Virus record (IMG/VR): IMGVR_UViG_3300011164_000019 | Span: 1-64,000 of that record | Reading direction: 5' to 3' (one strand) | DNA: 64,000 nucleotides | Source: a virus | Lineage: Duplodnaviria > Caudoviricetes | Shown: positions 1 to 64,000 of the stretch, one piece after another | Layout: the number at the start of each line of letters is the position of its first letter | Numbering within the stretch: the first letter of the stretch is position 1 | Notes under the pieces: model-generated | What the model was told of the DNA's origin: nothing | Seen by the model: the letters and a program-made list of their open reading frames with translations, nothing else | Databases searched by the model: none | Made by a program: the position numbers and the translations under genes

Positions 1-1188
1 TTAGGTTTCGCTTCGGGCCAATTTCGGGGCAATTTTCAATTTTCCCATCTCGGTCCAATCACCCTCACCATCGATCCAGCGTGCGTATCGAGAGAGGAGA
101 ATTTGTAACGAGTGACCCAGCTGTTTGGCGATGAAGGCAGGGGTCATCCCGGCCATCAGGCACATGGTTGCGTACGTGTGGCGCGCATTGTACGGAGGAC
201 GGTATCGAATACCCAGCGCCTTCAGGGTTGGACGCCACTGATGGTGCAGGTCACTCGTCTGCTGGATGAACTGATGCCCCTTGCTGGGTGGGAAGCAGTG
301 AGGGAATTCCTTGATCCTTCCCGATCCCTTGGCTCGCCGTTCGGCATACGCCTTGGCGAACTCCAGGGCATGCACAGCCCGGTCATTGAGCAGCACGTAC
401 CGATCCTTCTTGGTCTTGGTCCGGTCTTCCACTTCCTTGAGGGCAACTGTTCGACGAACCAGCACACGACGCTTCTCCAGCTCGACGGAATCCCACTGCA
501 GTGCAGCGATCTCGCCCAGGCGCATGCCTGTGTAGAAGGCGAACTCGAAGAAGGCAGCGTATATACCGCTTGGCCAGTGATCGGTGGCATACAGCCTGTC
601 GATGATCAGATCAGCCTCTTCCTGAGTGAACGGATCAATGGTCTTTTCCTTGGGGCGGGGAATGTCCAGATCGACCATGGGGTTCTCGGCGATGATCTTG
701 TCGCTCACAGCTGATTCCAGGATGGTGCTCAGCTTGTTCATCGCATTGGCTTTGACGCCATCGGTGGTCCAGGGAATGCGTACCACCAGTTCACGCATAA
801 ATGCCGTGGTCAGGGTGGTCATCGGTGTGGTGGCCAGGTACTTCATCCACCAGTGGTTGAGTACTGACCGGTAGTTGACCCGTGTGCCTTCCGCCAGCTC
901 ACGGCTATCGAGCCAGACCTGAGCGTACTGGCCAAAGGTGTAGCTGACGGCAGCCATGGTATTGGTGGAAGTGGGGAACAGCTCGGCATAGGCCTCGGGA
1001 GTGAGGGTGCCGTGCTTGGCCATCTGGACTACTTTATCTCGTAGACGGGATGCAGCCGTGATCCCCGCTTGCGTCGTGGGGTAGTCAAGGGTCTCGGAGC
1101 AGCGTTTTCCGTTCCAACTGAATCGGATACGGAGCGCACCGTAGTGGAGTTCAACTCCTGTGGGCAGTGCCACTGGCTTTCTTGCCAT
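1..1188 (-). CDS. int: Tyrosine recombinase (phage integrase) with N-terminal arm-binding domain
   Basis: Catalytic motifs TGMRLGE, YNARHTYAT, QLGHS, RYARW; SD GAGGT. Confidence 0.95.
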   Translation of the reverse strand: MARKPVALPTGVELHYGALRIRFSWNGKRCSETLDYPTTQAGITAASRLRDKVVQMAKHGTLTPEAYAELFPTSTNTMAAVSYTFGQYAQVWLDSRELAEGTRVNYRSVLNHWWMKYLATTPMTTLTTAFMRELVVRIPWTTDGVKANAMNKLSTILESAVSDKIIAENPMVDLDIPRPKEKTIDPFTQEEADLIIDRLYATDHWPSGIYAAFFEFAFYTGMRLGEIAALQWDSVELEKRRVLVRRTVALKEVEDRTKTKKDRYVLLNDRAVHALEFAKAYAERRAKGSGRIKEFPHCFPPSKGHQFIQQTSDLHHQWRPTLKALGIRYRPPYNARHTYATMCLMAGMTPAFIAKQLGHSLQILLSRYARWIDGEGDWTEMGKLKIAPKLARSET

Positions 1189-1379
1189 GTTTCAAACCTC
1201 GATCGGCTGTAGTAAATGCGGCCATTCATGCGGTTCCAGACCCCTTCAGGGATCTGCTTCCTTGCTCTTCTGGCTTCCAGAGAGCGGTCGGTGGTGCCCA
1301 GAATTTCAGCCATCTGCTGTTCGGTTACCTTGTCGGGATACCATTCTGGGAGTTCCTTGATCTGCTTTTCTACGGACAT
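1029..1379 (-). CDS. Excisionase-like small DNA-binding protein overlapping int
   Basis: wHTH-like N-terminus (EQQMAEILGTTDRSLEARRAR...GRIYYS); directly upstream of and overlapping int by 160 bp. Confidence 0.65.
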   Translation of the reverse strand: MSVEKQIKELPEWYPDKVTEQQMAEILGTTDRSLEARRARKQIPEGVWNRMNGRIYYSRSRFETWQESQWHCPQELNSTTVRSVSDSVGTENAAPRPLTTPRRKRGSRLHPVYEIK

Positions 1380-1439
1380 GACGAATCCTTCCCCTGGTCG
1401 AGCCAGGGGAATGCAAGGATGTTGTGGGGGAGTGGGGTG

Positions 1440-1610
1440 TTACTGGATTGTTACTACTGCGAGGATCGCCCAAGCCATGTAGTAGATGGCTTTTGTTTCC
1501 TTGCCTTTGTTCCAGCTAAACCACGCGACCAGTGCAAAGACTGGGGAAGCCAGCAAGGCGAGAAGGTGTGCAAAGTGCCTACCTAATTCAAACCAATCAG
1601 ACAGGTTCAT
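1440..1610 (-). CDS. 56-aa membrane protein (not in ORF track)
   Basis: Manual translation MNLSDWFELGRHFAHLLALLASPVFALVAWFSWNKGKETKAIYYMAWAILAVVTIQ; ATGA overlap with upstream gene; two hydrophobic segments. Confidence 0.7.
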   Translation of the reverse strand: MNLSDWFELGRHFAHLLALLASPVFALVAWFSWNKGKETKAIYYMAWAILAVVTIQ

Positions 1611-1981
1611 GGCATCAGCTCCTTAGGGACCTGTACCGTGTCACCGAGCTTGCTGGCGACGAGGCAGCGCATGGCCGCGATGAGTGCGGTGGTCCCCCAA
1701 CCTTCAAAACCGGGTGATTGAGCCACTATCTGCTCATGGCGCTCACTGCTAATGCCAAACCTGCGCTGCATTAGTCTGTCAATGATCGGGCCGCCCTGGC
1801 CCCAGTCGGTGGAGGGCTGCCAGCGAATGCCCTCACGCTGCTCCCATTCGGAACGGTACAGCGCATTCCCACGGCTGTTTTTGAAAGGCGTGACTATCGG
1901 TTCGTGCCCATCAGCCTTAGCCACCGCCCAGTCCAGCGTCGGCCCAATCAGTTCGGCGGTTTTCACTTCTACTAGGCTCAT
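1607..1981 (-). CDS. DUF2591/NinX-like phage protein
   Basis: LDWAVAKA...PSTDWGQGGPII...TALIAAMRCLVASKLG pattern. Confidence 0.75.
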   Translation of the reverse strand: MSLVEVKTAELIGPTLDWAVAKADGHEPIVTPFKNSRGNALYRSEWEQREGIRWQPSTDWGQGGPIIDRLMQRRFGISSERHEQIVAQSPGFEGWGTTALIAAMRCLVASKLGDTVQVPKELMP

Positions 1982-2331
1982 GAGTTACCTCCTTGTGTGA
2001 TAGGGCCGAAGGCGAGCAGACCACCTGAGGCCTGCTGCAGAGCTTGGTCCTTGGAACGAACCACATAACAGATGTGGTAGTTGTCTTCTGGGTCGACGAC
2101 CAGATAAGCATTGGCACCTTCCGGCTCCATGTTCAGACTGTCGTCCTGCTCCGGCTGCTGCTCGGTCTGCGCGGGGCGGGTGGCTCTGGCTTGCCAGCCT
2201 GTCCAGAAATCTCGGTAAATGGCGTTCTTGTATTGACCGTATTCGTCGCGCTCTAGCTGCTGTCGCTTGGCGCCCGGCCACTGCTGATCGGCCCAAGCCT
2301 CGAACGCCTGCCGCTCTAATTCAATATTCAT
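1978..2331 (-). CDS. Hypothetical prophage protein
   Basis: ERQAFEAW...FWTGWQARA pattern common in prophages; overlaps both neighbours. Confidence 0.7.
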   Translation of the reverse strand: MNIELERQAFEAWADQQWPGAKRQQLERDEYGQYKNAIYRDFWTGWQARATRPAQTEQQPEQDDSLNMEPEGANAYLVVDPEDNYHICYVVRSKDQALQQASGGLLAFGPITQGGNS

Positions 2332-2834
2332 CTGGCGAATTCTCCGTAATGTGTAATCTCGGCTGACTTCCTGGCGCAGGCGGCATCGAAAATGCTGGCG
2401 AAAGTCCCCAGGTGTGCCAGTCGTTTATTCACACGAATGCTGGCTCGCCATTTTTGGGATTGCGGATGAAAATAGATGCCCTTGGCCCCGGTCGTATTGG
2501 TGACGGGTAGCTTGCAGTTCTGCATGTTCTGGCAGATCGACGCGCCCCTGAGATTCTCGATTCGGTTGTTAGAGGGGTTGCCGTCGATAGGGTCGACGTA
2601 TTCTGGTAGCTCGCCGTGGAACATGAAGTAGACGAGCCGGTGGCAAGCAATCATCCGCCCGCGCGTCGGATGGATTCGCATGTATCCATCCCGATCAGGA
2701 CGGCCGACCAACTTGCCGACATTTCTTTTTTGGCAGGTCGTTACCCAATAGAGCGACCCATCCGCGTATCGGACTCGCCCAGCAAGGTCTTGGCAGTATT
2801 CCAGCTCAGTCTTCATGGCTCTGGCCCCGCTCAT
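2328..2834 (-). CDS. HNH-AP2 homing endonuclease, catalytic His replaced by Pro
   Basis: HRLVY...VDPIDGNPSNNRIENLR followed by AP2-like KWRASI...HLGTF. Confidence 0.8.
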   Translation of the reverse strand: MSGARAMKTELEYCQDLAGRVRYADGSLYWVTTCQKRNVGKLVGRPDRDGYMRIHPTRGRMIACHRLVYFMFHGELPEYVDPIDGNPSNNRIENLRGASICQNMQNCKLPVTNTTGAKGIYFHPQSQKWRASIRVNKRLAHLGTFASIFDAACARKSAEITHYGEFAR

Positions 2835-2985
2835 CCTGCGCCGGGGCTGGCTCTACCGGATCGGCCTGCTGGGATAGGGCGGTGTCGATACTTGCCGCCA
2901 GCTTTGGATACCCTACTTCCCTGACGATCATGCGGCAGTCACGCAGTAGTTCACGGAGCCTTTTATTTTCCTGTTCCGCTGTCAT
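2806..2985 (-). CDS. Hypothetical protein (59 aa)
   Basis: Start reassigned to ATG 2985 with SD GAGGTG. Confidence 0.5.
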   Translation of the reverse strand: MTAEQENKRLRELLRDCRMIVREVGYPKLAASIDTALSQQADPVEPAPAQDERGQSHED

Positions 2986-2986
2986 C

Positions 2987-3682
2987 TCACACCTCGATGG
3001 GTTTACGCACCTGCTGCCAGCCATGACAGTTGGAACACTGCAGGAGCTTGGTGGATTGGTAGAACACAGCTCCGGTGCCTTGCAGCTTGTGGTCACAACG
3101 GCAGAGCTTGGGTTGGGTTTCCTGAGAGAAGACCTTTACCTGCTCGATGAACCGGGTGAATGTCTCGCCTTGGTAGGTTTCTTCAACCTTCAGGTACAGC
3201 TCTTCGAGCGAACCATCGTTGAGGATCTTCTTGCGTGGGTAGGCTTCCCATTCGGCCATCTCGCTGACGTGACCTCCTACCGGGAAGAAGTCCGGTCGAA
3301 CGATGTGCCACAGCTCGCCACCGTGCTTGAGGATCATGTCCGCTTCGTTGTGAAAACGAACGTCGCTGATGACCAAAGGCATATCCAACTCGACGAAGTG
3401 CTTGACCTTCTGCTCGGTCAGCAGCACCCAAAGTTCCGGGTGGATCTGGTTCCGGCCCCATTCAGTCCCGAGGGTCTGCATGAGTTGACGGGGTGACTTG
3501 CCAAGCCAGTCGATCGGTTTCTCACGGTCACCGTCACGGAACAGGTCACCGAAAGCGGCTTCCAGCATCTGCTTCATGGGATCTGCAAAGGCGACTTGGG
3601 TGAATTTGTGTCGTCTGGCCAGGTAACCGGCCACGGTGTCTTTGCCACTACGGGCACGGCCAATCAAGCCAATGAGTTTCAT
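2987..3682 (-). CDS. Deoxynucleoside monophosphate kinase with C-terminal Cys-rich extension
   Basis: MKLIGLIGRARSGKDT P-loop, RQLMQTLGTEWGR, ISDVRFHNE; SD AGGAG. Confidence 0.88.
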   Translation of the reverse strand: MKLIGLIGRARSGKDTVAGYLARRHKFTQVAFADPMKQMLEAAFGDLFRDGDREKPIDWLGKSPRQLMQTLGTEWGRNQIHPELWVLLTEQKVKHFVELDMPLVISDVRFHNEADMILKHGGELWHIVRPDFFPVGGHVSEMAEWEAYPRKKILNDGSLEELYLKVEETYQGETFTRFIEQVKVFSQETQPKLCRCDHKLQGTGAVFYQSTKLLQCSNCHGWQQVRKPIEV

Positions 3683-3725
3683 GGATTGCTCCTGAGAGGA
3701 AAGTCCGCGTCCTTGCGGATGGTGA

Positions 3726-5384
3726 TCAGGCTGCGGAGAGAATCTGCTTCTCTTCAGCCTCGGTGACGCCCAGAGCCGACCAGCTCTTCTTGGCTGACTT
3801 CTTGATCGAAACGATGTTGGAGGCATTGGCCTTGATGCCCGCAGTGATCAGGGCACGGATGCGCTCACGGGAAGAGCCAGTGGTGACCGGTGCAGCTTTC
3901 TCGGCAGGCTTCGGAGCAGCAGCTTTCTTGGCCTTGGGGGCCTTGGCTGCCGGGGCGACGGATTCAGCACCGTTGGCGATTGCCGTGATATAAGCCACCT
4001 GGCTTTCCGGAATGCCTAGCTTGTCCCAGCTGACCTTGGCGGCCTTCTTGAATGCCAGGAGTTCCTTGGCCTTCTGGATCTGCACCTTGCCGGTCTTGCC
4101 TTCCAGCACAGCCTTGAGCAGGGTTTCCGCTTGCTGCTGGCGACCCGACTTGCGCTCGGTGACCACTTGCTTGGCTACCTTGGCTGCGTCCACGCTGGTG
4201 CCTTCCTTGGCAACTTCTGGCAGCTCGTCGAGCGAGACAGCCTGCTTGGTTTCTTCCATGACCACTTCGGTGGCTTCGGCAACTGGGGTGATGATCAGTC
4301 CACCCCCGTACTGCTCGGTGATTTCCACGGTCTCCAACACACCGACGTGGTTGCCTGCAGCTGCGTTGCCCAGCAGCACGGTGTCCTTCATCGGACGGTT
4401 GCTGCACACCAGGTTGGCGTCTTCTTTCGAGAGCTGAGCAATGATGTGGTAGCCCTTGGCACGCAGCTTCCGTGGATCACGATGAGGCACAGCGATCACG
4501 TCTTCCGGTGCCAGCTTGGCCAGCACGCAGACGTTGCCATTGAAGCTGCTCAGGTAATCCCGGCGAGCCACATGCAGACCGTTGGAGCACTCGGTGTGGC
4601 GATTCGGATCAACCAGGTCCTCGCTCATGAAGACCTTGCTGCCGACCTTCTGCTTGACCCTCTTGGAGTGGCAGTCGACGAATACGCCTTCTTCGTTGGT
4701 GGACTCCAGGCGCTTGTACACCAGCACGGTGCCGTCATCAGCGATCGGCAGTTCGCCTTTCTCCATGAAGGTCAGCAGGTCCTGGACCGAGTGACGACGC
4801 TGTACCTTGGAGACGCGCTCGAAGAAGTTCTTCACGCCTTCGGCACTGCCCAGCTTGCTGGCCACCGCCTGGATCTGCACATCGATCTTCTCGATGCCAG
4901 GGATGATTCCACCGGAGGAGGTCACTGCCACCACGGTTTCGTCTTCACCCAGCGGGGCATGGAACTCCGGCGAGCTGACCGGTGTAGCGTGGGCCATGAT
5001 CTCGGCCACGGCAGCCTGGCTGGCCGTCTGGGGTGCAGCAGCCTGAGCCACTTCACCGACCGCGATCGGAGCAACCGGTGCATTGGACGAATCCAGGTCA
5101 GCAAACTTGCTGAACATGTCCTCGATGGTGTTCTTGAACATGCGGAAGAACTGCACGAAGCCACCCATGCCGGCCTGAGCTTCGTTGTAGTGGTTGCTGA
5201 TGGCGAGATCTTCGGTGGTCAGGTCGCAGAACTTGTCTGCTTCCAGTGCCGGGATCACTTTGTCCACCAGGGAACGGATACGGCTGTCGCCCTGTGGAAC
5301 CAGGATGGTGGTGCCATCCTGTTTGTAGAGGGTGAGTCGCTGGGTATCGACTACGGCAGCGATGATTCGAATAACTTCAGACAT
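3726..5384 (-). CDS. rIIB: rIIB-like protein
   Basis: LPIADDG...YK..., CSNGLHVA...Y motif; follows rIIA. Confidence 0.85.
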   Translation of the reverse strand: MSEVIRIIAAVVDTQRLTLYKQDGTTILVPQGDSRIRSLVDKVIPALEADKFCDLTTEDLAISNHYNEAQAGMGGFVQFFRMFKNTIEDMFSKFADLDSSNAPVAPIAVGEVAQAAAPQTASQAAVAEIMAHATPVSSPEFHAPLGEDETVVAVTSSGGIIPGIEKIDVQIQAVASKLGSAEGVKNFFERVSKVQRRHSVQDLLTFMEKGELPIADDGTVLVYKRLESTNEEGVFVDCHSKRVKQKVGSKVFMSEDLVDPNRHTECSNGLHVARRDYLSSFNGNVCVLAKLAPEDVIAVPHRDPRKLRAKGYHIIAQLSKEDANLVCSNRPMKDTVLLGNAAAGNHVGVLETVEITEQYGGGLIITPVAEATEVVMEETKQAVSLDELPEVAKEGTSVDAAKVAKQVVTERKSGRQQQAETLLKAVLEGKTGKVQIQKAKELLAFKKAAKVSWDKLGIPESQVAYITAIANGAESVAPAAKAPKAKKAAAPKPAEKAAPVTTGSSRERIRALITAGIKANASNIVSIKKSAKKSWSALGVTEAEEKQILSAA

Positions 5385-5394
5385 GATTGTTCCT

Positions 5395-7791
5395 TTACTT
5401 CAGAAGGTTGCGGACGAGGGTGTAAGGAATTTCACACTCGGCACTGCCTGGAGAGACTTCTTCCATCACGTTGGCCAAGTGAGTGAGGTCGATGAAGTCC
5501 GCCCAAGGCGAGTTCTCCATCTTTTCTTTGCATGTCTTGAGCAGCGGGTGCTCCTTGACATGTTGTGTCGCTTCCTTGCACTTCTCGAAGCTGCTCAGTA
5601 CTTGTTCCATGTTGCGGCAGATCTTCATCAGAACAGCGTTTTCCGGGGAGATGTGAAAACGCAGTCCCATGGACTTCATCAGATCTTCATGGAAGCAGGC
5701 ATTGAACAGAATCTTGTGTTTGTCGTAGTACCGGGGTTGCAAGTGTCCTGCGAATGCAGCGAAACGCTTGATATCAGGAGACTTTGCCAATTTCTCATCG
5801 GCATACTTGGTGAGGAACTTGGTCACTTGCTCGATTCCTTGTTCGGTGAGTTTCTTGGCTTGAGCATGGGTTACAACAGCGATCTGATCGCCCCAGTGTT
5901 TTTGGATGAGCTTGGAAGTACTGATGTTGAAGCTATCAACACAGTGATCACGCTCACCACTTGGACGGAGAGTTACCCAAGCAATAGGCTTCTCGATCAG
6001 TGTGTCGTCGGTGAAGTGTTCACGCGCATGCGATAGCAGGAAACTTCCGGTGTCCTTGTTGTAGCTGTGAGTCAGCGTCAAGTAACCATCTTTCTTCTTG
6101 CGACGCATCGGCTCTTTCTTCGGCAAAGTCGGATCGCGTACTACACGCGCCCGCTCAGGAAGATGAACTTCAACGGCATAGCCCTGTTGTTCCAGGAACT
6201 GATTGAGCTGTTCCTTGGTTGCCTCGGACTTCTTGCTGTAACCCACATACATCACCAGATAAGTCCGTAAGCGGGTACTGGCGTTGTTGCGGAAGTACTC
6301 TTGAGCTTGTTTCTGGTTGCGGGTGATCAGGGCATGCTTGTGCATCACGACCGTGATATCCCGTCGCTCTTTGTACGCTGCTTTATACGACTTGCAGAAG
6401 AAGCCGTAGTTATAACTACCGGTGTTCAGATAAGTCTGATAGGCAACTTCTTGCAGCGCAGGGACTGTTTTCAGTGCCTCCTGCAACGGGAAGTCGAGGT
6501 GACGGGTAACCAGGCTCAGGGCTGTTCGTCTACCATTCCACCCCGAAAGGCTCGGATCTTTCTGACGCAGCAATGCTTTGGCCAGTGGCTTAACCACTTC
6601 TCCACGACGAAGCAGCTCCTGCAGCATGCGTTTCTGCATCAGGTGATTGGGAATACGAGGACCTAAGTATTGCGCTGCAACCTGCATCGCAGCCTGTTTG
6701 ATCGTCGTGGAGAACCGACCAACTACTGTTTCTCTAGCGATAGCAGGGGTACAGGTAAGGCACGCTTCATTGATGTACCAGCTACGCAAGGTAGCTGTTT
6801 CTGCTTCACGCACCTGACGATTCAGCTTGGCGTAACAGAGTTGCCGTACCACTTTCTCGCTGGATTCACGCCCTTTGAAGTCGTACTTGTCCAGCAGGCC
6901 CTTGACGGTGTTCACCGTGGCATCGGTCAGAATGATCGCTTCCCGGTTGGGGGCAATCGAGATGCTGTCCGGTGGAGCCATGAAGATAATGGAAGCGTTA
7001 CTCCAGAGATGGCGCAGATCGTTGACGATGTGGTGGTACTGGTCGCCGTACTCCTCACGATACGGAACCGGGTACACCACGTTGCCATAGCGCAGGTTGA
7101 TCTCCTGGCCAACGGTTCCCCGGAAGTCGATGATCGCGTAGCCAGTCGGGCTGGTTGACAGGGGCAGGGTGACCAAAGGATCTGCACCATTGATGCTGGC
7201 CTGGATCTCGCCCAGGATCAGCACCTCACGGATCAGCTTCAGGAACTCCTGCTGGTCCTGGGTCTGGATACCGAACGACACGGCAATGCCAGTCTCATCG
7301 GTCGGCAAGGACACGATCTTGTTGATCGATGGCTTACCGCCTTTCTCCATCGAGGACTTGGAGACTCGGTAAATGGTCTTCACGCCCAGGTGGTGAGAGG
7401 CCACCTCGAAGTTGTCGGTGTAGGCGAACGGAGCCTTGCTGCCCAGACCAAAACCACCGGTCGACTTGGAGTCACCACGCTTGGTGGAATTGCCATATAC
7501 CCCGTAGATCGGCCCGATCTCGGCATGGGCAATACCGAAGCCGAAGTCACGCACGGTCAGCTGAGTGCTGGTGAGGGTGATCTGCAGTGGGGTATCGGTC
7601 TTGCCTGCAGCGATGTGGGCATCCCAACCGTTACAGATGATCTCACGCACCACAGCCAGTTTGGGGTGGGTGTAAAGGGTAGAGGACAGGATGTGCATCA
7701 GGGCTGCGTCATCGCTTACGCCCATCTCCACGGTTTCCTGGTTACCAATCACGGCGTGCGTGATGAAATCGTCTTGCTGACTTACTTGCAT
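5395..7791 (-). CDS. rIIA: rIIA-like protein (N-terminal GHKL ATPase fold)
   Basis: LSSTLYTHPKLAVVREIICNGWDAH, VRDFGFGI, GGFGLGSKAPFAY. Confidence 0.88.
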   Translation of the reverse strand: MQVSQQDDFITHAVIGNQETVEMGVSDDAALMHILSSTLYTHPKLAVVREIICNGWDAHIAAGKTDTPLQITLTSTQLTVRDFGFGIAHAEIGPIYGVYGNSTKRGDSKSTGGFGLGSKAPFAYTDNFEVASHHLGVKTIYRVSKSSMEKGGKPSINKIVSLPTDETGIAVSFGIQTQDQQEFLKLIREVLILGEIQASINGADPLVTLPLSTSPTGYAIIDFRGTVGQEINLRYGNVVYPVPYREEYGDQYHHIVNDLRHLWSNASIIFMAPPDSISIAPNREAIILTDATVNTVKGLLDKYDFKGRESSEKVVRQLCYAKLNRQVREAETATLRSWYINEACLTCTPAIARETVVGRFSTTIKQAAMQVAAQYLGPRIPNHLMQKRMLQELLRRGEVVKPLAKALLRQKDPSLSGWNGRRTALSLVTRHLDFPLQEALKTVPALQEVAYQTYLNTGSYNYGFFCKSYKAAYKERRDITVVMHKHALITRNQKQAQEYFRNNASTRLRTYLVMYVGYSKKSEATKEQLNQFLEQQGYAVEVHLPERARVVRDPTLPKKEPMRRKKKDGYLTLTHSYNKDTGSFLLSHAREHFTDDTLIEKPIAWVTLRPSGERDHCVDSFNISTSKLIQKHWGDQIAVVTHAQAKKLTEQGIEQVTKFLTKYADEKLAKSPDIKRFAAFAGHLQPRYYDKHKILFNACFHEDLMKSMGLRFHISPENAVLMKICRNMEQVLSSFEKCKEATQHVKEHPLLKTCKEKMENSPWADFIDLTHLANVMEEVSPGSAECEIPYTLVRNLLK

Positions 7792-7802
7792 TTGAAAAGT
7801 CC

Positions 7803-8264
7803 TTAGAAATTTAATTTATGAGGTAAGCCATTCAACTTGATGTATTCATCACGGTATTTCGCAGCAGCAAGCTCCGTATCAAATACGCCCAAGTGGGTAT
7901 TTCGGCCTTTATGGTCGATCGCAGCCCTCCACTTGTTTCCGTGGATGCTTCGGATGCCAATAAATTTATGTTTTGTCCCGCGTCGTTTACGACGATTGGC
8001 TGCCTGACTGCTTTCAGTTACCCATGTGCAGTTATCAGGACGGTAGTGGTCTTGCAGGTTACGGCGTTCTATTTCGAGAGAGTCGTTGTAACCGGAGCAG
8101 AAGGCCCAGTCCCGAAAGTTCGGGTAACTCAGCCACTCTTCGCACACCGTAATGCCTCGACCACCGTAGTCGGCAAAGCAAGTTGCTTTTGGGTTAAAGC
8201 AGCGTTGCTTCATGTTTGCCCAGATTCTGTACAAACGACCTTTGTATGAAGAATCTACCTGCAT
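7803..8264 (-). CDS. HNH-type/AP2 homing endonuclease
   Basis: RLYRIWANMKQRC...YGGRGITVCEEW...NCTWVT, C-terminal AP2; start reassigned to 8264. Confidence 0.8.
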   Translation of the reverse strand: MQVDSSYKGRLYRIWANMKQRCFNPKATCFADYGGRGITVCEEWLSYPNFRDWAFCSGYNDSLEIERRNLQDHYRPDNCTWVTESSQAANRRKRRGTKHKFIGIRSIHGNKWRAAIDHKGRNTHLGVFDTELAAAKYRDEYIKLNGLPHKLNF

Positions 8265-8287
8265 GATTTTTCCTTGGTACTGAAATG

Positions 8288-8312
8288 AAGAAGCCCGCAC
8301 AGGGCGGGCTTT
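8288..8312 (-). terminator. Putative intrinsic terminator
   Basis: AAGCCCGC-acagg-GCGGGCTT hairpin. Confidence 0.55.
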
Positions 8313-8326
8313 AGGATTCGTTTGGG

Positions 8327-8680
8327 TCAGGCTGCGATGCGTTGGAACAGCACGGCATTGCCTCGGTGGGTGTTCTCCTGGACGGTTACAGGGTCCAGAT
8401 GGGCTGGGTTGCAGCACTTGCGTGTACGGCAGAGGTGATCAAGCACCAGTCCGTCTTCGATCGGGCCACTGAAGTGCTCGAAGGTGACTCGGTGAACCAT
8501 CAGGCGTTTGCCCTTGACCCATACCCGGCCATAGCCGTTACGGTTGAGTTCGCCGATCCACTCCCAGCAGCCAGTGCCCTCGTTCACCCGGATACGCGAC
8601 TGAATGCGTTCCAGGATGGAAGGATCTAACGGCACAACAGGTCTCCTAGTGACAGGCCTCCTGGATTGCAACTTCGGCAA
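8327..8680 (-). CDS. HNH endonuclease
   Basis: CWEWIG...GYGR...HRV...LDHLCRTRKCCNPAHL. Confidence 0.88.
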   Translation of the reverse strand: MPKLQSRRPVTRRPVVPLDPSILERIQSRIRVNEGTGCWEWIGELNRNGYGRVWVKGKRLMVHRVTFEHFSGPIEDGLVLDHLCRTRKCCNPAHLDPVTVQENTHRGNAVLFQRIAA

Positions 8681-8882
8681 TACGTGTCACGCGAGCACTC
8701 AGCAATTGAGTCAACGCATGCGTGTATTCATCCAGGTTGAGTACTCCCCGCTCATAGAACATGAACAGGTCTTCTTGAGTTGCTTTGCAATGAAGGCGGA
8801 CTTCATAAGCAGACATGGCTCGTCTGAGCATCAATAACCTTGCATTGAACCAAGTCTGGGCAAACTCATATGAAAAGGTCAT
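8646..8882 (-). CDS. Hypothetical protein
   Basis: SD GGGAG before ATG 8882. Confidence 0.55.
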   Translation of the reverse strand: MTFSYEFAQTWFNARLLMLRRAMSAYEVRLHCKATQEDLFMFYERGVLNLDEYTHALTQLLSARVTRIAEVAIQEACH

Positions 8883-8898
8883 TTGAACTCCCTGCAAT

Positions 8899-8920
8899 AA
8901 AAAACGCCCCGAAGGGCGTT
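8899..8920 (-). terminator. Intrinsic terminator
   Basis: Minus strand AACGCCC-UUCG-GGGCGUU then U tract. Confidence 0.85.
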
Positions 8921-8934
8921 GTTAATTCCTTGGG

Positions 8935-9273
8935 TTACGGTCCCGGTGAATCACCTGGACTGGGTAACGTGATGCGATAACGCTTGGACAGTGCAGTTTC
9001 AATTCCCTGGAAGGCGCGACCACCGATGTGAGCAGCCAATGCAACCATGATGGGCAAAGTTGCCCATTCCGGAAGCTGGTGAGCCACGATCGGATAAGTG
9101 TCTGCCATCAGGTAACCGGCCAGGATGGCCGCAGAGAATTCACTGAGTATCCAGAGTTTCGACGGGGGATATCCCCTGGCGATGCGTTGCGCAATCGAGA
9201 TGAAACCGCTGATAAGACTGATCAGGAGTGCCCAGAACAGCGCAAAGAGATCAGGTTGGTTGCGCCAAGGCAT
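8935..9273 (-). CDS. Putative holin (LydA-like)
   Basis: Three hydrophobic segments; ISGFIS...AAILAG...AAHIGGRAF pattern. Confidence 0.6.
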   Translation of the reverse strand: MPWRNQPDLFALFWALLISLISGFISIAQRIARGYPPSKLWILSEFSAAILAGYLMADTYPIVAHQLPEWATLPIMVALAAHIGGRAFQGIETALSKRYRITLPSPGDSPGP

Positions 9274-9350
9274 AGGGAACTCCTCGCTTCGACAGTTGAT
9301 AAAAGACCGATTTCGATTCTAAAGGTGGAGTTGCTACTCCCCAAATTACG

Positions 9351-9557
9351 TTACTTGAATAGCCGACGCTTATAACGTCTCAAGTTACGTCGAATCATCC
9401 GATCCATCGTCACTGCATTGGCGAGAGCCACTTCCCGGTTATGGGTAATGGTGCCCCCTGGAAGAACCCAGGCAATTCCCGTCTTGGTCATTACAGCTGG
9501 AACTTCACCGGAACCTACGATGATGTTGTCGGTTTCGTACTGCAGAAGTTGTTGCAT
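9351..9557 (-). CDS. Small phage protein, DUF1317-like
   Basis: DNIIVG...WVLPGG..ITHN.EVA pattern. Confidence 0.45.
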   Translation of the reverse strand: MQQLLQYETDNIIVGSGEVPAVMTKTGIAWVLPGGTITHNREVALANAVTMDRMIRRNLRRYKRRLFK

Positions 9558-9616
9558 GGCGGATCTCCAGAATTAACTGGAGCGCATATTACAACAACTT
9601 AGTTAATTGCAACTTC

Positions 9617-10054
9617 CTATATCGGAAGGAACGGCAGGATTTCCGACGGCAAGTTGCAGTCAGGTTGAACTGTTCGGGCCAGTTCAAGTCCTTCTTGCCA
9701 GTCATCAGGTTCCCCGTCTGAAGTAACCAGCCAAGTATTCGGTGAATGAAAGTTGGCCAGGATCAACAGTGCTGTAACTACACGGTCATAAGGTTTCCGT
9801 GCTGTTTTGCAGAACTGAAACTCCTTGCCGTCTCGTTGTAACACCATGGTTTCATGGCCATTGTTACCGATACCGTTGAAGATGATGTACGTGTCATCCA
9901 CAAGTGGCTGACCTCCATCTTCATCTTCCCGTTGAATAGGCAGTGGCTGGTTCAACAGAGCAGTAGCCATCATCTTGCGGAAGTCGTCGCAGATCGCCTG
10001 CCAGGCTGCTGGCTCAGCAGGCTTCATTTGTTCAAAGTAGTGCGAATAGCCCAT
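9617..10054 (-). CDS. Conserved phage hypothetical protein
   Basis: MGYSHY...FCKTARKPYD...SDG; SD CAAGGAG. Confidence 0.75.
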   Translation of the reverse strand: MGYSHYFEQMKPAEPAAWQAICDDFRKMMATALLNQPLPIQREDEDGGQPLVDDTYIIFNGIGNNGHETMVLQRDGKEFQFCKTARKPYDRVVTALLILANFHSPNTWLVTSDGEPDDWQEGLELARTVQPDCNLPSEILPFLPI

Positions 10055-10068
10055 GTCCTGCTCCTTGG

Positions 10069-10344
10069 TTATGCAGCGATGGTCTGGTTTTCCTCTCGGA
10101 CCCAGACGCCCACGTAGTCGATGCCTTTGGACTTATAGAGCCAGGCTTCCAGCTCTTGCTCAGTCCAGCGAGTGTCCACCCACACTTGCGAGTAGCCACG
10201 GTCTTCGCGGTAAGCGCCTGCGTGGCGAATGGAGTAGGTGGATTTCAAACCACCAAGGCGATGCACCAAGACGCTGGCGCAGTGGGTTTCCACGTCGATG
10301 CCAAAGCGATTGATCGTGGTTTTCTGAGGAACTTGATAAGCCAT
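10069..10344 (-). CDS. Hypothetical protein
   Basis: In-operon ORF, TGATG overlap. Confidence 0.65.
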   Translation of the reverse strand: MAYQVPQKTTINRFGIDVETHCASVLVHRLGGLKSTYSIRHAGAYREDRGYSQVWVDTRWTEQELEAWLYKSKGIDYVGVWVREENQTIAA

Positions 10345-10598
10345 CAGGCCACCTCCTGTTCCATGGATTGAAAGGCAAGGTCGTCCAGATGCTGCTTGAA
10401 CTCCTGGAACAACCGGTCTTCGGTCTGAGCGGTCAGATAGTCATCCAACCAACGTGCCGGGTAGCCACGACGATCCAGCAGCCGGAACTCGAATTCCCCT
10501 GGTTGAGGGGGTTCGGTAAAGCTGCCCGGCAACGCTGGCTCGTAGTAGGTGACCTCGCACTGGCAGGGGATGCCATTGATGCGAGTTGGGAAGATCAT
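10344..10598 (-). CDS. Hypothetical protein
   Basis: In-operon ORF. Confidence 0.7.
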   Translation of the reverse strand: MIFPTRINGIPCQCEVTYYEPALPGSFTEPPQPGEFEFRLLDRRGYPARWLDDYLTAQTEDRLFQEFKQHLDDLAFQSMEQEVA

Positions 10599-10600
10599 GG

Positions 10601-10783
10601 CTAAGAATCCAAATTCAACGACCAGCGGCCTACGGTATTACCGTTGCTGTCCCAGCAATACCCACTGGTGTGGTGTTGCTCGATGCTGTCCGCCACCCTG
10701 CGAAGTATTTCAGCCACTTCGCATTCTGGATGGTTTTCAAAGGCAGCATTAGAGGTGTTATCAATTTCCAGGGTGAGTCCCAT
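10601..10783 (-). CDS. Hypothetical protein
   Basis: SD CAAGGAG; in-operon ORF. Confidence 0.7.
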   Translation of the reverse strand: MGLTLEIDNTSNAAFENHPECEVAEILRRVADSIEQHHTSGYCWDSNGNTVGRWSLNLDS

Positions 10784-10801
10784 ATCAAGCTCCTTGAAAT
10801 G

Positions 10802-10823
10802 AAAAACCCCTCCGAAGAGGGGT
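10802..10823 (-). terminator. Intrinsic terminator after DNA polymerase
   Basis: ACCCCUC-UUCG-GAGGGGU then U tract. Confidence 0.85.
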
Positions 10824-10828
10824 CTGGT

Positions 10829-13522
10829 TTATGCCGCTTTCTTGGGTTCCAACTCCCCCAGCGCCTTTTCACATACCTCGCGGATCTGCTCAGGCGTGGC
10901 GTCGTTGGGTAGGGTGATGGGGTGTGCCCAGTCCGGGTAGAACAGGTCCAGTGCCGCACCGAGTTTCACGGTGTCGTGCTGGATCTCCGGCAGCTCCTGC
11001 CACTGCATCGACTTGATCAGTTCCCGGTTGACCCAGGTGACCACATCGATCCGATCGCGGATCAGCAGGTAGATGGCGTCGTGGATCAACGCCACTGGCA
11101 GAATGTCGTAGCGATAGGGCGAGGCCCAGACCTTCTGCATGAACTCGACCGCTGCCCGGTTGTTCAGCAAGCCATAGGACTGACCCATGGCATTGCCTGC
11201 AGTACGACCTTCTGCTGCTGCCTCGTAGGGCATCTTCGAGCCTTTCCAGATCACCTGCTTGAGCAACGGGGTGCGTACCCGCAGTCCGAATGCCACCTCG
11301 ACGTAACCGTCTTTGGCAGCCTGCTCCAGCCGTTTGGCCACGTACTCATCCGACACCTTGTAGAGGTCGTGGTAGTTGGCCTCGATCACCTTGGCCTTGT
11401 CCTCTGGCCAGCCCAGGTTGCTCATCATCCCGTGGTAGGTGCCACCGTAGGTGAGAAGGAAGGTCGGAGCCTTGGAGTCCTGGCGTAGATCCGGTGCCAG
11501 CTTCTTGATGGAGTTCACCGACGCTGGGTCATCCAGTGCGATGCGGATGCCACGAGCCAGGAGGTCTTCCTGGAAGTAGTAGGCCGCCCGTAGACAGTGA
11601 CCGTCGAAGCCCTTGATGTAGACGTTGAGCTTGTTCGGGTCCTTGGTCGTCAGGGCACTGATGTAGTCCTCCAGCGAGTTGAAGTCAGCACCAGCGAAGA
11701 TCCAGCCCTTGGGTGCCGAGAAGCAGCCCTTGATCAGCTTGCCGAACGTGGAACCAGACGGAATCTGCTGCATGTTCGGTTTGCTGGAGCTGAGGCGTCC
11801 GGAGACCGTGCCTCCCAGGTTGAAGCCACCGTGCAGCCAGATCTTGCCGTCACCCTTGTCCAGTGCTTTTTCAAACGCCGGGATGAATGCCGACAGGATC
11901 TTGGTGACCCCGATGTACTCGACCATGGCCTGCAGGAAGGCTTTGTCCTCTGGTTTGCTGGCATGGTTGACTAGCTTCTCCAGGGTGTCGCCACCGGTAG
12001 CCGGTTGCTTGGTGTCTGTCAGGTCCAGAACCGGAAGGCCCATCTCCTGATACAGCAGACGTTGCAGCTGCGGTCCTGAGTTGGGGTTGAACACCGACTT
12101 GGGGAAGAAGGTGCGGTCCTTGGGGAAGATCTTGTCGGGGTTTTTCGCCTTGCCTCGGCGATCCTCAAAGTCCTTCTCCCAGGCCTCGTGAGTCATCTTC
12201 GCTTGCAGGGGAGCGATGAGCGGGTGGCCCATGATGACCTTGAGGTAACTGGCTTCCAGTCGTTCCAGTTCGGCTTTCGCCTCCTGTACCCGCGACCGCT
12301 CCATCGGCATGCCGGACAGCTCCATCTGGATGATGACCTTCAGGCTCGGCAGCATCAGTGTGTGATACAGCTGTTCCTGCCGGTCGGCCACCATGATGGG
12401 GTAGTACTTGGCCTTGACGTAGTTGGTCGACAGGCAGTCCACCAGGTTGTACTGCAGCAGCTTGGCTGGCTCGATGGCCAGGACGTTGTTGATCTCCTCC
12501 ACAGCCCAGTTGCCAGCGAACTCGTGAGCCAATGCTTTCAGGCCCAGCACGTTACCAGCTGTGCTGTTGGTGGCCAGGTAGGCAATGACCTTGGTGTCGT
12601 CGAACGACCGGGTGAGGATATCCAGTCCCAGCAGCAAACCTTTCTGATCCAGCGGATCTTTCATCCACAGTTCATAGATGATTGATCGCAGGTCATAAGA
12701 GGCGTTGTGCCAGGTCAGTTTCCCCTTGTAGCTGGTGAGGAAGTTAAGCAGCAGCTGCTTGACTGGCTTGTTGTCGCAGCGAATTCCGTGCAGCCCTTTG
12801 TTGTGGTCGGGGATCTGTAGCAGATCGAGGATTTTCTCCGCCTCGTACATCGGCATGTAGTCGACCAGGAATGACACTCCGTTGTGCCGGTCCCAGGCGA
12901 AGCCAATCGAAGCAATACCGGCCTCGTTGAAGGCCAGACCGAAGGCTTCGATATCTGCCGATAGCTCAGGGTACTGATGAAGCGAATCCAGTGCAGCAGC
13001 GATCTGCTCATAGGTGGATGGGTACTGAGCTGAGTGAATGATGTTGTGGCCCAGCGGTTGGTAGCTGCCTTGCACAGCATCGGCGAGGGTCTGCAACGAC
13101 ATGTCCAGCTTCTGGTACAACTCGGGGTTGTAGACCAGCTGCTGATAGTTCAGGCCCAACACCACCTGCATGTGCTCGAATCCCTGGATTTTGCAGGGCA
13201 GCACATAGCCGTAGTGAGGTTCCGCCTTGGACATTTTGGTCAGCGTTTTGAAATACGCTGCATCGGTGCAGAACAGGTACTTCACACCGAGGCTGTTCAA
13301 CGCGACTAGCAGTTTGTCCAGGTAGTCCTTGATGAAGGCTACGGGGACCTTGCCGGCCTCGTTGTATTCCAGGGTGAAGCCGATCATGCGGTTGGGGGCT
13401 ACACCGAGCTTTTGCAACGGCTCGATGTAGTGGTTACGCATAGCCATCTCGTTGAAGGCTGCCGCCTTTGTCAGCACGGCAACCTCATAACGTTCGGCCT
13501 GCTCGAAGATGATGTGCCTCAT
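10829..13522 (-). CDS. DNA polymerase, family A (N4-type)
   Basis: Exonuclease ADIEAFG/WHNASYD; polymerase motifs GADFNSLE, RQDSKAPTFLLTYGG, IHDAI. Confidence 0.95.
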   Translation of the reverse strand: MRHIIFEQAERYEVAVLTKAAAFNEMAMRNHYIEPLQKLGVAPNRMIGFTLEYNEAGKVPVAFIKDYLDKLLVALNSLGVKYLFCTDAAYFKTLTKMSKAEPHYGYVLPCKIQGFEHMQVVLGLNYQQLVYNPELYQKLDMSLQTLADAVQGSYQPLGHNIIHSAQYPSTYEQIAAALDSLHQYPELSADIEAFGLAFNEAGIASIGFAWDRHNGVSFLVDYMPMYEAEKILDLLQIPDHNKGLHGIRCDNKPVKQLLLNFLTSYKGKLTWHNASYDLRSIIYELWMKDPLDQKGLLLGLDILTRSFDDTKVIAYLATNSTAGNVLGLKALAHEFAGNWAVEEINNVLAIEPAKLLQYNLVDCLSTNYVKAKYYPIMVADRQEQLYHTLMLPSLKVIIQMELSGMPMERSRVQEAKAELERLEASYLKVIMGHPLIAPLQAKMTHEAWEKDFEDRRGKAKNPDKIFPKDRTFFPKSVFNPNSGPQLQRLLYQEMGLPVLDLTDTKQPATGGDTLEKLVNHASKPEDKAFLQAMVEYIGVTKILSAFIPAFEKALDKGDGKIWLHGGFNLGGTVSGRLSSSKPNMQQIPSGSTFGKLIKGCFSAPKGWIFAGADFNSLEDYISALTTKDPNKLNVYIKGFDGHCLRAAYYFQEDLLARGIRIALDDPASVNSIKKLAPDLRQDSKAPTFLLTYGGTYHGMMSNLGWPEDKAKVIEANYHDLYKVSDEYVAKRLEQAAKDGYVEVAFGLRVRTPLLKQVIWKGSKMPYEAAAEGRTAGNAMGQSYGLLNNRAAVEFMQKVWASPYRYDILPVALIHDAIYLLIRDRIDVVTWVNRELIKSMQWQELPEIQHDTVKLGAALDLFYPDWAHPITLPNDATPEQIREVCEKALGELEPKKAA

Positions 13523-13530
13523 GGCATCTC

Positions 13531-14049
13531 CTACAGCAGCAGGTTCAGCACCTGTCGCTGTTTCATCAGGTCAATCGAAAGCCGGTTCTTTTCCCTGATT
13601 GCCTGAATGTCTTCTTCGGTCAGCTTGACCGTTCGACAAGGGCAGCTTGCCTGCATGGCTCGGATGGGTCCGTGGATCGACTCCGGCAACAGGCGCAGGT
13701 AGTCCTCGAAGGTGTTCGAGGCGTTCAGCACCTGGTTGACGAAGCCCATGACGAACGGGACTTCGTTGTCGTTCAGCCGTTTGACTTCAGCCAGGTAGGC
13801 CTCCATCTGCGGCTGCAGGCTTGGAACCAGCCGGTTCATCTTGCGGGGCATCGTTGCCTTGGCGTCGATCACGTAGATCTGGCCACGGTAGGTAAACGAT
13901 TCGTGGGGGCTGTGCAGACACCGGGAGTTGTCCCGGATGATCTGACGCAGCTTCTGGTTGTAGGACCGTTTCACCGGCTCGTAGAGGTGGTTGTAAATCG
14001 CATCCTTGAGCTGCTGCTTGGTCCGAGGATCATGCAGGATTTCATCCAT
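13531..14049 (-). CDS. Conserved N4-like hypothetical protein
   Basis: Lies between helicase and polymerase as in N4-like phages. Confidence 0.7.
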   Translation of the reverse strand: MDEILHDPRTKQQLKDAIYNHLYEPVKRSYNQKLRQIIRDNSRCLHSPHESFTYRGQIYVIDAKATMPRKMNRLVPSLQPQMEAYLAEVKRLNDNEVPFVMGFVNQVLNASNTFEDYLRLLPESIHGPIRAMQASCPCRTVKLTEEDIQAIREKNRLSIDLMKQRQVLNLLL

Positions 14050-14210
14050 TACTTTGCGTCCCCTGGTTTCTTGTAGCCCATGCCTCTGATCAGGTGGAAG
14101 CCAGACGGCTGTAGCTTGATCACGCGACCCCAGGTGTCCCAGGGGCCGTTGATACGCACCACCTGACCTGGCTGAGCCTTGGTCTGGAGCTGATACAGTT
14201 GCCCGCTCAT
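14049..14210 (-). CDS. Small hypothetical protein (53 aa)
   Basis: ATGA overlap with helicase stop. Confidence 0.5.
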   Translation of the reverse strand: MSGQLYQLQTKAQPGQVVRINGPWDTWGRVIKLQPSGFHLIRGMGYKKPGDAK

Positions 14211-15454
14211 ACGAGATCCCCTGTGAAGATCACTTGCTCGCTGGCTCGACTGATTCCGACGTACATCAGGCGTGCGATCTGGCTGCCCAGGGTGCATTTC
14301 TTAATATCGTCGAGGTCGATGAATACCTTGCGGAACGTGCTGCCCTGGCTCTTGTTGATGGTGCAGGCGAAGGCAGCTCGCAGGTCGATCCAGTTGTTGT
14401 TGATTTCGTACAGCACCGTGGCATTGCCTTCGGCTTCTGCCTGTCGGATCAGTGCCTTCTTCTCGGTCAGGGAGTCGGGCATGAACTTGACCACGGCGTT
14501 GTCCACCGTGAAGTACTTGCCGGCCAGGCCGTGCTCGTACGAGGGTTCACTGATATCGGTGATCTGCACCAGCTGATCGGTCTTGATGCTGTAGCCCTTG
14601 CTCCCAACGAAGTGGTTGCACACGGCGTAGTCACCGATCTGGAAGTCAGGATCTCCCTGCACGTACTCACGGATGCCCCGGTTGTATGCCACCACGCACT
14701 TGTTGGTCCAAGCCAGGACCTTGGAGTCGTGGTAGTGCCAGTCAGGGCGTCCGAACTCAGCCAGGATGGCCTGATCGAAGTCCTCCCGCTTCAGGTGCTG
14801 GATGAAGTGACCATCCGGCTGGAAGCTGAAGAACTCTCCCGAGGAGACCGTCTCGCGGAACTTGGTGGACAGCTCGATGATCGGGTTGCCTTCAGCCTGG
14901 CGAACCACCTTGGATAGGTGAGCGCCCTCGAAGCCACGGTGGAAGACCGGAGGTACATCACAACCCACAGTGAGCAGCTGGGCCGGATCACCGATGAAGA
15001 CAATCTTGCAGCGTTCGGTACGCTTGAAGATGTGGCGTAGCAGTGCGTCATCGACGAAGCTGGCTTCATCCACGAACAGCACGGTGTCGCGGATGCAGTC
15101 AGCACCCTGACGCACCACCAACGTGCTCTTGTTGGTCTTGTAGTCGGTATGCACACGCAGCCCCAGGGCCGAGTGAATGGTGACCACCTCACGGCGGGTG
15201 ATGAATTGCAGTGCCTCGCATGCCTTGTTGGTAGTCGCCGTGAGCTTCACATCGAAGGCGGGGTAGGTGGGGTTGATCAACCGGGCCATCTTGAAGAGGT
15301 TGTCGATCTCTCCCAGCAGTGTGCGAACCAGGGTGCTCTTGCCGGTGCCGCTATACCCTGCCAGGACGAACACAGACTTACTGGGGTCCAACAGAAAACC
15401 GGAGAAGGCCTCGTAGCCTGCTTGTTGATCGGGTGACAGGGTAAGTGCGTTCAT
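14207..15454 (-). CDS. SF1B (Dda/RecD-like) DNA helicase
   Basis: AGYSGTGKS, VDEAS, GDPAQL, TINKSQGSTF, YVGISRA. Confidence 0.93.
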   Translation of the reverse strand: MNALTLSPDQQAGYEAFSGFLLDPSKSVFVLAGYSGTGKSTLVRTLLGEIDNLFKMARLINPTYPAFDVKLTATTNKACEALQFITRREVVTIHSALGLRVHTDYKTNKSTLVVRQGADCIRDTVLFVDEASFVDDALLRHIFKRTERCKIVFIGDPAQLLTVGCDVPPVFHRGFEGAHLSKVVRQAEGNPIIELSTKFRETVSSGEFFSFQPDGHFIQHLKREDFDQAILAEFGRPDWHYHDSKVLAWTNKCVVAYNRGIREYVQGDPDFQIGDYAVCNHFVGSKGYSIKTDQLVQITDISEPSYEHGLAGKYFTVDNAVVKFMPDSLTEKKALIRQAEAEGNATVLYEINNNWIDLRAAFACTINKSQGSTFRKVFIDLDDIKKCTLGSQIARLMYVGISRASEQVIFTGDLV

Positions 15455-15777
15455 GCTTCTTCCTTGGGTGATTGGATTGGTTCCAGTGAATTAACATTGT
15501 CGAGAGAAACCCCCATCAGTTGAGCAACTTTGTGACGGTGGTACTCGTGCTCCGAGATAACTCGGAACTCTATGGATGACATGTCAAAACCTTTAATTAC
15601 AGGCGGTCTTGAATAAGGGGCTTCAAGAGTCTCTGCCTTTTCTAGGCTAGATACGAATAACATACCTTCGTTGTAGGGCAGCAGGATTTGGTAGTTATAA
15701 CTCAGATTGATAACCAGGTAGTTGCTGTTGCGCTTACCTACGGCCTTAACTTGTTTGAGTGCTTCAGCAACTTCCAT
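15451..15777 (-). CDS. Hypothetical protein
   Basis: AT-rich in-operon ORF. Confidence 0.7.
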   Translation of the reverse strand: MEVAEALKQVKAVGKRNSNYLVINLSYNYQILLPYNEGMLFVSSLEKAETLEAPYSRPPVIKGFDMSSIEFRVISEHEYHRHKVAQLMGVSLDNVNSLEPIQSPKEEA

Positions 15778-15785
15778 GGTTCACC

Positions 15786-16892
15786 TCAGATGTTGTAGTG
15801 GATAACTTTCCCGTAGGGCGCAGTGAACTTCTTGTTATTGTGGATGACCCACAATACAGGACACTTCGGTGCTGGCATTACATGCCTGAACTCACCGTCA
15901 CTGAATACCAAGAGTGCAACTGGTTTGTTGTCTCTGGCCCACTGGATTACTTCTGAAACATTCGTACCACCACGTCCGTGGAACGTGACCTGTTGCAAGT
16001 CAGATACACTCTTGAGTACATCCTTCTTGTGGATGCGTGTATCAAACTGCAACAGAGTTATTTGCGATGGCTTCAGCTTTTTCATAATCCCATTTACTTC
16101 ACTGATGAAGCGACGGAAGTCTGAGTTGCTGACTGAGCCTGAAGTATCAACAGCAACGGCTATTTCACCGAGGGTAATGCCGTAGAGAGTTGGGAGAATG
16201 TGTTCAGGCATGAAACGGCGATTGGGCCGCTTCCAGGTGTAGTCCGTCTTGGCGAACTGATTGAAGAACTTCCGCAGTAACTTGTCCCACGGAAGAATCG
16301 GGTTGAGGTATTCATCCAGGAAGATCTGGATATCACCTGGAATGGTGCCTGGCTTGTCACCGCTCATGGCTGACTGCGTGGCAGCCCGCATGACGATATC
16401 GGTGATGTGCTGCTCGGCCTGTTTCTGCTGCTCAGGAGATTGAGGGCCTGGTGGCAGATCCTGCATGCGAGGCTGACCTGGATTGTCAGGCAGCAGGTCA
16501 TACACCTGCAGCGTGCTCATGCCCTTGAACTGGGAGTCCTTGAGGACCCAATCAGGCATCTTGAAGCCACGCTCCAGCAGCATCAGGTTGATGACGTGAT
16601 CGCCAGCGATGTTCCACTTGTCCGGGCAACGATCGCCACGACGCACGGTGTGCATCAGGGCAGGGTGCATGCACTCATGCACCAGCACGAAGATCCGCTC
16701 TTCTTCGGAGAGTGAGAGGAAGAATTGGGGGTTGATGCCGATGGTTGTGTCGTTCACATACGCATTCGGCTGAGTATCGTCAAAGACAATACGGAACGAA
16801 AAACAGAGGGTGGTGAAGAAAGCACTATCAGGCTTACTCATAAGGCCGATCTTGGCTTTGTCGAGAGCCTTATTGGCATCTTGCAATGACAT
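15786..16892 (-). CDS. Putative metallopeptidase with vWA domain
   Basis: HECMH (HExxH), WNIAGDHVIN, MIDAS DTSGS; start reassigned to 16892. Confidence 0.88.
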   Translation of the reverse strand: MSLQDANKALDKAKIGLMSKPDSAFFTTLCFSFRIVFDDTQPNAYVNDTTIGINPQFFLSLSEEERIFVLVHECMHPALMHTVRRGDRCPDKWNIAGDHVINLMLLERGFKMPDWVLKDSQFKGMSTLQVYDLLPDNPGQPRMQDLPPGPQSPEQQKQAEQHITDIVMRAATQSAMSGDKPGTIPGDIQIFLDEYLNPILPWDKLLRKFFNQFAKTDYTWKRPNRRFMPEHILPTLYGITLGEIAVAVDTSGSVSNSDFRRFISEVNGIMKKLKPSQITLLQFDTRIHKKDVLKSVSDLQQVTFHGRGGTNVSEVIQWARDNKPVALLVFSDGEFRHVMPAPKCPVLWVIHNNKKFTAPYGKVIHYNI

Positions 16893-16995
16893 GGTGAACT
16901 TCCTTTGAAGTTGATAGTTGCAACTGACCGGACAATAAAAGTCCAACTTGCAGGCGTAACTATCCTGCAAATTGAACTTCTAAAGTGTGCTGGGG

Positions 16996-17151
16996 TTACT
17001 TACGATTCCGACGAATCTCGGAACACTTCCTGTGACTGATAGGGGAACTTCCCCCCCGGTGCCTTCCGCAAATATCGCAAGTGCTGCGCAATGTATCTTC
17101 CAGTGATTTGCTTCGCAAAGTACTGGGTTTCCATTGCGCCTTACTACTCAC
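16996..17151 (-). CDS. Small Cys/His (zinc-finger-like) protein, 51 aa
   Basis: CDICGRHR...HRKCSEIR; GTG start overlapping csrA stop. Confidence 0.45.
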   Translation of the reverse strand: MSSKAQWKPSTLRSKSLEDTLRSTCDICGRHRGGSSPISHRKCSEIRRNRK

Positions 17152-17320
17152 TGACAACTTCCGATTTTTTCTTGTTCTTGATGTTATCCCGTTGGATCTC
17201 AATTTCTTTCGGGGCATCAATACCAATACGGGTTTGACCGTTCTGGGTACCAAGAATACGGACAACAATGTTGTCACCAATGTGGACTGCTTCACCTGCC
17301 TTGCGGGTAATTACTAGCAT
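17144..17320 (-). CDS. csrA: CsrA/RsmA-family translational regulator (58 aa; not in ORF track)
   Basis: MLVITRKAGEAVHIGDNIVVRILGTQNGQTRIGIDAPKEIEIQRDNIKNKKKSEVVSE aligns without gaps to CsrA; R6 and R44 kept; SD AAAGGAAG. Confidence 0.9.
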   Translation of the reverse strand: MLVITRKAGEAVHIGDNIVVRILGTQNGQTRIGIDAPKEIEIQRDNIKNKKKSEVVSE

Positions 17321-17406
17321 TACTACTTCCTTTCTACTACTTGGATTGAATTAAGTGTTTGCACTTAGGCATCGCTATTCCGTCTGATTATTCAGCGGAA
17401 CAGTCG

Positions 17407-17901
17407 TTATGTGTTGAGAGCCAACTGGGCTGTATTACCAGCGATCAGTTGTTTGGTGCGGTACATCTTTCCATACTCAACCTGGTTGTCCCAGGACGGT
17501 GGATCGACGGCCTCGTGGTGCCGCTTCAGAAGATCCTTTACGGCATCCAGCGAGTTGTGTTCTTCAATGACCTTTTCCAGGACCGAGGGGTGGATGTAGT
17601 AATCACTTCCATTAATGGTCTTGAGTGTAAGGTCGCCGGTTTCGGTGAAACGACAGTACTGCACACCCTCTTCATATTCGGAGCCTTTGGCCCAGTCCAT
17701 GTCGTAGGGGATGCCGGCTGACTGCAGCTCCTTGATGCAGTCCAGCTCTCCGTAGTTCACTTCTTCGAAACCCATGTAGTGAACTTCGTCGTTAAGGATG
17801 TCCTCCTCGTTGGGTTCCCCGTCATGCTTGATGGCGATTTCCTTGGCCTGCTCGAACAGCTCGGCAGGCACATAGAGGTACACGTAAGTACGATCGCCCA
17901 T
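17407..17901 (-). CDS. Hypothetical acidic protein
   Basis: In-operon ORF. Confidence 0.7.
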   Translation of the reverse strand: MGDRTYVYLYVPAELFEQAKEIAIKHDGEPNEEDILNDEVHYMGFEEVNYGELDCIKELQSAGIPYDMDWAKGSEYEEGVQYCRFTETGDLTLKTINGSDYYIHPSVLEKVIEEHNSLDAVKDLLKRHHEAVDPPSWDNQVEYGKMYRTKQLIAGNTAQLALNT

Positions 17902-17902
17902 G

Positions 17903-18916
17903 TCAGAACAACTCTTTGGCGTTCTTGGTGATCCATGCCTGGATGGACTTGTGGTTCATCAGGGCAGGGCTGCGCCGCACCATTTCACGCAGGGTGACGA
18001 CCTGGAACTCGATCGGCAGACGGGACACGAAGTCCATCAGTGGACCCGCGTTCTCATCGTTGGCGTTGTGGGCGATCGAGCCGGTCAGAGCAAACAGAAT
18101 GCTCGGTTCCTGAGGCACCGGCAGGGTGGTGGCCTGTTCCATCATCTGGTTCATGGTAGGCAGCCGGGAGTAGATCTCGGTGAAGGTACGGAACTCGCGT
18201 GCCACGCCTTCAGAGATGGTGCCAGCCAGCAGAGGAATGTCCTCGATACCGATCTGCTTGCCTTTGACCAGACGGTTGGCGAACTCCCAGGTACGGGGAC
18301 TGGCATAGGTGCAGTCGGTGTGATCGGGACTGAAGGTGTACAGCATGCCTGGCTTGAACTTGACGAAGCTGGTGATGCGGTGGTCGATACCATTCTTCAT
18401 GGCCCAGCCTTCGCACCAGTCGATGTGATCCACTGTGACTTCCATATGGATCAGGCGAGATTCCAGAGCCGTGCTCATCTCTTCGACGATGGCTCCGTCT
18501 GTCTCCAGGTTACCTGCACAGACGATGGCGACCTTCTTGTGCAGATGGTGAGTGCCGACCATGCGATCCAGCACGAGCTTGTAGGCAGCAGCCTGCACGC
18601 CACGCGGAGCACTGGTGAACTCATCCATGAACAACAACCAGCCTTCGTAGCCCTTTGGAACCTCATCCCCTTCGATGGGGAAGGTTTCCATGGGCACGTA
18701 GCGGCCACGTCCATTGGCAGTGTTGGGGAAGCCCAGCAGATCGGTTGGGTCGCACTGAGCAAGGCGTAGGTCGATGACCTTGAGGCCGTATTCCTTGGCG
18801 ATCTGGTGAACGATGGAAGACTTGCCCACAGCAGGGCTGCCCTTGACGATCGGGACCAGGCCGACCTTGATGCACTGCACGATCATGTCGTGTGCTTGGC
18901 TGAGTTTGACTTTCAT
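17903..18916 (-). CDS. MoxR-like AAA+ ATPase
   Basis: GSPAVGKS, LFMDEFTSA, AGN, STALESRL; near the vWA gene. Confidence 0.88.
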   Translation of the reverse strand: MKVKLSQAHDMIVQCIKVGLVPIVKGSPAVGKSSIVHQIAKEYGLKVIDLRLAQCDPTDLLGFPNTANGRGRYVPMETFPIEGDEVPKGYEGWLLFMDEFTSAPRGVQAAAYKLVLDRMVGTHHLHKKVAIVCAGNLETDGAIVEEMSTALESRLIHMEVTVDHIDWCEGWAMKNGIDHRITSFVKFKPGMLYTFSPDHTDCTYASPRTWEFANRLVKGKQIGIEDIPLLAGTISEGVAREFRTFTEIYSRLPTMNQMMEQATTLPVPQEPSILFALTGSIAHNANDENAGPLMDFVSRLPIEFQVVTLREMVRRSPALMNHKSIQAWITKNAKELF

Positions 18917-18919
18917 GGA

Positions 18920-19138
18920 TCAATTCCTTTGTTGGGTGTGCGCGACCTGCTCGGTCTCGACGGTTTTACATTCGTAGCGAATGAATTGATTGGGCAGGAC
19001 GCTGGCTTCGGCCAGATCACGCTCGACGGTGCAATAGATGGGTGCAGCAGCACCGGTCCAGCGGCCTTCTTGCCAGACGGAACAGCTGTCCCTCGCTGCG
19101 CTTGTGCATACGTAGGCGAGCAGAAGAGTGATGGTCAT
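18920..19138 (-). CDS. Small hypothetical protein
   Basis: ATGA overlap; hydrophobic N-terminus. Confidence 0.5.
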   Translation of the reverse strand: MTITLLLAYVCTSAARDSCSVWQEGRWTGAAAPIYCTVERDLAEASVLPNQFIRYECKTVETEQVAHTQQRN

Positions 19139-19353
19139 TGGTAGGTCGCCTTCTGTATGTTGAACATCGCGCCGTTTGTGCAATAGATCGTTAGGCGGAA
19201 CTCTCCAACAGCGATCTGATCCAGTCCGTTGTTATCTATGCAGAACTCTTCGGCTGTTTTTACATCAGCCAAGTCGAGGGTCTTTTCCACAGTTAGGTGG
19301 GTGAAGAAGGCAGCCATAACGATTGCTACAACTGCGGTGAAGAATCCGCTCAT
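19135..19353 (-). CDS. Small membrane-anchored hypothetical protein
   Basis: N-terminal hydrophobic helix; two Cys. Confidence 0.6.
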   Translation of the reverse strand: MSGFFTAVVAIVMAAFFTHLTVEKTLDLADVKTAEEFCIDNNGLDQIAVGEFRLTIYCTNGAMFNIQKATYQ

Positions 19354-19368
19354 GACTTAATTCCTGGA

Positions 19369-20169
19369 TCAGTGAAGGGTCATGGTTTTCTGGAAGGTCA
19401 CCTTGCGGGATTCTTTCTCGTTCAAACCACCGTTGATGAAGTATTGGTGGATCAGCGTGTTGATCAGTCGAGCACCGATGGTGTTCTTCTCGAAGTTCTG
19501 CTCAACCACGGTCATGACCGCCTTGACCACTTCAGCCTTCTTGGCATCGGTGAACAGTTCCAGGTAGTTGGCCAGCAGGTTGCTGGATTCCAGGATCTGT
19601 CGGAGATCGTCCAGGGTCAGTTTCTCCAGCCCATAAGCCAGACCCACACGTCCCAGGAACTCGGTCTTGATGCCCATTTCACGCAGGCGATCGAGGTCGA
19701 TGTTCTCTTCCCCGTTGAATGCACCTGCGAAGACGAACAGCACGTTGTCGGTCTTGATATCGACGTACTTGCCGTAGTCGCCATAGATCGAGGCACGGCC
19801 TTCAAGCACCTTCAGGAACTCGTTCTGCACACCGTTGGTGGTTTCATGAGCCAGGCTGGAGTTGCTGTTGCCCGAGATGAACAGCTTGTCGAATTCATCG
19901 ACGAAGCAGATCACCGGCATACCGCCGTACTGCAGCAGAGGAGTGAGTGCCTTGCTGACGCTGTTGCCGCTGGTGCCTTCTTTGGTCAGCTGGGCAGCGT
20001 TCACTTCCACCATCGGGATCTGCAGGGCATCAGCCAGCGATTGAATGGTGTGGCTCTTACCCGAACCGGACGGACCCGTCAGCATGAAGTGCGGACGGAT
20101 CTGTGCTTCGGAACTGGTGAAGATGTTCAGAATGCGGCTGATGGCTTTAAGGGCTAGTTCGTTGCTCAT
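19369..20169 (-). CDS. ClpX/HslU-like AAA+ ATPase lacking the N-terminal zinc domain
   Basis: GPSGSGKS, NAAQLTKEG, FVDEFDKL, VQNEFLKVLEG, FVFAGAF, EFLGR; start reassigned to 20169. Confidence 0.85.
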   Translation of the reverse strand: MSNELALKAISRILNIFTSSEAQIRPHFMLTGPSGSGKSHTIQSLADALQIPMVEVNAAQLTKEGTSGNSVSKALTPLLQYGGMPVICFVDEFDKLFISGNSNSSLAHETTNGVQNEFLKVLEGRASIYGDYGKYVDIKTDNVLFVFAGAFNGEENIDLDRLREMGIKTEFLGRVGLAYGLEKLTLDDLRQILESSNLLANYLELFTDAKKAEVVKAVMTVVEQNFEKNTIGARLINTLIHQYFINGGLNEKESRKVTFQKTMTLH

Positions 20170-20650
20170 TGGATTCTTCCTTGGGCGTGAGCAGCTTCTG
20201 CAGCTGCATGAAGTTGTCGAGGAATTTGCTGGGAGAGAGGGAGTCGATGAGTGCCTGAGCATCTGCTTCGGCTTTCTTCGTTGCAGCCCTGGCGATGTAA
20301 GAGAGAAAGGCTTTTTTGTACTCAGCGGCGAAGTTGTTGCTGAAGTTGTGAAGCTCCATTTGAGTGAGTTCAGGCAACTTAATATGAGCAAACCACTCGT
20401 GCAGGATTTGTTCCTGGGTTTTCTTGAGATAATCGCCAATCACAGAGTTGCCACTGCGTCCATTACAGTGATCAAGTTCCCAGCCGTTTCCCCAGCGAGA
20501 GTTAAAGCCAAGTAACTTCAGGACAACTTCCTTGGAAGAATTATCCAAGCTCTTATGAACCTTCTCACGAATGGCTTCAGGAGTATTAGCTGCATGCCAA
20601 CTCTCCAGAGCGGAGTTTATGACCTCTACTAGATCTTCTTGGGTATTCAT
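20147..20650 (-). CDS. Hypothetical protein
   Basis: In-operon ORF. Confidence 0.7.
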   Translation of the reverse strand: MNTQEDLVEVINSALESWHAANTPEAIREKVHKSLDNSSKEVVLKLLGFNSRWGNGWELDHCNGRSGNSVIGDYLKKTQEQILHEWFAHIKLPELTQMELHNFSNNFAAEYKKAFLSYIARAATKKAEADAQALIDSLSPSKFLDNFMQLQKLLTPKEESNEQRTSP

Positions 20651-20660
20651 TAATACTCCC

Positions 20661-20855
20661 TTACGCCGCTCTACTGCGATTAAGTTCTGCCAACAATGTG
20701 TTGTGGTACATCATCAGCAGACTGAACATCTTGTTACGGTCCACCACCGGAACTTGTGACTCGATGAAAGTCACTGCATCAGTGGTGGAGTCCATAGTGG
20801 GATACAGGCTCATGTGTTCCGGGGCAGACTTCTTGCCTTCAATTGCTTTCAACAT
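20661..20855 (-). CDS. Hypothetical protein
   Basis: SD CAAGGAAG before ATG 20855. Confidence 0.65.
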   Translation of the reverse strand: MLKAIEGKKSAPEHMSLYPTMDSTTDAVTFIESQVPVVDRNKMFSLLMMYHNTLLAELNRSRAA

Positions 20856-21228
20856 GTTGTTCTTCCTTGGGTTGTAGAGAGAGTAGCCAGTTACCAATGG
20901 AAGTACGCGAGAACAAGGTCAGGAGTCTGTCTTGTTCCAGTCCTTCTAGGTAACGCTGGACATTGGGGAATGTGAGTGCCGGCATGTGGATCACTTCTTC
21001 CAACTTGGCGGCGTTGAGTTTGTACTTGTCGGCCACCTGCAACAGATTGGCTTGTTCGATAGTGATTGCAGGTGTCTTACCGGTAATGCCTTTTTCACGC
21101 AGTACCTTACTGATTGTTCCTACCGATACTTTGTATTGGTTGGCCAGGTCATACATGGTGTGAAACTTCAAAGAATAGATACGAGCGATCTCGTTCTGCT
21201 CTTTGTCAGAGAGAATCCAAACGGTCAT
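20839..21228 (-). CDS. Helix-turn-helix DNA-binding protein
   Basis: TMYDLANQYKVSVGTISKVLR HTH signature. Confidence 0.7.
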   Translation of the reverse strand: MTVWILSDKEQNEIARIYSLKFHTMYDLANQYKVSVGTISKVLREKGITGKTPAITIEQANLLQVADKYKLNAAKLEEVIHMPALTFPNVQRYLEGLEQDRLLTLFSRTSIGNWLLSLQPKEEQHVESN

Positions 21229-21374
21229 TGATGGAGTCCTAAATAGGGAGTCTGTCTATCGGCTGCACATAGTAGAAATGACTGTCTTTCCGATAGTCAG
21301 TATATCGGTATGAAGTTTTGGAGAAGTTCTCCAGTACTTCTATGACTGTCTTCGTTCAGCTGTGCTGGTACTGG

Positions 21375-21404
21375 AAAAAAAGATGCAACCCCGAAGGGCT
21401 GCAT
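21375..21404 (-). terminator. Intrinsic terminator after RNAP2
   Basis: AUGCAGCCC-UUCG-GGGUUGCAU then C-U7. Confidence 0.85.
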
Positions 21405-21441
21405 GGGGAGTTGCTTCACAAAGTGCGCGGAGCGCACCTGT

Positions 21442-22689
21442 TCAACTTAAGGCATAGTTCGATTTGCGGATGTACTCAGACAAGTTCTGCATACGCTTAG
21501 GGACGGTGCCAGCAACACCATGGATCTGGCTCAGAATGTCACTGAGGACTTCCGAGTCAGCCAGTTCTGCAAGGATCTCCTTGTACCAGTGACGCACCCA
21601 GTTGACGTTGTTGGTATGGGCCGCGAACGAGTCATGGATGGTGATCACCGGGAACGGACGGTACTGCAGCATCCCATTGAGGATAGTGCTCAGTTGATAC
21701 AGCTCTGGTTTGGTCAGTGAGCACACTGTTGTGGCGTCCAGATAGGGCAGGATCACTGCACTTGGCTGGCCGCTTCGACGGTACTGCTCAAGGTAGTAGG
21801 CGAAGACGGAATCCTCGTCATACCCCAGAGGCTCGCACTCATAGTCGAGCATGTTGCGGCTCAACAACTCAGCCTCGATCAGCGTCTTGGCTTGGCTCGC
21901 TACTGATACGTCGTAGTTACAGCGACGCAGCAGCTCACGCAGGATGAAGGCGTCGATGGAGTGGATGACATTGGCCACGTTGGCACGGCCAGTCTTCTCA
22001 CCCTCGTTGACGTAGTACTCGTAGGTGAAGGTGGCATGGTCCAGCTCATCCACCTCGATACGAGTGGTCTCCTTGACCATCACCTTGACCTTGGCATCGA
22101 AGCCATCAGGCAGCTTCCACGCATGGCTCAGTGCGAATGGTTGCCAGCTGGCCAGCAGATCCTGCAGCAGTTCCCATGCACCTGGTGCCACGATCTCGAC
22201 AGCCTCATAGAAGGCTGCCAGCTCTTGGGTGCCTTCACCGAACAGGACCTTCGGCACCTTCTTGGAGCCGTAGCAGCTGGTCATGAGTGCCTGCTTGGTG
22301 TGCTTGCGAGGGACGGAGAATCCGCCACCCAACAAGCCATTCATGCACTCGTTCAGGTCGGTGTAGGCATCGGCACGACGGTCAGGATCGACCAGACCGG
22401 TAGCCTTGGCACCTGCGATGCAGCCGGTGAGTACCGACATGATCTGCACACCCGAGCAGGTGGCATCCATGGCCACCAGATGACCAGTGGGCTGGCCAGC
22501 TTGAGCCTTGCGAATGGCCATCACAGCCTTGAGGTACAGCGGCTTGGTTTCAGCCTGATCGAGCAGATCCTCCAGATGGTCGAGGTTGTCCCGTGCCCAT
22601 TGGATGCGATCTTCGAAGCGGAGCTTGTCGAGGCCGAAGTTGTTGGCAGCGTCAATCAGCAAATACTCAAAGCCAGTGAATTTCATCAT
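21442..22689 (-). CDS. RNA polymerase II subunit 2 (RNAP2)
   Basis: MDATCSGVQI (motif A), KQALMTSCYGS (motif B), IHDSF (motif C). Confidence 0.93.
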   Translation of the reverse strand: MMKFTGFEYLLIDAANNFGLDKLRFEDRIQWARDNLDHLEDLLDQAETKPLYLKAVMAIRKAQAGQPTGHLVAMDATCSGVQIMSVLTGCIAGAKATGLVDPDRRADAYTDLNECMNGLLGGGFSVPRKHTKQALMTSCYGSKKVPKVLFGEGTQELAAFYEAVEIVAPGAWELLQDLLASWQPFALSHAWKLPDGFDAKVKVMVKETTRIEVDELDHATFTYEYYVNEGEKTGRANVANVIHSIDAFILRELLRRCNYDVSVASQAKTLIEAELLSRNMLDYECEPLGYDEDSVFAYYLEQYRRSGQPSAVILPYLDATTVCSLTKPELYQLSTILNGMLQYRPFPVITIHDSFAAHTNNVNWVRHWYKEILAELADSEVLSDILSQIHGVAGTVPKRMQNLSEYIRKSNYALS

Positions 22690-22764
22690 GGTTTCAATTC
22701 CTTTGGGCAATAGGGGACCGCCCCAGTGTTGATCACACCGGTAAGCGATTGATTTGGTTGTGGT

Positions 22765-22968
22765 TTAACGCCCCAAGAGGAGGGCTAGGGTTTTCACTTC
22801 GACAGGTACATCGTCTGGGTCACACGGCAGATGCGTACCGTGACTGATGCGAATCCAGTTACCGAATGGGGTGATGGCGAAAGCCCCATCCGGTAGATCG
22901 TCAGGCCATGTGACAGGGGTGTACTCGCCGTATACTTGTGATCCGTAGAACACGACATAAGTCTTCAC
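22765..22968 (-). CDS. Small early protein
   Basis: ORF between RNAP1 and RNAP2. Confidence 0.7.
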   Translation of the reverse strand: MKTYVVFYGSQVYGEYTPVTWPDDLPDGAFAITPFGNWIRISHGTHLPCDPDDVPVEVKTLALLLGR

Positions 22969-23945
22969 ACACCCTCCACGATCTCTTCATCGGCCAGCTC
23001 AACGATGGCCTTCTTGAATGCACTGCCTTGGGTTGTGATGTGGTAGCCGATGGCATACAGCCGGCCACGCTTGTCCACCTTGTTGGTCAGGTAGAAGCGA
23101 TTGCCTTGGTTGATCATTAGCATGTACATCTGGTTGGACTCAGCCTTGAAGGTGTCCCAGTTGTCGATTTGCTGTTGCAGGATCTCCTTGGCTTGAGCAT
23201 CGGTCAGCACTTCACCGTCTTCGAGAGCCTTGTCCTTCACGTTCTCCACACTGAAGGGTTTGTTGGGTTCCTCTTCCATGGCCAGCAGGAAGTCCACGTC
23301 CAGCTTGAGCGGGATCTGGTTCTGCAGGTTGATTACGTCCAGACACAGGTCACCGTCATGGTGATTGCCCTTGCCGAGCACAAGTGAATCGTTGTGGGTC
23401 TGGTGACCTGACTCATGGTTGTGGGTGACCAGATTGGGTGGACACACCATAGGTGGCAGGAAGCGTGAGTTGTACACGTAGTTGAGCATCTTCTCGCTGA
23501 GCGGAATGCGGCTCTGGATCATCAGGCTGGCAGCGTTGCTCAGCTTGTTGATATCGAATACGTCAGTGGCACACAGCACAGCCACCATCTCGGCGATGGT
23601 CTGGATGCCTTCACGCTTCTCGCTGAAGTGCAGCCGGCCTGCCAGCTGAGCCGTCACCGAGGTGAATAGCTCTTCACGCTGGCAGTAGGCGATCTGCACG
23701 AAGATGGTCAGCACCAGCTCCTCCAGATCAAGGCCACGGACCTGTTCCAGTCGTGCCATCTTGGATTCGTAGTACTGGCCGTTCAGCCAGTCATTGAGCA
23801 GCTGAACGCCTTCCTGCACCTTGGCCTTCATCCACTCATTGGCCTCGATATCCTTGCGGATATAGCGGTCGATGTGATGCTTGGAGAACCGGTGTTCGTT
23901 GGCCAACTGTATGTCGTACGGCAGCATCAGAGTGGGATGAGTCAT
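22965..23945 (-). CDS. RNA polymerase II subunit 1 (RNAP1)
   Basis: LPPMVCPP, DKRGRLYAIGYHITTQG. Confidence 0.92.
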   Translation of the reverse strand: MTHPTLMLPYDIQLANEHRFSKHHIDRYIRKDIEANEWMKAKVQEGVQLLNDWLNGQYYESKMARLEQVRGLDLEELVLTIFVQIAYCQREELFTSVTAQLAGRLHFSEKREGIQTIAEMVAVLCATDVFDINKLSNAASLMIQSRIPLSEKMLNYVYNSRFLPPMVCPPNLVTHNHESGHQTHNDSLVLGKGNHHDGDLCLDVINLQNQIPLKLDVDFLLAMEEEPNKPFSVENVKDKALEDGEVLTDAQAKEILQQQIDNWDTFKAESNQMYMLMINQGNRFYLTNKVDKRGRLYAIGYHITTQGSAFKKAIVELADEEIVEGV

Positions 23946-23960
23946 AGATATCTCCTTGGA

Positions 23961-24224
23961 TTAAATGGGCTTCAGAAGCAGGGCAGCCTGTACTTCAGGT
24001 GGTAGCTCGTGACGTTCCATCACGGTCGAACGTATTTGGCGTGGATGACGTTTGGCCTTGTCATAGGCATATCGCAGGTACTGTCCACCTGTATGCCGCT
24101 TGCGATACACAGTGGCATGAGGGTTGGCCTTGAGGTAACGAGAAGGGAATTCCAGCCAATCCTCATCTGGCTCAACGTGGTGCTGAAGCACGCCACGCTT
24201 CAGGCACAGGTACTGGATGCTCAC
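23961..24224 (-). CDS. Small early protein
   Basis: In-operon ORF. Confidence 0.7.
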   Translation of the reverse strand: MSIQYLCLKRGVLQHHVEPDEDWLEFPSRYLKANPHATVYRKRHTGGQYLRYAYDKAKRHPRQIRSTVMERHELPPEVQAALLLKPI

Positions 24225-24439
24225 ATCCGCTTCCTTGTGGTGATGAACTCGCCATCAATGAACTGATGGGTGATCACCTCACAGTGGTGGTAGTCGCTGA
24301 AGTAACTGATACGGATGTTGCTGCAACGCTCCATGTCGATCACCTCAGTGATCTCACGGGCATCCTGCAGCGAGCGAACAGGCACGGAAGAAGTCTTGTT
24401 GGTGGGTGCAACGTCATAGCGAAGAGCAGAAACGGTCAT
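24221..24439 (-). CDS. Small early protein
   Basis: SD AAAGGAA; ATGA overlap. Confidence 0.65.
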   Translation of the reverse strand: MTVSALRYDVAPTNKTSSVPVRSLQDAREITEVIDMERCSNIRISYFSDYHHCEVITHQFIDGEFITTRKRM

Positions 24440-24451
24440 GGAAGATTCCTT

Positions 24452-24706
24452 TCAATTGGCAAGTAGAAATGCAGCACGCACCTTGGCAGGCACGTCAGTG
24501 AGGTGGCAGAGACGGTGACGCACACGGCCACGCTTGAAGAAGTAGCGAAGATGGGTGTGAGGCCCATCGAGACCTTCAGTTGGGATGAACAGCACCAGCT
24601 TGGGTCGGGCCTCAAGCAGCTCATGGAATGGCTCATCCGGGTCCATTTGCAGGTGCGAAACACTGTCTGTCACATGGTCAACAGCGATGATGGTCAGGTG
24701 GTTCAT
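24452..24706 (-). CDS. Small early protein
   Basis: In-operon ORF. Confidence 0.65.
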   Translation of the reverse strand: MNHLTIIAVDHVTDSVSHLQMDPDEPFHELLEARPKLVLFIPTEGLDGPHTHLRYFFKRGRVRHRLCHLTDVPAKVRAAFLLAN

Positions 24707-24754
24707 GTCTGTTCCAGATAGAACGAAGCCCCTGAATCGGGGCTTCTGTAGGGC

Positions 24755-25198
24755 TTACTCGATTGGTTTAGCCAAGAACTCTTTGAGGCGACCAAGGCTC
24801 TGCTTGGTGGCATCCAGAGCCTCTTGGAAGGTAGGGTTGGAAGCGTCGTAGATGATGTTTCGCCATTCATCCGGCAGGCAGCAGTTCACAGGAGCACCAC
24901 GGAACATAGGTGCAATGTCCTGATCCTTGTAGCCGGCCAGACCGCACCCAATGCGGGTGACGTTGAACTTCATTTCAGGATGCTCAGCAGCAAAGGCAAG
25001 GAAGTCCTTTACATGCACCTCAATCGCATACAGCGGTAGTGTGTGGATGTGCTCATCCTTGGTTGGAATCGCATAGGAACTGCCTTGCAGCCCCACACCT
25101 ACTCGTTGGAGAGCACCATGGTGCTTACGGGCAAACAGGGCAGCACCAGCCCCATGGATACCGGCAAGGTTGCTGCCGAAGACGAAGATTTCACGCAT
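24755..25198 (-). CDS. A1S_2505-family phage non-structural protein
   Basis: IFVFGSNLAGIHGAGAA...YAIPTK...VTRIGCGLAG. Confidence 0.8.
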   Translation of the reverse strand: MREIFVFGSNLAGIHGAGAALFARKHHGALQRVGVGLQGSSYAIPTKDEHIHTLPLYAIEVHVKDFLAFAAEHPEMKFNVTRIGCGLAGYKDQDIAPMFRGAPVNCCLPDEWRNIIYDASNPTFQEALDATKQSLGRLKEFLAKPIE

Positions 25199-25224
25199 GG
25201 TTCACTCCTTGGTTGAGAACAAAT

Positions 25225-25245
25225 TCCGTCACTCCAGCGAAGCTG
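25225..25245 (-). promoter_or_regulatory. vRNAP hairpin promoter
   Basis: + (template) strand TCCGT-cactc-CAGC-GAA-GCTG. Confidence 0.75.
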
Positions 25246-25264
25246 TCTGACGAAAACGACGCAT

Positions 25265-25304
25265 AAATAAAAAGGCCCACTACCCCATGAGGGCAGCAGG
25301 CCTT
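25265..25304 (-). terminator. Intrinsic terminator after Drc-like gene
   Basis: AAGGCC...GGCCUU long hairpin plus U tract. Confidence 0.7.
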
Positions 25305-25324
25305 GGATGCAGCGGAGAACGGGC

Positions 25325-25594
25325 TTAGAAGCCGAGTTCGTTCTCCTTCACCTCTTTGTCGGCGAGCTGGAAGTCCAGCATGATCGCCTCCTGCATCTTC
25401 TGGATGGCCAGAGGATCAGAGGACAGACGCTTGAGCAGCGCAGCCTCGTAGGCCTTCGATTCCTTCAGGGAGATCGAACCGATCTTGCGACGGCCACCAT
25501 CCGGAGTCGGAAGGTAGATGTTGATGAAGCCTTGGGAGCGCCAGTTTTCGTTGGCAACTTGAGGCTGGGCATTGCGAGCGGTGTTGAACGCCAT
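25325..25594 (-). CDS. Drc/gp2-like ssDNA-binding cofactor of RNAP II
   Basis: FINIYLPTPDGGRRKIGSISL resembles LUZ7 Drc; early position upstream of RNAP1. Confidence 0.7.
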   Translation of the reverse strand: MAFNTARNAQPQVANENWRSQGFINIYLPTPDGGRRKIGSISLKESKAYEAALLKRLSSDPLAIQKMQEAIMLDFQLADKEVKENELGF

Positions 25595-25638
25595 GGTGAA
25601 TCTCCTTGCATTGGTCAGGTTGAGCGAAGGTGCTCGAT

Positions 25639-25660
25639 TCCATCTCTCCGGCGAAGCCGG
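25639..25660 (-). promoter_or_regulatory. vRNAP hairpin promoter
   Basis: TCCAT-ctct-CCGGC-GAA-GCCGG. Confidence 0.8.
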
Positions 25661-25696
25661 GCAGACGGTGGGAACGGGTAAAGCGTTGAGGCTGAC

Positions 25697-25867
25697 TCAG
25701 GCCAGCTCGATAGCGACGTAGTAGCCACGGCTGGCGTAGTAGTCCTCGATGGCACGAGCTATGGATTCATCGACGGTATCGACTGCGAGAAGCTGATCTT
25801 CATCGCTGACATAGATCGAGGCGACGGAATGCTCGTCGACCTCGATCAGAGGGAAAGAGGAGGTCAT
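25697..25867 (-). CDS. 56-aa acidic early protein (not in ORF track)
   Basis: MTSSFPLIEVDEHSVASIYVSDEDQLLAVDTVDESIARAIEDYYASRGYYVAIELA; SD GGAGG. Confidence 0.7.
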   Translation of the reverse strand: MTSSFPLIEVDEHSVASIYVSDEDQLLAVDTVDESIARAIEDYYASRGYYVAIELA

Positions 25868-25983
25868 ACCAGACCTCCGAGATAACCGAAGATGAAGGCC
25901 AACAACACTCCACTGAAGAACAGTGTGAGTTTGTCGTCTCTAGTCAGGCCATGAGCCTCTTGCTTGTTATCAACTGTAGTCAT
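25864..25983 (-). CDS. 39-aa membrane peptide (not in ORF track)
   Basis: MTTVDNKQEAHGLTRDDKLTLFFSGVLLAFIFGYLGGLV; SD AAAGGAA. Confidence 0.65.
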   Translation of the reverse strand: MTTVDNKQEAHGLTRDDKLTLFFSGVLLAFIFGYLGGLV

Positions 25984-26015
25984 GTTGAATTCCTTTGAAG
26001 TAAAGACTCACTTCC

Positions 26016-26034
26016 TCAAGCGAACGGAGTTCGC
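26016..26034 (-). promoter_or_regulatory. vRNAP hairpin promoter
   Basis: GCGAAC-GGA-GTTCGC 6-bp stem with triloop. Confidence 0.75.
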
Positions 26035-26055
26035 CTGAAGAACTGAAGAGAAGTG

Positions 26056-26247
26056 TTAGAGCTGTACTTGCTGACCTGCTGCATTGAGTAGGCGAGCACT
26101 CAATACAGTTTGACGATCAGCTCCTTGGAAGAACCCAGCTACTTGAGTAAGCGCGTCACTATCGTCAGCAGCGAGCAATGCAACGTCTCGGTTGTTGTAC
26201 TTGAGGGTGTAGCGCTGAGTCTTCTTACGAGGATGTAGGAAGGCCAT
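26056..26247 (-). CDS. Small early protein
   Basis: SD GGAG. Confidence 0.7.
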   Translation of the reverse strand: MAFLHPRKKTQRYTLKYNNRDVALLAADDSDALTQVAGFFQGADRQTVLSARLLNAAGQQVQL

Positions 26248-26269
26248 AGCAGTTCTCCGGTATGCAGGG

Positions 26270-26416
26270 TTAATTGCAGAAGGGTTGAATCAGGTAGTTG
26301 TGTCCTACCTCAGGTGTTGCACACCACTGAGGCATGTTGTGATTGAACAGGAGTCCAACCACAACCAGATGGAATACAACGATGAATGCAATGAGCAATG
26401 AGACAGTGGGTTGCAT
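26270..26416 (-). CDS. 48-aa membrane peptide
   Basis: MQPTVSLLIAFIVVFHLVVVGLLF...; start reassigned. Confidence 0.5.
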   Translation of the reverse strand: MQPTVSLLIAFIVVFHLVVVGLLFNHNMPQWCATPEVGHNYLIQPFCN

Positions 26417-26429
26417 AAGAGCCTCGGAA

Positions 26430-26603
26430 TTAGAAAGGGATTTCATTGGGTAGCTCAAGAGCACCATTGATCTCGAAGAAGTATTCGTCTGAGCTTTCAC
26501 GAAGAGCACATGCACACATGGAGTTCCCATAGAACTCCTTGCCGTTCTTGAAGGCTTCAACCATGAAGTGTGTGAAGTATTGAAAGACGTGGAAGTTGTC
26601 CAT
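26430..26603 (-). CDS. Small early protein (57 aa)
   Basis: SD GGAG before ATG 26603. Confidence 0.6.
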   Translation of the reverse strand: MDNFHVFQYFTHFMVEAFKNGKEFYGNSMCACALRESSDEYFFEINGALELPNEIPF

Positions 26604-26669
26604 AACACTGTCTCCAGACATGAGGATGCACCCGACAAGCAACTTATCGGGTGTATATCGGTTTCGGTT

Positions 26670-26843
26670 TTAGGTAGGAATACCCCAATCATGCTGGGAG
26701 TAGTCGGGAGCAACTTGGTGTTCTGAGAAGAACTCCTCGTGCTTCACTTCCATATACGCAGCTTCATGCTCGTCGTCCGACATGAACACGGATTCGTTGA
26801 GGATGTTTTCTAGGAAAACAATAACGTGTTGGTTGTGGTACAT
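26670..26843 (-). CDS. Small acidic early protein (57 aa)
   Basis: ATG 26843 lies downstream of the hairpin promoter; SD AGGA. Confidence 0.6.
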   Translation of the reverse strand: MYHNQHVIVFLENILNESVFMSDDEHEAAYMEVKHEEFFSEHQVAPDYSQHDWGIPT

Positions 26844-26865
26844 GAGCAATGTCCTGTGGTGAATA

Positions 26866-26886
26866 TCCACTGCTCACGCGAAGCGT
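26866..26886 (-). promoter_or_regulatory. vRNAP hairpin promoter
   Basis: TCCAC-tgctc-ACGC-GAA-GCGT. Confidence 0.75.
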
Positions 26887-26949
26887 TGAGTATTGGTCTC
26901 TCTAAGACTCACTGTCTCAATGTGTATTGTGTACTTGTGTATAAAGCTG

Positions 26950-26973
26950 TAACCCACTCCGAAGAGTGGGTTA
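26950..26973 (-). terminator. Strong hairpin, probable terminator
   Basis: UAACCCACUC-UUCG-GAGUGGGUUA; U tract weak. Confidence 0.65.
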
Positions 26974-26977
26974 GTGG

Positions 26978-27064
26978 TTAGCGCTGAGGCAGGCTCAGGC
27001 AGAACCAGAAGGTGAAGGCGAATGCTGCGAGTGCAACGAATGGGAGTACTTGAAGGGCTTGCAT
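26978..27064 (-). CDS. 28-aa hydrophobic peptide (not in ORF track)
   Basis: MQALQVLPFVALAAFAFTFWFCLSLPQR; SD TAAGGA. Confidence 0.55.
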   Translation of the reverse strand: MQALQVLPFVALAAFAFTFWFCLSLPQR

Positions 27065-27073
27065 GATATGTCC

Positions 27074-27256
27074 TTATTGAGCAGGTGCTTCGAGTGCAGC
27101 GAGCTGTTTCTCCATGGAGGCAAGCTCATGGTTCAGTTTGAGTTGGGATTGCTTGAGCATGTGCTCAGAGTGCAGTTCACCAACTGCGACTACGTTGTCG
27201 AGGGTGTTGAGGCCACGGGTGAGTAGGCCAAAGAACTTAGCGATTGCTGCGAACAT
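27074..27256 (-). CDS. First early gene (gp1-like position)
   Basis: Directly after the outermost hairpin promoter. Confidence 0.7.
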   Translation of the reverse strand: MFAAIAKFFGLLTRGLNTLDNVVAVGELHSEHMLKQSQLKLNHELASMEKQLAALEAPAQ

Positions 27257-27304
27257 AGGTGAATCCTCATGAGGTTAGGGTAAGTGCAGATGCGTCCATC
27301 CACA

Positions 27305-27326
27305 TCCATAGCTACGGCGAAGCCGG
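27305..27326 (-). promoter_or_regulatory. vRNAP hairpin promoter (outermost)
   Basis: TCCAT-agcta-CGGC-GAA-GCCG. Confidence 0.8.
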
Positions 27327-27368
27327 TGAAGTGGGGTAGGTAGTAGGGAAAAGGTAGAACGAAGCAAT

Positions 27369-27378
27369 GGGGGGGGGG
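27369..27378 (+). repeat. G10 homopolymer in divergent early/late junction
   Basis: Ten consecutive G within a G-rich stretch. Confidence 0.9.
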
Positions 27379-27504
27379 TGGTTTGGTAAATCGGGATCGA
27401 ATCAGTCAGTACTAGGTTCGTACCCAAATTATAAAATTCGCCAAAATCCGAGGACCGATTTCGCCAATCAACTTTTCTTCCGTACACTTCTCCTCATTCC
27501 AATT

Positions 27505-27532
27505 TTGTCTTTAAGTTCCAACTCCATACTAT
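27505..27532 (+). promoter_or_regulatory. Candidate sigma70-like late promoter for the terminase operon
   Basis: TTGTCT-N16-TACTAT. Confidence 0.45.
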
Positions 27533-27564
27533 GTTCACCCTATATGGTGAATAGGGGTTCCTTC

Positions 27565-28257
27565 ATGTCCGCACTTACTCTTGAACAGTTCCAGCGTGCT
27601 CTTCCCGATAAGGTGAAGAAGTCCGTCAACCAGGAGTTGGTTGATTCGATCAACAAGACCATTGGCGATCCTGATCTGCATGAAGCCTATCGGGACAACT
27701 TGCTCAGCTATACCAAGGTCATGGCTGATGGTCGGTTCAAGATTCAGAACTACATCGATGCAGTGAAGTACGTCAGCCACAAGCTGTTGGGCTGTTCGAA
27801 CATCGATGCGTACATGAAGACTTTCCCGGACAAGTACAACCGCTTTGTTCAGCAGGGTGTAACGGCCAAGGACATTGCCAGTTACGTGACTGCGTACAAC
27901 AAGTCCAAGTTGGTGAACCTGATCTTCGAACAAACACTGGTGCCGCACTATGTGCTGAACCAGGACTTGTATCAGAAGGCATTGAACGTCCAGGCCGAAC
28001 TGATGGTGAGTGCCAATAGCGAGAAGGTTCGTTGTGATGCGGCCAACTCTCTGCTCACTCACCTGAAGATGCCGGAGACCCAGAAGGTCGAGCTGGAGAT
28101 CGGCATGAAGGAGGACAGCTCCATCCAGGCTCTGCGTGAGACCACCCTGGCTCTCGCTCGCCAGCAGAGGCTGATGCTGGAGGCCGGGGCCATGAATGCG
28201 CAGGAGGTGGCCCATAGCCGCCTGGCCATCGAAGTGGAAGGGGAGCGCCTGCAATGA
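27565..28257 (+). CDS. Terminase small subunit (N4 gp69-like)
   Basis: Position before terL; YIDAVKYVS, YNKSKLV, SEKVRCDAANSLLTHLK. Confidence 0.75.
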   Translation: MSALTLEQFQRALPDKVKKSVNQELVDSINKTIGDPDLHEAYRDNLLSYTKVMADGRFKIQNYIDAVKYVSHKLLGCSNIDAYMKTFPDKYNRFVQQGVTAKDIASYVTAYNKSKLVNLIFEQTLVPHYVLNQDLYQKALNVQAELMVSANSEKVRCDAANSLLTHLKMPETQKVELEIGMKEDSSIQALRETTLALARQQRLMLEAGAMNAQEVAHSRLAIEVEGERLQ

Positions 28258-28490
28258 CCGAGCAGATTGCTATTGCTTTGCTGGGGGTGTCGGCCATCTG
28301 GCTGAGTCAGGACACTTCCCTGGGGCGTAGGCGCTGGGCGTCGATTCTTGGTCTGCTGGGTCAGCCTTTCTGGTTCTACTCGTCCTACCAGGCCGAGCAG
28401 TGGGGCATCTTCCTGCTCTGCTTCTTCTACACGCTGGCGTGGGCCAAGGGCGTGCGTACCCACTGGTTCAGCAAGGCTGGTGCCGCATGA
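28254..28490 (+). CDS. Small multi-pass membrane protein between terS and terL
   Basis: Hydrophobic Trp-rich ORF; ATGA overlaps at both ends. Confidence 0.7.
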   Translation: MTEQIAIALLGVSAIWLSQDTSLGRRRWASILGLLGQPFWFYSSYQAEQWGIFLLCFFYTLAWAKGVRTHWFSKAGAA

Positions 28491-30157
28491 CCATGAACAA
28501 GCTGGCTTCCGCTGTTGCCGGTGTGGTCATGGGCGTGACCGGGGCTGTTGCTGCCGATCCGGTGGCTGAGGCCCTGGCGCCCTGGAAGGTGGAGCAGTAC
28601 CTGGCTGCCACTGACTACACTGTCGATCCGAGCTATGTGCCGAGCGACTTCGCCCTGGAGTTCGTGACCTTCATCAAGCTGGTGAACGGGGCGCAGGGCG
28701 AGGAGAACAAGACGCCCCTGGTGCATTACAAGATGCTCGACACGCTGACCCAACGGGGCCGGCGCGTGATCAACCTGTGTCACCGGGGTATCGCCAAGAC
28801 CACCGTGATGGGCGAGTACCTGTTCCTGTACATCGCCACCTATGGCGAGCTGCCCAACTTCGGGCGGGTGGACCTGGCCCTCTACGTGTCGGACTCGATC
28901 GAGAACGGCGTGAAGAACATGCGCAAGAACCTGGAGTTCCGCTGGGAGAACTCCGACTTCTTGAAGCAATACGTCCCCTCGATCCACTTCACTGACATTC
29001 GCTGGGAGTTCCGCAACGCGGACGGGAAGATCTTCATCGTCAAGGGCTACGGTGCCAAGACCGGCGTCCGGGGTGCGAAGGAGATGGGTAAGCGCCCCCA
29101 GCTGGCGGTGCTCGATGACCTGATCTCGGACGAAGATGCCCGGTCGGCGACGGTGATCGCAGCGGTAGAGGACACGGTGTACAAGGCGGTCAACTATGCC
29201 TTGCACCCGTCGAAGAACATCATCGTCTGGTCAGGTACACCCTTCAACGCGAAGGACCCACTGTACAAGGCAGTGGAGTCGGGGGCGTGGGCGGTCAACG
29301 TGTTCCCGGTGTGCGAGCAGTTCCCCTGCTCGAAGGAAGAGTTCCGGGGCAGCTGGCCGGATCGCTTCACCTACGAGTACGTGAAGGAGCAGTACGAGAA
29401 CGCGGTCAAGCTGGGGAAGGTGGACACCTTCAACCAGGAACTGATGCTGCGGATCATGTCGGACGAGGACCGGCTGATCCAGGACCACGACATTGGCTGG
29501 TACAAGGTCGATGCCGTCCTGCGCAACATGGGCCGGTTCAACTTCTACATCACCACCGACTTTGCCACCAGCGAGAAGCAGAAAAGTGACTACTCGGTTA
29601 TCAGTGTATGGGCCTACAACAATGCCGGTGACTGGCTGTGGGTGGACGGGGTATGCAAAAGGCAAGACATGGCGATGAACGTCGATGATCTGTTCAGGCT
29701 GGGTCAGCGGTATCGACCTCAGCAGGTGGGCATCGAGGTGTCCGGTCAGCAGCAGGGCTTCGTCTCCTGGATTCAGGGCGAGATGCTGAATCGCAACATC
29801 TTCTTCCCGCTGGCTTCCGAAGGTAACGACTCCAAGCCGGGTATCCGTCCGAACACCAACAAGCTGGTCCGCTTCAACACCGTGGTGCCGTTGTTCAAGG
29901 CCCGCAAGATCTTCTTCCCGATTGAGAAGAAGAAGAGTGCCGAAATGGTCGAGGCCATGAACGAGCTGGAGCTGGCGACCCCTGGCGGCTTCAAGAGCAA
30001 GCACGACGACTTCATCGACACCATCTCCATGCTGGCTTCGCTGCATGCGTGGAAGCCTTCCGAGGAAGCAGGCATGTACCAGAACGAAAGCTCGGGTATG
30101 TGGGAAGCAGACGACGAAGACCAGTACAACGACCGCATGTCTTCCTACATTGTCTGA
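28487..30157 (+). CDS. Terminase large subunit
   Basis: CHRGIAKTT, LAVLDD, SGTPF, TTDFATS, HDDFIDTISML; exact start uncertain. Confidence 0.95.
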   Translation: MTMNKLASAVAGVVMGVTGAVAADPVAEALAPWKVEQYLAATDYTVDPSYVPSDFALEFVTFIKLVNGAQGEENKTPLVHYKMLDTLTQRGRRVINLCHRGIAKTTVMGEYLFLYIATYGELPNFGRVDLALYVSDSIENGVKNMRKNLEFRWENSDFLKQYVPSIHFTDIRWEFRNADGKIFIVKGYGAKTGVRGAKEMGKRPQLAVLDDLISDEDARSATVIAAVEDTVYKAVNYALHPSKNIIVWSGTPFNAKDPLYKAVESGAWAVNVFPVCEQFPCSKEEFRGSWPDRFTYEYVKEQYENAVKLGKVDTFNQELMLRIMSDEDRLIQDHDIGWYKVDAVLRNMGRFNFYITTDFATSEKQKSDYSVISVWAYNNAGDWLWVDGVCKRQDMAMNVDDLFRLGQRYRPQQVGIEVSGQQQGFVSWIQGEMLNRNIFFPLASEGNDSKPGIRPNTNKLVRFNTVVPLFKARKIFFPIEKKKSAEMVEAMNELELATPGGFKSKHDDFIDTISMLASLHAWKPSEEAGMYQNESSGMWEADDEDQYNDRMSSYIV

Positions 30158-30166
30158 GGAATCCCT

Positions 30167-30889
30167 ATGAAACTGAGCGAGATCTTCCAAGCCCTGACCT
30201 ACGGCGAGCTTCGCCAGCTGAACATCGGCGGTGCCGAGGCCAGTGGCATCACCAAGGAAAACCAGAACGAGATCCTGACCCATGTGAACCTGGGCCTGAC
30301 CGAACTGCACAAACGGTTCCTGCTGCGCGAGGGCCGGGTGACCCTGCAGCTGCTGCCAGGCGTGCGGACCTACACAGTCAGCAAGAAGCACGCCCAGAGC
30401 AACCGGGAGTCGTGGGGCGTCGAGAAGTACATACTGGATTCCATGGCTCAGCCCTTCGAGGACGATCTGCTGAAGATCGAACGGGTGTACGACGCCAAGG
30501 GCCAGGAGCTGGGACTGAATGCCGGTGAGGGCTACGGCCACCCACTCAACGTGCGAACCGTCAGCATGAACACGCTGGTACTGCCGGAGCTGTTGAAGGG
30601 TGACACAGTGGACGTGGTGTACCGGGCGAACCATCCTCAACTCATCCGCGAGGACAACTCGTTCGACCCGACCGAGATCGAGGTGGATCTGCCGTACAGC
30701 CACCTGGAGGCGTTGCTGTTCTACGTGGCCAGCCGGGTGATGAACCCGATCGGTGCCGGTGGCGGATTCCACGAGGGGAACAACTACGCCGCGAAATTCG
30801 AGGCAGCCTGTGCGCTGCTGGATAACCAGGGGCTTCGCCTGGATGTGGGGGAGGGCAACACGCGGTTGCAGCGTAACGGCTGGGTGTAA
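30167..30889 (+). CDS. Virion protein, probable head-tail adaptor (N4 gp67-like)
   Basis: NLGLTELHKRF, LEALLFYVASRV; synteny. Confidence 0.7.
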   Translation: MKLSEIFQALTYGELRQLNIGGAEASGITKENQNEILTHVNLGLTELHKRFLLREGRVTLQLLPGVRTYTVSKKHAQSNRESWGVEKYILDSMAQPFEDDLLKIERVYDAKGQELGLNAGEGYGHPLNVRTVSMNTLVLPELLKGDTVDVVYRANHPQLIREDNSFDPTEIEVDLPYSHLEALLFYVASRVMNPIGAGGGFHEGNNYAAKFEAACALLDNQGLRLDVGEGNTRLQRNGWV

Positions 30890-30892
30890 AAG

Positions 30893-30919
30893 AAAAGGCC
30901 CCTTGATTGGGGCCTTGTT
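30893..30919. terminator. Bidirectional terminator
   Basis: AAGGCCCC-ttgatt-GGGGCCTT between convergent genes. Confidence 0.8.
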
Positions 30920-30972
30920 CTGTCAGTAGTCCTCTCATCCATCGGAGAGGCTTTCACCAAAGCCTACTTCTT

Positions 30973-31317
30973 TCATGCTGGGTCCCATTGCTCTTCCTGC
31001 TGACGCAGGGCGTACAGCTTGTTGAGGATGGCTTCCAGGCTCTCGATGGCGTCATCGGTGCTCAGGAACTCAGTGTCGAACATGGCCGCACTGTAGTTTC
31101 GGGATGGGTCAGCCATGAGGAACACAGCACGCCGGGGATCGGCGTACTGCTCGTGGGCTTCGGTCAACATGACCATTGCATGTTCAACGATGTTGCTGAC
31201 GACTGGACACTTCCGTGGGTCATAGGGCTGGGCATCCGTGCCTAGGGTAGTCCGCTCTTTGAGGACTTTGCGTCTGAAGTCCACACGGAAGAGTTCACAC
31301 GTCATCTCGCACCTCAC
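30973..31317 (-). CDS. Hypothetical protein
   Basis: Overlaps the dut stop codon. Confidence 0.65.
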   Translation of the reverse strand: MRCEMTCELFRVDFRRKVLKERTTLGTDAQPYDPRKCPVVSNIVEHAMVMLTEAHEQYADPRRAVFLMADPSRNYSAAMFDTEFLSTDDAIESLEAILNKLYALRQQEEQWDPA

Positions 31318-31742
31318 TTACCGGTAGAGCCAAGGCCACCGGTGCCACGGGAAGTTTCGGACAGTTCGTCCACAACATTGAATTCAACTTGCGTCACCGG
31401 AACGATCAGCATCTGGATAAGACGAGCGTGGGTATCCCAGGCAAATGGAGCAGCGTTCTTGGATCTCAGGGTTGCAAACCAAGGCCCTCGATAATCAGCA
31501 TCAATCACCCCACAGGTATTGTTGAGTTCCACTCCCATCTTGCTGCCAACACCGGAACGAGGAAGAAGGAGTGCAACGTGTCCAGCTGGAATTTCTGCAG
31601 CAAAACCTAGGTTGACCTTTACTTCTTCATTTAGACCTCCTTTGTAATAACCAGCTTCAGGCATGTAGAGGTCATAAGCGCCCGCTTGATCAGTTCCCTT
31701 GGTTGGAACTTTGAAGTTGGGGTGCAGAGGTTGGATATTCAT
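31314..31742 (-). CDS. dut: dUTPase (trimeric)
   Basis: AGAYDL, PRSG, GVIDADYRG, RGTGGLGSTG. Confidence 0.95.
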   Translation of the reverse strand: MNIQPLHPNFKVPTKGTDQAGAYDLYMPEAGYYKGGLNEEVKVNLGFAAEIPAGHVALLLPRSGVGSKMGVELNNTCGVIDADYRGPWFATLRSKNAAPFAWDTHARLIQMLIVPVTQVEFNVVDELSETSRGTGGLGSTGK

Positions 31743-31807
31743 TTCAGGTACTCCAGTAGTTTGTTGTTAAGATGCCGGCATTGTATCTACCACCCTCGGG
31801 ATTTGAT

Positions 31808-33952
31808 ATGGCCGACAATTTGGTGGCAGCAACTGCCACAGTTAAAAAGCTCACGAAGTGGGCCAAAGAACCTTCTATCCTTGATTTGAAGCAGGACTAT
31901 CAGGAAGCCAAGAGCTACCACGACGCCAAGACTTCCCAGATCAGCGAATGGCTGGATAACTTGAATGTTACCGGCAAGGCTCAGGTCAAGACTCCGGAAG
32001 GCAGTTCCAGGATTGTTCCCAAGCTCATTCGCAAACAAGCCGAGTGGCGGTATCCCGCACTCAGCGAGCCTTTCCTAAGTACCGACGATGTGTTCAGTGT
32101 TCGTCCGGTAAGTTGGGAAGACAAGAAGGCTGCACAACAGAATCAGTTGATTCTGAACAACCAGTTCAATACGCGGATCGACAAGGTTTCCTTTGTCGAC
32201 GAATACGTGCGGGCTGCAGTTGACGAAGGCACCGTTATTCTCCGAACCGGCTGGGCCTTCGAAGAAGAGGAGTACACCGCGATCGTTCCGGACGTGGAGT
32301 ATGTCTTCAACGACCAGGCTGCACCGATGATGCAACATCTGGATCAGATGGCACAGGAAGCCCCTGATCAGTATGAGCAAGAAGTTGAGCCTGAATTGAA
32401 ACAGGCCCATCAGTTGTATCAACAACATGGGCGTCCTGTTGAAGCACTGGTGAAAGGGCACAAGCCAGTCAAGAAGACTCGGGTAATCAAGAACCATCCG
32501 ACTGTCGAAGTGTGCGACTACCGCAACGTCATGATCGACCCAACCTGTCAGGGCGATATCGACAAGGCGAGCTTCGTCATCTACTCGTTTGAATCTTCCC
32601 TGGCTCAGTTGAAGAAAGAAGGCGATCGGTACAAGAACCTGGACCAGATCAACGTCACCGCCAACTCGATCCTCGGGGAACCCGACCATGCACCGGCCAA
32701 CGAACACTCAAAGAATTTCAACTTCAGTGACGAAGCCCGTAAGAAGTTTGTTGTATATGAGTATTGGGGATTTTGGGATATTGATGGTTCTGGGGTTGTA
32801 CGTCCTATCGTGGCTTCTTGGGTAGGCGATACCCTCATCCGAATGGAAGACAATCCGTTCCCGGATCAGAAACTTCCCTTCGTTGTGGTTCCGTATTTGC
32901 CGGTGCGCAAGAGTATCTACGGTGAACCGGATGGCTCACTGCTGGAAGATAACCAGAAGATCATCGGTGCCGTCACTCGCGGGATGATCGACATTCTCGG
33001 CAAGAGTGCCAACGGTCAGACCGGCATGCGCAAGGACATGCTCGATGTAACCAACCGTCGCAAGTATGAGAAGGGTCAGGACTACGAGTTCAATGCCAGC
33101 GTAGATCCTCGCCAGGGTGTGTTCATGCACACCTTCCCGGAGATCCCGGCCAGTGCCCAGTTCATGCTCCAGCTGCAGAACTTCGAGGCTGAGTCCCTGA
33201 CTGGGGTGAAGGCATTCAACCAGGGGATCTCAGGTGCATCGCTGGGTGAAGTGGCAGCTGGTATCCGAGGAGCCTTGGATGCTGCCTCCAAGCGTGAGCT
33301 GGCGATCCTGCGTCGACTGGCCAACGGCATGATCAAGGTGGCCCGCAAGTTCATTTCGATGAACGCCGTCTGGCTCTCGGAGCAGGAGGTGGTGCGGATC
33401 ACCGAGGAAGATTTCGTCGAGATCCGACGTGATGACCTGGCTGGCAACTTCGACCTGCGTCTGAACATCACCACGGCTGAGGACGACAACGCCAAGGCAC
33501 AGGAACTGGCCTTCATGCTGCAGACCATGGGCAACAACATGGACCCTGCGATGAGCCGAATGATCCTGGCCGACATTGCTCGCCTGCGGAAGATGCCTGA
33601 CCTGGCCAAGCAGATCGAGGAGTACCAGCCTCAACCTGACCCAATTCAGCAGCGTATTCAGGAACTTGAACTGGCGAAGTTGGAAGCCGAGGTCATGGAA
33701 CTTCAGGCCAAGGCCATGAAGTTGCAGGCGGACGCTCAACTGGCTGATGCCAAGATCGGAACGGAAGGGGCCAAGACTGCCAACTTGAATAGTGATACCG
33801 ACCAGAAGAACCTGGACTTTGTTGAGCAAGAGTCCGGTGTAAAACAGGAACGGGATCTACAGAAACAAGGTGAACAGGCCAGAGCACAGTTGCAATTGAA
33901 GGTGGTGGATAACCACATGAAAGAGCGACAGAAGAAGGCACAGGCAAAGTAA
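31808..33952 (+). CDS. Portal protein (N4 gp59-like)
   Basis: IVPKLIRKQAEWRYPALSEPF; size and synteny. Confidence 0.92.
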   Translation: MADNLVAATATVKKLTKWAKEPSILDLKQDYQEAKSYHDAKTSQISEWLDNLNVTGKAQVKTPEGSSRIVPKLIRKQAEWRYPALSEPFLSTDDVFSVRPVSWEDKKAAQQNQLILNNQFNTRIDKVSFVDEYVRAAVDEGTVILRTGWAFEEEEYTAIVPDVEYVFNDQAAPMMQHLDQMAQEAPDQYEQEVEPELKQAHQLYQQHGRPVEALVKGHKPVKKTRVIKNHPTVEVCDYRNVMIDPTCQGDIDKASFVIYSFESSLAQLKKEGDRYKNLDQINVTANSILGEPDHAPANEHSKNFNFSDEARKKFVVYEYWGFWDIDGSGVVRPIVASWVGDTLIRMEDNPFPDQKLPFVVVPYLPVRKSIYGEPDGSLLEDNQKIIGAVTRGMIDILGKSANGQTGMRKDMLDVTNRRKYEKGQDYEFNASVDPRQGVFMHTFPEIPASAQFMLQLQNFEAESLTGVKAFNQGISGASLGEVAAGIRGALDAASKRELAILRRLANGMIKVARKFISMNAVWLSEQEVVRITEEDFVEIRRDDLAGNFDLRLNITTAEDDNAKAQELAFMLQTMGNNMDPAMSRMILADIARLRKMPDLAKQIEEYQPQPDPIQQRIQELELAKLEAEVMELQAKAMKLQADAQLADAKIGTEGAKTANLNSDTDQKNLDFVEQESGVKQERDLQKQGEQARAQLQLKVVDNHMKERQKKAQAK

Positions 33953-33960
33953 TAGTTGAT

Positions 33961-33991
33961 AAGGCACCACACTCGTGGTGCCTTTCTATTT
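33961..33991 (+). terminator. Terminator after portal
   Basis: AAGGCACCAC-actc-GTGGTGCCTT then T-rich run. Confidence 0.75.
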
Positions 33992-34051
33992 GATTTGTAT
34001 TATGTTCCGCACCGTTTAATCCCTATTAACTACTACAGCACTGGTAGAGAT

Positions 34052-34396
34052 ATGTCCCTAAGTCACATTGAACAACTCGACGCGGCCATCCACGCCAATC
34101 GAAAAACCGTAGAGCGTGGTAAAGCACTGGCCCGTCTGTTGGTTAACAAGGACTTCAAGGAAGTAATCAAGGACGGCTACTTCGAGAAAGAAGCCATTCG
34201 TCTTGTGCATCTTCGGTCTGACCCGAACATGCAAACTCCTGAGAAACAGGACTCCATCATCAAACAGATGGACGCCATTGCTGCGCTGAGTGAGTACTTG
34301 CGTGTGCAAGAACATCTCTGCGAACAAGCCGCCAAACAACTCGAAGCGGACGAAGAGTTCCGCGCCGAACTCGCTCAAGAGGAAGTTGAAGTATGA
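34052..34396 (+). CDS. Conserved N4 gp58-like protein
   Basis: ALARLLVNKDFKEVIKDGYF; synteny. Confidence 0.75.
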   Translation: MSLSHIEQLDAAIHANRKTVERGKALARLLVNKDFKEVIKDGYFEKEAIRLVHLRSDPNMQTPEKQDSIIKQMDAIAALSEYLRVQEHLCEQAAKQLEADEEFRAELAQEEVEV

Positions 34397-35565
34397 GTGT
34401 TGTCGATCAAGTGAAAGACGAAGACCTGGACCTCGACCAGGAACAAGAGCAGGAAGAGCTGAACTCCGACGTTCTCGATATGAGCGACGAAGAGTTCGCC
34501 AAGCTGGATCTGAGCGCTGTTGCCCAGCCCCAAGCTCCGGTGGAAGAACCGGCTGCTGCTCCTGTTACCGAGGAAGAAGAAGATGACCAGGGCACTGAAC
34601 AAGAAGCCAAGCCTGAACCGGACACCAAGACCGACGAAGAAGAGCCGGTCAGCGGCAAGGAACCCGAAGTTCCTGCAGACAAGCCAGAAGAAACCAAGGA
34701 CAAACCGGCATCAGATGAACCGGTACAACCGGTCGATCACAAAGCAATCGTCGATAAGCTATTCGCTCCATTCAAGGCGAACGGCAAAGAGATGGCAGTC
34801 GATAATGTCGACGATGCAGTTGCTCTTATGCAGATGGGCGCCAATTACAATAAGAAGATGGCTGCTCTGAAACCCAATTTGAAATTGCTCAAACTTCTGG
34901 AGAACAATAATCTCCTGAGTGAAGAGAAACTTAGCTTTCTGATTGATCTGGACAAGAAGAACCCAGCCGCAATCAGTAAGTTGCTCAAGGACAGTGGTAT
35001 TGATCCACTGGATGTAGACGTAGAGAAAGCGAACGAGTACGCACCCAAACCTTACACTGTTGATGAGCGTGAGATTGAACTGGACACGGTGCTGGAAGAA
35101 ATCCAGGACACACCGGTGTATGCCAAGACAGTCAACGTCGTTAGCAACAAGTGGGATGCTGCCAGTAAACAAGTGATTGCGGACACTCCCCAACTGCTCC
35201 GCGTTATTAACGACCACATGGCCAGTGGCGTTTTTGACGTGATCAGCAGCGAGATTGAACGCGAACGCATGTTTGGACGCTTGAAAGGTTTGTCGGATAT
35301 TGAGGCCTATCGCCAAGTTGGTGACAGCATCCAAGCTCGTAATGGTTTCGCCCACTTGTTCAAACAACAAGCACCGGTCGAACCAGCACCAGTGAAAGAG
35401 CCAGTCCCAGTTGTAGAGAAAGCCCCGGAACCCGACCTACGTGACAAGAAGCGAGCTGCCAGCTCACCGAAACCAGCGGCTCCAGTCGCCAAGCAGCCTG
35501 AGTTCAATCCTCTGGCTCTCAGCGATGAAGAGTTCGCCAAGTTGGTTAATCCCAAATTCATGTAA
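34393..35565 (+). CDS. Acidic N4 gp57-like protein (probable scaffold)
   Basis: FKANGKE, LMQMGANY; directly upstream of MCP. Confidence 0.8.
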   Translation: MSVVDQVKDEDLDLDQEQEQEELNSDVLDMSDEEFAKLDLSAVAQPQAPVEEPAAAPVTEEEEDDQGTEQEAKPEPDTKTDEEEPVSGKEPEVPADKPEETKDKPASDEPVQPVDHKAIVDKLFAPFKANGKEMAVDNVDDAVALMQMGANYNKKMAALKPNLKLLKLLENNNLLSEEKLSFLIDLDKKNPAAISKLLKDSGIDPLDVDVEKANEYAPKPYTVDEREIELDTVLEEIQDTPVYAKTVNVVSNKWDAASKQVIADTPQLLRVINDHMASGVFDVISSEIERERMFGRLKGLSDIEAYRQVGDSIQARNGFAHLFKQQAPVEPAPVKEPVPVVEKAPEPDLRDKKRAASSPKPAAPVAKQPEFNPLALSDEEFAKLVNPKFM

Positions 35566-35580
35566 CGACGAGGTGTTCTT

Positions 35581-36753
35581 ATGGGTATGCAATACAACGA
35601 TCCGGCAGGTGGTACTCCTTCCTCGGTCGGTAACCAGTTCAACACGTTCCACTACATCAAGCAGGCGCTGATCGAAGCTCGTAAAGAGCAGTACTTCAGC
35701 CAGCTCGCTGATACCACTTCGATGCCCAAGAACATGGGCAAGAAGATCAAGCGTTACCACTACATCCCGCTGCTGGATGACGCGAACATCAACGACCAGG
35801 GCATCGATGCTGCTGGCGTGACCATCGCCAACGGTAACCTGTACGGTTCCAGCAAGGACGTGGGCACCATCACCGACAAGCTGCCTGTGCTCTCCGAGAC
35901 CGGTGGCCGCGTGAACCGTGTCGGCTTCAAGCGCAAGGAACTCGAAGGTTCGTTCGAGAAGTTCGGCTTCTTCGACGAATACACCCAGGAATCCCTGGAC
36001 TTCGATACCGACGCCGAGCTGCTGCAGCACATCAACCGCGAGATGCTCAACGGTGCCAACGAGATCACCGAAGACGCTCTGCAGATCGACCTGCTGAACT
36101 CGGCTGGCGTGATCCGCTATGCCGGTGGTGCGACCCAGAACAGCGAGATCGACGGCACCGATCTGGTTGAGTTCGGCGATCTGATGCGTCTGTCGATCGA
36201 CCTGGACAACAACCGTACGCCGAAGCACACCAAGATGATCACCGGTACTCGCATGGTCGATACCGCCACCATCCAGGGTGCTCGTGTCCTGTACTGCGGC
36301 TCCGAGCTGATCCCGACCCTCAAGGGCATGAAGGATCTGCACGGCAACCCGGCGTTCATCTCCATCGAGAAGTACGCAGCTGGTGGCCAGACCCTGACTG
36401 GCGAGATCGGCACCATCGATCAGTTCCGCATCGTCATCGTGCCGGAAATGCTGAAGTGGGCTGGTGCAGGTGCTGATATCGCAGTGGGTGACGCTTCCCA
36501 CTACGAGACGGGCGGCAAGTACGACGTGTTCCCGATGCTGGTCATCGGTAGTGAGTCCTTCACCACCATCGGCTTCCAAACCGATGGCAAGAGCGTGAAG
36601 TTCAAGATCTACCACAAGAAGCCGGGTGAGCAGACCGCTGACCGCAACGACCCGTACGGCGAGACCGGCTTCATGTCGATCAAGTGGTACTACGGCTTCA
36701 TGGTCCTGCGTCCGGAGCGTATCGGTCTGATCAAGACCGCCGCGAAGATCTAA
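35581..36753 (+). CDS. Major capsid protein (N4 gp56-like)
   Basis: [33 protein letters not shown]. Confidence 0.95.
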
Positions 36754-36769
36754 CCACTGCGGTAACCCA

Positions 36770-36795
36770 GGGGGCAGGCAACTGCCCCCACTTCT
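36770..36795 (+). terminator. Hairpin after MCP
   Basis: GGGGGCAG-gcaa-CTGCCCCC; weak U tract. Confidence 0.6.
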
Positions 36796-36812
36796 TCTGC
36801 TGGAGTTAAGCA

Positions 36813-37376
36813 ATGTCCGATTTCGAACAAGATGATGAACTTCAAGTACCTGATGAGCTGACCACTCTGAAGGCCCGTGCCGATCTGCTTGGTGTCAGCT
36901 ACCACCCCTCCATTGGCGTGGACAAGCTGCGCGAGAAGGTAGCGGCCAAGCTCGCCGAAGGCGAAGCGCCGGTCGCGGACGCTTCGAGCGTAGCGGCTGC
37001 CGAGGAAACGGAAGGTCAACGCCGCAAGCGTCTGCGTGACGAAGCCAGTGCCCTGGTTCGTATCCGCGTCACCTGCATGAACCCGTTCAAGAGCGAATGG
37101 GAAGGCGAGATCATCACGGCGGGTAACCGCTATGCCGGTACTCACAAGAAGTACGTGCCGTTCAATGCCGACGAAGGCTGGCATGTGCCGCGCATCATCT
37201 ACAACCAGCTGGTTCAGCGTCAGTGCCAGGTGTTCCACACCGTCACCCTGCCGGGTGGCAAGAAGATCCGTAAAGGCAAGCTGATCAAGGAATTCGCCAT
37301 CGAGGTGCTGCCTCCGCTGACCAAGGAAGAGCTGCATGACCTGGCTCAACGTCAGGCCATGGCTGGCGGCCTGTAA
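36813..37376 (+). CDS. N4 gp55-like protein
   Basis: LVRIRVTCMNP, FAIEVLPPLT. Confidence 0.8.
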   Translation: MSDFEQDDELQVPDELTTLKARADLLGVSYHPSIGVDKLREKVAAKLAEGEAPVADASSVAAAEETEGQRRKRLRDEASALVRIRVTCMNPFKSEWEGEIITAGNRYAGTHKKYVPFNADEGWHVPRIIYNQLVQRQCQVFHTVTLPGGKKIRKGKLIKEFAIEVLPPLTKEELHDLAQRQAMAGGL

Positions 37377-37397
37377 TCCCAGTACCTGGAGCGTCCT

Positions 37398-38027
37398 ATG
37401 AGTTCAACACTGATTCCCTTGTCTGCCCTGACTGATGCACGCCTAACTGGATCTGGCGTCTTCGATGTGCTGATGAAAGCCAGCCGGGCACACCTGGATG
37501 AGGAGTTCTCCCGCAACCGGATCAAGGGCGCGGAGTACGCTCAGGTCTACCTGGGTTCGTTGACCGAGGTCCTGCAGGCATCCGTCCAGTTCCTGTTGCA
37601 GAAGGACAAGACGGATGCCGAGGTACGTCTGATCAACCAGCAGATCCTCAATGCCGAGGTGGAAAATCGCGTCCTGGAAGCACAGGTGTGCAAGCTCAAG
37701 GCAGAGTTTGATCTGTTGCAGGAGCAGCGACTGAAAACCACGGAAGAGACGGGTCTTCTGGCTCAGAAGAAGATCACCGAGAAGGCGCAGACCGTGGGTG
37801 CCGGTGTCGATGAGGACAGCGTGGTTGGCCGTCAGAAGATGCTTTACCGGGCACAGACTGATGGCTTCAAGCGTGATGCCGAACAGAAGGCAGCCAAGCT
37901 CCTGGCGGACACCTGGAACGTACGACGTACCACGGACGAAGGCACGGTAGCCGACTCGACCAACATGCTGAACGACGCGACCATTGGTCGAGCAATCTCC
38001 AAGCTGTTGGCGGGTGTAGGGGCCTGA
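37398..38027 (+). CDS. Virion structural protein (N4 gp54-like)
   Basis: [22 protein letters not shown]. Confidence 0.75.
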
Positions 38028-38047
38028 TCCAGGTCAGTGAGTCGAAC

Positions 38048-38075
38048 AGGGAGCCTTCATGGCTCCCTTTTCTTT
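38048..38075 (+). terminator. Intrinsic terminator
   Basis: GGGAGCC-ttcat-GGCTCCC-TTTTCTTT. Confidence 0.8.
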
Positions 38076-38085
38076 AGGGGGTAGG

Positions 38086-40308
38086 ATGGGACTGTTCAGT
38101 AGCAAGAAGAAAACCAAGGTACACACCGAGGTGCAGCGAATGGTTGAAGACAGCCAGCTGCCTGAGTCTGCCAAGTCGGCGGTAATCGAGTACATCCTCA
38201 AGGATGGCGACAAGATCTCCAACTTCCTGCTGAACAAGATGGTAGACAGTGTGGCCGTCCGTGCTGAGCGTATGTATGCCTTTGCCAAGAAAGGCAAGTA
38301 CTACTATGGCTTACCGATAGCGACGGGCATCTCCCCGATTCAGGGGCAGACTGCTGTGATTCAGACACTGACCAATCTGCACGGGCAGACAGTCTCTACC
38401 GACTACTACCGGTTCGGTCCACTCAACAGTATCCACGTTGGTTGGCAGGCCCTGGTCGAGGAGCATGGGTACTCGGTCGATCGCAACGAGATCACTCGCC
38501 TGACGATTGAGCTAGGTACACCTGTGTACCTGGAGGACATGGTGGCGGTGTATACCCCAGCGACTGTTGAGAGTGCCGACGCAGGGACCTTGGACGTATG
38601 GGGTATTTCTCCGAAGGCAGGCTACACGCCGGAACGTCCTGCCATGGGATACGGGGGCATCAACGCGCTGGTAAGTCCCACGCCATACGAAGTGGATGAG
38701 AATACTGCTCAGGATTACGTGCGGGTGCATTACGTCTACACGCTGCTAGGCGAACTGCAGCGAGGTACGTTCAATATCCCGGTCATTGATTCCCACCCTG
38801 ATGAAGATGGCGATTACCACCATGTCAGGTATCGCGTGGGTGGTCAGGTCAAGTACTGGCGCTACCTGCAAGGCTCCGGAACCTATCCGGCTATCGACAC
38901 CATCTACAACACCGACTTCTCAGAAATGGGTACCTACTTTCCATGGATCTACTATCGCCATGACAAGCAGAACCGTGTCAGCGATAGGTATCAAGGCACC
39001 GAAGCGTTCAACTCTTCAGTGAAGCTGGCGAAGTTCATTGGGGTGGATTATCAGGCCTTCGGCGAAGCCATCCATGAGAATCCTGGTATCGACGATATCG
39101 AACAGGCCATGACCATCATGGCGGTGGCTGCGAACAGTTCGGACGAGATCGACTGCAAGTACCTGTATGAGTACTTCGGCTTGTTGTACACCAGCAGCGG
39201 GGGTGCCTCTCAAGCGAGCCTGAACACACTGATGAACTGGCGTGGATACGACAATTCAAACGGCAGAACCATCAGTCTCCGTGATCGTGAGTTCCACCTG
39301 GTGTTGCAGATCGGGGGAATCACCCGTACACGTTACGCAGGCACCGTTGCCAAGGTGGGGGGCTATTCCGGTGGACTTGGCGACGGATACCACATCTACC
39401 GCAAACAGGTAGCCCGAGGGTTCTATGATGAGATCCGGGTCTATGACCTGGAGACCACCTACAACATCTGGGGCGGTAAGGCGACTTCAGGTAAAGGCGA
39501 ATCAGGCAATCTGCTGGTGCCTCTGGATCGATCCATTGCCAGTCAGTTCTCGCTTCCAGAGCGGGAGGTGCTGTACACCCGGTCGCTGCACAACATCTTC
39601 AACACCCGTGTAACCACGAAGACAAAGTGGTATCAGAGCGGATGGTTCAAGTGGGTGATGGTCATCGTCGCAATCGTTCTGACGATCGTCTATCCACCTG
39701 GGGGTGCTGCCTTGTGGGCTTCGATCGCAGCCATGGGTACGGTGTATCTGGCCATGGCCGTCATCGCCACAATCGTGATCCAATTTGCGATCTCTGCTGC
39801 TGTTCAGCTGTTCGCTGAAGCAGTAGGTGCTGAATGGGCCATGGTAGTCGCCGTGGTGCTGGTGGCCTATGGTGGCTATCAGGTCCTCAGCAAGGCAGGC
39901 ACCGTGTCGGTGGAGGCAGTAAAGTCAGCCACAGCCAACATGTTCGTGAAGATGGGCACCAGCATCGGCAAAGCTGCCATGAGTGTTCACCAGCAAGGAC
40001 AGATTCAGGAGTACAACAACGAGCTGCAGCAGTTTGAACTGTTCAAGGAAACCCAGATCGCTGAGCTTGAAGAAATTCGCAGGATGCTGGATACCAAGAG
40101 CCTGATTGACCCGTTTGAGTTTGTTGCTGAAACGCCGATGATTGTCTGGGGCGAATCGCCGCAGGACCTGTATGGGCGAACAGTTCATTCCGGAAACATA
40201 GGCGTGCTGACGTTGGATGTACCAGGGTCCTACGTGTCTAACTCGCTGGCTCTACCGACCTTCCAGCACACCGCAATGGAATGGACTGATCAAGAGGCCT
40301 ATACCTGA
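38086..40308 (+). CDS. Virion/tail protein (N4 gp53-like) with C-terminal hydrophobic segments
   Basis: MGLFSSKKK start; TKWYQSGWF followed by hydrophobic helices. Confidence 0.75.
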   Translation: MGLFSSKKKTKVHTEVQRMVEDSQLPESAKSAVIEYILKDGDKISNFLLNKMVDSVAVRAERMYAFAKKGKYYYGLPIATGISPIQGQTAVIQTLTNLHGQTVSTDYYRFGPLNSIHVGWQALVEEHGYSVDRNEITRLTIELGTPVYLEDMVAVYTPATVESADAGTLDVWGISPKAGYTPERPAMGYGGINALVSPTPYEVDENTAQDYVRVHYVYTLLGELQRGTFNIPVIDSHPDEDGDYHHVRYRVGGQVKYWRYLQGSGTYPAIDTIYNTDFSEMGTYFPWIYYRHDKQNRVSDRYQGTEAFNSSVKLAKFIGVDYQAFGEAIHENPGIDDIEQAMTIMAVAANSSDEIDCKYLYEYFGLLYTSSGGASQASLNTLMNWRGYDNSNGRTISLRDREFHLVLQIGGITRTRYAGTVAKVGGYSGGLGDGYHIYRKQVARGFYDEIRVYDLETTYNIWGGKATSGKGESGNLLVPLDRSIASQFSLPEREVLYTRSLHNIFNTRVTTKTKWYQSGWFKWVMVIVAIVLTIVYPPGGAALWASIAAMGTVYLAMAVIATIVIQFAISAAVQLFAEAVGAEWAMVVAVVLVAYGGYQVLSKAGTVSVEAVKSATANMFVKMGTSIGKAAMSVHQQGQIQEYNNELQQFELFKETQIAELEEIRRMLDTKSLIDPFEFVAETPMIVWGESPQDLYGRTVHSGNIGVLTLDVPGSYVSNSLALPTFQHTAMEWTDQEAYT

Positions 40309-40373
40309 GTGGGTATGGCGAAATAATGGCACTCAGGTAGGATGCCCATCCTGAGCGCCAAGGAGATGACAGC

Positions 40374-40814
40374 ATGCGAATTATTACGTTGATGGTGGGT
40401 GTGGTGGTACTGACGGGATGTGCATCCCAGCCAGCCCCAGTTATGGACGCCCAGCGGTACACGACATTTGCACAAGGGTGGGTAGGGCTGAACCGCTGCA
40501 TCGAATCGGGCGTTATGGACCCGTCAACAGGTGCGTTGGGCAAACAGTACTTGCAGGTTGAGTTAGGTGAGTACACCTATGACGCCAACCAACTGAATCA
40601 GGAAATCAAGCGAATCGCTGCGGCTGCCCCTGTAGTTCCTGCGTCGGTATGTAACCAGATAGCAGCGGGAGTAATGACGGAAAAGAACAAAATCGATGCT
40701 CACAATGCAGGTGTTCAACGAAGTGAGCGAGTGTTACAGAACACTCTCAATCAGATAAATAACTCCAGACCAATCTATTGCAACACGGTGGGTGGAGTAA
40801 CTATGTGCAATTGA
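40374..40814 (+). CDS. Lipoprotein inserted in the structural module
   Basis: Signal peptide with lipobox LTGC (Cys16); SD CAAGGAG. Confidence 0.8.
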   Translation: MRIITLMVGVVVLTGCASQPAPVMDAQRYTTFAQGWVGLNRCIESGVMDPSTGALGKQYLQVELGEYTYDANQLNQEIKRIAAAAPVVPASVCNQIAAGVMTEKNKIDAHNAGVQRSERVLQNTLNQINNSRPIYCNTVGGVTMCN

Positions 40815-40836
40815 TTTGATAGTGATGGGAACAATC

Positions 40837-40864
40837 AAAGGCTCCTTCGGGAGCCTTTCTTTTT
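40837..40864. terminator. Intrinsic terminator after lipoprotein
   Basis: AAAGGCTCC-ttcg-GGAGCCTTT-CTTTTT. Confidence 0.85.
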
Positions 40865-40924
40865 GGTCACGTCCATAATTATCTCTACACTACTCGGCGA
40901 TTCATTCCCAATTGGAGTCAGAAG

Positions 40925-41407
40925 ATGCCGGGATTTGTAGATAACATTACTGGTGCTTTGCGGAGCATCGGTCAACCTCAAACAAACTTCGCTCAAGCAG
41001 GAGGGTATTCGCCTGCTGTGTATCAAAGTCCTTATGCAGGGCTGGACGCTGCTCTAGGAAACCCATCGGTTGCCTCTGCAGCCACTACTCCTGTAGCAGG
41101 AGTCACCGATCCGACTTTCATGCAGTCTTTGTTGGGTTACACCAACCAGAACGGTATGCAACAACAAGGCTGGGGAAGTTTGGCCTTGGGTGCAGCTCAG
41201 GGACTGGGCAATGCCTGGATGGGCATGAAGCAGTATGGGTTGGCCAAGGACTCTCTCAAAGAGAACAAGCGCCAGTTCAATATCAACTATGAAGCACAAC
41301 GGAAGTTGACGAACTCCCAACTGGAAGATCGTCAGCGTGCGCGTGTGGCTGCCAATCCAGGTGCTTACCAGTCGGTAGGCGACTACATGAACAAGAACGG
41401 GATCTAA
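40925..41407 (+). CDS. Internal virion protein (N4 gp52-like)
   Basis: QYGLAK...KRQFNINY...TNSQLEDRQRAR. Confidence 0.75.
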   Translation: MPGFVDNITGALRSIGQPQTNFAQAGGYSPAVYQSPYAGLDAALGNPSVASAATTPVAGVTDPTFMQSLLGYTNQNGMQQQGWGSLALGAAQGLGNAWMGMKQYGLAKDSLKENKRQFNINYEAQRKLTNSQLEDRQRARVAANPGAYQSVGDYMNKNGI

Positions 41408-41410
41408 ACC

Positions 41411-42760
41411 ATGGCGATCACTTGGCGCAACATCGATGCCCCCCACGTCGGGGGTGCAGCGAGCCTGTTTCATCAGGCGGGGCAATCCCTGAACAACGGC
41501 TTCCAGGGACTGCAGGATGTACTCAAACAGTACCAGGGCCAGGAGAAAGCCAACTGGGACGCCGGCAAAGAGCAGAACACTCAGGCTTTCCTGGATCGAT
41601 TGAGCCAGGCCAAGACCCCTGAAGAAATGGCTGCGTTGCAGGCATCCGGTGAACTGGATCGCCTGAAGGCTGGTTTCGGTGCCCAGGTCGATCGCACGGC
41701 AGTACGGAATGCCCTGGATACCCGTGGTGATTTCCTGCGCCAGCAGGCCACCAACAAGATGGTCTACGACAACCAGGCTCAGGACAACGCGGATGCTCCG
41801 ATCCGGGATCGCTTCCTGGCTGAAGCTCGGCAGATCGACGTATCCGATCCCAAGCAGGTGGAGAGCAAGCTGAATCTGCTGGAGCAAAGGCTGGCAGATT
41901 CTGGCCTCAGCGCCCGTGGACAAGCGGCTGTAGCTCAAGGGCTGGTGGATATCCGCAAGTCGCTGTTCGGTGACTACAAGACCACTCAGGACATGGCCAA
42001 CGACAAGACCCGTCTGGGCCTTGAGGCGACTCGCACCAACACCCAGGTGGCTGAGGCAGGTCAGCGGATGAAGTTCGCTCGGGACAACCAGGAGTATGTC
42101 CTGCAGGAACGAGCTGCCAATGCTTTGGCCTCGCAGGCTCTCGAAGGTGCGCCCGATCTTGCGACTGCCCGTCAAAAGTACCTGGCCAGCTCGGGAGATC
42201 TTCCAGCAGAACTGCGGAACAAAGGACTGAGTTCTCTTGGAACGTTGTATACCCAAGCTACGGGTATTACTCCGGAACAGGACGAAGAGATTCAGCGAAT
42301 GCTTTCTCCGTTTGATGCCGAGGTCAAAGTTGCTCAGGAGTACGTCAACAGCAAGCCGACATTTGCTCAGGCAGAACAGGATAAAGTAACGGAAGGTGTG
42401 GCTATAAGTGAGGCAGCGAAACTTGCCAAGGACGATCAAGCAGGAGCAGCAGAGGACATTCGAGGAAAAGTTTCAGAGTTTCGTAAGAAGCGGGGATTGA
42501 AAGAAGATGTGAACTTGGGGGCTGTACTTCAAGAAAGTTTGCGTCGTATTGGGGTGTATGATCCATGGGGTCCTGGGGAACATGCACTAGATACCGATGC
42601 GCTTCCTGATATCATGGACCAAGTTTATAACGACTTCGTAACTTATCAGGGATATCAGGAAAAGTTGCGTGTTGCTGAACAAAACAAGTCAGCTGCACAA
42701 CAGGAACTGATGGGTCGTTACAAGATCCGCAACGCATTCAACTTCTCTCCTCCCAAGTAA
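41411..42760 (+). CDS. Internal virion protein (N4 gp51-like)
   Basis: MAITWRNI start; precedes vRNAP. Confidence 0.7.
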   Translation: MAITWRNIDAPHVGGAASLFHQAGQSLNNGFQGLQDVLKQYQGQEKANWDAGKEQNTQAFLDRLSQAKTPEEMAALQASGELDRLKAGFGAQVDRTAVRNALDTRGDFLRQQATNKMVYDNQAQDNADAPIRDRFLAEARQIDVSDPKQVESKLNLLEQRLADSGLSARGQAAVAQGLVDIRKSLFGDYKTTQDMANDKTRLGLEATRTNTQVAEAGQRMKFARDNQEYVLQERAANALASQALEGAPDLATARQKYLASSGDLPAELRNKGLSSLGTLYTQATGITPEQDEEIQRMLSPFDAEVKVAQEYVNSKPTFAQAEQDKVTEGVAISEAAKLAKDDQAGAAEDIRGKVSEFRKKRGLKEDVNLGAVLQESLRRIGVYDPWGPGEHALDTDALPDIMDQVYNDFVTYQGYQEKLRVAEQNKSAAQQELMGRYKIRNAFNFSPPK

Positions 42761-42772
42761 CTAGGACTCGCA

Positions 42773-45700
42773 ATGGCCCAACTTCCTGAGCTTCCTGAAG
42801 ATATTCGTGGCATCGATCTGACGGATATCAAAAAGAACCAACTGGCTCAGGCCAGTGAATTCAAGCGTCAACTACTGGAGGCCAGGAAGCCTCAGGGAGT
42901 CCAACCGGATTCCCTTCTGAGTCAGCACGAGCAACGTGTAGCCGGTATGCAGGCAGAGAATGCCGAGTACATGGCCAAGCGTGCTCAGAAGCAGGAAGCC
43001 TTCGACAACAGCTGGGTCGGTCGTAGTGGTGTTGATCCAGACAGTTTCACTGCAGGTGTGATTGATGGTGGGGCCATGCTGACAGCAGGTGCCGGCTACT
43101 TGGCCGGTACTGTGCTGACTGCTGCTCCAAACACCCTGGCTGCCATTCAGGAGCTGGGCACCAGCGACGACGTGAAAGCAGCCTACACCCGGTTCAAGCA
43201 GGGTCAGGCCAGCGAAGCGGATATCGCGTTGCTGAACGAGAAGCAGGACCTGTTCACCACCAACCAGGAAGGGCTGGAGCGTGCCGATCACCTGCGCGAA
43301 GGCACTCGCGGGATCATGGACCTGTTCGACTGGAAGGGTGCGATCGATGCGCCTCAGCGTGAGCCTCTGCGCGAGGAGTTCGCCGAGGAAGCAGGTCCTG
43401 CTGTCGATCGACTGGCTCAGGCCTGGGAGCAGGTCAAGGAAGGCGAGTACACCGAAGCAGCCAAAGGCGCTGGCTGGGCACTCCCCAAGGTGGCTTACGA
43501 GATCGCCGAGAATGCGGTCCAGCATCCGGTCGGTGCAGTGACTCATGCGCTGGAGAACGCTCCACAGCTGGCAGCTGGTGTGGCAGGCAAGCTGCCGATG
43601 GCTGTATCTAACGCAGGCTATGCCCTGGATGAAGTCCGTCAGGGCATGGACAATTACGAGCAGGACAATGACGGTGCTCGCCCAACAGGCGGTGAGTTCC
43701 GCGAAATGCTGCTGCGTGCCGGTAGCCTGGCAGCTGCCGAGCACATTGCCGATACCCAGGTACTCAAGACCCTGACCTCCCCGGTGACCAAGACCGCCCA
43801 AGTTCTGCCGGAGAAGGCAGTTGGTGCATTGGCCAAGCCGGCGAAGGCTGCTGGCACGGTACTGGGTACAGGTGCAACCGAAGCGGTGACCGAAGCCTTT
43901 CAGACGTATCAGGAAGGTGAGATCAAGAACCGTGAAGCCTCGCCCATGGACATTGCCGAAGGTGCTCTGCTGGGTTTTGCAGCCGGTGGTGCTACGGCTG
44001 CTGCATCCAAGGCGCCAGCAGATCTGTTGGGCAGTACGGGTGAGAAGAAGGAACCGGAAGTCGAGAAGGCCAGTGAGACCGGCAACGTGTCCTCGCTGTT
44101 GCAACCGGGCGCCTACGCACCGGAGAAAGCAGCCAAGGCTCTGGCAGAACACAGCCTGAAGAACGAGGACGCTCAGGTCCGTCAGGACAACCTGACCAAG
44201 CTGGGTGAGATCCGTTCTGCCCTGGAAGATGAAGCCAAGGCTGAAGCCATGGTCGAGCGTATCCAGCAGCGCATGGAATCCGCTCCTCAGGAGCAACAGC
44301 CTCAACTGGAGGCTTTGCTGGCTCAGGCCACCGAGTCGCTGACTGCCCGTCGTGCTGCACTGGGTCTGCAGGATGTACCGGCTGCCGAGCGTAAAGAAGC
44401 ACTGGCCAAGCAGCTGGATCAGGTGAAGCAGGCAGAGGACTCGATAACCCAGCTGATGGAACCGGAGAAGCAGGATCTGTCCTCGCAGATCGAGCTGGCC
44501 GATACCGTACTCGAGAACGTCACCCCTGAAGTCCAGCAGACTGCCCGTAAGGCAGCCGAGCGTGTGGTCTCTCTGGCCATGGAATCGCCAGAAGCCCTGG
44601 ATGTGGAGGTGGCTACTCGCCTGGCCAGCAACATGGCCAACAGCCTCACCGAGCCTGAGCGTGTCGTGCTGCGTACCTTCGCCAAGGCCAAGGCACTGGC
44701 TCACCAGGTCAAAGGCCTGGAAGGCGTCAGCAGCGATATCTTCAACGGCAATCCGAAGGAAGGGTACAAGGGCCTCAACGAGTACAGCAGCAACGTGCGT
44801 CGTGCTCTGGCCTACAAGACTCCTGATCTGGAAGCCGCTCAGCACGAGATCGATGGCCTGGCCAAGTTCGTGGAGTCGCGCAAGGCCAAGCTGGCTGTGG
44901 CTCAGAAAGCCTTCGATGAAGTGGCCGGTACTCGGGATGACGGACAGCAGTGGCTACCTACCAGGTCCGGGACCTGGGTGCCTGCTGATCGCAAGTACAG
45001 CTACGACGAGATGTACGCGATGGGTGGTATGACCATCCACGGTGGATCTGGGAACCTGGTGGCCAATATCGCTCAGGAAACCGAAGCCCTGGAAGCCAGC
45101 CTGCAATCGCTGCAGGCACTGTACGCCATGAAGTCGGCTGCACCGGTACAAACAGCCGTGAATCAGCCGGAGGCTGCTGCACCTCAGGCCGTTGAGCCTG
45201 TTGAACAGAAGGCTCCAGTCCAGACACCGGAGCAGGAAGCCGGCATTGCCGAAGATGCCCCGGAAGCGGTGAAGTACCGCAAGACGAACAACCTCAAGCG
45301 TCTGTTCTCTCAGCAGCCAGGTAACCCGACAACCGGAACTCAGCGTCCGCTGGTGGCCACCGAGAACTTCCTGACCAAGCTCAGCCAGGGCGAAGTGAAC
45401 ACCCTGGATTACGTGCAGCAGGAAGACCTGAGCGAAGAGCAGCTGGGGCTGCCGAGTGCGTTCATCCGTACGGCCAAGGCCTGGATGCCGACCATCGAAG
45501 GCAACTTCTTCAAGCGGACCACTCAGGCCGGTCACAAGACCGACGCACGGGATCACTACTACAACGACTACACCCAGTACCTGCAGGATGAGCAGGGGCA
45601 GGTGGCTGAGAACGTGAAGACCGCCATTGCGGCTGCTGCGTTTGCTCATGTGGCTGACAACGGCGGTCAGACGCTGAACGACAACACCACCATCAACAAG

Positions 45701-48700
45701 ATCCTGGGCAAGGACAAGGATGCCTCGATCACCCCGGCAGCCAACCAGAAGCTGCGCAAGATCGGCACGCTGCGCAGTGCCCTGATCAACTCGCTGGGTC
45801 AGGCCGTGGTGCAGTCGCTGGGTTATCAGCTCAAGGGTGATGCCTCGCAGAGCGAGAAGGCCAAGCTGGAAGTGGCCCTGGGTGCTCAGGCACTGGCTCT
45901 GCTGCTGGATCAGGGCATTGTCGAGCAGACCACCCTCACCAAAGGTGAGCTGGATGACCTCAAGGGCGTGGACTTCAATGGCCAGATCAAGGCCATGCGT
46001 GCAGTCGCCAAGACTCAGGCCGATCGGGATGCCATCGACAGGTTGATCGAGTCCCGCAAGAACGAGGTGGCCTTCATTCGCTTCGTGACCAACAAGGACG
46101 GCGCCCTGACTCAGGAAGCTCAGGCGATTCGAGATGCCAGCAAGAATACAGGTAGTCTGTTCACCAAGCTGTTCGGCATCGAGACCGGTCCCCGTGAACC
46201 GAGCTTCAAGCCACTGAAGTACGACCAGAAGACGGCGAACAACTCCACCAAGCCGATCTCCGACAAGGAGCGTGCTGCGTTGGAGAAGGAAGCCAAGGCA
46301 CCCTACATCCTGCAAAAAGACATGTGGGCCGTGCTGGAGAAGATCGCCAACCCGGCGATGATTCTGCAGATGGCAGGCGTGCAGGATGAGGCGCTGGAGA
46401 CTCTGCACAAGACCAACCGTGACGGTGTGACCGCCAAGAACCAGGGCCTGATGCGCGAATGGGAACGTCTGGTGGCGTTCGTGGGCGATCTCAGCCGTCA
46501 GAAGGCTGGCCAGGACACCAAGTTCTACCTGATGCCGAGTGCCTGGAAGAACGATCGTGTGGGCCTGGATTCGGCCATCAACCCGCAAACCAGCAAGATT
46601 CATCGCTTCGTCATTGGCAAGCAGAGTGCCGAGACCGAGGTTCGCTGGACTGACGCCGACCAGTCGATGCTGGACGTATTCAAGCTGCGTGTGGCTGAAG
46701 GTCTGGGCATGAAGACCGACAAGCAGGACAACAAGCGTTCGTTGGCTGCCTACGAAGCCGAGATGCAGAAGCCGGTGTACCAAAATGCAGTGGCTGCCCT
46801 GCGTAAGGCTTTGCTGGATCAGGACCTGACCTCGGGCGAACAGCAGGCGATCGTCGAAGGCGTGAAGGCTGGCGGTGAGAACTTCCATTCGCTGTCCTCG
46901 CTGGTGGCCCAAGCCACCTACGAGAACGCCCGTGAGGCTGGGCAGCAGAAGTTCACCACCATGCTGCTGGCCGAAGTGGACGGCGTGACCAATGGCCCGA
47001 TGCTGGGTCACCTGCTGTTCGGTGCCTTCCATTCGATGCAGGATGCGATGGCTAGACTGAACAAAGGAGGTTTCTTCGAGACCGGTAATGCTTTCGAGCA
47101 ATACAACCTGTGGCGTGCAGCACCCGGTCAGAGTGACCTGTATGAGTCGACTGCCATCGACCTGAACGCGGTGGTGCAGGAGAAGTGGCAGGACAAGAAG
47201 TTGCAGCCTATGTACAGCGCGCTGTTTTACGTCACCGGCAAGCTGGACGACAAAGGGTCACCAACCAAGGCTGGCCGTAATCTGATGAAGCCTCCGGTGA
47301 CCAAGAGTGGTTACGGTGAAGGTCTGGGCAAGACCGTCGAAACCATGGCTGAGGATTTCATTCAGCAGGTCTACGACCACATCCAGGAGATCTCGGCAGG
47401 CAAGTCCAAGCTGGAGCTGCAACCGCTGCTGTCGTCTGTTCGTCTGCTGATCAGCAAGGCCGATGAGAAGGCGGCTGCAGAGTTGGACGTGGATATGCCG
47501 ATCGAGAGGGCGATGGAGTTCACCTTCACGAACCAGCAGTTCAAGGCATTGAAGTCCACCTACCTGAGCACGCTGGGTAGGGATATCACGGCCACCATCA
47601 AGGAAGCCTTTGGTCCGTTCACCGAGCGTCGTCAGGCCTTCAACCAGGCTGCCAACCTGGCATTCGACCTGTACCAGCAGCTGTATCAGTCCAAGCGTCG
47701 TGCCCTGATCGACCAGCTGATCGCCGAAGGCAAGATGGCTACGGACGCCAAGGGTGTTCCGCTGCATGACCTGACCAACAAGCAGGAAGCTGAGCTGCAG
47801 GCTTCGCTGACTGATGTGGCTCCGATCCTGCACACCGCATTCTCCAGTGCCAGCGATCAGCTGCAGGCCGGTATGCGTCTGGCCAAGCGAGACAAAGGCC
47901 TCAGTGATGAGGCCGCCTACCGCAACGAGGTGAAGTTCGGCAAGAAGGGCAAGAAGCCAATGGCTGGTTTGCGTGCCTTCGGCTACAAGACCGGCGAAGT
48001 AGGACCGGGCGTGTCCGGTGCCGTGGGTTCGGTTCACTCGACCGACGCTGCGATCTCGATCAATGCCGGTGCCGAGGTGGATTCGATCAACGTCCACGAT
48101 GCCCGTATCTACGGACTGAAGGATGTGCATGCGGGTGCCCGTAGCCTGAACAAGCAGACCTTCCTGCAGGCGCTGGAATACTCCCCGATGGACCAGATGC
48201 TGGCCACCCTGGAGCGTTCGATCAAAGGCCTGGCGGATGCACTGGCTCAGGAAAACGATGCAACCCTGAACGCTGGCGTGGCTTCGCTGCTGACCAAGAA
48301 AATCGCTTCGCTGAGCGACATTGAATATGACCTTATGGCCGATAGTGGTAAAGGGCTGATCCAATTTCAGCTGGATCGGCTCCGTGCTACCGCACTGGCT
48401 GCCGAATCCATGAAGCTGGAGATCCTGGCCAACCTGCAGGCGGTCGACCAGTACGCTTTCGAAGGTGGTGCCTACCAGGTCACCGAGCAGGATCGTGCAA
48501 AGGCCCAGCAAAAGCTGGAGGAGCGTAAGCAGCGCCCTGATGATGTAGCGGTCACTGAGGCAGCAAAGCAGATCGATGCACTGCTTGGCCAGAAAACTGC
48601 ACAGGCAAAGCTGGCTCCAGTGGTACAGAGCGAACCTACTCTGGTCGATGATGCCGATCTGGGCATTCCTGAGCGTCAGGAAGATCCTGTTGTAACCACC

Positions 48701-51700
48701 AGTGCCTGGGGTGAGTTGGGCAAGTCGCCGATCGAGCATGACAGTGAGCTGGTTCAGTTCTTCAAGAGCAACCCGCGGCCTTCGCTCAAGTATGTACTCA
48801 AGGCCCTCCGTTCGCGTATCGAAGTCACCAGCAACGGACGGACTCAGGAGTACAACCGCGAACTGTGGAAAGCCCTGGCCAAGCACGTCAATCCGGCGAT
48901 GAAGATCGTCTACGTCACGCCTGAGATGGCGATCCCGGAAGGTGTGGCCGAGAAGCAGGCACAGTCTGCCCGTGGTCTCTACAGCTTCAGCGATTCGATT
49001 GACACGCTGTACATCAAGAGCGATGCGTTCCGTCGTTCGGGCGTGACCACTGAACTGCTGATGCACGAGCTGGTTCACTCGGTGGTAGCCCGTACCATCG
49101 ATCTGGCCGAGCAGGGCAAGCCTCTGCCGGATACGGCTGAACTGGTGGCTGAACTGGGTGTGCTGCTGGAGCGCAGCCGTCAGCATGTGGCCGATAAGCC
49201 TGAACTGGCTCAGCGGTACAGCAATGCCCTGGCCAACGTGCAGGAGTTCGTGGCCTGGGGCATGACCAACCAGGGTTTCCAGCGTGATGTGCTGAACCAG
49301 TTCACCCTGCAGACCAAGACCTCGCGCAATGTGCTGGTCAAGGCCATGGAAGCCCTGACCAATGTGCTGCGTGACATTCTGTTCCGTGGTTCGGACAAGT
49401 CGGCACAGAAGATCCAGGTCACTGGCTTGAAGACGCTGCTGGCCAACGTCTCCGGTCTGATGGCGACGGCTGAACAGGCGCGTGAGGCCGTAGGTACTCA
49501 ACGCACGCTGGCCATGGAAGATCCGGTTCTGGATATGGACGTGGCTGATCTGTTCGATGGCCTGCGTAACACCGAGCAGCCCCTGGATGTTGGCTTCGAG
49601 AGTCACCTGCGTGATCTGCTGGATAACGTGGTGCGTCCGCTGCATGGTCCGTTTGGTGCCGTGCGTCTGGAAGCCTTGGACGATCAGGTGATCGGTGCCC
49701 GTGAGCGTTTCCTCAAGGCTCTGGCGACTGGCAAGGCACCGTTCGCTGCCAAACTCAGTGACGTGGTGAAGCTATCCGATCAGGAAGCGTTCCTGGCCGA
49801 GAGCATTGAAGTCGCCCTGCGTACTGCCCTGGAATCGAAGGATCGTTCGTCCTCGCTGGTCTACCGCGAGCTGAAGGGCCTGTACAACGAGATCAAGGCA
49901 TCGCTGCCGGTATCGGCATTCTTCGATGGCGACTGGACCCAGGCCAGTGATGAACAGAAGGCGGAGGCCCAAGCCCTGCGTGAGTTCTTCCTGGAGATCC
50001 CGGACGGGGAAGGGCAGTCCGACTACCTGAGCCGCTTCGCTGCTCTGGGTCTGGCCTACCGTCCGCTGTGGAAGCTGCTGGATCGATCGACTCAGCAAGA
50101 CACTCGTGTCCTGCGTGATCTGAGCTGGCTTGAGCGTCTGCAGGCTCTGGTTGAGCGTGCCATGGCCTATCTGGCCGGCAAGTGGACGCACACCTATGCC
50201 GGTCAGCAGGCCAACGACAAGCTCAAGACCCTGGTCGGTGAGCTGGTGGATATCGAGGCCAAGTACCGGGAAAAGGCTGCTCGTCCGAACAACCAGTGGA
50301 TCGAGATGGCCGAGAACGCTCTGGCCGGTGTTCAGGGCAAGGCCAAGGACATGATCGACCAGGTGGCCAAGTCGGACATGGTGCGTAACTCGAAGGTCAG
50401 CGGTGTTCGTCTGATGGGTCGAGTGGCCAGCCTGGCTGCCGATGACCGCCTGGAAGCGGTGGTGGATGCCGGTAACCAGCTGCGTGACCGTCTGTTCAAG
50501 GGACGCCAGGGTCTGATGGCTGGCATGTTCAACGAGATGAAAGGGCCGAACGAGATCATGTTGGCCCTGCTCAACTTCGCCAAGCGCAATGAACAGGAGC
50601 GTAAGCACCTAATCAACTGGACCCGTGATACGGCCTTGGAGAGCTTCGCCAATAAAGGCAAAGACCTAACTGCCAAGGACAAGGACGCCATGGCTCTGCT
50701 GCTGCGTGCTGATCTGGCTTCGCTGCTGGATTACGGCTACTCGCTGGAGGAGCTGCAGCAACTGCTGAGTCCCAACGGCAGCCTGCAGCAGCGGATTGCT
50801 GAATTGGGCAAGCAGCTCAAGACCTCGACTCATGCAGCCATGTACCTGCGTCGTGCCGAGGCTCTGGGCAAATACATGGCCACCGGCAAGGCATCGATCG
50901 ACAACCTGATGCTCAACGCGGACAACATCGCTCGCATGCTGGGCACCAAGGATGCACACAGCATTCCGGATGCTGAGCTGGATCGGGTACGTCCGCTGAT
51001 CGATCAGCTGGCTTCGCTGTACGCCCTGGCCAATGCCAACGAGTCTGACAAGGAGCGGATCTCCAACGTCCTGGCGACCGAGCTACAGCGTACCGATGGT
51101 GGTAACGGGGTGACCTTCGTTCTGAAGATGCACCGTGCCATGCAGCAGGAAGCCAAGGAAAAGCTGTTCGAGAACAGTGAGGCCTTGTTCACCAAGGGCT
51201 ACACACCGGAGATCCACAACCCGCACACCGAGGTACTGGCTGCCACCGAGGAAGAGGGCGAGGCACTGGTACGCCAGGGCTTCCAGCGTGTGGTCGGCAA
51301 CCCGTTGAACCAGGATGCCGATGACCTGGATAAGCGTGCCAAGCACCTCTACATCCTCAAGGGCCGTGGCATGCAGCAGCGTCTGACCGGTGCCCTGTCC
51401 TATACAGGTGAGCGTGCCAAGGGCAGTCGCAAGCATGGTGGGATCGTCAACACGATCACCGGTAGCCTGAACACTCATAACGTCCAGGTCACTCAGCGAC
51501 TGGCTCATGCCAAGCGCGTGCGTGAGGAGATGGCGATTCAGCAGGGCAAGCCGATGGGTGGGGTCCACATGGTCCCTGTACTTAATGCTGCCGGCGAGAT
51601 CGTCAACTACCGCTACGTGATGAGCAACAAGGCACGGGATTCGCTGCTGGAGCGAACCAATGCGTTCGATACGCTGCTGGGTACGCTGCATGGCAACGTG

Positions 51701-53020
51701 TTCGACAAGCAGGCCTCGCGTGAGCAGAACGCCCAAGTGGTCAAGGCCTTGTTCGATCAGTGGAATGCTGACAAGAACGATCGCCGTGACGCCTACATCA
51801 TGGTGGGTCCGGACAGCAGCGATGCTGAAGGTGCAGAGACCTGGCGTCTGCTGCCACACCACACTCAGGAAGCGATTCGTCAGGTGTGGAAGGGCAACAA
51901 CATGATGGTGCGCAACGATCAGATCGACCTGATCGCCGGTTACCGCAAGTACAGCCTGGCTGACATGTTCGACAAGCAGGATCGTACGACCAAGGGTATG
52001 AAGAACCTGCTCAAGCATCAGGAAGATGAACGCAACATGCTGGAGCAGATGACCGTCTGGCTGTTGCAGGACTTCTTCGGGCTGGGTGACAAGGCGGCAT
52101 TGCGTGTTCGCCAGGCAGAGGACTTCTGGCAGGCGGTGGTACAGGAAGTGAAGGATATCGTGGTGGTACGGTCGGGTGTGACCTTGTTCTGGAACGTGGT
52201 CAGCAACATGACTGTACTGTTGTGGCAGGGTGTTCCGATCAAGGATCTGATGCGGAATCACTGGGTGGCGTGGCGTGGTGCAGTCAACTATCGGAAGGAT
52301 TCCGAAGAGCTGTTCCGTCTGGAAGCAGCATTGTCGACTGGCACGTCTGGGGATGCGAAGGCTACACAGCAGCGTATTCGCCAATTGCAGGATTCTCTGG
52401 CACGTAACCCGGCCAAGGAACTGATTGATGCGGGGATGTTGCCGACCATCGTCGAAGACGTGGCCTTGGAAGAAGACCCTTACTCCTATCGCAGCAAGCT
52501 GAAGGAGAAGGTGGATCAGTACACCAGCAAGCTCAACCCCACGGTCAAGCAAGCGGCTGCGTTCGTCTACATGGCTCCAGGTACTCCGTTGCACACGGCG
52601 ATGAGCCAGGCCACTCAGTACTCGGACTTCGTGGCTCGCTATACGCTGTATCAGCACCTGATCAGCGACAAGAAGGCGCCGAAATCCAAGCAGGAAGCGT
52701 TGAAGCGGATCTCCGACAGCTTCGTCAACTACGACGTACCGTCGCACCGCCACATGCAGTACCTGAATGACATGGGCTTGCTCATGTTCACCAAGTACTA
52801 CCTGCGGATTCAGAAGGTGATCATGCAGATGTTCCGGGAGCATCCGGCTCGGGCGATCATGATGGTGACCCTGGATATCTACCTGAGCGGCATGCAGACC
52901 ATCGTCGACTCCTCGATGTGGGGTCGCCTGGGGAATCCGCTGGAGTGGGGTGCCTTGCAGTACCCCGGCACGCTGGATGAGCTGGCCACCATCAAGGGAA
53001 TGATGAACCTGTTCAAGTGA
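42773..53020 (+). CDS. Virion-encapsidated RNA polymerase (vRNAP), 3415 aa
   Basis: EVDGVTNGP (motif A), RNLMKPPVTKSGYG (motif B), VHDA (motif C); size. Confidence 0.97.
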   Translation: MAQLPELPEDIRGIDLTDIKKNQLAQASEFKRQLLEARKPQGVQPDSLLSQHEQRVAGMQAENAEYMAKRAQKQEAFDNSWVGRSGVDPDSFTAGVIDGGAMLTAGAGYLAGTVLTAAPNTLAAIQELGTSDDVKAAYTRFKQGQASEADIALLNEKQDLFTTNQEGLERADHLREGTRGIMDLFDWKGAIDAPQREPLREEFAEEAGPAVDRLAQAWEQVKEGEYTEAAKGAGWALPKVAYEIAENAVQHPVGAVTHALENAPQLAAGVAGKLPMAVSNAGYALDEVRQGMDNYEQDNDGARPTGGEFREMLLRAGSLAAAEHIADTQVLKTLTSPVTKTAQVLPEKAVGALAKPAKAAGTVLGTGATEAVTEAFQTYQEGEIKNREASPMDIAEGALLGFAAGGATAAASKAPADLLGSTGEKKEPEVEKASETGNVSSLLQPGAYAPEKAAKALAEHSLKNEDAQVRQDNLTKLGEIRSALEDEAKAEAMVERIQQRMESAPQEQQPQLEALLAQATESLTARRAALGLQDVPAAERKEALAKQLDQVKQAEDSITQLMEPEKQDLSSQIELADTVLENVTPEVQQTARKAAERVVSLAMESPEALDVEVATRLASNMANSLTEPERVVLRTFAKAKALAHQVKGLEGVSSDIFNGNPKEGYKGLNEYSSNVRRALAYKTPDLEAAQHEIDGLAKFVESRKAKLAVAQKAFDEVAGTRDDGQQWLPTRSGTWVPADRKYSYDEMYAMGGMTIHGGSGNLVANIAQETEALEASLQSLQALYAMKSAAPVQTAVNQPEAAAPQAVEPVEQKAPVQTPEQEAGIAEDAPEAVKYRKTNNLKRLFSQQPGNPTTGTQRPLVATENFLTKLSQGEVNTLDYVQQEDLSEEQLGLPSAFIRTAKAWMPTIEGNFFKRTTQAGHKTDARDHYYNDYTQYLQDEQGQVAENVKTAIAAAAFAHVADNGGQTLNDNTTINKILGKDKDASITPAANQKLRKIGTLRSALINSLGQAVVQSLGYQLKGDASQSEKAKLEVALGAQALALLLDQGIVEQTTLTKGELDDLKGVDFNGQIKAMRAVAKTQADRDAIDRLIESRKNEVAFIRFVTNKDGALTQEAQAIRDASKNTGSLFTKLFGIETGPREPSFKPLKYDQKTANNSTKPISDKERAALEKEAKAPYILQKDMWAVLEKIANPAMILQMAGVQDEALETLHKTNRDGVTAKNQGLMREWERLVAFVGDLSRQKAGQDTKFYLMPSAWKNDRVGLDSAINPQTSKIHRFVIGKQSAETEVRWTDADQSMLDVFKLRVAEGLGMKTDKQDNKRSLAAYEAEMQKPVYQNAVAALRKALLDQDLTSGEQQAIVEGVKAGGENFHSLSSLVAQATYENAREAGQQKFTTMLLAEVDGVTNGPMLGHLLFGAFHSMQDAMARLNKGGFFETGNAFEQYNLWRAAPGQSDLYESTAIDLNAVVQEKWQDKKLQPMYSALFYVTGKLDDKGSPTKAGRNLMKPPVTKSGYGEGLGKTVETMAEDFIQQVYDHIQEISAGKSKLELQPLLSSVRLLISKADEKAAAELDVDMPIERAMEFTFTNQQFKALKSTYLSTLGRDITATIKEAFGPFTERRQAFNQAANLAFDLYQQLYQSKRRALIDQLIAEGKMATDAKGVPLHDLTNKQEAELQASLTDVAPILHTAFSSASDQLQAGMRLAKRDKGLSDEAAYRNEVKFGKKGKKPMAGLRAFGYKTGEVGPGVSGAVGSVHSTDAAISINAGAEVDSINVHDARIYGLKDVHAGARSLNKQTFLQALEYSPMDQMLATLERSIKGLADALAQENDATLNAGVASLLTKKIASLSDIEYDLMADSGKGLIQFQLDRLRATALAAESMKLEILANLQAVDQYAFEGGAYQVTEQDRAKAQQKLEERKQRPDDVAVTEAAKQIDALLGQKTAQAKLAPVVQSEPTLVDDADLGIPERQEDPVVTTSAWGELGKSPIEHDSELVQFFKSNPRPSLKYVLKALRSRIEVTSNGRTQEYNRELWKALAKHVNPAMKIVYVTPEMAIPEGVAEKQAQSARGLYSFSDSIDTLYIKSDAFRRSGVTTELLMHELVHSVVARTIDLAEQGKPLPDTAELVAELGVLLERSRQHVADKPELAQRYSNALANVQEFVAWGMTNQGFQRDVLNQFTLQTKTSRNVLVKAMEALTNVLRDILFRGSDKSAQKIQVTGLKTLLANVSGLMATAEQAREAVGTQRTLAMEDPVLDMDVADLFDGLRNTEQPLDVGFESHLRDLLDNVVRPLHGPFGAVRLEALDDQVIGARERFLKALATGKAPFAAKLSDVVKLSDQEAFLAESIEVALRTALESKDRSSSLVYRELKGLYNEIKASLPVSAFFDGDWTQASDEQKAEAQALREFFLEIPDGEGQSDYLSRFAALGLAYRPLWKLLDRSTQQDTRVLRDLSWLERLQALVERAMAYLAGKWTHTYAGQQANDKLKTLVGELVDIEAKYREKAARPNNQWIEMAENALAGVQGKAKDMIDQVAKSDMVRNSKVSGVRLMGRVASLAADDRLEAVVDAGNQLRDRLFKGRQGLMAGMFNEMKGPNEIMLALLNFAKRNEQERKHLINWTRDTALESFANKGKDLTAKDKDAMALLLRADLASLLDYGYSLEELQQLLSPNGSLQQRIAELGKQLKTSTHAAMYLRRAEALGKYMATGKASIDNLMLNADNIARMLGTKDAHSIPDAELDRVRPLIDQLASLYALANANESDKERISNVLATELQRTDGGNGVTFVLKMHRAMQQEAKEKLFENSEALFTKGYTPEIHNPHTEVLAATEEEGEALVRQGFQRVVGNPLNQDADDLDKRAKHLYILKGRGMQQRLTGALSYTGERAKGSRKHGGIVNTITGSLNTHNVQVTQRLAHAKRVREEMAIQQGKPMGGVHMVPVLNAAGEIVNYRYVMSNKARDSLLERTNAFDTLLGTLHGNVFDKQASREQNAQVVKALFDQWNADKNDRRDAYIMVGPDSSDAEGAETWRLLPHHTQEAIRQVWKGNNMMVRNDQIDLIAGYRKYSLADMFDKQDRTTKGMKNLLKHQEDERNMLEQMTVWLLQDFFGLGDKAALRVRQAEDFWQAVVQEVKDIVVVRSGVTLFWNVVSNMTVLLWQGVPIKDLMRNHWVAWRGAVNYRKDSEELFRLEAALSTGTSGDAKATQQRIRQLQDSLARNPAKELIDAGMLPTIVEDVALEEDPYSYRSKLKEKVDQYTSKLNPTVKQAAAFVYMAPGTPLHTAMSQATQYSDFVARYTLYQHLISDKKAPKSKQEALKRISDSFVNYDVPSHRHMQYLNDMGLLMFTKYYLRIQKVIMQMFREHPARAIMMVTLDIYLSGMQTIVDSSMWGRLGNPLEWGALQYPGTLDELATIKGMMNLFK

Positions 53021-53022
53021 TG

Positions 53023-53050
53023 AAAAAGCCCTCTACGGAGGGCTTTCTTC
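53023..53050. terminator. Bidirectional terminator
   Basis: AAAAAGCCCTC-tacg-GAGGGCTTTCTT. Confidence 0.85.
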
Positions 53051-53055
53051 TGTAT

Positions 53056-53173
53056 GGGTGAAGTGATCTGGTATTGAACGCTCCGTCACCCGCTTTTCGG
53101 GGCGTCCAGTCGGGGCCGGTAGCAGCCCTCAAGCCCTTGAGTTTCAGCGGACGTGTCTCACAGATCACTTCCC
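53056..53173 (-). ncRNA. Candidate structured ncRNA (~118 nt); strand inferred
   Basis: 11-bp closing stem GAAGTGATCTG/CAGATCACTTC enclosing four helices; no credible ORF. Confidence 0.55.
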
Positions 53174-53183
53174 GATAGAGAAG

Positions 53184-53238
53184 GGTGCCGGTCTTTCCCG
53201 GCTGTCAGGTGTGACGACTTGCGTTGGAACGCCCCACC
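53184..53238 (-). ncRNA. Candidate cloverleaf-like small RNA (~55 nt); strand inferred
   Basis: Three adjacent hairpins flanked by GGU/ACC. Confidence 0.45.
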
Positions 53239-53253
53239 GGCTCAGCGAAAGCG

Positions 53254-53454
53254 TTACCGCTTCCGACTGGGCTTTTTACTGGATTGGGTCATGTATGTGA
53301 AGGTCTCGTGCAACAGCACGATCACGACCAACACAACGATCCCGAGTGCAGTCAGGATCGCCATTACCCAGCCCAGGACCACACTGCCCACATAACAGCC
53401 CCCAATGAGGATGACTGCGAGCAGTACCAGGAGCATCCCCTTGAGGGCTTTCAT
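53254..53454 (-). CDS. Small membrane protein
   Basis: Two hydrophobic helices, basic C-terminal tail. Confidence 0.7.
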   Translation of the reverse strand: MKALKGMLLVLLAVILIGGCYVGSVVLGWVMAILTALGIVVLVVIVLLHETFTYMTQSSKKPSRKR

Positions 53455-53465
53455 GGGGTGCTGCC

Positions 53466-53837
53466 TTAGCCCCCGAAGAGGCTGGCCTTCTGAACGACAG
53501 GCTCTTCTTCTTCCTGAGGATCAGGCAGAACGTCTTCGGCAGCCGGCGAGGTTTCCACGACATGCAGCTGGGGAGCCGGAGTCGCTTCCTCTACACCACC
53601 GACGCTGCCGGAAGTGGACGCCTGGGTTTCGCAGACTTGGCTGCACTGGACGTTGCCCGAAACACTGCCCATCACGGCAGCAGCATCGTGAATGTCCAGG
53701 TCAGCGGTCATGCCGCTGTCGCCACGACCGGCAGTGAACGAAATGTCCACGGTCTTGCGATCGAGGTTGAAGCCTTGCTTGACGATGAAGTCGCGCAGGG
53801 CTTCTTCGATCTCGGATTGTTTCAGTTTGATCAGCAT
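53466..53837 (-). CDS. Conserved N4-like hypothetical protein
   Basis: QSEIEEAL..FI..QG...DISFTAGRG. Confidence 0.75.
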   Translation of the reverse strand: MLIKLKQSEIEEALRDFIVKQGFNLDRKTVDISFTAGRGDSGMTADLDIHDAAAVMGSVSGNVQCSQVCETQASTSGSVGGVEEATPAPQLHVVETSPAAEDVLPDPQEEEEPVVQKASLFGG

Positions 53838-53854
53838 GTTGAGTCCTCTCATAG

Positions 53855-54412
53855 TTAAACGTGCTGCCAGCTGTGTCCGTAGGCAATATCTTTTACCAAA
53901 GACACTGGGACATTTAGCTGGCGGGCTATGGTTATGTTTCTGCCGTACCGCTTACCTGTGTAGTTGGATAGGGCAGTTTTGATAGAGCGCGCTTGGTTTT
54001 CTGTGCAGACGGAGTTGTAGTGTGAATCCCCACGACGGACTGTTCCGTGCTTTTCCCGGTCGCTTTCATTGGATTGATGGGTATCCCACCTAAGATTACT
54101 CAACTTGTTGTTGAAGCTATCTCCGTCTGAGTGACACCCCTCCTGACCTGCAGAAGGTTCACCGACAAATGCTCTAAGCACCAGCGAATGCACAGAGTGG
54201 TGTTGCTTCCCTTCCTTAGCCAGATGGACGTATAGATAACGACCACTACTCCCTTTTACAGGCGATAGGTTCTTGCTCTTTACTACCCTCTGGTAAGGAT
54301 TACCCGACCTACTGACTTGCGTAAGGCTTCGCTCAACACTACGCACATTCCCGAAATCTGAAACTTCATAGAAGCCTTCATATCCTGGGACGCTTTTCCA
54401 AGTCTCGGTCAT
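53855..54412 (-). CDS. NUMOD4-HNH homing endonuclease
   Basis: ETWKSVPGYEGFYEVSDFGNVRS; CHSDGDSFNNKLSNLRW. Confidence 0.9.
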   Translation of the reverse strand: MTETWKSVPGYEGFYEVSDFGNVRSVERSLTQVSRSGNPYQRVVKSKNLSPVKGSSGRYLYVHLAKEGKQHHSVHSLVLRAFVGEPSAGQEGCHSDGDSFNNKLSNLRWDTHQSNESDREKHGTVRRGDSHYNSVCTENQARSIKTALSNYTGKRYGRNITIARQLNVPVSLVKDIAYGHSWQHV

Positions 54413-54993
54413 GCGACCTCCTTGGCCCTGAGTAGATTCAAGAACTGCTGAAAAGCAGGTAAATTCAGTCCGGCATGGATTGCCCCTACCGAGTCGGCCA
54501 TGTGTTCAGCTTTGGCTTCGCTGATCACCTCCTGTCCGTGCTGCTTGTAGGTAGGCCACTTGGCCTCAGGGTGACGGTTGTACGCCCACTGGATCATCTC
54601 GCTCTTGGTGGCCGTCTTCTTGCCCACGGAGATCATCTTCACCTCGGTCGGGGTGACCTCGAAGAAGGGAATCCCGCTGGCTCGAAGGGCACCCAGTACG
54701 CCCACGCAGATGCCGTAGGAGGCCATTGCGCGTGCAGACTGGCTACCGATCGGAACCTCGACGAAGATCGCGTGAGCGCCCATAGCTGCAGCCAAGGCCT
54801 GAGCACAGAGCTGACGGGCAGACTCCAGATCCAGGCTGTTCTGGCGAACCTGCTTGCCGGTGGAGAGTACGGGCTGGATCACCTCCAGGTGAGTGATCTC
54901 CAGGCTACCAGGTAGCTCAGCGGTCATCACACCCTTGGCAATGCCCCAGTTGCGTAGGCTCGGATCGAACCCGACAACGTGGAGCAGGCTCAT
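54409..54993 (-). CDS. RuvC-like Holliday junction resolvase
   Basis: VGFDPSLRNWG, FVEVPIGSQ, EHMADS. Confidence 0.85.
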   Translation of the reverse strand: MSLLHVVGFDPSLRNWGIAKGVMTAELPGSLEITHLEVIQPVLSTGKQVRQNSLDLESARQLCAQALAAAMGAHAIFVEVPIGSQSARAMASYGICVGVLGALRASGIPFFEVTPTEVKMISVGKKTATKSEMIQWAYNRHPEAKWPTYKQHGQEVISEAKAEHMADSVGAIHAGLNLPAFQQFLNLLRAKEVA

Positions 54994-55202
54994 GCCGGTA
55001 GCTCGCTGTAGCCGTCCTCGAAGATGACCTTGGGCGACCAAGACTCGTAATGATCAGCAGTGTGCTGGTTGTACACCACCAAGTAGCCAGCATCTTCGGG
55101 ATTTTCATTCTCCGGAATTTGCCACCCACGGTAGATGTTGTACTCACCACGAGTCATCGGCTGCGCATGTACTCGCTTGTGGCACTGATAATGTTTCAAC
55201 AT
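54990..55202 (-). CDS. Small conserved phage protein
   Basis: KRVHAQPMTRGEY...GYLVVY...YESWSPK.IFE.GY pattern. Confidence 0.75.
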   Translation of the reverse strand: MLKHYQCHKRVHAQPMTRGEYNIYRGWQIPENENPEDAGYLVVYNQHTADHYESWSPKVIFEDGYSELPA

Positions 55203-55203
55203 A

Positions 55204-55581
55204 TCAGTGCTGCTCCAGCTGGTGCAGCTTGGACTTCAGCTCGTATCCCATCAGCGGCCAGATCTTGTCCACCGCATTGCGGCGAGCGATCTTCTGGCCC
55301 ACTTCAGCATCGAAGTTCTCCGGACTGGCACAGGCCGATTCACCAGTGACGGTGAAGCCGTTCTTGAGGACTAGCACGCAGAAGGTGAGCAGACCCAGCG
55401 ATTCTGGGAAGTCCGGAAGACTGATGGTTTGCTGACTGCTCGCATTGACGAGTGCGAAGCTAGCCCCATCCTCTGCGGTGAAGTAGTGCTCGCTGGCGAT
55501 GTTGGCTTCCACGTCAGCCGGCGTGATGCGCGGTGCAGTAAGACCCTTGTTCAGGATCTCTTGCTCGATTGGATCAACCAT
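55204..55581 (-). CDS. N4 Gp49/Sf6 gp66-family protein
   Basis: TAPRITP, LTFCVLVLKNGFTVTGESACASPENFDAEVG. Confidence 0.88.
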   Translation of the reverse strand: MVDPIEQEILNKGLTAPRITPADVEANIASEHYFTAEDGASFALVNASSQQTISLPDFPESLGLLTFCVLVLKNGFTVTGESACASPENFDAEVGQKIARRNAVDKIWPLMGYELKSKLHQLEQH

Positions 55582-55873
55582 TGGATGCCTCCTGTTGGAC
55601 TTCGCCTTCAGCCGGAGCCTGGGCTTCATCCACCGGGGTAGCTGTGAATGGCAGATCAGCGAACAGCGCCTTGGCCACGATCAGACCGGCCTTGAAGCCT
55701 TCACGCTGCTCGGCAGTCATCGGCACGTCTTCGCCGTTCTCGCCTGGCTGGCTGATTTCCACGTCATCCGGCACCTGCTGGATCTGGCCCAGTTGAGCCA
55801 TGCGGTTGGAATGCCAGTGAGTGATCAGGGCTGCGAACTGATCGGGGGTTTGGATAGTGATGGTTTCGCTCAT
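55574..55873 (-). CDS. Conserved N4-like hypothetical protein
   Basis: GFKAGL...F..LPF; follows SSB. Confidence 0.7.
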   Translation of the reverse strand: MSETITIQTPDQFAALITHWHSNRMAQLGQIQQVPDDVEISQPGENGEDVPMTAEQREGFKAGLIVAKALFADLPFTATPVDEAQAPAEGEVQQEASNG

Positions 55874-55895
55874 GTACACCTCTTGAGCAGAAATG

Positions 55896-55921
55896 AAAAA
55901 GGGCCAGTTGCCTGGCCCTTT
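55896..55921 (-). terminator. Terminator after SSB
   Basis: AAAGGGCCAG-gcaa-CUGGCCCUUUUU on minus strand. Confidence 0.8.
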
Positions 55922-55944
55922 GGGGGGTGTTGCGGAGGAGGGTG

Positions 55945-56691
55945 TTACGCCTGAGCGCCGAACAGGCTGGTGGTCGGACGGCTGTTGCCACCGGCTGCAG
56001 CTGCTTGGCGGGGGGCACCAGCAGTACCGGTGTTGGCACCCTTGGTGGTCTTGTCCTTGACCTTGCCAGCCCACTTCTGCTCCCAGACGGCGAAGAAGTT
56101 GGCCTGTTCAGCCTGAGCACGGATTTCTGCCGTGGTCATCTTGTCGCGGGCACGGAAGATCTTGTCGACCTCGTTCTCGTCGCGGCTTTCACCGGTCGGC
56201 TGGTAGACGCCAGCAGCGTCCTTGGCGGTCTTGTCGACGGTCTGCTTGAGCACGCCCAGCAGGACCTCCTGACCGATCAGGTCCATCAGCATGTCGACCT
56301 GGGTCGGCACTTCCTTCTTCTCGGTCGAGGAGTAGAGGTTGACCACCTTCTTCTCGGTGTCGAGCTGGCCGATCTCCTTGCCCACGGTGAGCAGGGTCAG
56401 GGCGTTGGCATGCACGAAGCCAGGCAGGTACTGCTTCTGGCCCTGCTTGTCTTCGTAGTAGTTCTTGCAGCCCTTGGCAGTGCCGGAGGTCATCCAGAAC
56501 TGCTGGCGGACTTCGCCATCGTCATCCTTGAAGGTGACGTTCAGTGCCAGGGCACCGGAGCTGGCCTTGGAGACGTAGGCCAGTGCGACTTTCATCGGGT
56601 ACAGGCCCGAGTCACGAACACGGGAACCACCAACGGAGTCTTTCTCGTCGGCGATGTTGTTGTCAGTAGTCAGAGCAGCGAGCATGGACAT
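55945..56691 (-). CDS. ssb: Single-stranded DNA-binding protein (N4 gp45-like, late activator)
   Basis: YLPGF..AN, NEVDKIF, C-terminal TTSLF; synteny. Confidence 0.85.
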   Translation of the reverse strand: MSMLAALTTDNNIADEKDSVGGSRVRDSGLYPMKVALAYVSKASSGALALNVTFKDDDGEVRQQFWMTSGTAKGCKNYYEDKQGQKQYLPGFVHANALTLLTVGKEIGQLDTEKKVVNLYSSTEKKEVPTQVDMLMDLIGQEVLLGVLKQTVDKTAKDAAGVYQPTGESRDENEVDKIFRARDKMTTAEIRAQAEQANFFAVWEQKWAGKVKDKTTKGANTGTAGAPRQAAAAGGNSRPTTSLFGAQA

Positions 56692-56753
56692 AAGAGTTAC
56701 CTTTTGTTGAATTGAGTGGAGGCTTGGCGAACTGTCGCCGGGGGTGACTGGAA

Positions 56754-57479
56754 TCAGTCGTAGTACTTATGCAGATGATCGAGGATCACCTGCATATTGT
56801 TGTCGGTGAAGGTCTCGGAAGTATCGAACAAACCGAGTGGGCCACGCAGACGCTCGCCTACAGTGTCCTTTGTCAGTTTGGTCTGGAAGACATACTTGAA
56901 ACCAAGTGCTTCTTCTTCCGGAGTGATGTTCAACAGCGGCGAAGAATAGTCCTTCAAGTTCTTCAAGGGAACTTTCTTCGAGGCGATTACTACAGTGAAG
57001 TAGCTTTCGATGCCGTTGTTCTTCAGTGCGCCTTTCACCGGGACACAAGTTTCCAGAATCATTTCGGATTCGTTCACAGTGTCTTTGGTGTGGGCGATGA
57101 AGATCACGTTCTTGGTGGACTTCGCCACATGCTGCTGCATGAGGGTCTTGAAGTACTGAGCGAAATCACCCCAGGCCTTCATGGTGTTCGGCGAGTTCAG
57201 CACGAACAGCGACTCGTACATGTCGAGCAGATAGGTCAGCGAGTCCACCACGATGGTGTGGACCGTTGGATCTTTCTCGGCCACTTCGAAGGCTTCGAAG
57301 ATCTGGTGGGGATCGGTGATGGTGTACTGACGGAACTTGGCTCGGAACGGCAGTTTCTTGCCGGCCTCGCAGTTCAGGTACATCACACCTTCCGGATTCT
57401 TCAGGCCCATCAGCGAGGCGGATTTACCGGTCGCGGACTTGCCACACAGCAGAATCAGGTGGTCGTTTACTTGGGTCAT
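56754..57479 (-). CDS. AAA_24/Sak4-like ATPase (N4 gp44-like)
   Basis: CGKSATGKSASL, VVDSLTYL, IESYFTVV. Confidence 0.85.
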   Translation of the reverse strand: MTQVNDHLILLCGKSATGKSASLMGLKNPEGVMYLNCEAGKKLPFRAKFRQYTITDPHQIFEAFEVAEKDPTVHTIVVDSLTYLLDMYESLFVLNSPNTMKAWGDFAQYFKTLMQQHVAKSTKNVIFIAHTKDTVNESEMILETCVPVKGALKNNGIESYFTVVIASKKVPLKNLKDYSSPLLNITPEEEALGFKYVFQTKLTKDTVGERLRGPLGLFDTSETFTDNNMQVILDHLHKYYD

Positions 57480-57529
57480 TGCAGACTCCTTGGTGGGAAT
57501 TCGCCAAGTGCCCGGAGGGCACCTGAAGG

Positions 57530-58021
57530 TCAGTTGTCGAACCAGAACACGATGCGGCGATCGTCCGGGTTGTCGGTGGCACCGAGGGTGGCCAGGGTCT
57601 CTTCCAGCCGCTTGATCAGGTGGTCGACGTTGTGGATCGAGGCCTCTTCGCTGGGGGCGATCAGCAGCTGGGCACGGGCGAGCTTCAGCTCCTCCACCTT
57701 GGCGATCAGCTCGGCCTGGGTGCGGGCACCGTGGGAGTGGCCGTCAGAGTCGTAGTAGTCGCTAAGGGCCTTCACTTCGCAGGACACGTCATCAGGCAGT
57801 TCGCTGGTGTACGGGAACGACCAAGGCCAGTCGGTACGGACACCGTGGTTCAGCAAACCGAAGAACCAGTAGTCACGAGTACGTCCAGGCAGACCATCCA
57901 TTACTGGATACTCTCGATCGCCTTCGAACTCTGGAGGCTCGAATTTGAAACTTACAGATTGATCGCACACCCAGACTCCATCTTTCTTGGTTTCCGAGTG
58001 CCAATGAATATCGCAACCCAT
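57530..58021 (-). CDS. MGCDIH-start phage hypothetical protein
   Basis: MGCDIH...RDY.FFG.L..GVR...GHSH...RIVFWFDN; SD GGAG. Confidence 0.75.
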   Translation of the reverse strand: MGCDIHWHSETKKDGVWVCDQSVSFKFEPPEFEGDREYPVMDGLPGRTRDYWFFGLLNHGVRTDWPWSFPYTSELPDDVSCEVKALSDYYDSDGHSHGARTQAELIAKVEELKLARAQLLIAPSEEASIHNVDHLIKRLEETLATLGATDNPDDRRIVFWFDN

Positions 58022-58092
58022 GTTTGCTATCTCCGATAAACAGAAACCAAGTGAGTCCATGTAGTCGTCATGGCTTAGCCTGGCTTCTGAAT

Positions 58093-58122
58093 AAGAAAAG
58101 GAACCCCAAGAGAACTTGGGGT
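58093..58122 (-). terminator. Terminator after primase
   Basis: ACCCCAAG-uucu-CUUGGGGU-UCCUUUUCUU. Confidence 0.75.
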
Positions 58123-58134
58123 AGATGGATAAAG

Positions 58135-60276
58135 TCACCGCTTGGACAGTGCTTTGCCGACCGTGACCATGATGGAACTCATGATCTCCACTTCTTCCAA
58201 CTTGTCTGGCAACTTGTCGTTCAATGCCACCACGCGAGAGCGGATGCCATCGAAGTCGAAGTTGGAGTCAACCAGGATGAACGCATACTTCATCAGCATG
58301 TTGTTCCGGTTGCCGTCGCCAGTGTTGTTGATTACCCAGCGTTCCAGGTTGTCCAGGGACTGCTGAGAGTCGAAGCGTTGCTTGCGCTCTTCGTTCTTGC
58401 TGGTCTTCGGGATGAAGGGCAGAACATCGAACACTTCGCCTTCGGTGTATTCATGGTGACCAGGGTGGGTCAGCCACTTCTTGCACCGATGAGCGCAGGA
58501 CGGATCAGCATCGAACGGCAGCCACTGCAGGACGTTGTTGTAGAACTCCTTGTAGTCCTTGGCATCCATCTTCAACTCGTAGTTGGTAGGGAGGATGATG
58601 CGGAACCGGTGGTTCTGGTCCGTGTGGCTCTTGGTGGTGTAGTACAGCGCCTTGTAGTCCTTGAGCAGCAGCTTGGCTGTGTTCAGGTTGCAGGTGCCGT
58701 CCACGTCGATGACCAGCAGGTTGAAGCCTGGCTCGGCGTTGTCTTCGTTGCGGTAACCACCCTTGAGGTGATGGTTGATCCAGTGCATGCCTGGGGCCTG
58801 AGTCAGCAGGTGCAGCTTGTCGAACGGTGCCGTCTCGTTGTTGTAGCCGGTGGTCATGTCGCTGGAGTAGCTGACGATCATCTTCGCCAAGTCGGTTTCC
58901 TTGAGGCTTTCGCCACGCAGGAACTCGATGCCATCGTTGAAGGCCTTCTTGATGATGATGTTGTTCTTGTACCCATAGGCGGTGGCCAGGGTCAGCATCT
59001 CCTGCTTCTGGCTCGACGAACCCTTGTAGTAGGGCAGGTCTTCGACCAGATCAGCCTGAGTCACTTCCTTGCCGATCGCTGCCAGGTACTTGGCCAGCTT
59101 CACGTACGGACGGTCCCGCGAGAGCATCTGGCCGAACGCAGCACCACTGTCCTCCACCAGCCGGATGGCATTGTGCAGATGGCCCATGGTCAGCTCGGGT
59201 GAGTCGTCCACGAAGGCATAGGCACCGGCCAGCTTGAGCGCCTTGAAGTAGCGGTGGCTCAGCTCGGCCTTGCGGATCTCGTCGTGCTCGGGCATGGCGT
59301 CAGCCTGCTTCTCGCACATCAGCTTGTACTGGATCAGCTCCAGGCTGGTGTCCCGACTCATCACCAGACGCTTGTTGGCGTTGATGATATCGGCCAGGCG
59401 TTCCAGCTTGTCGGCCAGCTCTTCGAGGAACTGGTTGGTCTGCTGGCTGGTTTGCAGCTCGTAGACCTGCTCCGGGGTGAGATCCAGGTTCTTGCTGGCG
59501 CCCTTGAGGTAGCCGAACAGGCAGCGACGTGCGTAGCCGGTATCCAGCATCGAGTACAACGCCTGCTCGGTGGCAGCACCGTCGAATAGCTTGGACGGTG
59601 TACCGAAGAGCATCATGTTGGTCGGGGTGGTGCCCTTGATCTCTTCGAAGCGGGAGTTGTCGGAGGTCGACTTGACCAGCTTGGTCTTGACCTTGCCCTT
59701 GTCGTACAGCTCAAGGAACACGGTCAGCACCTCGGTGTTTCCAACCAGATTCAGACCGATCTCGTCGATCTCCAGGTTGACCGAACCGGCATCGGCCATC
59801 AGCAGCTTGTGACGCATCTGCTTGACCGCAGGGCTGGTGCCGGAGTCGAAGCTGAACAGCAGGGAACCCAGCTGCTCGAACTCCTTGTGGACGCGGATCA
59901 GCTCCTCATCCGGATCACTGTTCTTGCGCACGGCACGCTTGTTGGCCAGGACCGGGAGGTTGCGTTCGGCCAGCAGGGGGAAGGTCTCCTCCAGGAAGCG
60001 ATCGCGGAACTGGTGAATCACCTCGTCCTCGATGATGCTGGTCGAGTGGCCCTTGCCCGTACCGGAGGGAGACAGGTTCAACGCATAGACGTTGACCGGA
60101 ATGTCGCCCCGATCAGGTGTGCCGATGATGCAGCGCATCTGCGAGGCCACTACCGCGAAGTAGTAGCCGACCAGGACACGGAAGAATAACGGCTCCGTGT
60201 TCTGAGTTCGGTTACAGAGTATCTGCACGAGTTGTTCTGCCGTGGGGTGATACGGCATCTGATTGACGGGAAGCAT
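58135..60276 (-). CDS. DNA primase (N4 gp43-like)
   Basis: SPSGTGKGHS, EIDEIG, IDVDG, FRIILP, GDGNRNN. Confidence 0.85.
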   Translation of the reverse strand: MLPVNQMPYHPTAEQLVQILCNRTQNTEPLFFRVLVGYYFAVVASQMRCIIGTPDRGDIPVNVYALNLSPSGTGKGHSTSIIEDEVIHQFRDRFLEETFPLLAERNLPVLANKRAVRKNSDPDEELIRVHKEFEQLGSLLFSFDSGTSPAVKQMRHKLLMADAGSVNLEIDEIGLNLVGNTEVLTVFLELYDKGKVKTKLVKSTSDNSRFEEIKGTTPTNMMLFGTPSKLFDGAATEQALYSMLDTGYARRCLFGYLKGASKNLDLTPEQVYELQTSQQTNQFLEELADKLERLADIINANKRLVMSRDTSLELIQYKLMCEKQADAMPEHDEIRKAELSHRYFKALKLAGAYAFVDDSPELTMGHLHNAIRLVEDSGAAFGQMLSRDRPYVKLAKYLAAIGKEVTQADLVEDLPYYKGSSSQKQEMLTLATAYGYKNNIIIKKAFNDGIEFLRGESLKETDLAKMIVSYSSDMTTGYNNETAPFDKLHLLTQAPGMHWINHHLKGGYRNEDNAEPGFNLLVIDVDGTCNLNTAKLLLKDYKALYYTTKSHTDQNHRFRIILPTNYELKMDAKDYKEFYNNVLQWLPFDADPSCAHRCKKWLTHPGHHEYTEGEVFDVLPFIPKTSKNEERKQRFDSQQSLDNLERWVINNTGDGNRNNMLMKYAFILVDSNFDFDGIRSRVVALNDKLPDKLEEVEIMSSIMVTVGKALSKR

Positions 60277-60294
60277 GGAGCACTCCTGTTGTGG

Positions 60295-61269
60295 TTAAAG
60301 CTGAAGTTCCCCCGATTCGAGGTACTTGTCCTTCTGGGTGCAGGCATAGAACCCAGGACAGTAACGACAAGCCTTTACTTGACCCGGCACTTCAACCACC
60401 TTGCCGACATTGCCATCCGTGGCCAGTTGCATATAAGCATCTTGCTTATTGTCGAAGTTCTTGGTTGAGCGTTGGGTTTTCGCGGGGTTCTTGTAGTACT
60501 TGAACTGAGGGGCAGACCGCCAGAGATCTTCTTCGGTACAAAGCGGGATCTCATTTTCCGGTGCATTCCAGAACTTATCCAGATTACGAATCTTGTTTCG
60601 GATGAATTCTTCGATGAACTCCAGGGAGGGCAGACGCAACACATGTTCCAATGTTCGGCTGGCAGGATAGTTCGGAGAACTCTTTGCCTGTGCCTGGCTC
60701 CAGTCAGTGAAGATGAACTGAATGGCCATGGTGTCTTGCGTGATGATCTTCGGATTCAACCAGCGATAAATACCGCCTTGCAGTCGGTACTTCTCATCGT
60801 TGGTGTTGTTGATGTAGGTGTAAACCGAAGTGGACTTGAAGTCTTCCACTCGGCCATCACCCACGAAGTCGAACTTGCCGGAAACTTTCCGACCCTCGAT
60901 CTCACGGTAGGCCCGTTGTTCCAGATAGACCGGGATGATGCCCGGACCCAGTTCTTCAGGCGTGGGGTTGATCCGTACCTGGGCGATGACCTTCTTGGGG
61001 TAACCCAATGCGGTCATGGCTTCGACGTGCTTGTGCAGCCAGGCCCGCTCGATGCTGTCATGGATCGCGCTGCCCATGCGGGAGCTGACCATGCCGGACA
61101 CGTCCACCAGACCCTGTTCCTGAGGAACACGGGCAGCGAGGATGATCTGGCGCAGGGGTTTGATCAGGGTGGTGGCACTGATGGTGTCCGACTCATGGTC
61201 GTAATTGTCAGTGGCCAGAAAGACCGCCAGGGATAGCGGTACGTTGGAGTTGTTGAGGTACTTGCGCAT
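60295..61269 (-). CDS. PD-(D/E)xK (Cas4-like) nuclease
   Basis: SGKFDFV...EDFKSTS...QGGIY; C-terminal CRYC...C. Confidence 0.82.
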   Translation of the reverse strand: MRKYLNNSNVPLSLAVFLATDNYDHESDTISATTLIKPLRQIILAARVPQEQGLVDVSGMVSSRMGSAIHDSIERAWLHKHVEAMTALGYPKKVIAQVRINPTPEELGPGIIPVYLEQRAYREIEGRKVSGKFDFVGDGRVEDFKSTSVYTYINNTNDEKYRLQGGIYRWLNPKIITQDTMAIQFIFTDWSQAQAKSSPNYPASRTLEHVLRLPSLEFIEEFIRNKIRNLDKFWNAPENEIPLCTEEDLWRSAPQFKYYKNPAKTQRSTKNFDNKQDAYMQLATDGNVGKVVEVPGQVKACRYCPGFYACTQKDKYLESGELQL

Positions 61270-61306
61270 GGGACTACCTTCGATGAAGGCGACCCATGCA
61301 CTAGAC

Positions 61307-61519
61307 TCAGTGGTGGGTCACCTTGGTTTTAATGAACAGGGGGATACCGAAGAAGTTGAAGAACGAGACCGTGTGGAGAATGTCCCCGGTCTTTACGTCC
61401 TTCGGATTGCTGCTCTTTGCCAGAATCAACTTACCGGGCACACGCACTCCCACCGAAGTTCGGTAGATGTAATACCGGGTAATGAAGCGTGGAAAGATGT
61501 AAACCAGTAAGCGGATCAT
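61307..61519 (-). CDS. Small hypothetical protein
   Basis: In-operon ORF; start reassigned. Confidence 0.55.
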   Translation of the reverse strand: MIRLLVYIFPRFITRYYIYRTSVGVRVPGKLILAKSSNPKDVKTGDILHTVSFFNFFGIPLFIKTKVTHH

Positions 61520-61521
61520 GG

Positions 61522-61875
61522 TCACTCGCCTGCCAGGATGGCAGCTCCTTGCTTGTCTTCTTGGGTCATTACTTGCCAACGCCCCAATGCACGAAGTGCA
61601 TTATCAACCAACTCTTCCTCCCATTCGCCATCCGCTTTGCCGGAGTCCAGCAAGTTATGGATGGCTTCCTGCAAACAAGGATGTTTGATTTGGAAAAGGT
61701 GGTTGACGCGATGGCTGTCGATACTTTGCAGATGACCGAAGTGCGGAACCTTCAAAGGATCGGCTTTTCCGTCATTGGCATGTTTGTCTCGACAGGAGGG
61801 GCAGTAGTCGTGAATCTCTTCGCTACGCCAAGCGATGGCGCAACCGATGCTCTTGCAATATTGCAGGTCGGACAT
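61522..61875 (-). CDS. Hypothetical protein with N-terminal Cys motif
   Basis: CKSIGC...CPSC; HPCLQEAI. Confidence 0.65.
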   Translation of the reverse strand: MSDLQYCKSIGCAIAWRSEEIHDYCPSCRDKHANDGKADPLKVPHFGHLQSIDSHRVNHLFQIKHPCLQEAIHNLLDSGKADGEWEEELVDNALRALGRWQVMTQEDKQGAAILAGE

Positions 61876-61938
61876 GGGAACTTCCTGGTGGTGATGCGTC
61901 CCTGCAGTTTATTTCGGGTGTTGGATTAATCCAGTGAC

Positions 61939-62379
61939 CTATTCAGGTGTCTGGATCTGTTGTTTGTTGATGTACTTCTGGATATGAAACAGGCACAACT
62001 TGATCGCTTTCAGGTACTTCTGTGCCTGGCGTGTATCCACGCCCAGCATGTAGCGGATTTCCTGGGTGTTGATCACGTCCATGCACTGCAGGATGTTGTA
62101 GAGCCGGGTCACACTCAGTGGGATGGAGTACTTCCCAGCCTTGCTGTGGTGATCCAGTCGAGCGATACCCAGGATGATGTCGTCCACCGGACTTCCGTCG
62201 TACGCCTTGTACTGCTGCATGAAGCTCAACAGTGGGTTGGCAGTGTTACGGGGCGACTGAGGCCGGGGGAAGGTGTAGCTGGAGCTGTAGCGAATCCGGT
62301 CGACTCGTGCCTTGCCCAGGCGGGCCGTGAGGTTGGGCATTTCATCGATCGGGAAGGTGCGGATGGTGGTGGCGTCCAA
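61939..62379 (-). CDS. Hypothetical protein
   Basis: TTG start with SD GAGGT. Confidence 0.65.
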   Translation of the reverse strand: MDATTIRTFPIDEMPNLTARLGKARVDRIRYSSSYTFPRPQSPRNTANPLLSFMQQYKAYDGSPVDDIILGIARLDHHSKAGKYSIPLSVTRLYNILQCMDVINTQEIRYMLGVDTRQAQKYLKAIKLCLFHIQKYINKQQIQTPE

Positions 62380-62530
62380 GGTGACCTCGAAAACGACGCA
62401 TATATAAAAGGGGATCTCCCCTGTGCCTTCGGCTCACTCGTCACAGGCTCGAACCCCCTTCAAAACCCTGACCTGATCCGAGGCGCGAACGCAGCACAAG
62501 GCGCACGCAGGCGCAGCCGAGTACGCCGCC

Positions 62531-62641
62531 AGTGCGGAGGTTCGCAACGAGGATCTGGGAAGGAGGAGGTGGAGCTAGAACTGAGGACCAGTTCCTGGAC
62601 TAGAGAGCGGCGCGCAGTGTAAGGAGGTGTTTCAGCTGAAA
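62531..62641 (+). ncRNA. Candidate GGA-rich Csr/Rsm-titrating RNA segment
   Basis: Nine GGA in 62536-62625; GAACTG-AGGAC-CAGTTC hairpin; boundaries unknown. Confidence 0.3.
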
Positions 62642-62829
62642 AATTGACTTGGATCAACTGGCTATTAGCCATCTCCCCGAGTCGATGAATGGTTACAGCA
62701 ACGTCGTATCCGCACTATCGGCTCGCAAGCTCGCCTCGTGCTGCACTCCGCTGCAGTAACCGTTCTTCCTTGAAATCACACTGAACCTCTTCTCAATGGT
62801 TCGTCACCGAACGCCCGAGAGGGCGTCTG

Positions 62830-63999
62830 TCACGCTGAGCAGGCTACGCACTCATCCTTCACGACCACACCGCTGCGTGAGTAGATGTAGTACTGGGACA
62901 GGACGTTCTCATCGAGCAGGACCAGGGTCATCAGCTCGGCGATCAGATCCTCGCTGCCATCCTCCGGCACGTAGAAGTTCAGGCTCTGACCTTGGCAGGT
63001 CCACTTCTGACGCTGGGAGCAGTGACGCAGCAGGATGTGCTGATCCATCTCGAAGCCGTTGAGGAACACCAGCTTCTCATGGTCACCCAGCCAGTCGACA
63101 TGCTGAACAGAACCGAGGTGATCGATAATGTCCTGCACGGTCTCTTCGCTGTAGACGCCGCGAGCTTTCATCAGCTCGTAGAACACCGGAGGAATCCGGC
63201 GAAGCTCGCCTACGGATGAGCCAGCATCGAACACCATGCCGGGGTCCGGGAACCAGGATTCACTGACGCCACCCATGAGCAGGCTGGTGGTCTTGGTGGG
63301 TGCATACGCAGTGCGGTGCGTGTTGCGAACACCGTAGCCCTTACACCATTCAGGTTCGCCGTATTCCTGTGCCAGCCACTGGCTTGCCCGTAGGGATTCG
63401 TCATGCAGGTGCTTGGCGATCTCGGTGGACAGGAACTGTGCTTCCAGGCTGACGTACGGAATGTTCTGCGACTGCAGGTAGGTGTGGAAGCCCATGATGC
63501 CTAGACCGATGGCTCGGCCTTTGATCGTGAACTCACGTACCTTCTCCAGTCCTGGAATACCGGCACTCTTCTCGATGAATTCCTGACACAGGCAATCCAG
63601 GAACACCGTTGCGATGAAGACCGACTCACTGTTCTTGATACGGTCCCAATGCACCAGGTTCAGCGAAGCCAGGATGCAACTGTAGGTCAGATCATCCGAG
63701 CTGTGCAGCATGATCTCGGAGCACAGGTTGGTGGCCCGAATGTCCAGGCCCCAGTCCTTGTACATCTGAGGACGGTGACGGTTGGCCTTGTCGATGCAGA
63801 AGACGTAGCCCTTGCCAGTGATCAGCTTGGTGTAAAGCGCCTTGGTCCAGCGACGGTTGGCCTCTTTGTCACCTGCCTTGAGCTTGTCCACGAACGAATC
63901 ACGGATGATCCAGCCGTAGTTCTTCCCGTTGGGTTCAGCGGCCAGCGAATCGCAAGCCTCATCCCAGTCACCATGCTCGATATCCAGGTAGGCACCGAT
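62830..63999 (-). CDS. nrdA: Ribonucleotide reductase alpha subunit, 5' end outside window
   Basis: ATNLCSEI, CILASLNL, GRAIGLG, APTKTTS, C-terminal CVACSA; frame open to window edge. Confidence 0.92.
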   Translation of the reverse strand: MGAYLDIEHGDWDEACDSLAAEPNGKNYGWIIRDSFVDKLKAGDKEANRRWTKALYTKLITGKGYVFCIDKANRHRPQMYKDWGLDIRATNLCSEIMLHSSDDLTYSCILASLNLVHWDRIKNSESVFIATVFLDCLCQEFIEKSAGIPGLEKVREFTIKGRAIGLGIMGFHTYLQSQNIPYVSLEAQFLSTEIAKHLHDESLRASQWLAQEYGEPEWCKGYGVRNTHRTAYAPTKTTSLLMGGVSESWFPDPGMVFDAGSSVGELRRIPPVFYELMKARGVYSEETVQDIIDHLGSVQHVDWLGDHEKLVFLNGFEMDQHILLRHCSQRQKWTCQGQSLNFYVPEDGSEDLIAELMTLVLLDENVLSQYYIYSRSGVVVKDECVACSA

Positions 64000-64000
64000 G

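Follow-up and report, generated by a model that had tools for sequence, protein, structure and literature searches.

Evidence for a temperate N4-like phage of Stutzerimonas with an integrase-excisionase module and an attachment site in a host ABC-F gene

The viral record IMGVR_UViG_3300011164_000019 (74,640 bp; CheckV completeness 100%), of which the first 64,000 nucleotides form the window analysed here, is very probably a temperate N4-like (Schitoviridae-type) phage in its integrated state, with Stutzerimonas (the Pseudomonas stutzeri group) as host. This reading draws on sequence comparison: on the genes that the record carries, on four att sites (attB, attP and both host junctions) obtained from related assemblies, and on purifying selection acting on the integrase. 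It bears out the initial annotation, made from the letters of the window, which had taken the DNA for a temperate member of a classically lytic family and had named host flanks and att repeats as the signature to be expected; both are present in related assemblies, and the source database itself classes the record as a provirus.

The backbone on which the integration module sits is that of an N4-like phage, for which the giant virion-encapsidated RNA polymerase (vRNAP) is the hallmark gene. The gene set is full, with vRNAP of the N4 gp50 type, a two-subunit RNAP II of the gp15/gp16 type, and SSB, DNA polymerase, primase, an N4-type portal, capsid and terminase (TerL) genes in N4-like order, all of which, like rIIA/rIIB, are shared with Escherichia phage N4 and with cultured Schitoviridae such as Pseudomonas phage Zuri (NC_049456) and the Vibrio phages pVa5 and VBP47. 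The N4-type gene profiles matched are phrog_2166, 2051, 743, 17, 2135, 1216, 1357 and 38, and a synteny comparison shows gene order to be largely common to the record and Zuri. TerL is only about 71% identical to that of the nearest isolates, N4-like Vibrio phages in which it is annotated 'N4 gp68 like', and the record therefore has no close cultured relative. The GCGAAGC pattern matches 24 times (10.3 expected), and the four copies that group on one strand within 2.1 kb may be vRNAP promoters; their strand is the template for the leftward early region, and their stems are short, at about 4 bp. An Rfam search of the whole record returned no family at threshold, and the window holds no tRNA. 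The rIIA- and rIIB-like genes are the last conserved N4-type middle genes ahead of the accessory and integration arm, and it is here that the record parts company with cultured Schitoviridae, which are lytic and without int, xis and attP: it has all of this module (attP lying partly outside), an arm of about 12 kb, with dNMP kinase, HNH, NinX, xis, int and attP, interrupts its middle operon, and holin, endolysin and tail fibres lie in that arm on the opposite strand.

Table 1. Features of the record, in the numbering of the window
Feature	Position	Strand	Basis
Tyrosine integrase (int), 395 aa, with N-terminal arm-DNA-binding domain	1..1188	-	Pfam, PHROG, XerA alignment
Two tandem candidate arm-type Int sites, TTGSCCCGAA, 11-nt spacing, within last int codons	12..30	-	motif scan
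Predicted excisionase (Xis), 116 aa, HTH at residues 19-69	1029..1379	-	phrog_9668, HTH_17
56-aa hydrophobic protein between NinX and xis	1440..1610	-	ORF list; no family above threshold in Pfam/PHROG
NinX-family protein	1607..1981	-	Pfam PF10765 (Phage_P22_NinX) 2e-14; phrog_4389 2.4e-30
HNH homing endonuclease	2328..2834	-	Pfam HNH_3 1.4e-11; phrog_99 1.4e-53
dNMP kinase	2987..3826	-	Pfam DNMK 1.3e-22; phrog_139 5.1e-53
rIIB-like (3726-5384) and rIIA-like (5395-7791)	3726..7791	-	tblastn to Zuri gp56 (51% identity), gp55 (41%)
Lineage-specific HTH protein, 129 aa	20839..21228	-	weak LacI/HTH_38 and phrog_1303 matches
N4-type RNAP II, two subunits (21442-22710 and 22965-23945)	21442..23945	-	phrog_2051 2e-149; phrog_2166 'N4-like RNA polymerase' 7.6e-102
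Four GCGAAGC mini-hairpin motifs, candidate vRNAP promoters (25237, 25651, 26878, 27317)	25237..27323	+	pattern search
N4-type late (virion) operon	27367..42760	+	phrog_38, phrog_1216, phrog_1357
Late-operon members: TerL, portal, major head protein	28400-30157, 31772-33952, 35581-36753	+	
Virion-encapsidated RNA polymerase (vRNAP), 3,415 aa	42773..53020	+	phrog_2206 E=0, 1945 bits, profile positions 14-3405 of 3406
Second N4-type replication block: Holliday-junction resolvase, SSB (55945-56691), Sak4-like, primase (58135-60276), exonuclease, RNR large subunit (from 62830)	53466..64000	-	
Past the window: RNR small subunit, ThyX; then tail fibres, endolysin, holin, ending at attP	66406-74640 (+ strand part)		

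The integrase has the attributes of a lambda-Int-type tyrosine recombinase. It matches the Pfam families Phage_integrase (1.8e-19, 70.6 bits against a cut-off of 27.1) and Arm-DNA-bind_2 (8.4e-12, 45.4 bits against 22) as well as phrog_1 integrase (1.4e-55), and alignment to XerA (5hxy) places a catalytic set of R223, K261, Y333 at the His-II position, R336, H359 and Y368; the arm-binding domain goes together with candidate arm sites and, in relatives, with a shared att core. The tyrosine in place of histidine at the His-II position is probably not a defect, because it is invariant throughout the family, genome-integrated members included, and the PYNARHTYAT motif is the same in all 15 relatives examined, copies integrated in genomes among them. 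Values of dN/dS between 0.065 and 0.13 indicate purifying selection, which holds across two diverged N4-like backbones. An exact-sequence look-up of the integrase returned no contig, and a sigma-70 promoter scan of positions 1-4200 predicted no promoter, so none for int or xis.

The start of int is overlapped over 160 nt by the C-terminal 53 codons of xis, and a near-identical overlap (157 nt) is kept in the relatives checked (L001, L006, L018, L021, L022 and L031). The small HTH protein encoded by xis matches the phrog_9668 excisionase family (1.7e-33, profile positions 13-114 of 114) and, under the 27-bit cut-off, Pfam HTH_17 (PF12728; 5.5e-05, 23.8 bits); adjoining int as it does, it is a predicted excisionase that would direct excision. 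Thus the intact tyrosine integrase with an overlapping xis-like gene that had been read from the window, on what was taken to be a full N4-type genome, is confirmed by the Pfam and PHROG matches, the N4 gene set and the synteny with Zuri. The neighbour that had been called prophage-type and assigned to DUF2591 belongs to Phage_P22_NinX, which we take to be that family under its present name; NinX genes are typical of lambdoid and P22-type temperate phages. Farther along the accessory arm, a BLAST comparison found the 704 bp at 2153-2856 to be 99.7% identical to a segment of L021, an otherwise unrelated 47.8-kb viral contig that also carries a 77%-identical integrase. The true start of the dNMP kinase is likely near 3685.

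The record has been cut at gene boundaries: it starts with the integrase stop codon (bases 1-3) and ends with that of the holin gene, which places each end exactly at one of the two genes on either side of attP. The 74,640 bp themselves contain no host DNA, and the att core and host flanks also lie outside them; what these should look like is deduced from relatives, whose modules show 89-98% identity. A 24-bp sequence, ACCGCCAACATCACCATGCAGTTC, forms the exact core, with similarity running to about 35 bp, and it lies within the first 11 codons of a host gene for a ybiT-type ABC-F ATPase. It is found in attB, which is empty in six Stutzerimonas species genomes (L120-L125), in attP, in the int-side junction (L012-L014) and in the holin-side junction (L040). 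The attP form, in which int is joined directly to the holin end, was found in three free or circular N4-like contigs, two of which give circular maps (in G072 the ends overlap by 154 nt, and in G071 they abut at a homopolymer with contiguous synteny), the third being L140. At the int-side junction, a conserved host ABC-F gene (NF011646, 1023 bits against a 762-bit cut-off) directly follows int on four independent contigs from four samples (L012-L015). Their int is 91-98% identical to that of the record, and the host DNA that they include, at most 1.6 kb, matches Stutzerimonas and Pseudomonas genomes at 85-98% identity. One of these contigs (L014, 65.7 kb) also encodes a vRNAP 95% identical to that of the record. 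The holin-side junction comes from a provirus contig (L040/G077), which shares its source, metagenome 3300011753, with L012 and also carries an N4 primase 80% identical to that of the record. The host part of this contig matches two Stutzerimonas genomes over 225 nt with 100% identity. The nucleotides that flank the core differ between phage (ttgatTtcT) and host (ttgatCtcC), and these SNPs segregate reciprocally between the two junctions, the pattern that a crossover within the 24-bp core would leave; where attP cores vary among phages, the differences are confined to synonymous positions in the host codons. A metagenome scan with a 27-mer of the int-end/attP sequence retrieved three contigs only, all attP forms, and the parent contig of the record was not among them.

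Could the record instead be a free circular phage genome, opened at int by the database, and the host-junction contigs chimeric? Its lack of host DNA and the assembly of the same genome type as a circle in G071 and G072 would suit that explanation, which nonetheless seems to us scarcely credible. It leaves aside the provirus class and the ends placed exactly at the genes flanking attP, and it would have the int-side junction arise anew in each of four contigs from four samples, and the holin-side junction in the sample of one of them. Moreover, both junctions break at the same core with reciprocal flank SNPs, and the empty attB is 100% identical, none of which would be explained by random chimeras.

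The attP site occupies the stretch that separates the stop codons of int and holin. Its best-preserved copy (L016), of about 245 bp, takes in a bidirectional terminator as well as the core, which has candidate arm sites on either side. Relatives have two TTGSCCCGAA copies before the core and two or three after it, on the same strand and within about 190 bp; on the holin side the order would be the terminator, then two or three TTGGCCCGAA repeats, then the core, and beyond it the intergenic region of the TonB-dependent receptor. The pair that remains in the record would thus correspond to the P arm of attP, the core and the P' arm lying just outside, and Int may bind these direct repeats flanking the core. 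The motif occurs 13 times in the whole 74.6 kb, on both strands. A tRNA gene was considered as the attachment site and rejected, there being none downstream of int in 31 related loci. Genes of tRNA type do occur near related loci: L025 has a tmRNA, and L003 has a tRNA-Thr, unrelated and situated far upstream of int.

In the mechanism that we propose, a lambda-type arm-binding tyrosine integrase would recombine attP with attB, and the overlapping Xis would direct excision. Integration would open the N4 genome between int and the arm that carries the lysis and tail-fibre genes, and the maps of prophage and virion would therefore be circular permutations of each other; the virion termini are expected near 27.3 kb, away from attP. 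Integration restores the coding sequence of the host ABC-F gene 28 nt beyond int, in the orientation of int and without an amino-acid change, yet severs it from its own promoter, which is left driving only an 11-codon stub ending at a phage-supplied TAG; the ABC-F gene would presumably be co-transcribed with int. It is conceivable, though on the whole doubtful, that the promoter swap puts the gene for a host ybiT-type ABC-F translation factor under phage control, which would be a form of lysogenic conversion.

How lysogeny might be maintained is a more difficult matter. No CI/Cro pair had been recognised in the window, and the same is true of the entire 74.6-kb record: a six-frame search of the whole record at E<=1 found no HTH_3 (PF01381), Peptidase_S24 (PF00717), RHH_1 (PF01402) or Bro-N (PF02498) domain, while a search with HTH_17 (PF12728), which served as positive control, recovered xis. 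A scan of the whole record for the LexA box (CTGT-N8-ACAG) gave one match against 1.6 expected, no more than chance. These searches thus recovered no regulator of the CI/Cro, LexA-like, Arc/Mnt or Bro type that might account for immunity. Model N4 phages are lytic, and their early promoters, which take the form of DNA hairpins, are read only by the vRNAP protein delivered in the virion. Their late promoters need the SSB encoded by a middle gene. Our best guess is that the N4 cascade of a prophage would be silent by default, since its early promoters need virion vRNAP, and that a non-canonical regulator may reinforce this silence. It is conceivable, if on the whole doubtful, that lysogeny in this lineage needs no classical repressor, an integrated copy having no means of starting the cascade when its late promoters need middle-gene SSB as well, and that a new kind of switch controls decision and induction. 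Such a switch could be the lineage-specific HTH protein acting on RNAP II or middle transcription or, alternatively, a host-RNAP-driven bypass that re-primes the cascade.

To single out the HTH protein as the best candidate for a lysogeny regulator is a guess. Its gene follows an intergenic region of its own, of about 190 nt with repeats and a palindrome, after the RNAP II terminator. The protein has no match in GenBank phages and none in NCBIfam; the relatives found are all at least 68% identical, and it is 87-93% conserved in G070, G071 and G072. An AlphaFold (AF2) model with a mean pLDDT of 59.6 was too poor for a fold search, and the Atlas matches, all with scores <0.9, point only to generic domains of HTH_7/23/38 type.

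The lack of a canonical repressor, antirepressor or SOS box in the record could also mean that the integration module works but leads to a dead end, the copies being abortive or cryptic products of a phage that is in essence lytic, with neither stable immunity nor productive induction. A vRNAP fragment search, with a query that detects the gene in G070-G072 as a positive control, found none in 67 Stutzerimonas species-representative genomes or in five genomes carrying related integrases, and no cultured lysogen was found in the genomes searched; the search took in one genome per species, and its null result does not show lysogens to be absent. In L007 and L010, both isolate genomes, truncated remnants of int occupy the same site, and these would fit such dead ends as well. 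Against this, nothing is missing from the provirus record and every one of its large ORFs is open, the 3,415-aa vRNAP included, and the integrated copy on L014 likewise keeps an open vRNAP frame of 3,427 aa; conservation extends to a dedicated Xis, and purifying selection acts on int in both backbones; and free attP and integrated forms of near-identical phages are both present in metagenomes. We therefore consider dead-end integration improbable and favour a phage that both integrates and leaves.

The int-xis-attP module was probably acquired from ordinary temperate phages of Pseudomonas and Stutzerimonas. Such phages carry integrases 68-77% identical to this one and use the same site: prophages with these integrases occupy the ABC-F site in genomes of both genera. 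Among cultured phages the nearest integrases, at 44-53% identity, are those of Pseudomonas siphophages such as JBD44, YMC01/01/P52, MD8 and PS-1, which share the arm-binding N-terminus and the adjacent excisionase, and no Schitoviridae record was seen among the GenBank phage matches listed for the integrase. JBD44, MD8 and PS-1 are temperate, and these siphophages carry CI/Cro-type immunity regions of the kind that is absent from the record. Phages that carry modules of the siphophage type measure about 40-57 kb, and no vRNAP turned up in five host genomes examined. Capture of a holin-attP-int block en bloc from 40-kb phages with a related holin (L042-L045) was rejected, as only the holin matches.

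The statement in the initial annotation that integrase-bearing N4-like sequences had already been noted in surveys is correct. A 2023 mSystems survey (PMC10654107) reports N4-type backbones with an integrase as provirus regions in bacterial contigs, and its authors propose a lysogenic strategy for some N4-like lineages. It covers 54 genomes, and the hosts that it reports are mainly Moraxella; no Pseudomonas or Stutzerimonas provirus is named in its text, and the words attP, attachment and repressor do not appear in its main text (PMC10654107). In the light of this precedent the novelty is lower than the initial annotation implied, and the record is a new, well-resolved member of a group of proviruses already reported. 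What is resolved here beyond the main text of the survey (PMC10654107) is, through relatives of the record, the full set of attB, attP, attL and attR, and with it the target gene, candidate arm sites and Xis.

A general survey observation thereby becomes a specific system that can be tested, as att-site primers can be designed from the core and its flanks. The host genus is culturable, and Stutzerimonas is genetically tractable. N4-like phages serve as models of transcription and as therapy candidates, in part because they are assumed to be strictly lytic; if our reading is right, a family that has long passed for purely lytic includes a temperate lineage, and screening for phage therapy would do well not to regard a phage of N4 type as automatically non-lysogenic. 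It also raises the mechanistic question of how a phage that depends on an injected polymerase might be silenced, and later re-awakened, without a regulator of the CI/Cro type.

The 74,640-bp virus record of which the window forms the first 64 kb begins at the reverse-complemented stop codon of the 395-aa integrase frame, and its last bases are the stop codon of a holin gene encoding 140 aa; neither a terminal repeat nor host DNA was found within it, and in the source database it is classed as a provirus, with a CheckV completeness of 100%. The initial annotation had described an intact tyrosine integrase and an overlapping xis-like gene on a full N4-type genome, and the Pfam and PHROG matches (see the table) confirm this. 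Alignment with XerA and motif inspection located integrase residues R223, K261, R336, H359 and the nucleophile Y368, and the His-II position is occupied by Y333, inside the motif PYNARHTYAT. Because this motif is unchanged across 15 relatives, some of them integrated copies within bacterial genomes, the tyrosine is best regarded as a family trait and not as damage. The overlap between int and xis (~157-160 nt) is near-identical in every relative checked, and upstream of the pair lie a NinX-family gene, an HNH endonuclease gene, a dNMP kinase gene, and then rIIB and rIIA.

Besides the virion RNA polymerase (vRNAP), the two RNAP II subunits, an N4-type SSB, DNA polymerase, primase, portal, major head protein and TerL were all found, and the gene order largely agrees with that of the Schitoviridae Pseudomonas phage Zuri. 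Judged by its gene content, the record is a genuine N4-type genome, one with no close cultured relative since its TerL is only ~71% identical to those of N4-like Vibrio phages. Four GCGAAGC mini-hairpins in the early region fit candidate N4-type early promoters, which is not proof of that role. In comparison with Zuri, the middle operon of the record has an accessory arm inserted after rIIB, which runs via xis and int to the left record end and picks up again at the right record end (66.4-74.6 kb), where the opposite strand carries the holin, endolysin and tail-fibre genes; the codon usage of much of this arm is unlike that of the core genes. The lysis genes also differ in position, as in Zuri they lie before portal, at the place equivalent to that of the dUTPase and 114-aa protein genes here, whereas in the record they adjoin attP. 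The middle operon also encodes a CsrA/RsmA homologue, possibly a post-transcriptional regulator of phage or host genes.

Features of the record, in window coordinates
Feature	Position	Strand	Evidence or remark
Tyrosine integrase (int), 395 aa	1..1188	-	Phage_integrase 70.6 bits, Arm-DNA-bind_2 45.4 bits (Pfam); phrog_1 1.4e-55
TTGSCCCGAA, two copies	12-19, 23-30		inside last int codons
Excisionase (xis)	1029..1379		overlaps int; phrog_9668 1.7e-33, whole length
704-bp stretch with HNH gene	2153-2856		shared with L021 7250-7953
C-run	~3700		in G071, after rIIB; break point of that contig
Second HNH endonuclease	7803-8417	-	phrog_374 4.5e-43
Other HNH genes	15786-16970, 53855-54412
CsrA/RsmA homologue, 58 aa	17144-17320	-	within N4-type middle operon; Pfam CsrA 2.6e-20, 72.6 bits
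HTH protein, 129 aa	20839-21228
Hairpin GTGCGC-TCC-GCGCAC, 6-bp stem	21430-21450	-	directly after RNAP II large-subunit gene, then conserved terminator; hairpin conserved in aligned relatives
GCGAAGC mini-hairpins (n=4)	25.2-27.3 kb		template strand of leftward early region
Early-region protein, 89 aa	25325-25594	-	phrog_6271 1.2e-08, annotated 'toxin', host-takeover category
G10 homopolymer (~27.37 kb)	~27360-27375		between divergent early and late operons; break point of related circular contigs
dUTPase and 114-aa protein of no known function	30973-31742	-	two genes inside late operon just before portal; dUTPase phrog_135 3.1e-45
Virion RNA polymerase, 3,415 aa	42773-53020		vRNAP family match end to end, E=0

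The relatives, collected by integrase search, include two kinds of close relative, integrated and free. In four contigs from four metagenomes (L012-L015; int 91-98% identical and N4 middle genes 64-93%, nucleotide), the DNA beyond int, up to 1.6 kb long, shares 85-98% identity with chromosomes of Stutzerimonas and Pseudomonas, and one of these contigs, the 65.7-kb contig L014, carries a vRNAP 95% identical to that of the record in an open frame of 3,427 aa. The host gene at this junction encodes a ybiT-type ABC-F ATPase (NF011646, 1023 bits vs a cut-off of 762 bits). The opposite junction was located with the holin as query, in a contig (L040) of provirus class from the same metagenome as L012, whose N4 primase is 80% identical to that of the record: here holin, terminator and repeats are joined to DNA that shows 100% identity with two Stutzerimonas genomes across 225 nt. 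In the free form, represented by G072 (74,540 bp), G071 (74,266 bp) and L140, a short spacer separates int from what is the holin end of the record, and this arrangement constitutes the attP junction. The ends of G072 overlap by 154 nt bar one base in a G-run, those of G071 abut at a C-run with synteny contiguous across it, and both contigs have circular maps, broken at homopolymers. The homopolymer site at 27.3 kb coincides with the expected position of N4-type genome termini. The unoccupied site is found in six Stutzerimonas species genomes. Host flanks and an att-core repeat, for which the initial annotation had proposed a search, are thus both present in related assemblies, and it is through these relatives that integration of an N4-like genome into the host chromosome is evident at the level of assembled sequence. 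Together with the provirus class of the record, both host junctions and the attP and empty attB sites of the relatives support the temperate interpretation.

An exact 24-bp core, ACCGCCAACATCACCATGCAGTTC, is common to all four att site types, and similarity reaches ~11 bp leftward past it. Two SNPs immediately left of the core separate the phage from the host form, and because the phage form accompanies int at the int-side junction and the host form is found at the holin-side junction, the crossover lies inside the 24 bp. The core corresponds to codons 4-11 of the ABC-F gene, whose start codon is TTG, and the gene is rebuilt with the same amino acids 28 nt past the int stop, in the same direction as int. 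The native promoter of the ABC-F gene is located between it and a divergent TonB-dependent receptor gene, in an intergenic region of 350 bp, and after integration drives only an 11-codon stub ended by a phage TAG. The attP core variants of G071 and L140 differ solely at synonymous positions of the ABC-F codons. In addition to the two TTGSCCCGAA copies within int, two or three more follow the core on the same strand, and then a strong bidirectional terminator; the arm-binding domain probably uses these repeats as its arm-type sites. Isolate genomes also carry truncated integrase remnants, placed immediately upstream of the ABC-F gene: residues 146-395 are left in L007 (Stutzerimonas kunmingensis 28M-8, 8669-10723) and L008, at 86% identity, and residues 279-389 in L010 (10001-10332). 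In the first two the remnant abuts homologues of the window genes at 40925-41407 (53% identity) and 41411-42760 (44%, N-terminus only), and may be a decayed relative of the record's prophage.

The earlier statement that no CI/Cro pair is recognisable holds for the whole record, as a six-frame search, in which HTH_17 recovered xis as a positive control, found no HTH_3/XRE, S24, RHH or Bro-N domain. LexA-box matches did not exceed chance expectation, and no Rfam family was found in the record. The best candidate regulator is the 129-aa HTH protein, which is preceded by its own repeat-rich intergenic region, occurs in this lineage alone and has conserved copies in all three related genomes; it gave no confident fold model, and its Atlas matches are generic HTH leads only. 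In N4, early promoters require the injected vRNAP and late promoters require the SSB, a middle-gene product, and for this reason transcriptional silence would be the expected default state of an integrated N4-type prophage. A search of species-representative genomes turned up no cultured lysogen.

Within the N4-like lineage, dN/dS is 0.065-0.13 for int and at most 0.19 for the non-overlapping part of xis. The module has been kept on diverged backbones, since that of G071 retains ~90% nucleotide identity whereas the central region of its vRNAP (G071 27680-32131, L034; window 45173-50020) is only 33% identical in protein sequence. As G071 is otherwise ~75-90% identical to the record in the compared segments (nucleotide; rII genes, dNMP kinase, int-xis module, lysis/tail-fibre arm), this suggests that the hallmark vRNAP gene was replaced, or diverged extremely, within one lineage. 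Integrases of 68-77% identity, with the same overlapping xis, occupy the same ABC-F site in vRNAP-free genomes of Pseudomonas, Stutzerimonas and related bacteria, and are also present on other viral contigs with the same core in their attP. The nearest cultured relatives of Int are integrases of Pseudomonas siphophages (44-53% identity), which are temperate. The 704-bp HNH stretch is 99.7% identical to its counterpart in an otherwise unrelated 47.8-kb viral contig with a 77% identical integrase (L021), which indicates recent homing or exchange between phages in a shared host. In the simplest reading, the N4-like phage would owe its int-xis-attP module to ordinary temperate phages that infect the same hosts. 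The second HNH gene does not align with any part of G072, a close relative, and is an insertion polymorphism, because ~870 nt in the record face an unaligned gap of ~117 nt there.

The literature on N4-like lysogeny, as far as it was searched, traces back to one 2023 survey (PMC10654107), in which 40 N4-like proviral regions are described as integrated, the majority of them in Moraxella, and 54 genomes as carrying lysogeny genes; the initial annotation was therefore correct that surveys had noted integrase-bearing N4-like sequences. The words attP, attachment, repressor and Stutzerimonas do not occur in its main text. A temperate N4-like phage is accordingly a kind already published, of which the present case is an unusually well-resolved example. 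With the att system resolved, the insertion placed at the 5' end of an ABC-F gene and no canonical immunity gene found, the question of mechanism becomes directly testable.

Follow-up and report, generated by a model that had tools for sequence, protein, structure and literature searches.

A divergent CsrA-family gene and an adjoining conserved RNA element in a temperate, N4-like Stutzerimonas stutzeri phage

The window analyzed here is a stretch of 64,000 nucleotides (positions 1 to 64,000 of the IMG/VR virus record IMGVR_UViG_3300011164_000019), in which a short ORF of the CsrA/RsmA family was identified between a gene of unknown function and a structured non-coding element (Table 1). The ORF begins with an ATG and is closed by two consecutive stop codons (TAG TAA), and its Shine-Dalgarno (SD) sequence, AAAGGAAG, is located at positions 17333-17326. 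An earlier note on this DNA had credited the gene with a good SD. The sequence is indeed found 5 nt upstream of the ATG, but a GGA occurs within the SD of 40 of the 42 genes in this arm, and the good SD of csrA is therefore generic in this phage. The same count ruled out the SD GGA as a pointer to targets of the phage CsrA.

Table 1. Features of the csrA locus and of the phage genome that carries it, with the evidence for each.
Feature	Position	Strand	Basis
Tyrosine integrase, 340 aa as called in relatives	1-1023	-	PHROG 1, E 1.4e-55; PF00589 in relatives
116-aa ORF at excisionase-like position	1029-1379	-	Position and resemblance only
DUF2201 metallopeptidase-like and VWA-like protein, 368 aa from the ATG at 16892	15786..16892	-	PF13203, PF09967
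Conserved, non-coding, structured, GGA-enriched RNA element directly 3' of the csrA stop	16932..17143	-	Conservation, fold, GGA counts
19-bp hairpin, then UUUUAUUGU	16932..16985	-	Fold -25.5 kcal/mol, z -7.4
csrA/rsmA-family gene, 58 aa including basic C-terminal tail	17144..17320	-	ORF, Pfam, PDB alignments, AF2 model, selection
86-nt leader between the 164-aa gene and csrA	17321..17406	-	Sequence, alignment, fold
Upstream 164-aa gene, function unknown	17407..17901	-	PHROG 31558; position kept in relatives
MoxR-like AAA ATPase, core N4-like replication-arm gene	17903..18916	-	PHROG 1297, tblastn, G19 annotation
3,415-aa ORF, read as giant virion RNA polymerase	42773..53020	+	Size and N4-like identity of the remaining genome

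The PF02599 CsrA profile, against which a HMMER search had been proposed as a check, matched the 58-aa ORF at 72.6 bits (E 2.6e-20; curated gathering cut-off of 27 bits), where residues 1-51 of the protein corresponded to positions 1-51 of the 53 in the model. The same match was recovered at 71.3 bits in the genome search, and the protein also matched PHROG 9500 ("CsrA-like regulator"). By these scores, the family match lies far above chance level. Alignments with RsmE (2JPP), E. coli CsrA (1Y00), and P. aeruginosa RsmA (1VPZ and 7YR6) were gapless over residues 1-50/54, and, together with the residue pattern quoted for it, they confirmed the earlier identification of a 58-aa CsrA homologue that matches over the full core. 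In a 43-sequence alignment, the invariant columns M1, L2, R6, I34, A36, P37, and R44 were all retained in the phage protein, while its I4, K7, I40, I42, and I47 are conservative equivalents of L4, R7, V40, V42, and I47. Position 43 is Q in the phage protein where the chromosomal proteins have H; the presence of R44 and the difference of QRDNI from HREEI, both of which had been pointed out before, were likewise seen in the PDB alignments. An AF2 monomer model had a pLDDT of over 92 across residues 1-40, and its superposition on CsrA-family chains with Foldseek gave TM scores of 0.74-0.76 with an rmsd of 1.6-2.0 A over 48 residues, where all of the best 15 matches were CsrA, RsmA, or RsmE.

The protein has diverged from the CsrA proteins known so far. 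It scored just under the cut-offs of the two NCBIfam CsrA equivalogs, with 65.4 bits against 73 for NF002469 and 64.3 bits against 70.1 for TIGR00202. The best cellular CsrA found among species-representative genomes, from a Pseudomonadales MAG, shares 57% identity with it, and the best CsrA in a collection of 50,697 sequenced-phage records shares 53% or less. These comparisons place the phage protein as a divergent family member and not as an equivalog of the housekeeping chromosomal csrA. After residue 47, KNKKKSEVVSE, a short basic tail with predicted disorder, takes the place of most of the usual C-terminal helix; in the AF2 model, the helix is confined to residues 47-49 and residues 51-58 are predicted to be disordered. 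The tail of a sister clade has KKVKR in place of KNKKK. Residue 43 varies inside the phage's own clade (Q, L, or H) as well as across the CsrA family in the 43-sequence alignment, and the C-terminus has been described as the variable part of CsrA proteins (PMC7366521). Along with the binding of RsmY/RsmZ motifs by the plasmid-encoded RsmQ (PMC9928087), this variation leaves the earlier suggestion that the residues after R44 might let the protein escape the host RsmY/RsmZ without support.

The gene was found at the same genomic position in more than 25 related contigs from many samples. Among its 12 distinct alleles, synonymous changes prevailed: within the clade of the window, dS reached up to 0.20 while dN was at most 0.015, and between the two phage clades, where 18% of the csrA nucleotides differ, dN/dS was 0.33. 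This pattern indicates that csrA is under purifying selection. As judged from sequence and predicted structure, the 58-aa ORF is a functional gene that encodes a divergent RNA-binding protein of the CsrA/RsmA family. The phage is contained in two NCBI contigs, 284 kb and 335 kb in length (JAOCAE010000006.1 and SPFI01000013.1), and it was absent from the species-representative genomes searched. A megablast search with 5 kb of the window against the 50,697 phage records gave no match, so that this collection includes no close cultured relative.

The carrier is a temperate N4-like phage (Schitoviridae) of Stutzerimonas stutzeri. Its capsid region shares 71-73% nucleotide identity with LUZ7 and Litunavirus, N4-like phages were matched by the phage ATPase in a tblastn search, and PF00940 RNA polymerase II genes are present in the same arm of its relatives. 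Further genes of the N4 type include those for an ATPase, a VWA protein, a helicase, a DNA polymerase, rIIA/B, and a primase. The 3,415-aa ORF is read, from its size and genome context, as the virion RNA polymerase that is a hallmark of N4-like phages. The integrase gene is located within a 74.5-kb free-phage contig. A 395-aa reading of this gene had no exact match, whereas the 340-aa form and the adjacent 116-aa ORF were both matched exactly; the latter had no family match in a profile search. Approximately 65 nt downstream of the integrase run on into phage DNA in two contigs, and an identical ~65 nt run into a 63% GC ABC-F gene in three other contigs, where the junction seen is the integrase-side one only. 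The protein encoded by this flanking gene, an ABC-F ATPase, is 100% identical to that of S. stutzeri A1501, and the attachment site is defined to the nucleotide as the 5' end of the ABC-F ATPase gene. The phage is taken as temperate because it encodes an integrase and is joined to host DNA at exact junctions. The Pseudomonas-type host context assumed in the earlier note agrees with this assignment, as S. stutzeri belongs to the Pseudomonas family; the T3SS/T6SS switch that it invoked is P. aeruginosa biology and is not simply transferable to this host. P. stutzeri has been reported with RsmA plus RsmN (PMC7366521), and an interplay of the phage CsrA with the host Rsm system is therefore plausible.

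Within the middle/replication arm, csrA is co-directional with all of its neighbors and has the phage RNA polymerase II genes on one side and those for the helicase and the DNA polymerase on the other. In the Pantoea phage G19, the gene for the MoxR-like ATPase directly adjoins the VWA gene; hence, the 164-aa gene, csrA, and the RNA element constitute an insertion between two core genes. Gene callers in the relatives choose the ATG equivalent to 16892 for the DUF2201/VWA gene, whose SD, AAAGGAAG, contains the ninth GGA of the spacer behind csrA. The csrA leader includes a second GGA at 17381-17379, which the predicted fold hides inside a hairpin. Across 17 distinct leader variants, the SD GGA was kept in all 17 and the upstream GGA in 16 (GGG in L027), while the leader as a whole was moderately conserved (pi ~0.09). 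A scan of the minus strand from 16700 to 17600 detected no sigma-70-like promoter, promoters of the phage's own RNA polymerases being outside its scope. Elsewhere in the window, a GGA-rich patch at 62531-62641 shows the lowest conservation within its gap and runs antisense to the genes on either side; it is a weak candidate.

The structured conserved RNA behind csrA is the most unusual local feature and is new here. Its mean column identity was 96% among 14 variants, and its 3' half, with a pi of 0.009, ranked in the top 1% of 1,729 windows across the 20-kb arm. Approximately 130 nt are near-invariant, unpaired stretches included, where other intergenic regions of the arm have a pi of 0.05-0.36. 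The 219-nt stretch 16925-17143 folds with an MFE of -82.4 kcal/mol (z -5.6), and the terminal hairpin with its U-tract probably closes the csrA unit as an intrinsic terminator or, alternatively, as a processing site of the RNase III type. An ORF of 44 aa within the element (17000-17134, minus strand) was not accepted as a gene, as many relatives have an in-frame TAG at its codon 8. The element was seen only next to csrA, and a metagenome scan with its core recovered, apart from one chance 20-mer, just the 74.5-kb contig already known. In the relatives L006 and L010, a gene of 219 aa has been inserted directly behind the U-tract, and the element remains joined to csrA. Changes within the element were one-sided, wobble-compatible substitutions and one replacement of a hairpin by another hairpin (L025). 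No compensatory pairs were found in the alignment, which at 96% identity holds too little variation for a covariation analysis.

The element contains eight GGA in 212 nt, which is in the top 2% of windows, and the 251-nt spacer between csrA and the next gene contains nine compared to a genome mean of 4.2. These statistics are modest, with an enrichment of about twofold and p values of ~0.01-0.03. Five GGA of the element passed a loose loop test (top 1.4%), a test that 40% of all GGA in the genome also pass; its consensus fold places just two to three of the eight in loops, and its small GGA hairpins, folded alone, were no stabler than shuffled sequence. All eight were kept among the variants, even within the 26-nt segment that is replaced in L025, and the terminal hairpin carries two of them in its arms. 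A search of Rfam with 16700-17500 on both strands retrieved no sponge family and only two chance-level miRNA matches (E >2). As a general companion of phage csrA genes, a GGA-dense RNA was rejected, since eight other loci were at or below their local background. Conservation, fold, and GGA content together suggest the 212-nt element as a candidate 3'UTR, attenuator, or CsrA-binding RNA.

The reading that we favor, and consider moderately probable, is that of a working divergent CsrA which is made in the lytic phase and acts both with the linked RNA and in trans. Given its 44-50% identity to proteins solved as dimers, the phage protein is expected to form a domain-swapped homodimer as in the rest of the family, and the surfaces of this dimer (strand 1 of one chain and strand 5, with R44, of the other) would clamp GGA motifs in RNA. 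The position of csrA in the replication arm, along with the lack of a sigma-70-like promoter of its own, suggests that it is most likely made in lytic growth or after induction and not from a silent prophage. The first RNA partner of the protein may be the element transcribed right behind its gene, at somewhat below an even chance. This interaction would buffer or autoregulate the protein or, given the two GGA within the arms of the hairpin, tune the read-through into the downstream replication genes. In trans, the protein would add an RsmA-like activity to the infected cell and repress host mRNAs with accessible GGA at their ribosome-binding sites, and it may also compete for host sponges of the RsmY/RsmZ type. 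A more ambitious version, which we regard as rather doubtful, is a self-contained miniature Csr system that combines a divergent CsrA with a co-transcribed, dedicated GGA RNA to which it binds. Rising CsrA would then alter the termination or processing at the 19-bp hairpin, which would serve as a timer for the downstream replication genes, while the element RNA would buffer the amount of phage CsrA that is free for the host Rsm regulon.

A serious alternative, although clearly short of even odds, is that the CsrA works in trans only and that the element is unrelated to it. The element would instead mark an operon boundary, with a terminator or RNase III-type hairpin and signals for the replication genes, such as an RNA polymerase II promoter. 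Its strongest features, the hairpin and the U-tract, are in fact located just upstream of the DUF2201-helicase-polymerase block, its GGA enrichment and loop placement are of the modest kind described above, and neither an Rfam sponge match nor such an element behind other phage csrA genes was found. However, terminators and processing sites usually keep their shape and not their sequence, whereas here the near-invariance extends to unpaired stretches in an arm whose other intergenic regions are more variable. Furthermore, gene insertion separates the element from the downstream operon and leaves it joined to csrA, and the retention of every GGA, even through the segment replacement, also argues against an unrelated boundary.

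Lysogenic conversion, where a prophage-expressed csrA would shift the Gac/Rsm behavior of the lysogen (motility, biofilm, and secondary metabolism) in the manner of RsmQ, appears unlikely. The phage does integrate, a precedent exists in the plasmid-borne RsmQ (PMC9928087), most known csrA-positive Pseudomonas phages are temperate with csrA near the cI region, and the strong terminal hairpin would insulate a unit of this kind. On the other hand, no sigma-70-like promoter was detected upstream on the coding strand, and csrA is embedded between core N4-like replication-arm genes and not beside the integrase or a repressor. Somewhat less probable still is a protein that serves mainly as a decoy for host sponge RNAs, occupying RsmY/RsmZ and thereby freeing host RsmA, or as a counter-defence factor that represses the translation of host defences, as RsmA does on CRISPR-Cas in Serratia. 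Such roles were proposed for phage RsmA homologues by Campa et al., who also observed a correlated presence of phage and host CsrA (PMC8450108). The RsmY/RsmZ-motif binding of RsmQ (PMC9928087) is in line with a decoy, and the extra lysines in KNKKK of the tail, or in its sister-clade counterpart KKVKR, could raise the general affinity for RNA; these roles are nevertheless compatible with the favored lytic-phase CsrA and do not form an exclusive alternative to it. Lastly, a decaying or chance frame without function, which the length of only 58 aa and the scores under the NCBIfam equivalog cut-offs might suggest, is highly improbable and, as far as sequence data go, already refuted by the full-length family match, the retained invariant residues, the synonymous excess in 12 alleles, and the conserved position.

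Phage CsrA proteins are widespread in surveys, and for one of them a knock-down has revealed a fitness effect. The present locus is a new example of a phage-borne CsrA and not a new kind of thing, as phage csrA genes were already published in surveys of 2020-21 and in a knock-down study of 2025 (PMC11879866). That published record, the integrating N4-like carrier, and the conserved RNA element behind the gene had all been missed in the earlier note. The locus provides a compact test case, where a minimal 58-aa CsrA is physically linked to an extremely conserved candidate RNA partner in a phage that both lyses and lysogenises, and whose host species includes the laboratory strain A1501 and is reported with RsmA and RsmN. 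Should the element prove unrelated to CsrA, the finding would be merely one more phage csrA allele. Additionally, the host and the nucleotide-exact attachment site add to the thin evidence for temperate N4-like phages.

In comparison with the chromosomal RsmA, RsmE, and CsrA proteins, the phage protein shares the fold (TM ~0.75) and the conserved L2, R6, I/V40, I/V42, R44, and I47, but it is only 44-50% identical to them and differs by H43Q, E45D, and E46N. The RNAs that are controlled by CsrA include the sponge sRNAs RsmY, RsmZ, and CsrB, as well as long multi-site leaders such as that of E. coli pgaA. Like these, the element is a structured RNA of ~200 nt with several GGA and a terminator end, and a further GGA overlaps the SD of the next gene; the two GGA in its terminal hairpin also recall the CsrA-dependent remodelling of termination. 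Unlike the sponges, it has no Rfam match, few GGA that are clearly in loops, and no promoter of its own that could be found, and its density of one GGA per 26 nt is roughly half that of RsmY, RsmZ, or CsrB.

Among mobile elements, the best working model for how the phage protein might act is RsmQ, encoded by the plasmid pQBR103 in P. fluorescens SBW25. RsmQ binds GGA/AnGGA at the tops of hairpins as well as RsmY/RsmZ motifs, with H43 being important for its binding; it also dimerises with itself and with host Rsm proteins, and it redirects host behavior (PMC9928087). Both are CsrA proteins of a mobile element in a host of the Pseudomonas family, with a canonical core of strands 1-5 that includes R44. 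In contrast to RsmQ, which has a VHRE/D motif, the phage protein has IQRD (ILRD or IHRD in relatives), and it is shorter, carries a basic tail predicted to be disordered, and is encoded in a replication operon with an RNA element attached. The RsmM-type csrA genes of temperate P. aeruginosa phages (AUS531phi, phi297, YMC11/07/P54, and F116-like; PMC7366521) are likewise phage-borne CsrA homologues in this bacterial family, and their alleles, annotated as "bci" or carbon storage regulator, were among the closest phage matches in the 50,697 records. However, the core identity is 44-53%, and the RsmM-type proteins have ~123 aa with an extended, structured C-terminus compared to 58 aa here. Their carriers are lambda-like siphoviruses with csrA near the cI region, whereas the present carrier is an N4-like podovirus, and they have no GGA-dense conserved element downstream. 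The sole phage csrA found with a loss-of-function phenotype is PTXU04_00028 of an E. coli phage, where a knock-down in a CRISPRi-ART screen led to smaller plaques (PMC11879866); phage csrA genes can therefore aid lytic fitness, although both phage and host differ from those described here. Finally, lysogenic N4-like viruses were reported in 2023 from metagenomes and Moraxella genomes, in a study that comprises 54 genomes (PMC10654107). Like the present phage, they have an N4-type genome with an integrase and occur integrated in bacterial contigs; CsrA is not mentioned in that report, while the phage described here has Stutzerimonas as its host and an attachment site exact to the nucleotide.

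The 58-aa csrA reading frame starts at an ATG, with AAAGGAAG five bases ahead of it, and terminates with TAG TAA. Its product matched the Pfam family PF02599 (CsrA) with 72.6 bits, where the gathering score is 27, covering positions 1-51 of the 53 in the model, and it also matched PHROG 9500, described as a 'CsrA-like regulator'. Gapless alignments to RsmE (2JPP), E. coli CsrA (1Y00), Yersinia RsmA (2BTI), and P. aeruginosa RsmA (1VPZ, 7YR6) were obtained in a phmmer search of the PDB. The Pfam match and the gapless alignments bear out the CsrA homology claimed in an earlier note; the CsrA motif and R44 quoted there are both present in the protein, as is the difference between its QRDNI and the HREEI of other members. 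In an alignment of 43 sequences, the invariant columns M1, L2, R6, I34, A36, P37, and R44 were all found in the phage protein. The AlphaFold2 model built from this alignment had a pLDDT above 92 at residues 1-40, and when it was compared with the PDB by Foldseek, the 15 top matches were without exception CsrA, RsmA, or RsmE chains (TM 0.74-0.76, rmsd 1.6-2.0 A, 44-50% identity).

A word-indexed search of 5.8 billion proteins identified 11 clusters at 95-100% identity and four at 78-81%, and nothing above 60% identity beyond those 15 clusters. DNA of 26 loci, comprising 12 distinct alleles, was compared. Pairs within the clade of the window differed by at most seven synonymous and two non-synonymous changes, and dN/dS between this clade and the sister clade of csrA-bearing relatives was 0.33. 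In every contig the gene was flanked by a MoxR-like ATPase gene and a 164-aa ORF on one side and by a DUF2201/VWA gene, a Dda-like helicase, and a DNA polymerase on the other, all on the same strand. By sequence comparison, csrA is a real gene kept by selection, and it does not copy a housekeeping gene. The nearest cellular homologue found was 57% identical, the nearest CsrA in 50,697 sequenced phages was at most 53% identical (tblastn, best 60 of 89 matches), and its scores for the two CsrA equivalog models of NCBIfam, 65.4 and 64.3 bits, just missed the respective cut-offs, 73 and 70.1. In the model, the C-terminal helix is cut to one turn (residues 47-49) and the basic tail after it, KNKKKSEVVSE in the window and KKVKREVVSE in the sister clade, is predicted to be disordered. 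Most proteobacterial proteins have H at position 43, and the substitution H43A reduces binding by the plasmid homologue RsmQ (PMC9928087). The proposal that residues after R44 allow escape from host sponges found no support in the sequence: variability in the family is located in this region, and even members of the phage clade differ at position 43 (Q, L, or H).

The source record is a 74,640-bp IMG/VR entry of the provirus class, estimated to be complete, of which the window is the first 64 kb. A 3,415-aa ORF in the window is as large as an N4-type virion RNA polymerase. Further N4-type genes included those for RNAP II, ATPase, VWA, helicase, DNA polymerase, primase, rIIA/B, and ribonucleotide reductase, and the capsid region shared 71-73% nucleotide identity with Pseudomonas phages LUZ7 and the Litunavirus group. 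HNH/NUMOD4 homing-endonuclease genes break up the family-A DNA polymerase gene into two or three pieces in several relatives; the window has it intact.

Coordinates of features in the window and in related phage contigs (L-numbers)
Feature	Positions	Strand	Remarks
Tyrosine integrase	1-1188, record's edge	-	PHROG 1, E 1.4e-55; PF00589; 340 aa as called in relatives
ORF adjoining integrase	within 1-1379	-	116 aa; placed like an excisionase
Family-A DNA polymerase, intact	10829-13522		897 aa
RNA element	16932-17143	-	directly after csrA stop
Folded sense RNA	16925-17143	-	219 nt
csrA	17144-17320	-	58 aa
csrA leader hairpin	17372-17405	-	directly after 164-aa gene stop; upstream GGA at 17381-17379
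Low-diversity windows	25281-25520		span intergenic 25199-25306 into adjacent 25307-25681
Conserved stretch	62380-62530	-	adjoins GGA-dense patch; strand is that of the possible structured RNA
GGA-dense patch	62531-62641	+	in gap 62380-62829
Split DNA polymerase loci	L004 13641-17800; L005 13640-16967; L006 14340-17848
219-aa gene	L002 8759-9418; L027 756-1415; L006 10460-11119; L010 10457-11116
CspD-type gene, Vibrio phage pVa5	L019 7283-7489		just after MoxR-like ATPase gene

A free-phage contig of 74,540 bp has the integrase in its interior and the two record ends side by side. Downstream of the integrase, all contigs have about 65 nt in common, ending ...CACCATGCAGTTC, and the core attachment sequence lies about 65 nt from the integrase. 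After this shared segment, two contigs (L067 and L071) continued into phage DNA, and three contigs from other samples (L066, L068, and L069) continued into a 63% GC gene starting MQFGAKPLFENV..., whose 410 readable residues were 100% identical to the ABC-F ATPase (YbiT-like) of Stutzerimonas stutzeri A1501. These phage-host junctions, all on the integrase side, and the identical flank identify the carrier as an N4-like phage that is temperate and integrates, with S. stutzeri, or a very close relative of it, as host. Integration occurs at the 5' end of the ABC-F ATPase gene, with the phage providing a replacement start and N-terminus (..LISTANITMQF). Two NCBI assemblies also contain close relatives, within contigs of 284 kb and 335 kb.

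Among N4-like phages, PF02599 was absent even at E = 1 from LUZ7, a Litunavirus (VL3), Pantoea phage G19, and Vibrio phage pVa5, and none of the best 60 of 89 tblastn matches in sequenced phages had an N4-like name or length. Since the ATPase gene of G19 directly adjoins the VWA gene, the 164-aa gene, csrA, and the stretch that follows represent an insertion between two core genes. Vibrio phage pVa5, which lacks csrA, carries a cold-shock CspD-type gene, encoding another small RNA-binding protein, just after its MoxR-like ATPase gene, and accessory genes for RNA-binding proteins may generally land in this slot.

Locally, the RNA element behind csrA is the most unusual feature. The stop of csrA and the ATG of the VWA gene are 251 nt apart, and the element forms the first 212 nt of this spacer. 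Its mean identity was 96% among 14 distinct variants from both clades, between which 31 of the 174 csrA nucleotides differ. In a nine-genome alignment of the arm, the 20-kb co-directional early/middle/replication region containing csrA, nucleotide diversity was 0.009 in the 3' half of the element versus a mean of 0.112, and 0.05-0.36 in the other intergenic regions; this half ranked with the 13 least diverse of 1,729 windows, on a par with the cores of RNA polymerase, DNA polymerase, and helicase. The sense RNA folded at -82.4 kcal/mol (z = -5.6; none of 200 shuffles as good) and the antisense strand at -70.8 kcal/mol (z = -4.1). At the 3' end is a 19-bp hairpin (-25.5 kcal/mol, z = -7.4), then UUUUAUUGU. 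In the relative L025, an unrelated 6-bp hairpin replaces a 5-bp hairpin near the 5' end. No second copy was found in the genome and no match in 50,697 phage records, and in IMG/VR the element occurred only in the three csrA-bearing relatives. The sole ORF in the element, of 44 aa, was rejected as coding, as many relatives have an in-frame stop at codon 8.

A 219-aa gene was inserted exactly after the U-tract in two relatives (L006 and L010), where the element remained with csrA. Its sites differ among relatives: it either precedes the 164-aa gene or directly follows the hairpin linked to csrA, and the window lacks it at these intergenic sites. No Pfam match is on record for this gene, which behaves like a free-standing mobile gene.

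The evidence for the element as a putative CsrA target is real but modest. In its favor, the spacer holds nine GGA versus a genome mean of 4.2 per 251 nt (top 2% of windows; mononucleotide shuffle p = 0.011), the ninth lying in the SD of the next gene and two within the arms of the terminal hairpin. Of 24 GGA positions, 23 were invariant, compared with 171 of 212 columns overall (p = 0.03), and GGA was retained even within the replaced segment of L025. Five GGA passed a loose test for location in a 5-7-nt loop, a count in the top 1.4% of windows. Against it, the element matched no Rfam sponge family, GGA are about half as dense in it as in RsmY or RsmZ, just two to three GGA fall in consensus-fold loops, and the GGA hairpins UGC-GGAAG-GCA and CAC-AGGAA-GUG were not stable alone. 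Additionally, variation was too low for covariation, and a GGA-dense flank was absent at eight other phage csrA loci. On this evidence, a CsrA-bound RNA is a tentative candidate, with somewhat less than even confidence. The plain alternative is only slightly less likely: the element may mark the boundary of an operon, be processed, or contain a promoter for the polymerase of the phage itself.

Other conserved or GGA-rich stretches were also observed. The most conserved 100-nt windows of the entire arm (pi 0.002-0.012) lie at 25281-25520. The GGA-dense patch has nine GGA within about 95 nt, and relatives still have five to seven per 95 nt there. It runs antisense to the genes on both sides, and conservation in its intergenic gap (81-84% identity overall) is lowest at this patch. 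The adjoining stretch is well conserved, and since its minus strand ends GGGGAGAUCCCC then UUUUAUAUAU, it may be a minus-strand structured RNA with its own terminator.

The orientation of csrA is that of the whole middle/replication arm, and a scan restricted to sigma-70-like promoters found none on the csrA strand within 16700-17600. The gene is thus probably expressed in lytic growth or after induction and not from a resting prophage. In the csrA leader, only the SD GGA is predicted to be accessible, because the upstream GGA pairs with UUCCG in a strong hairpin. As 40 of the 42 arm genes have GGA in the SD, ribosome-binding-site GGA is of no use for naming phage targets. Host partners for the phage protein probably exist, since RsmA and RsmN have been reported in P. 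stutzeri (PMC7366521).

RsmQ, the best-studied homologue on a mobile element, binds GGA/AnGGA at hairpin tops and also RsmY/RsmZ motifs; it forms heterodimers with the Rsm proteins of the host, whose behaviour it switches (PMC9928087). Knock-down of one phage csrA led to small plaques (PMC11879866), and phage homologues of RsmA were proposed to dampen CRISPR-Cas (PMC8450108). Phage csrA was catalogued in 2020 in 30 of 2,517 phages, most often Pseudomonas phages (PMC7366521), and again in 2021 with IMG/VR data (PMC8450108). Lysogenic N4-like viruses were proposed in 2023 from sequence data, chiefly in Moraxella, in a paper that nowhere mentions CsrA (PMC10654107), and the literature searched contained no report tying CsrA to Schitoviridae, except incidentally. 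Phage-borne csrA and integrating N4-like viruses are hence both already known; new are the N4-like carrier with its host and its site of attachment, a protein of minimal form with a basic tail, and, above all, the linked ultra-conserved structured RNA. Should the protein prove to bind that RNA, the locus would amount to a compact Csr-like module encoded by a phage, and its interest would clearly rise.
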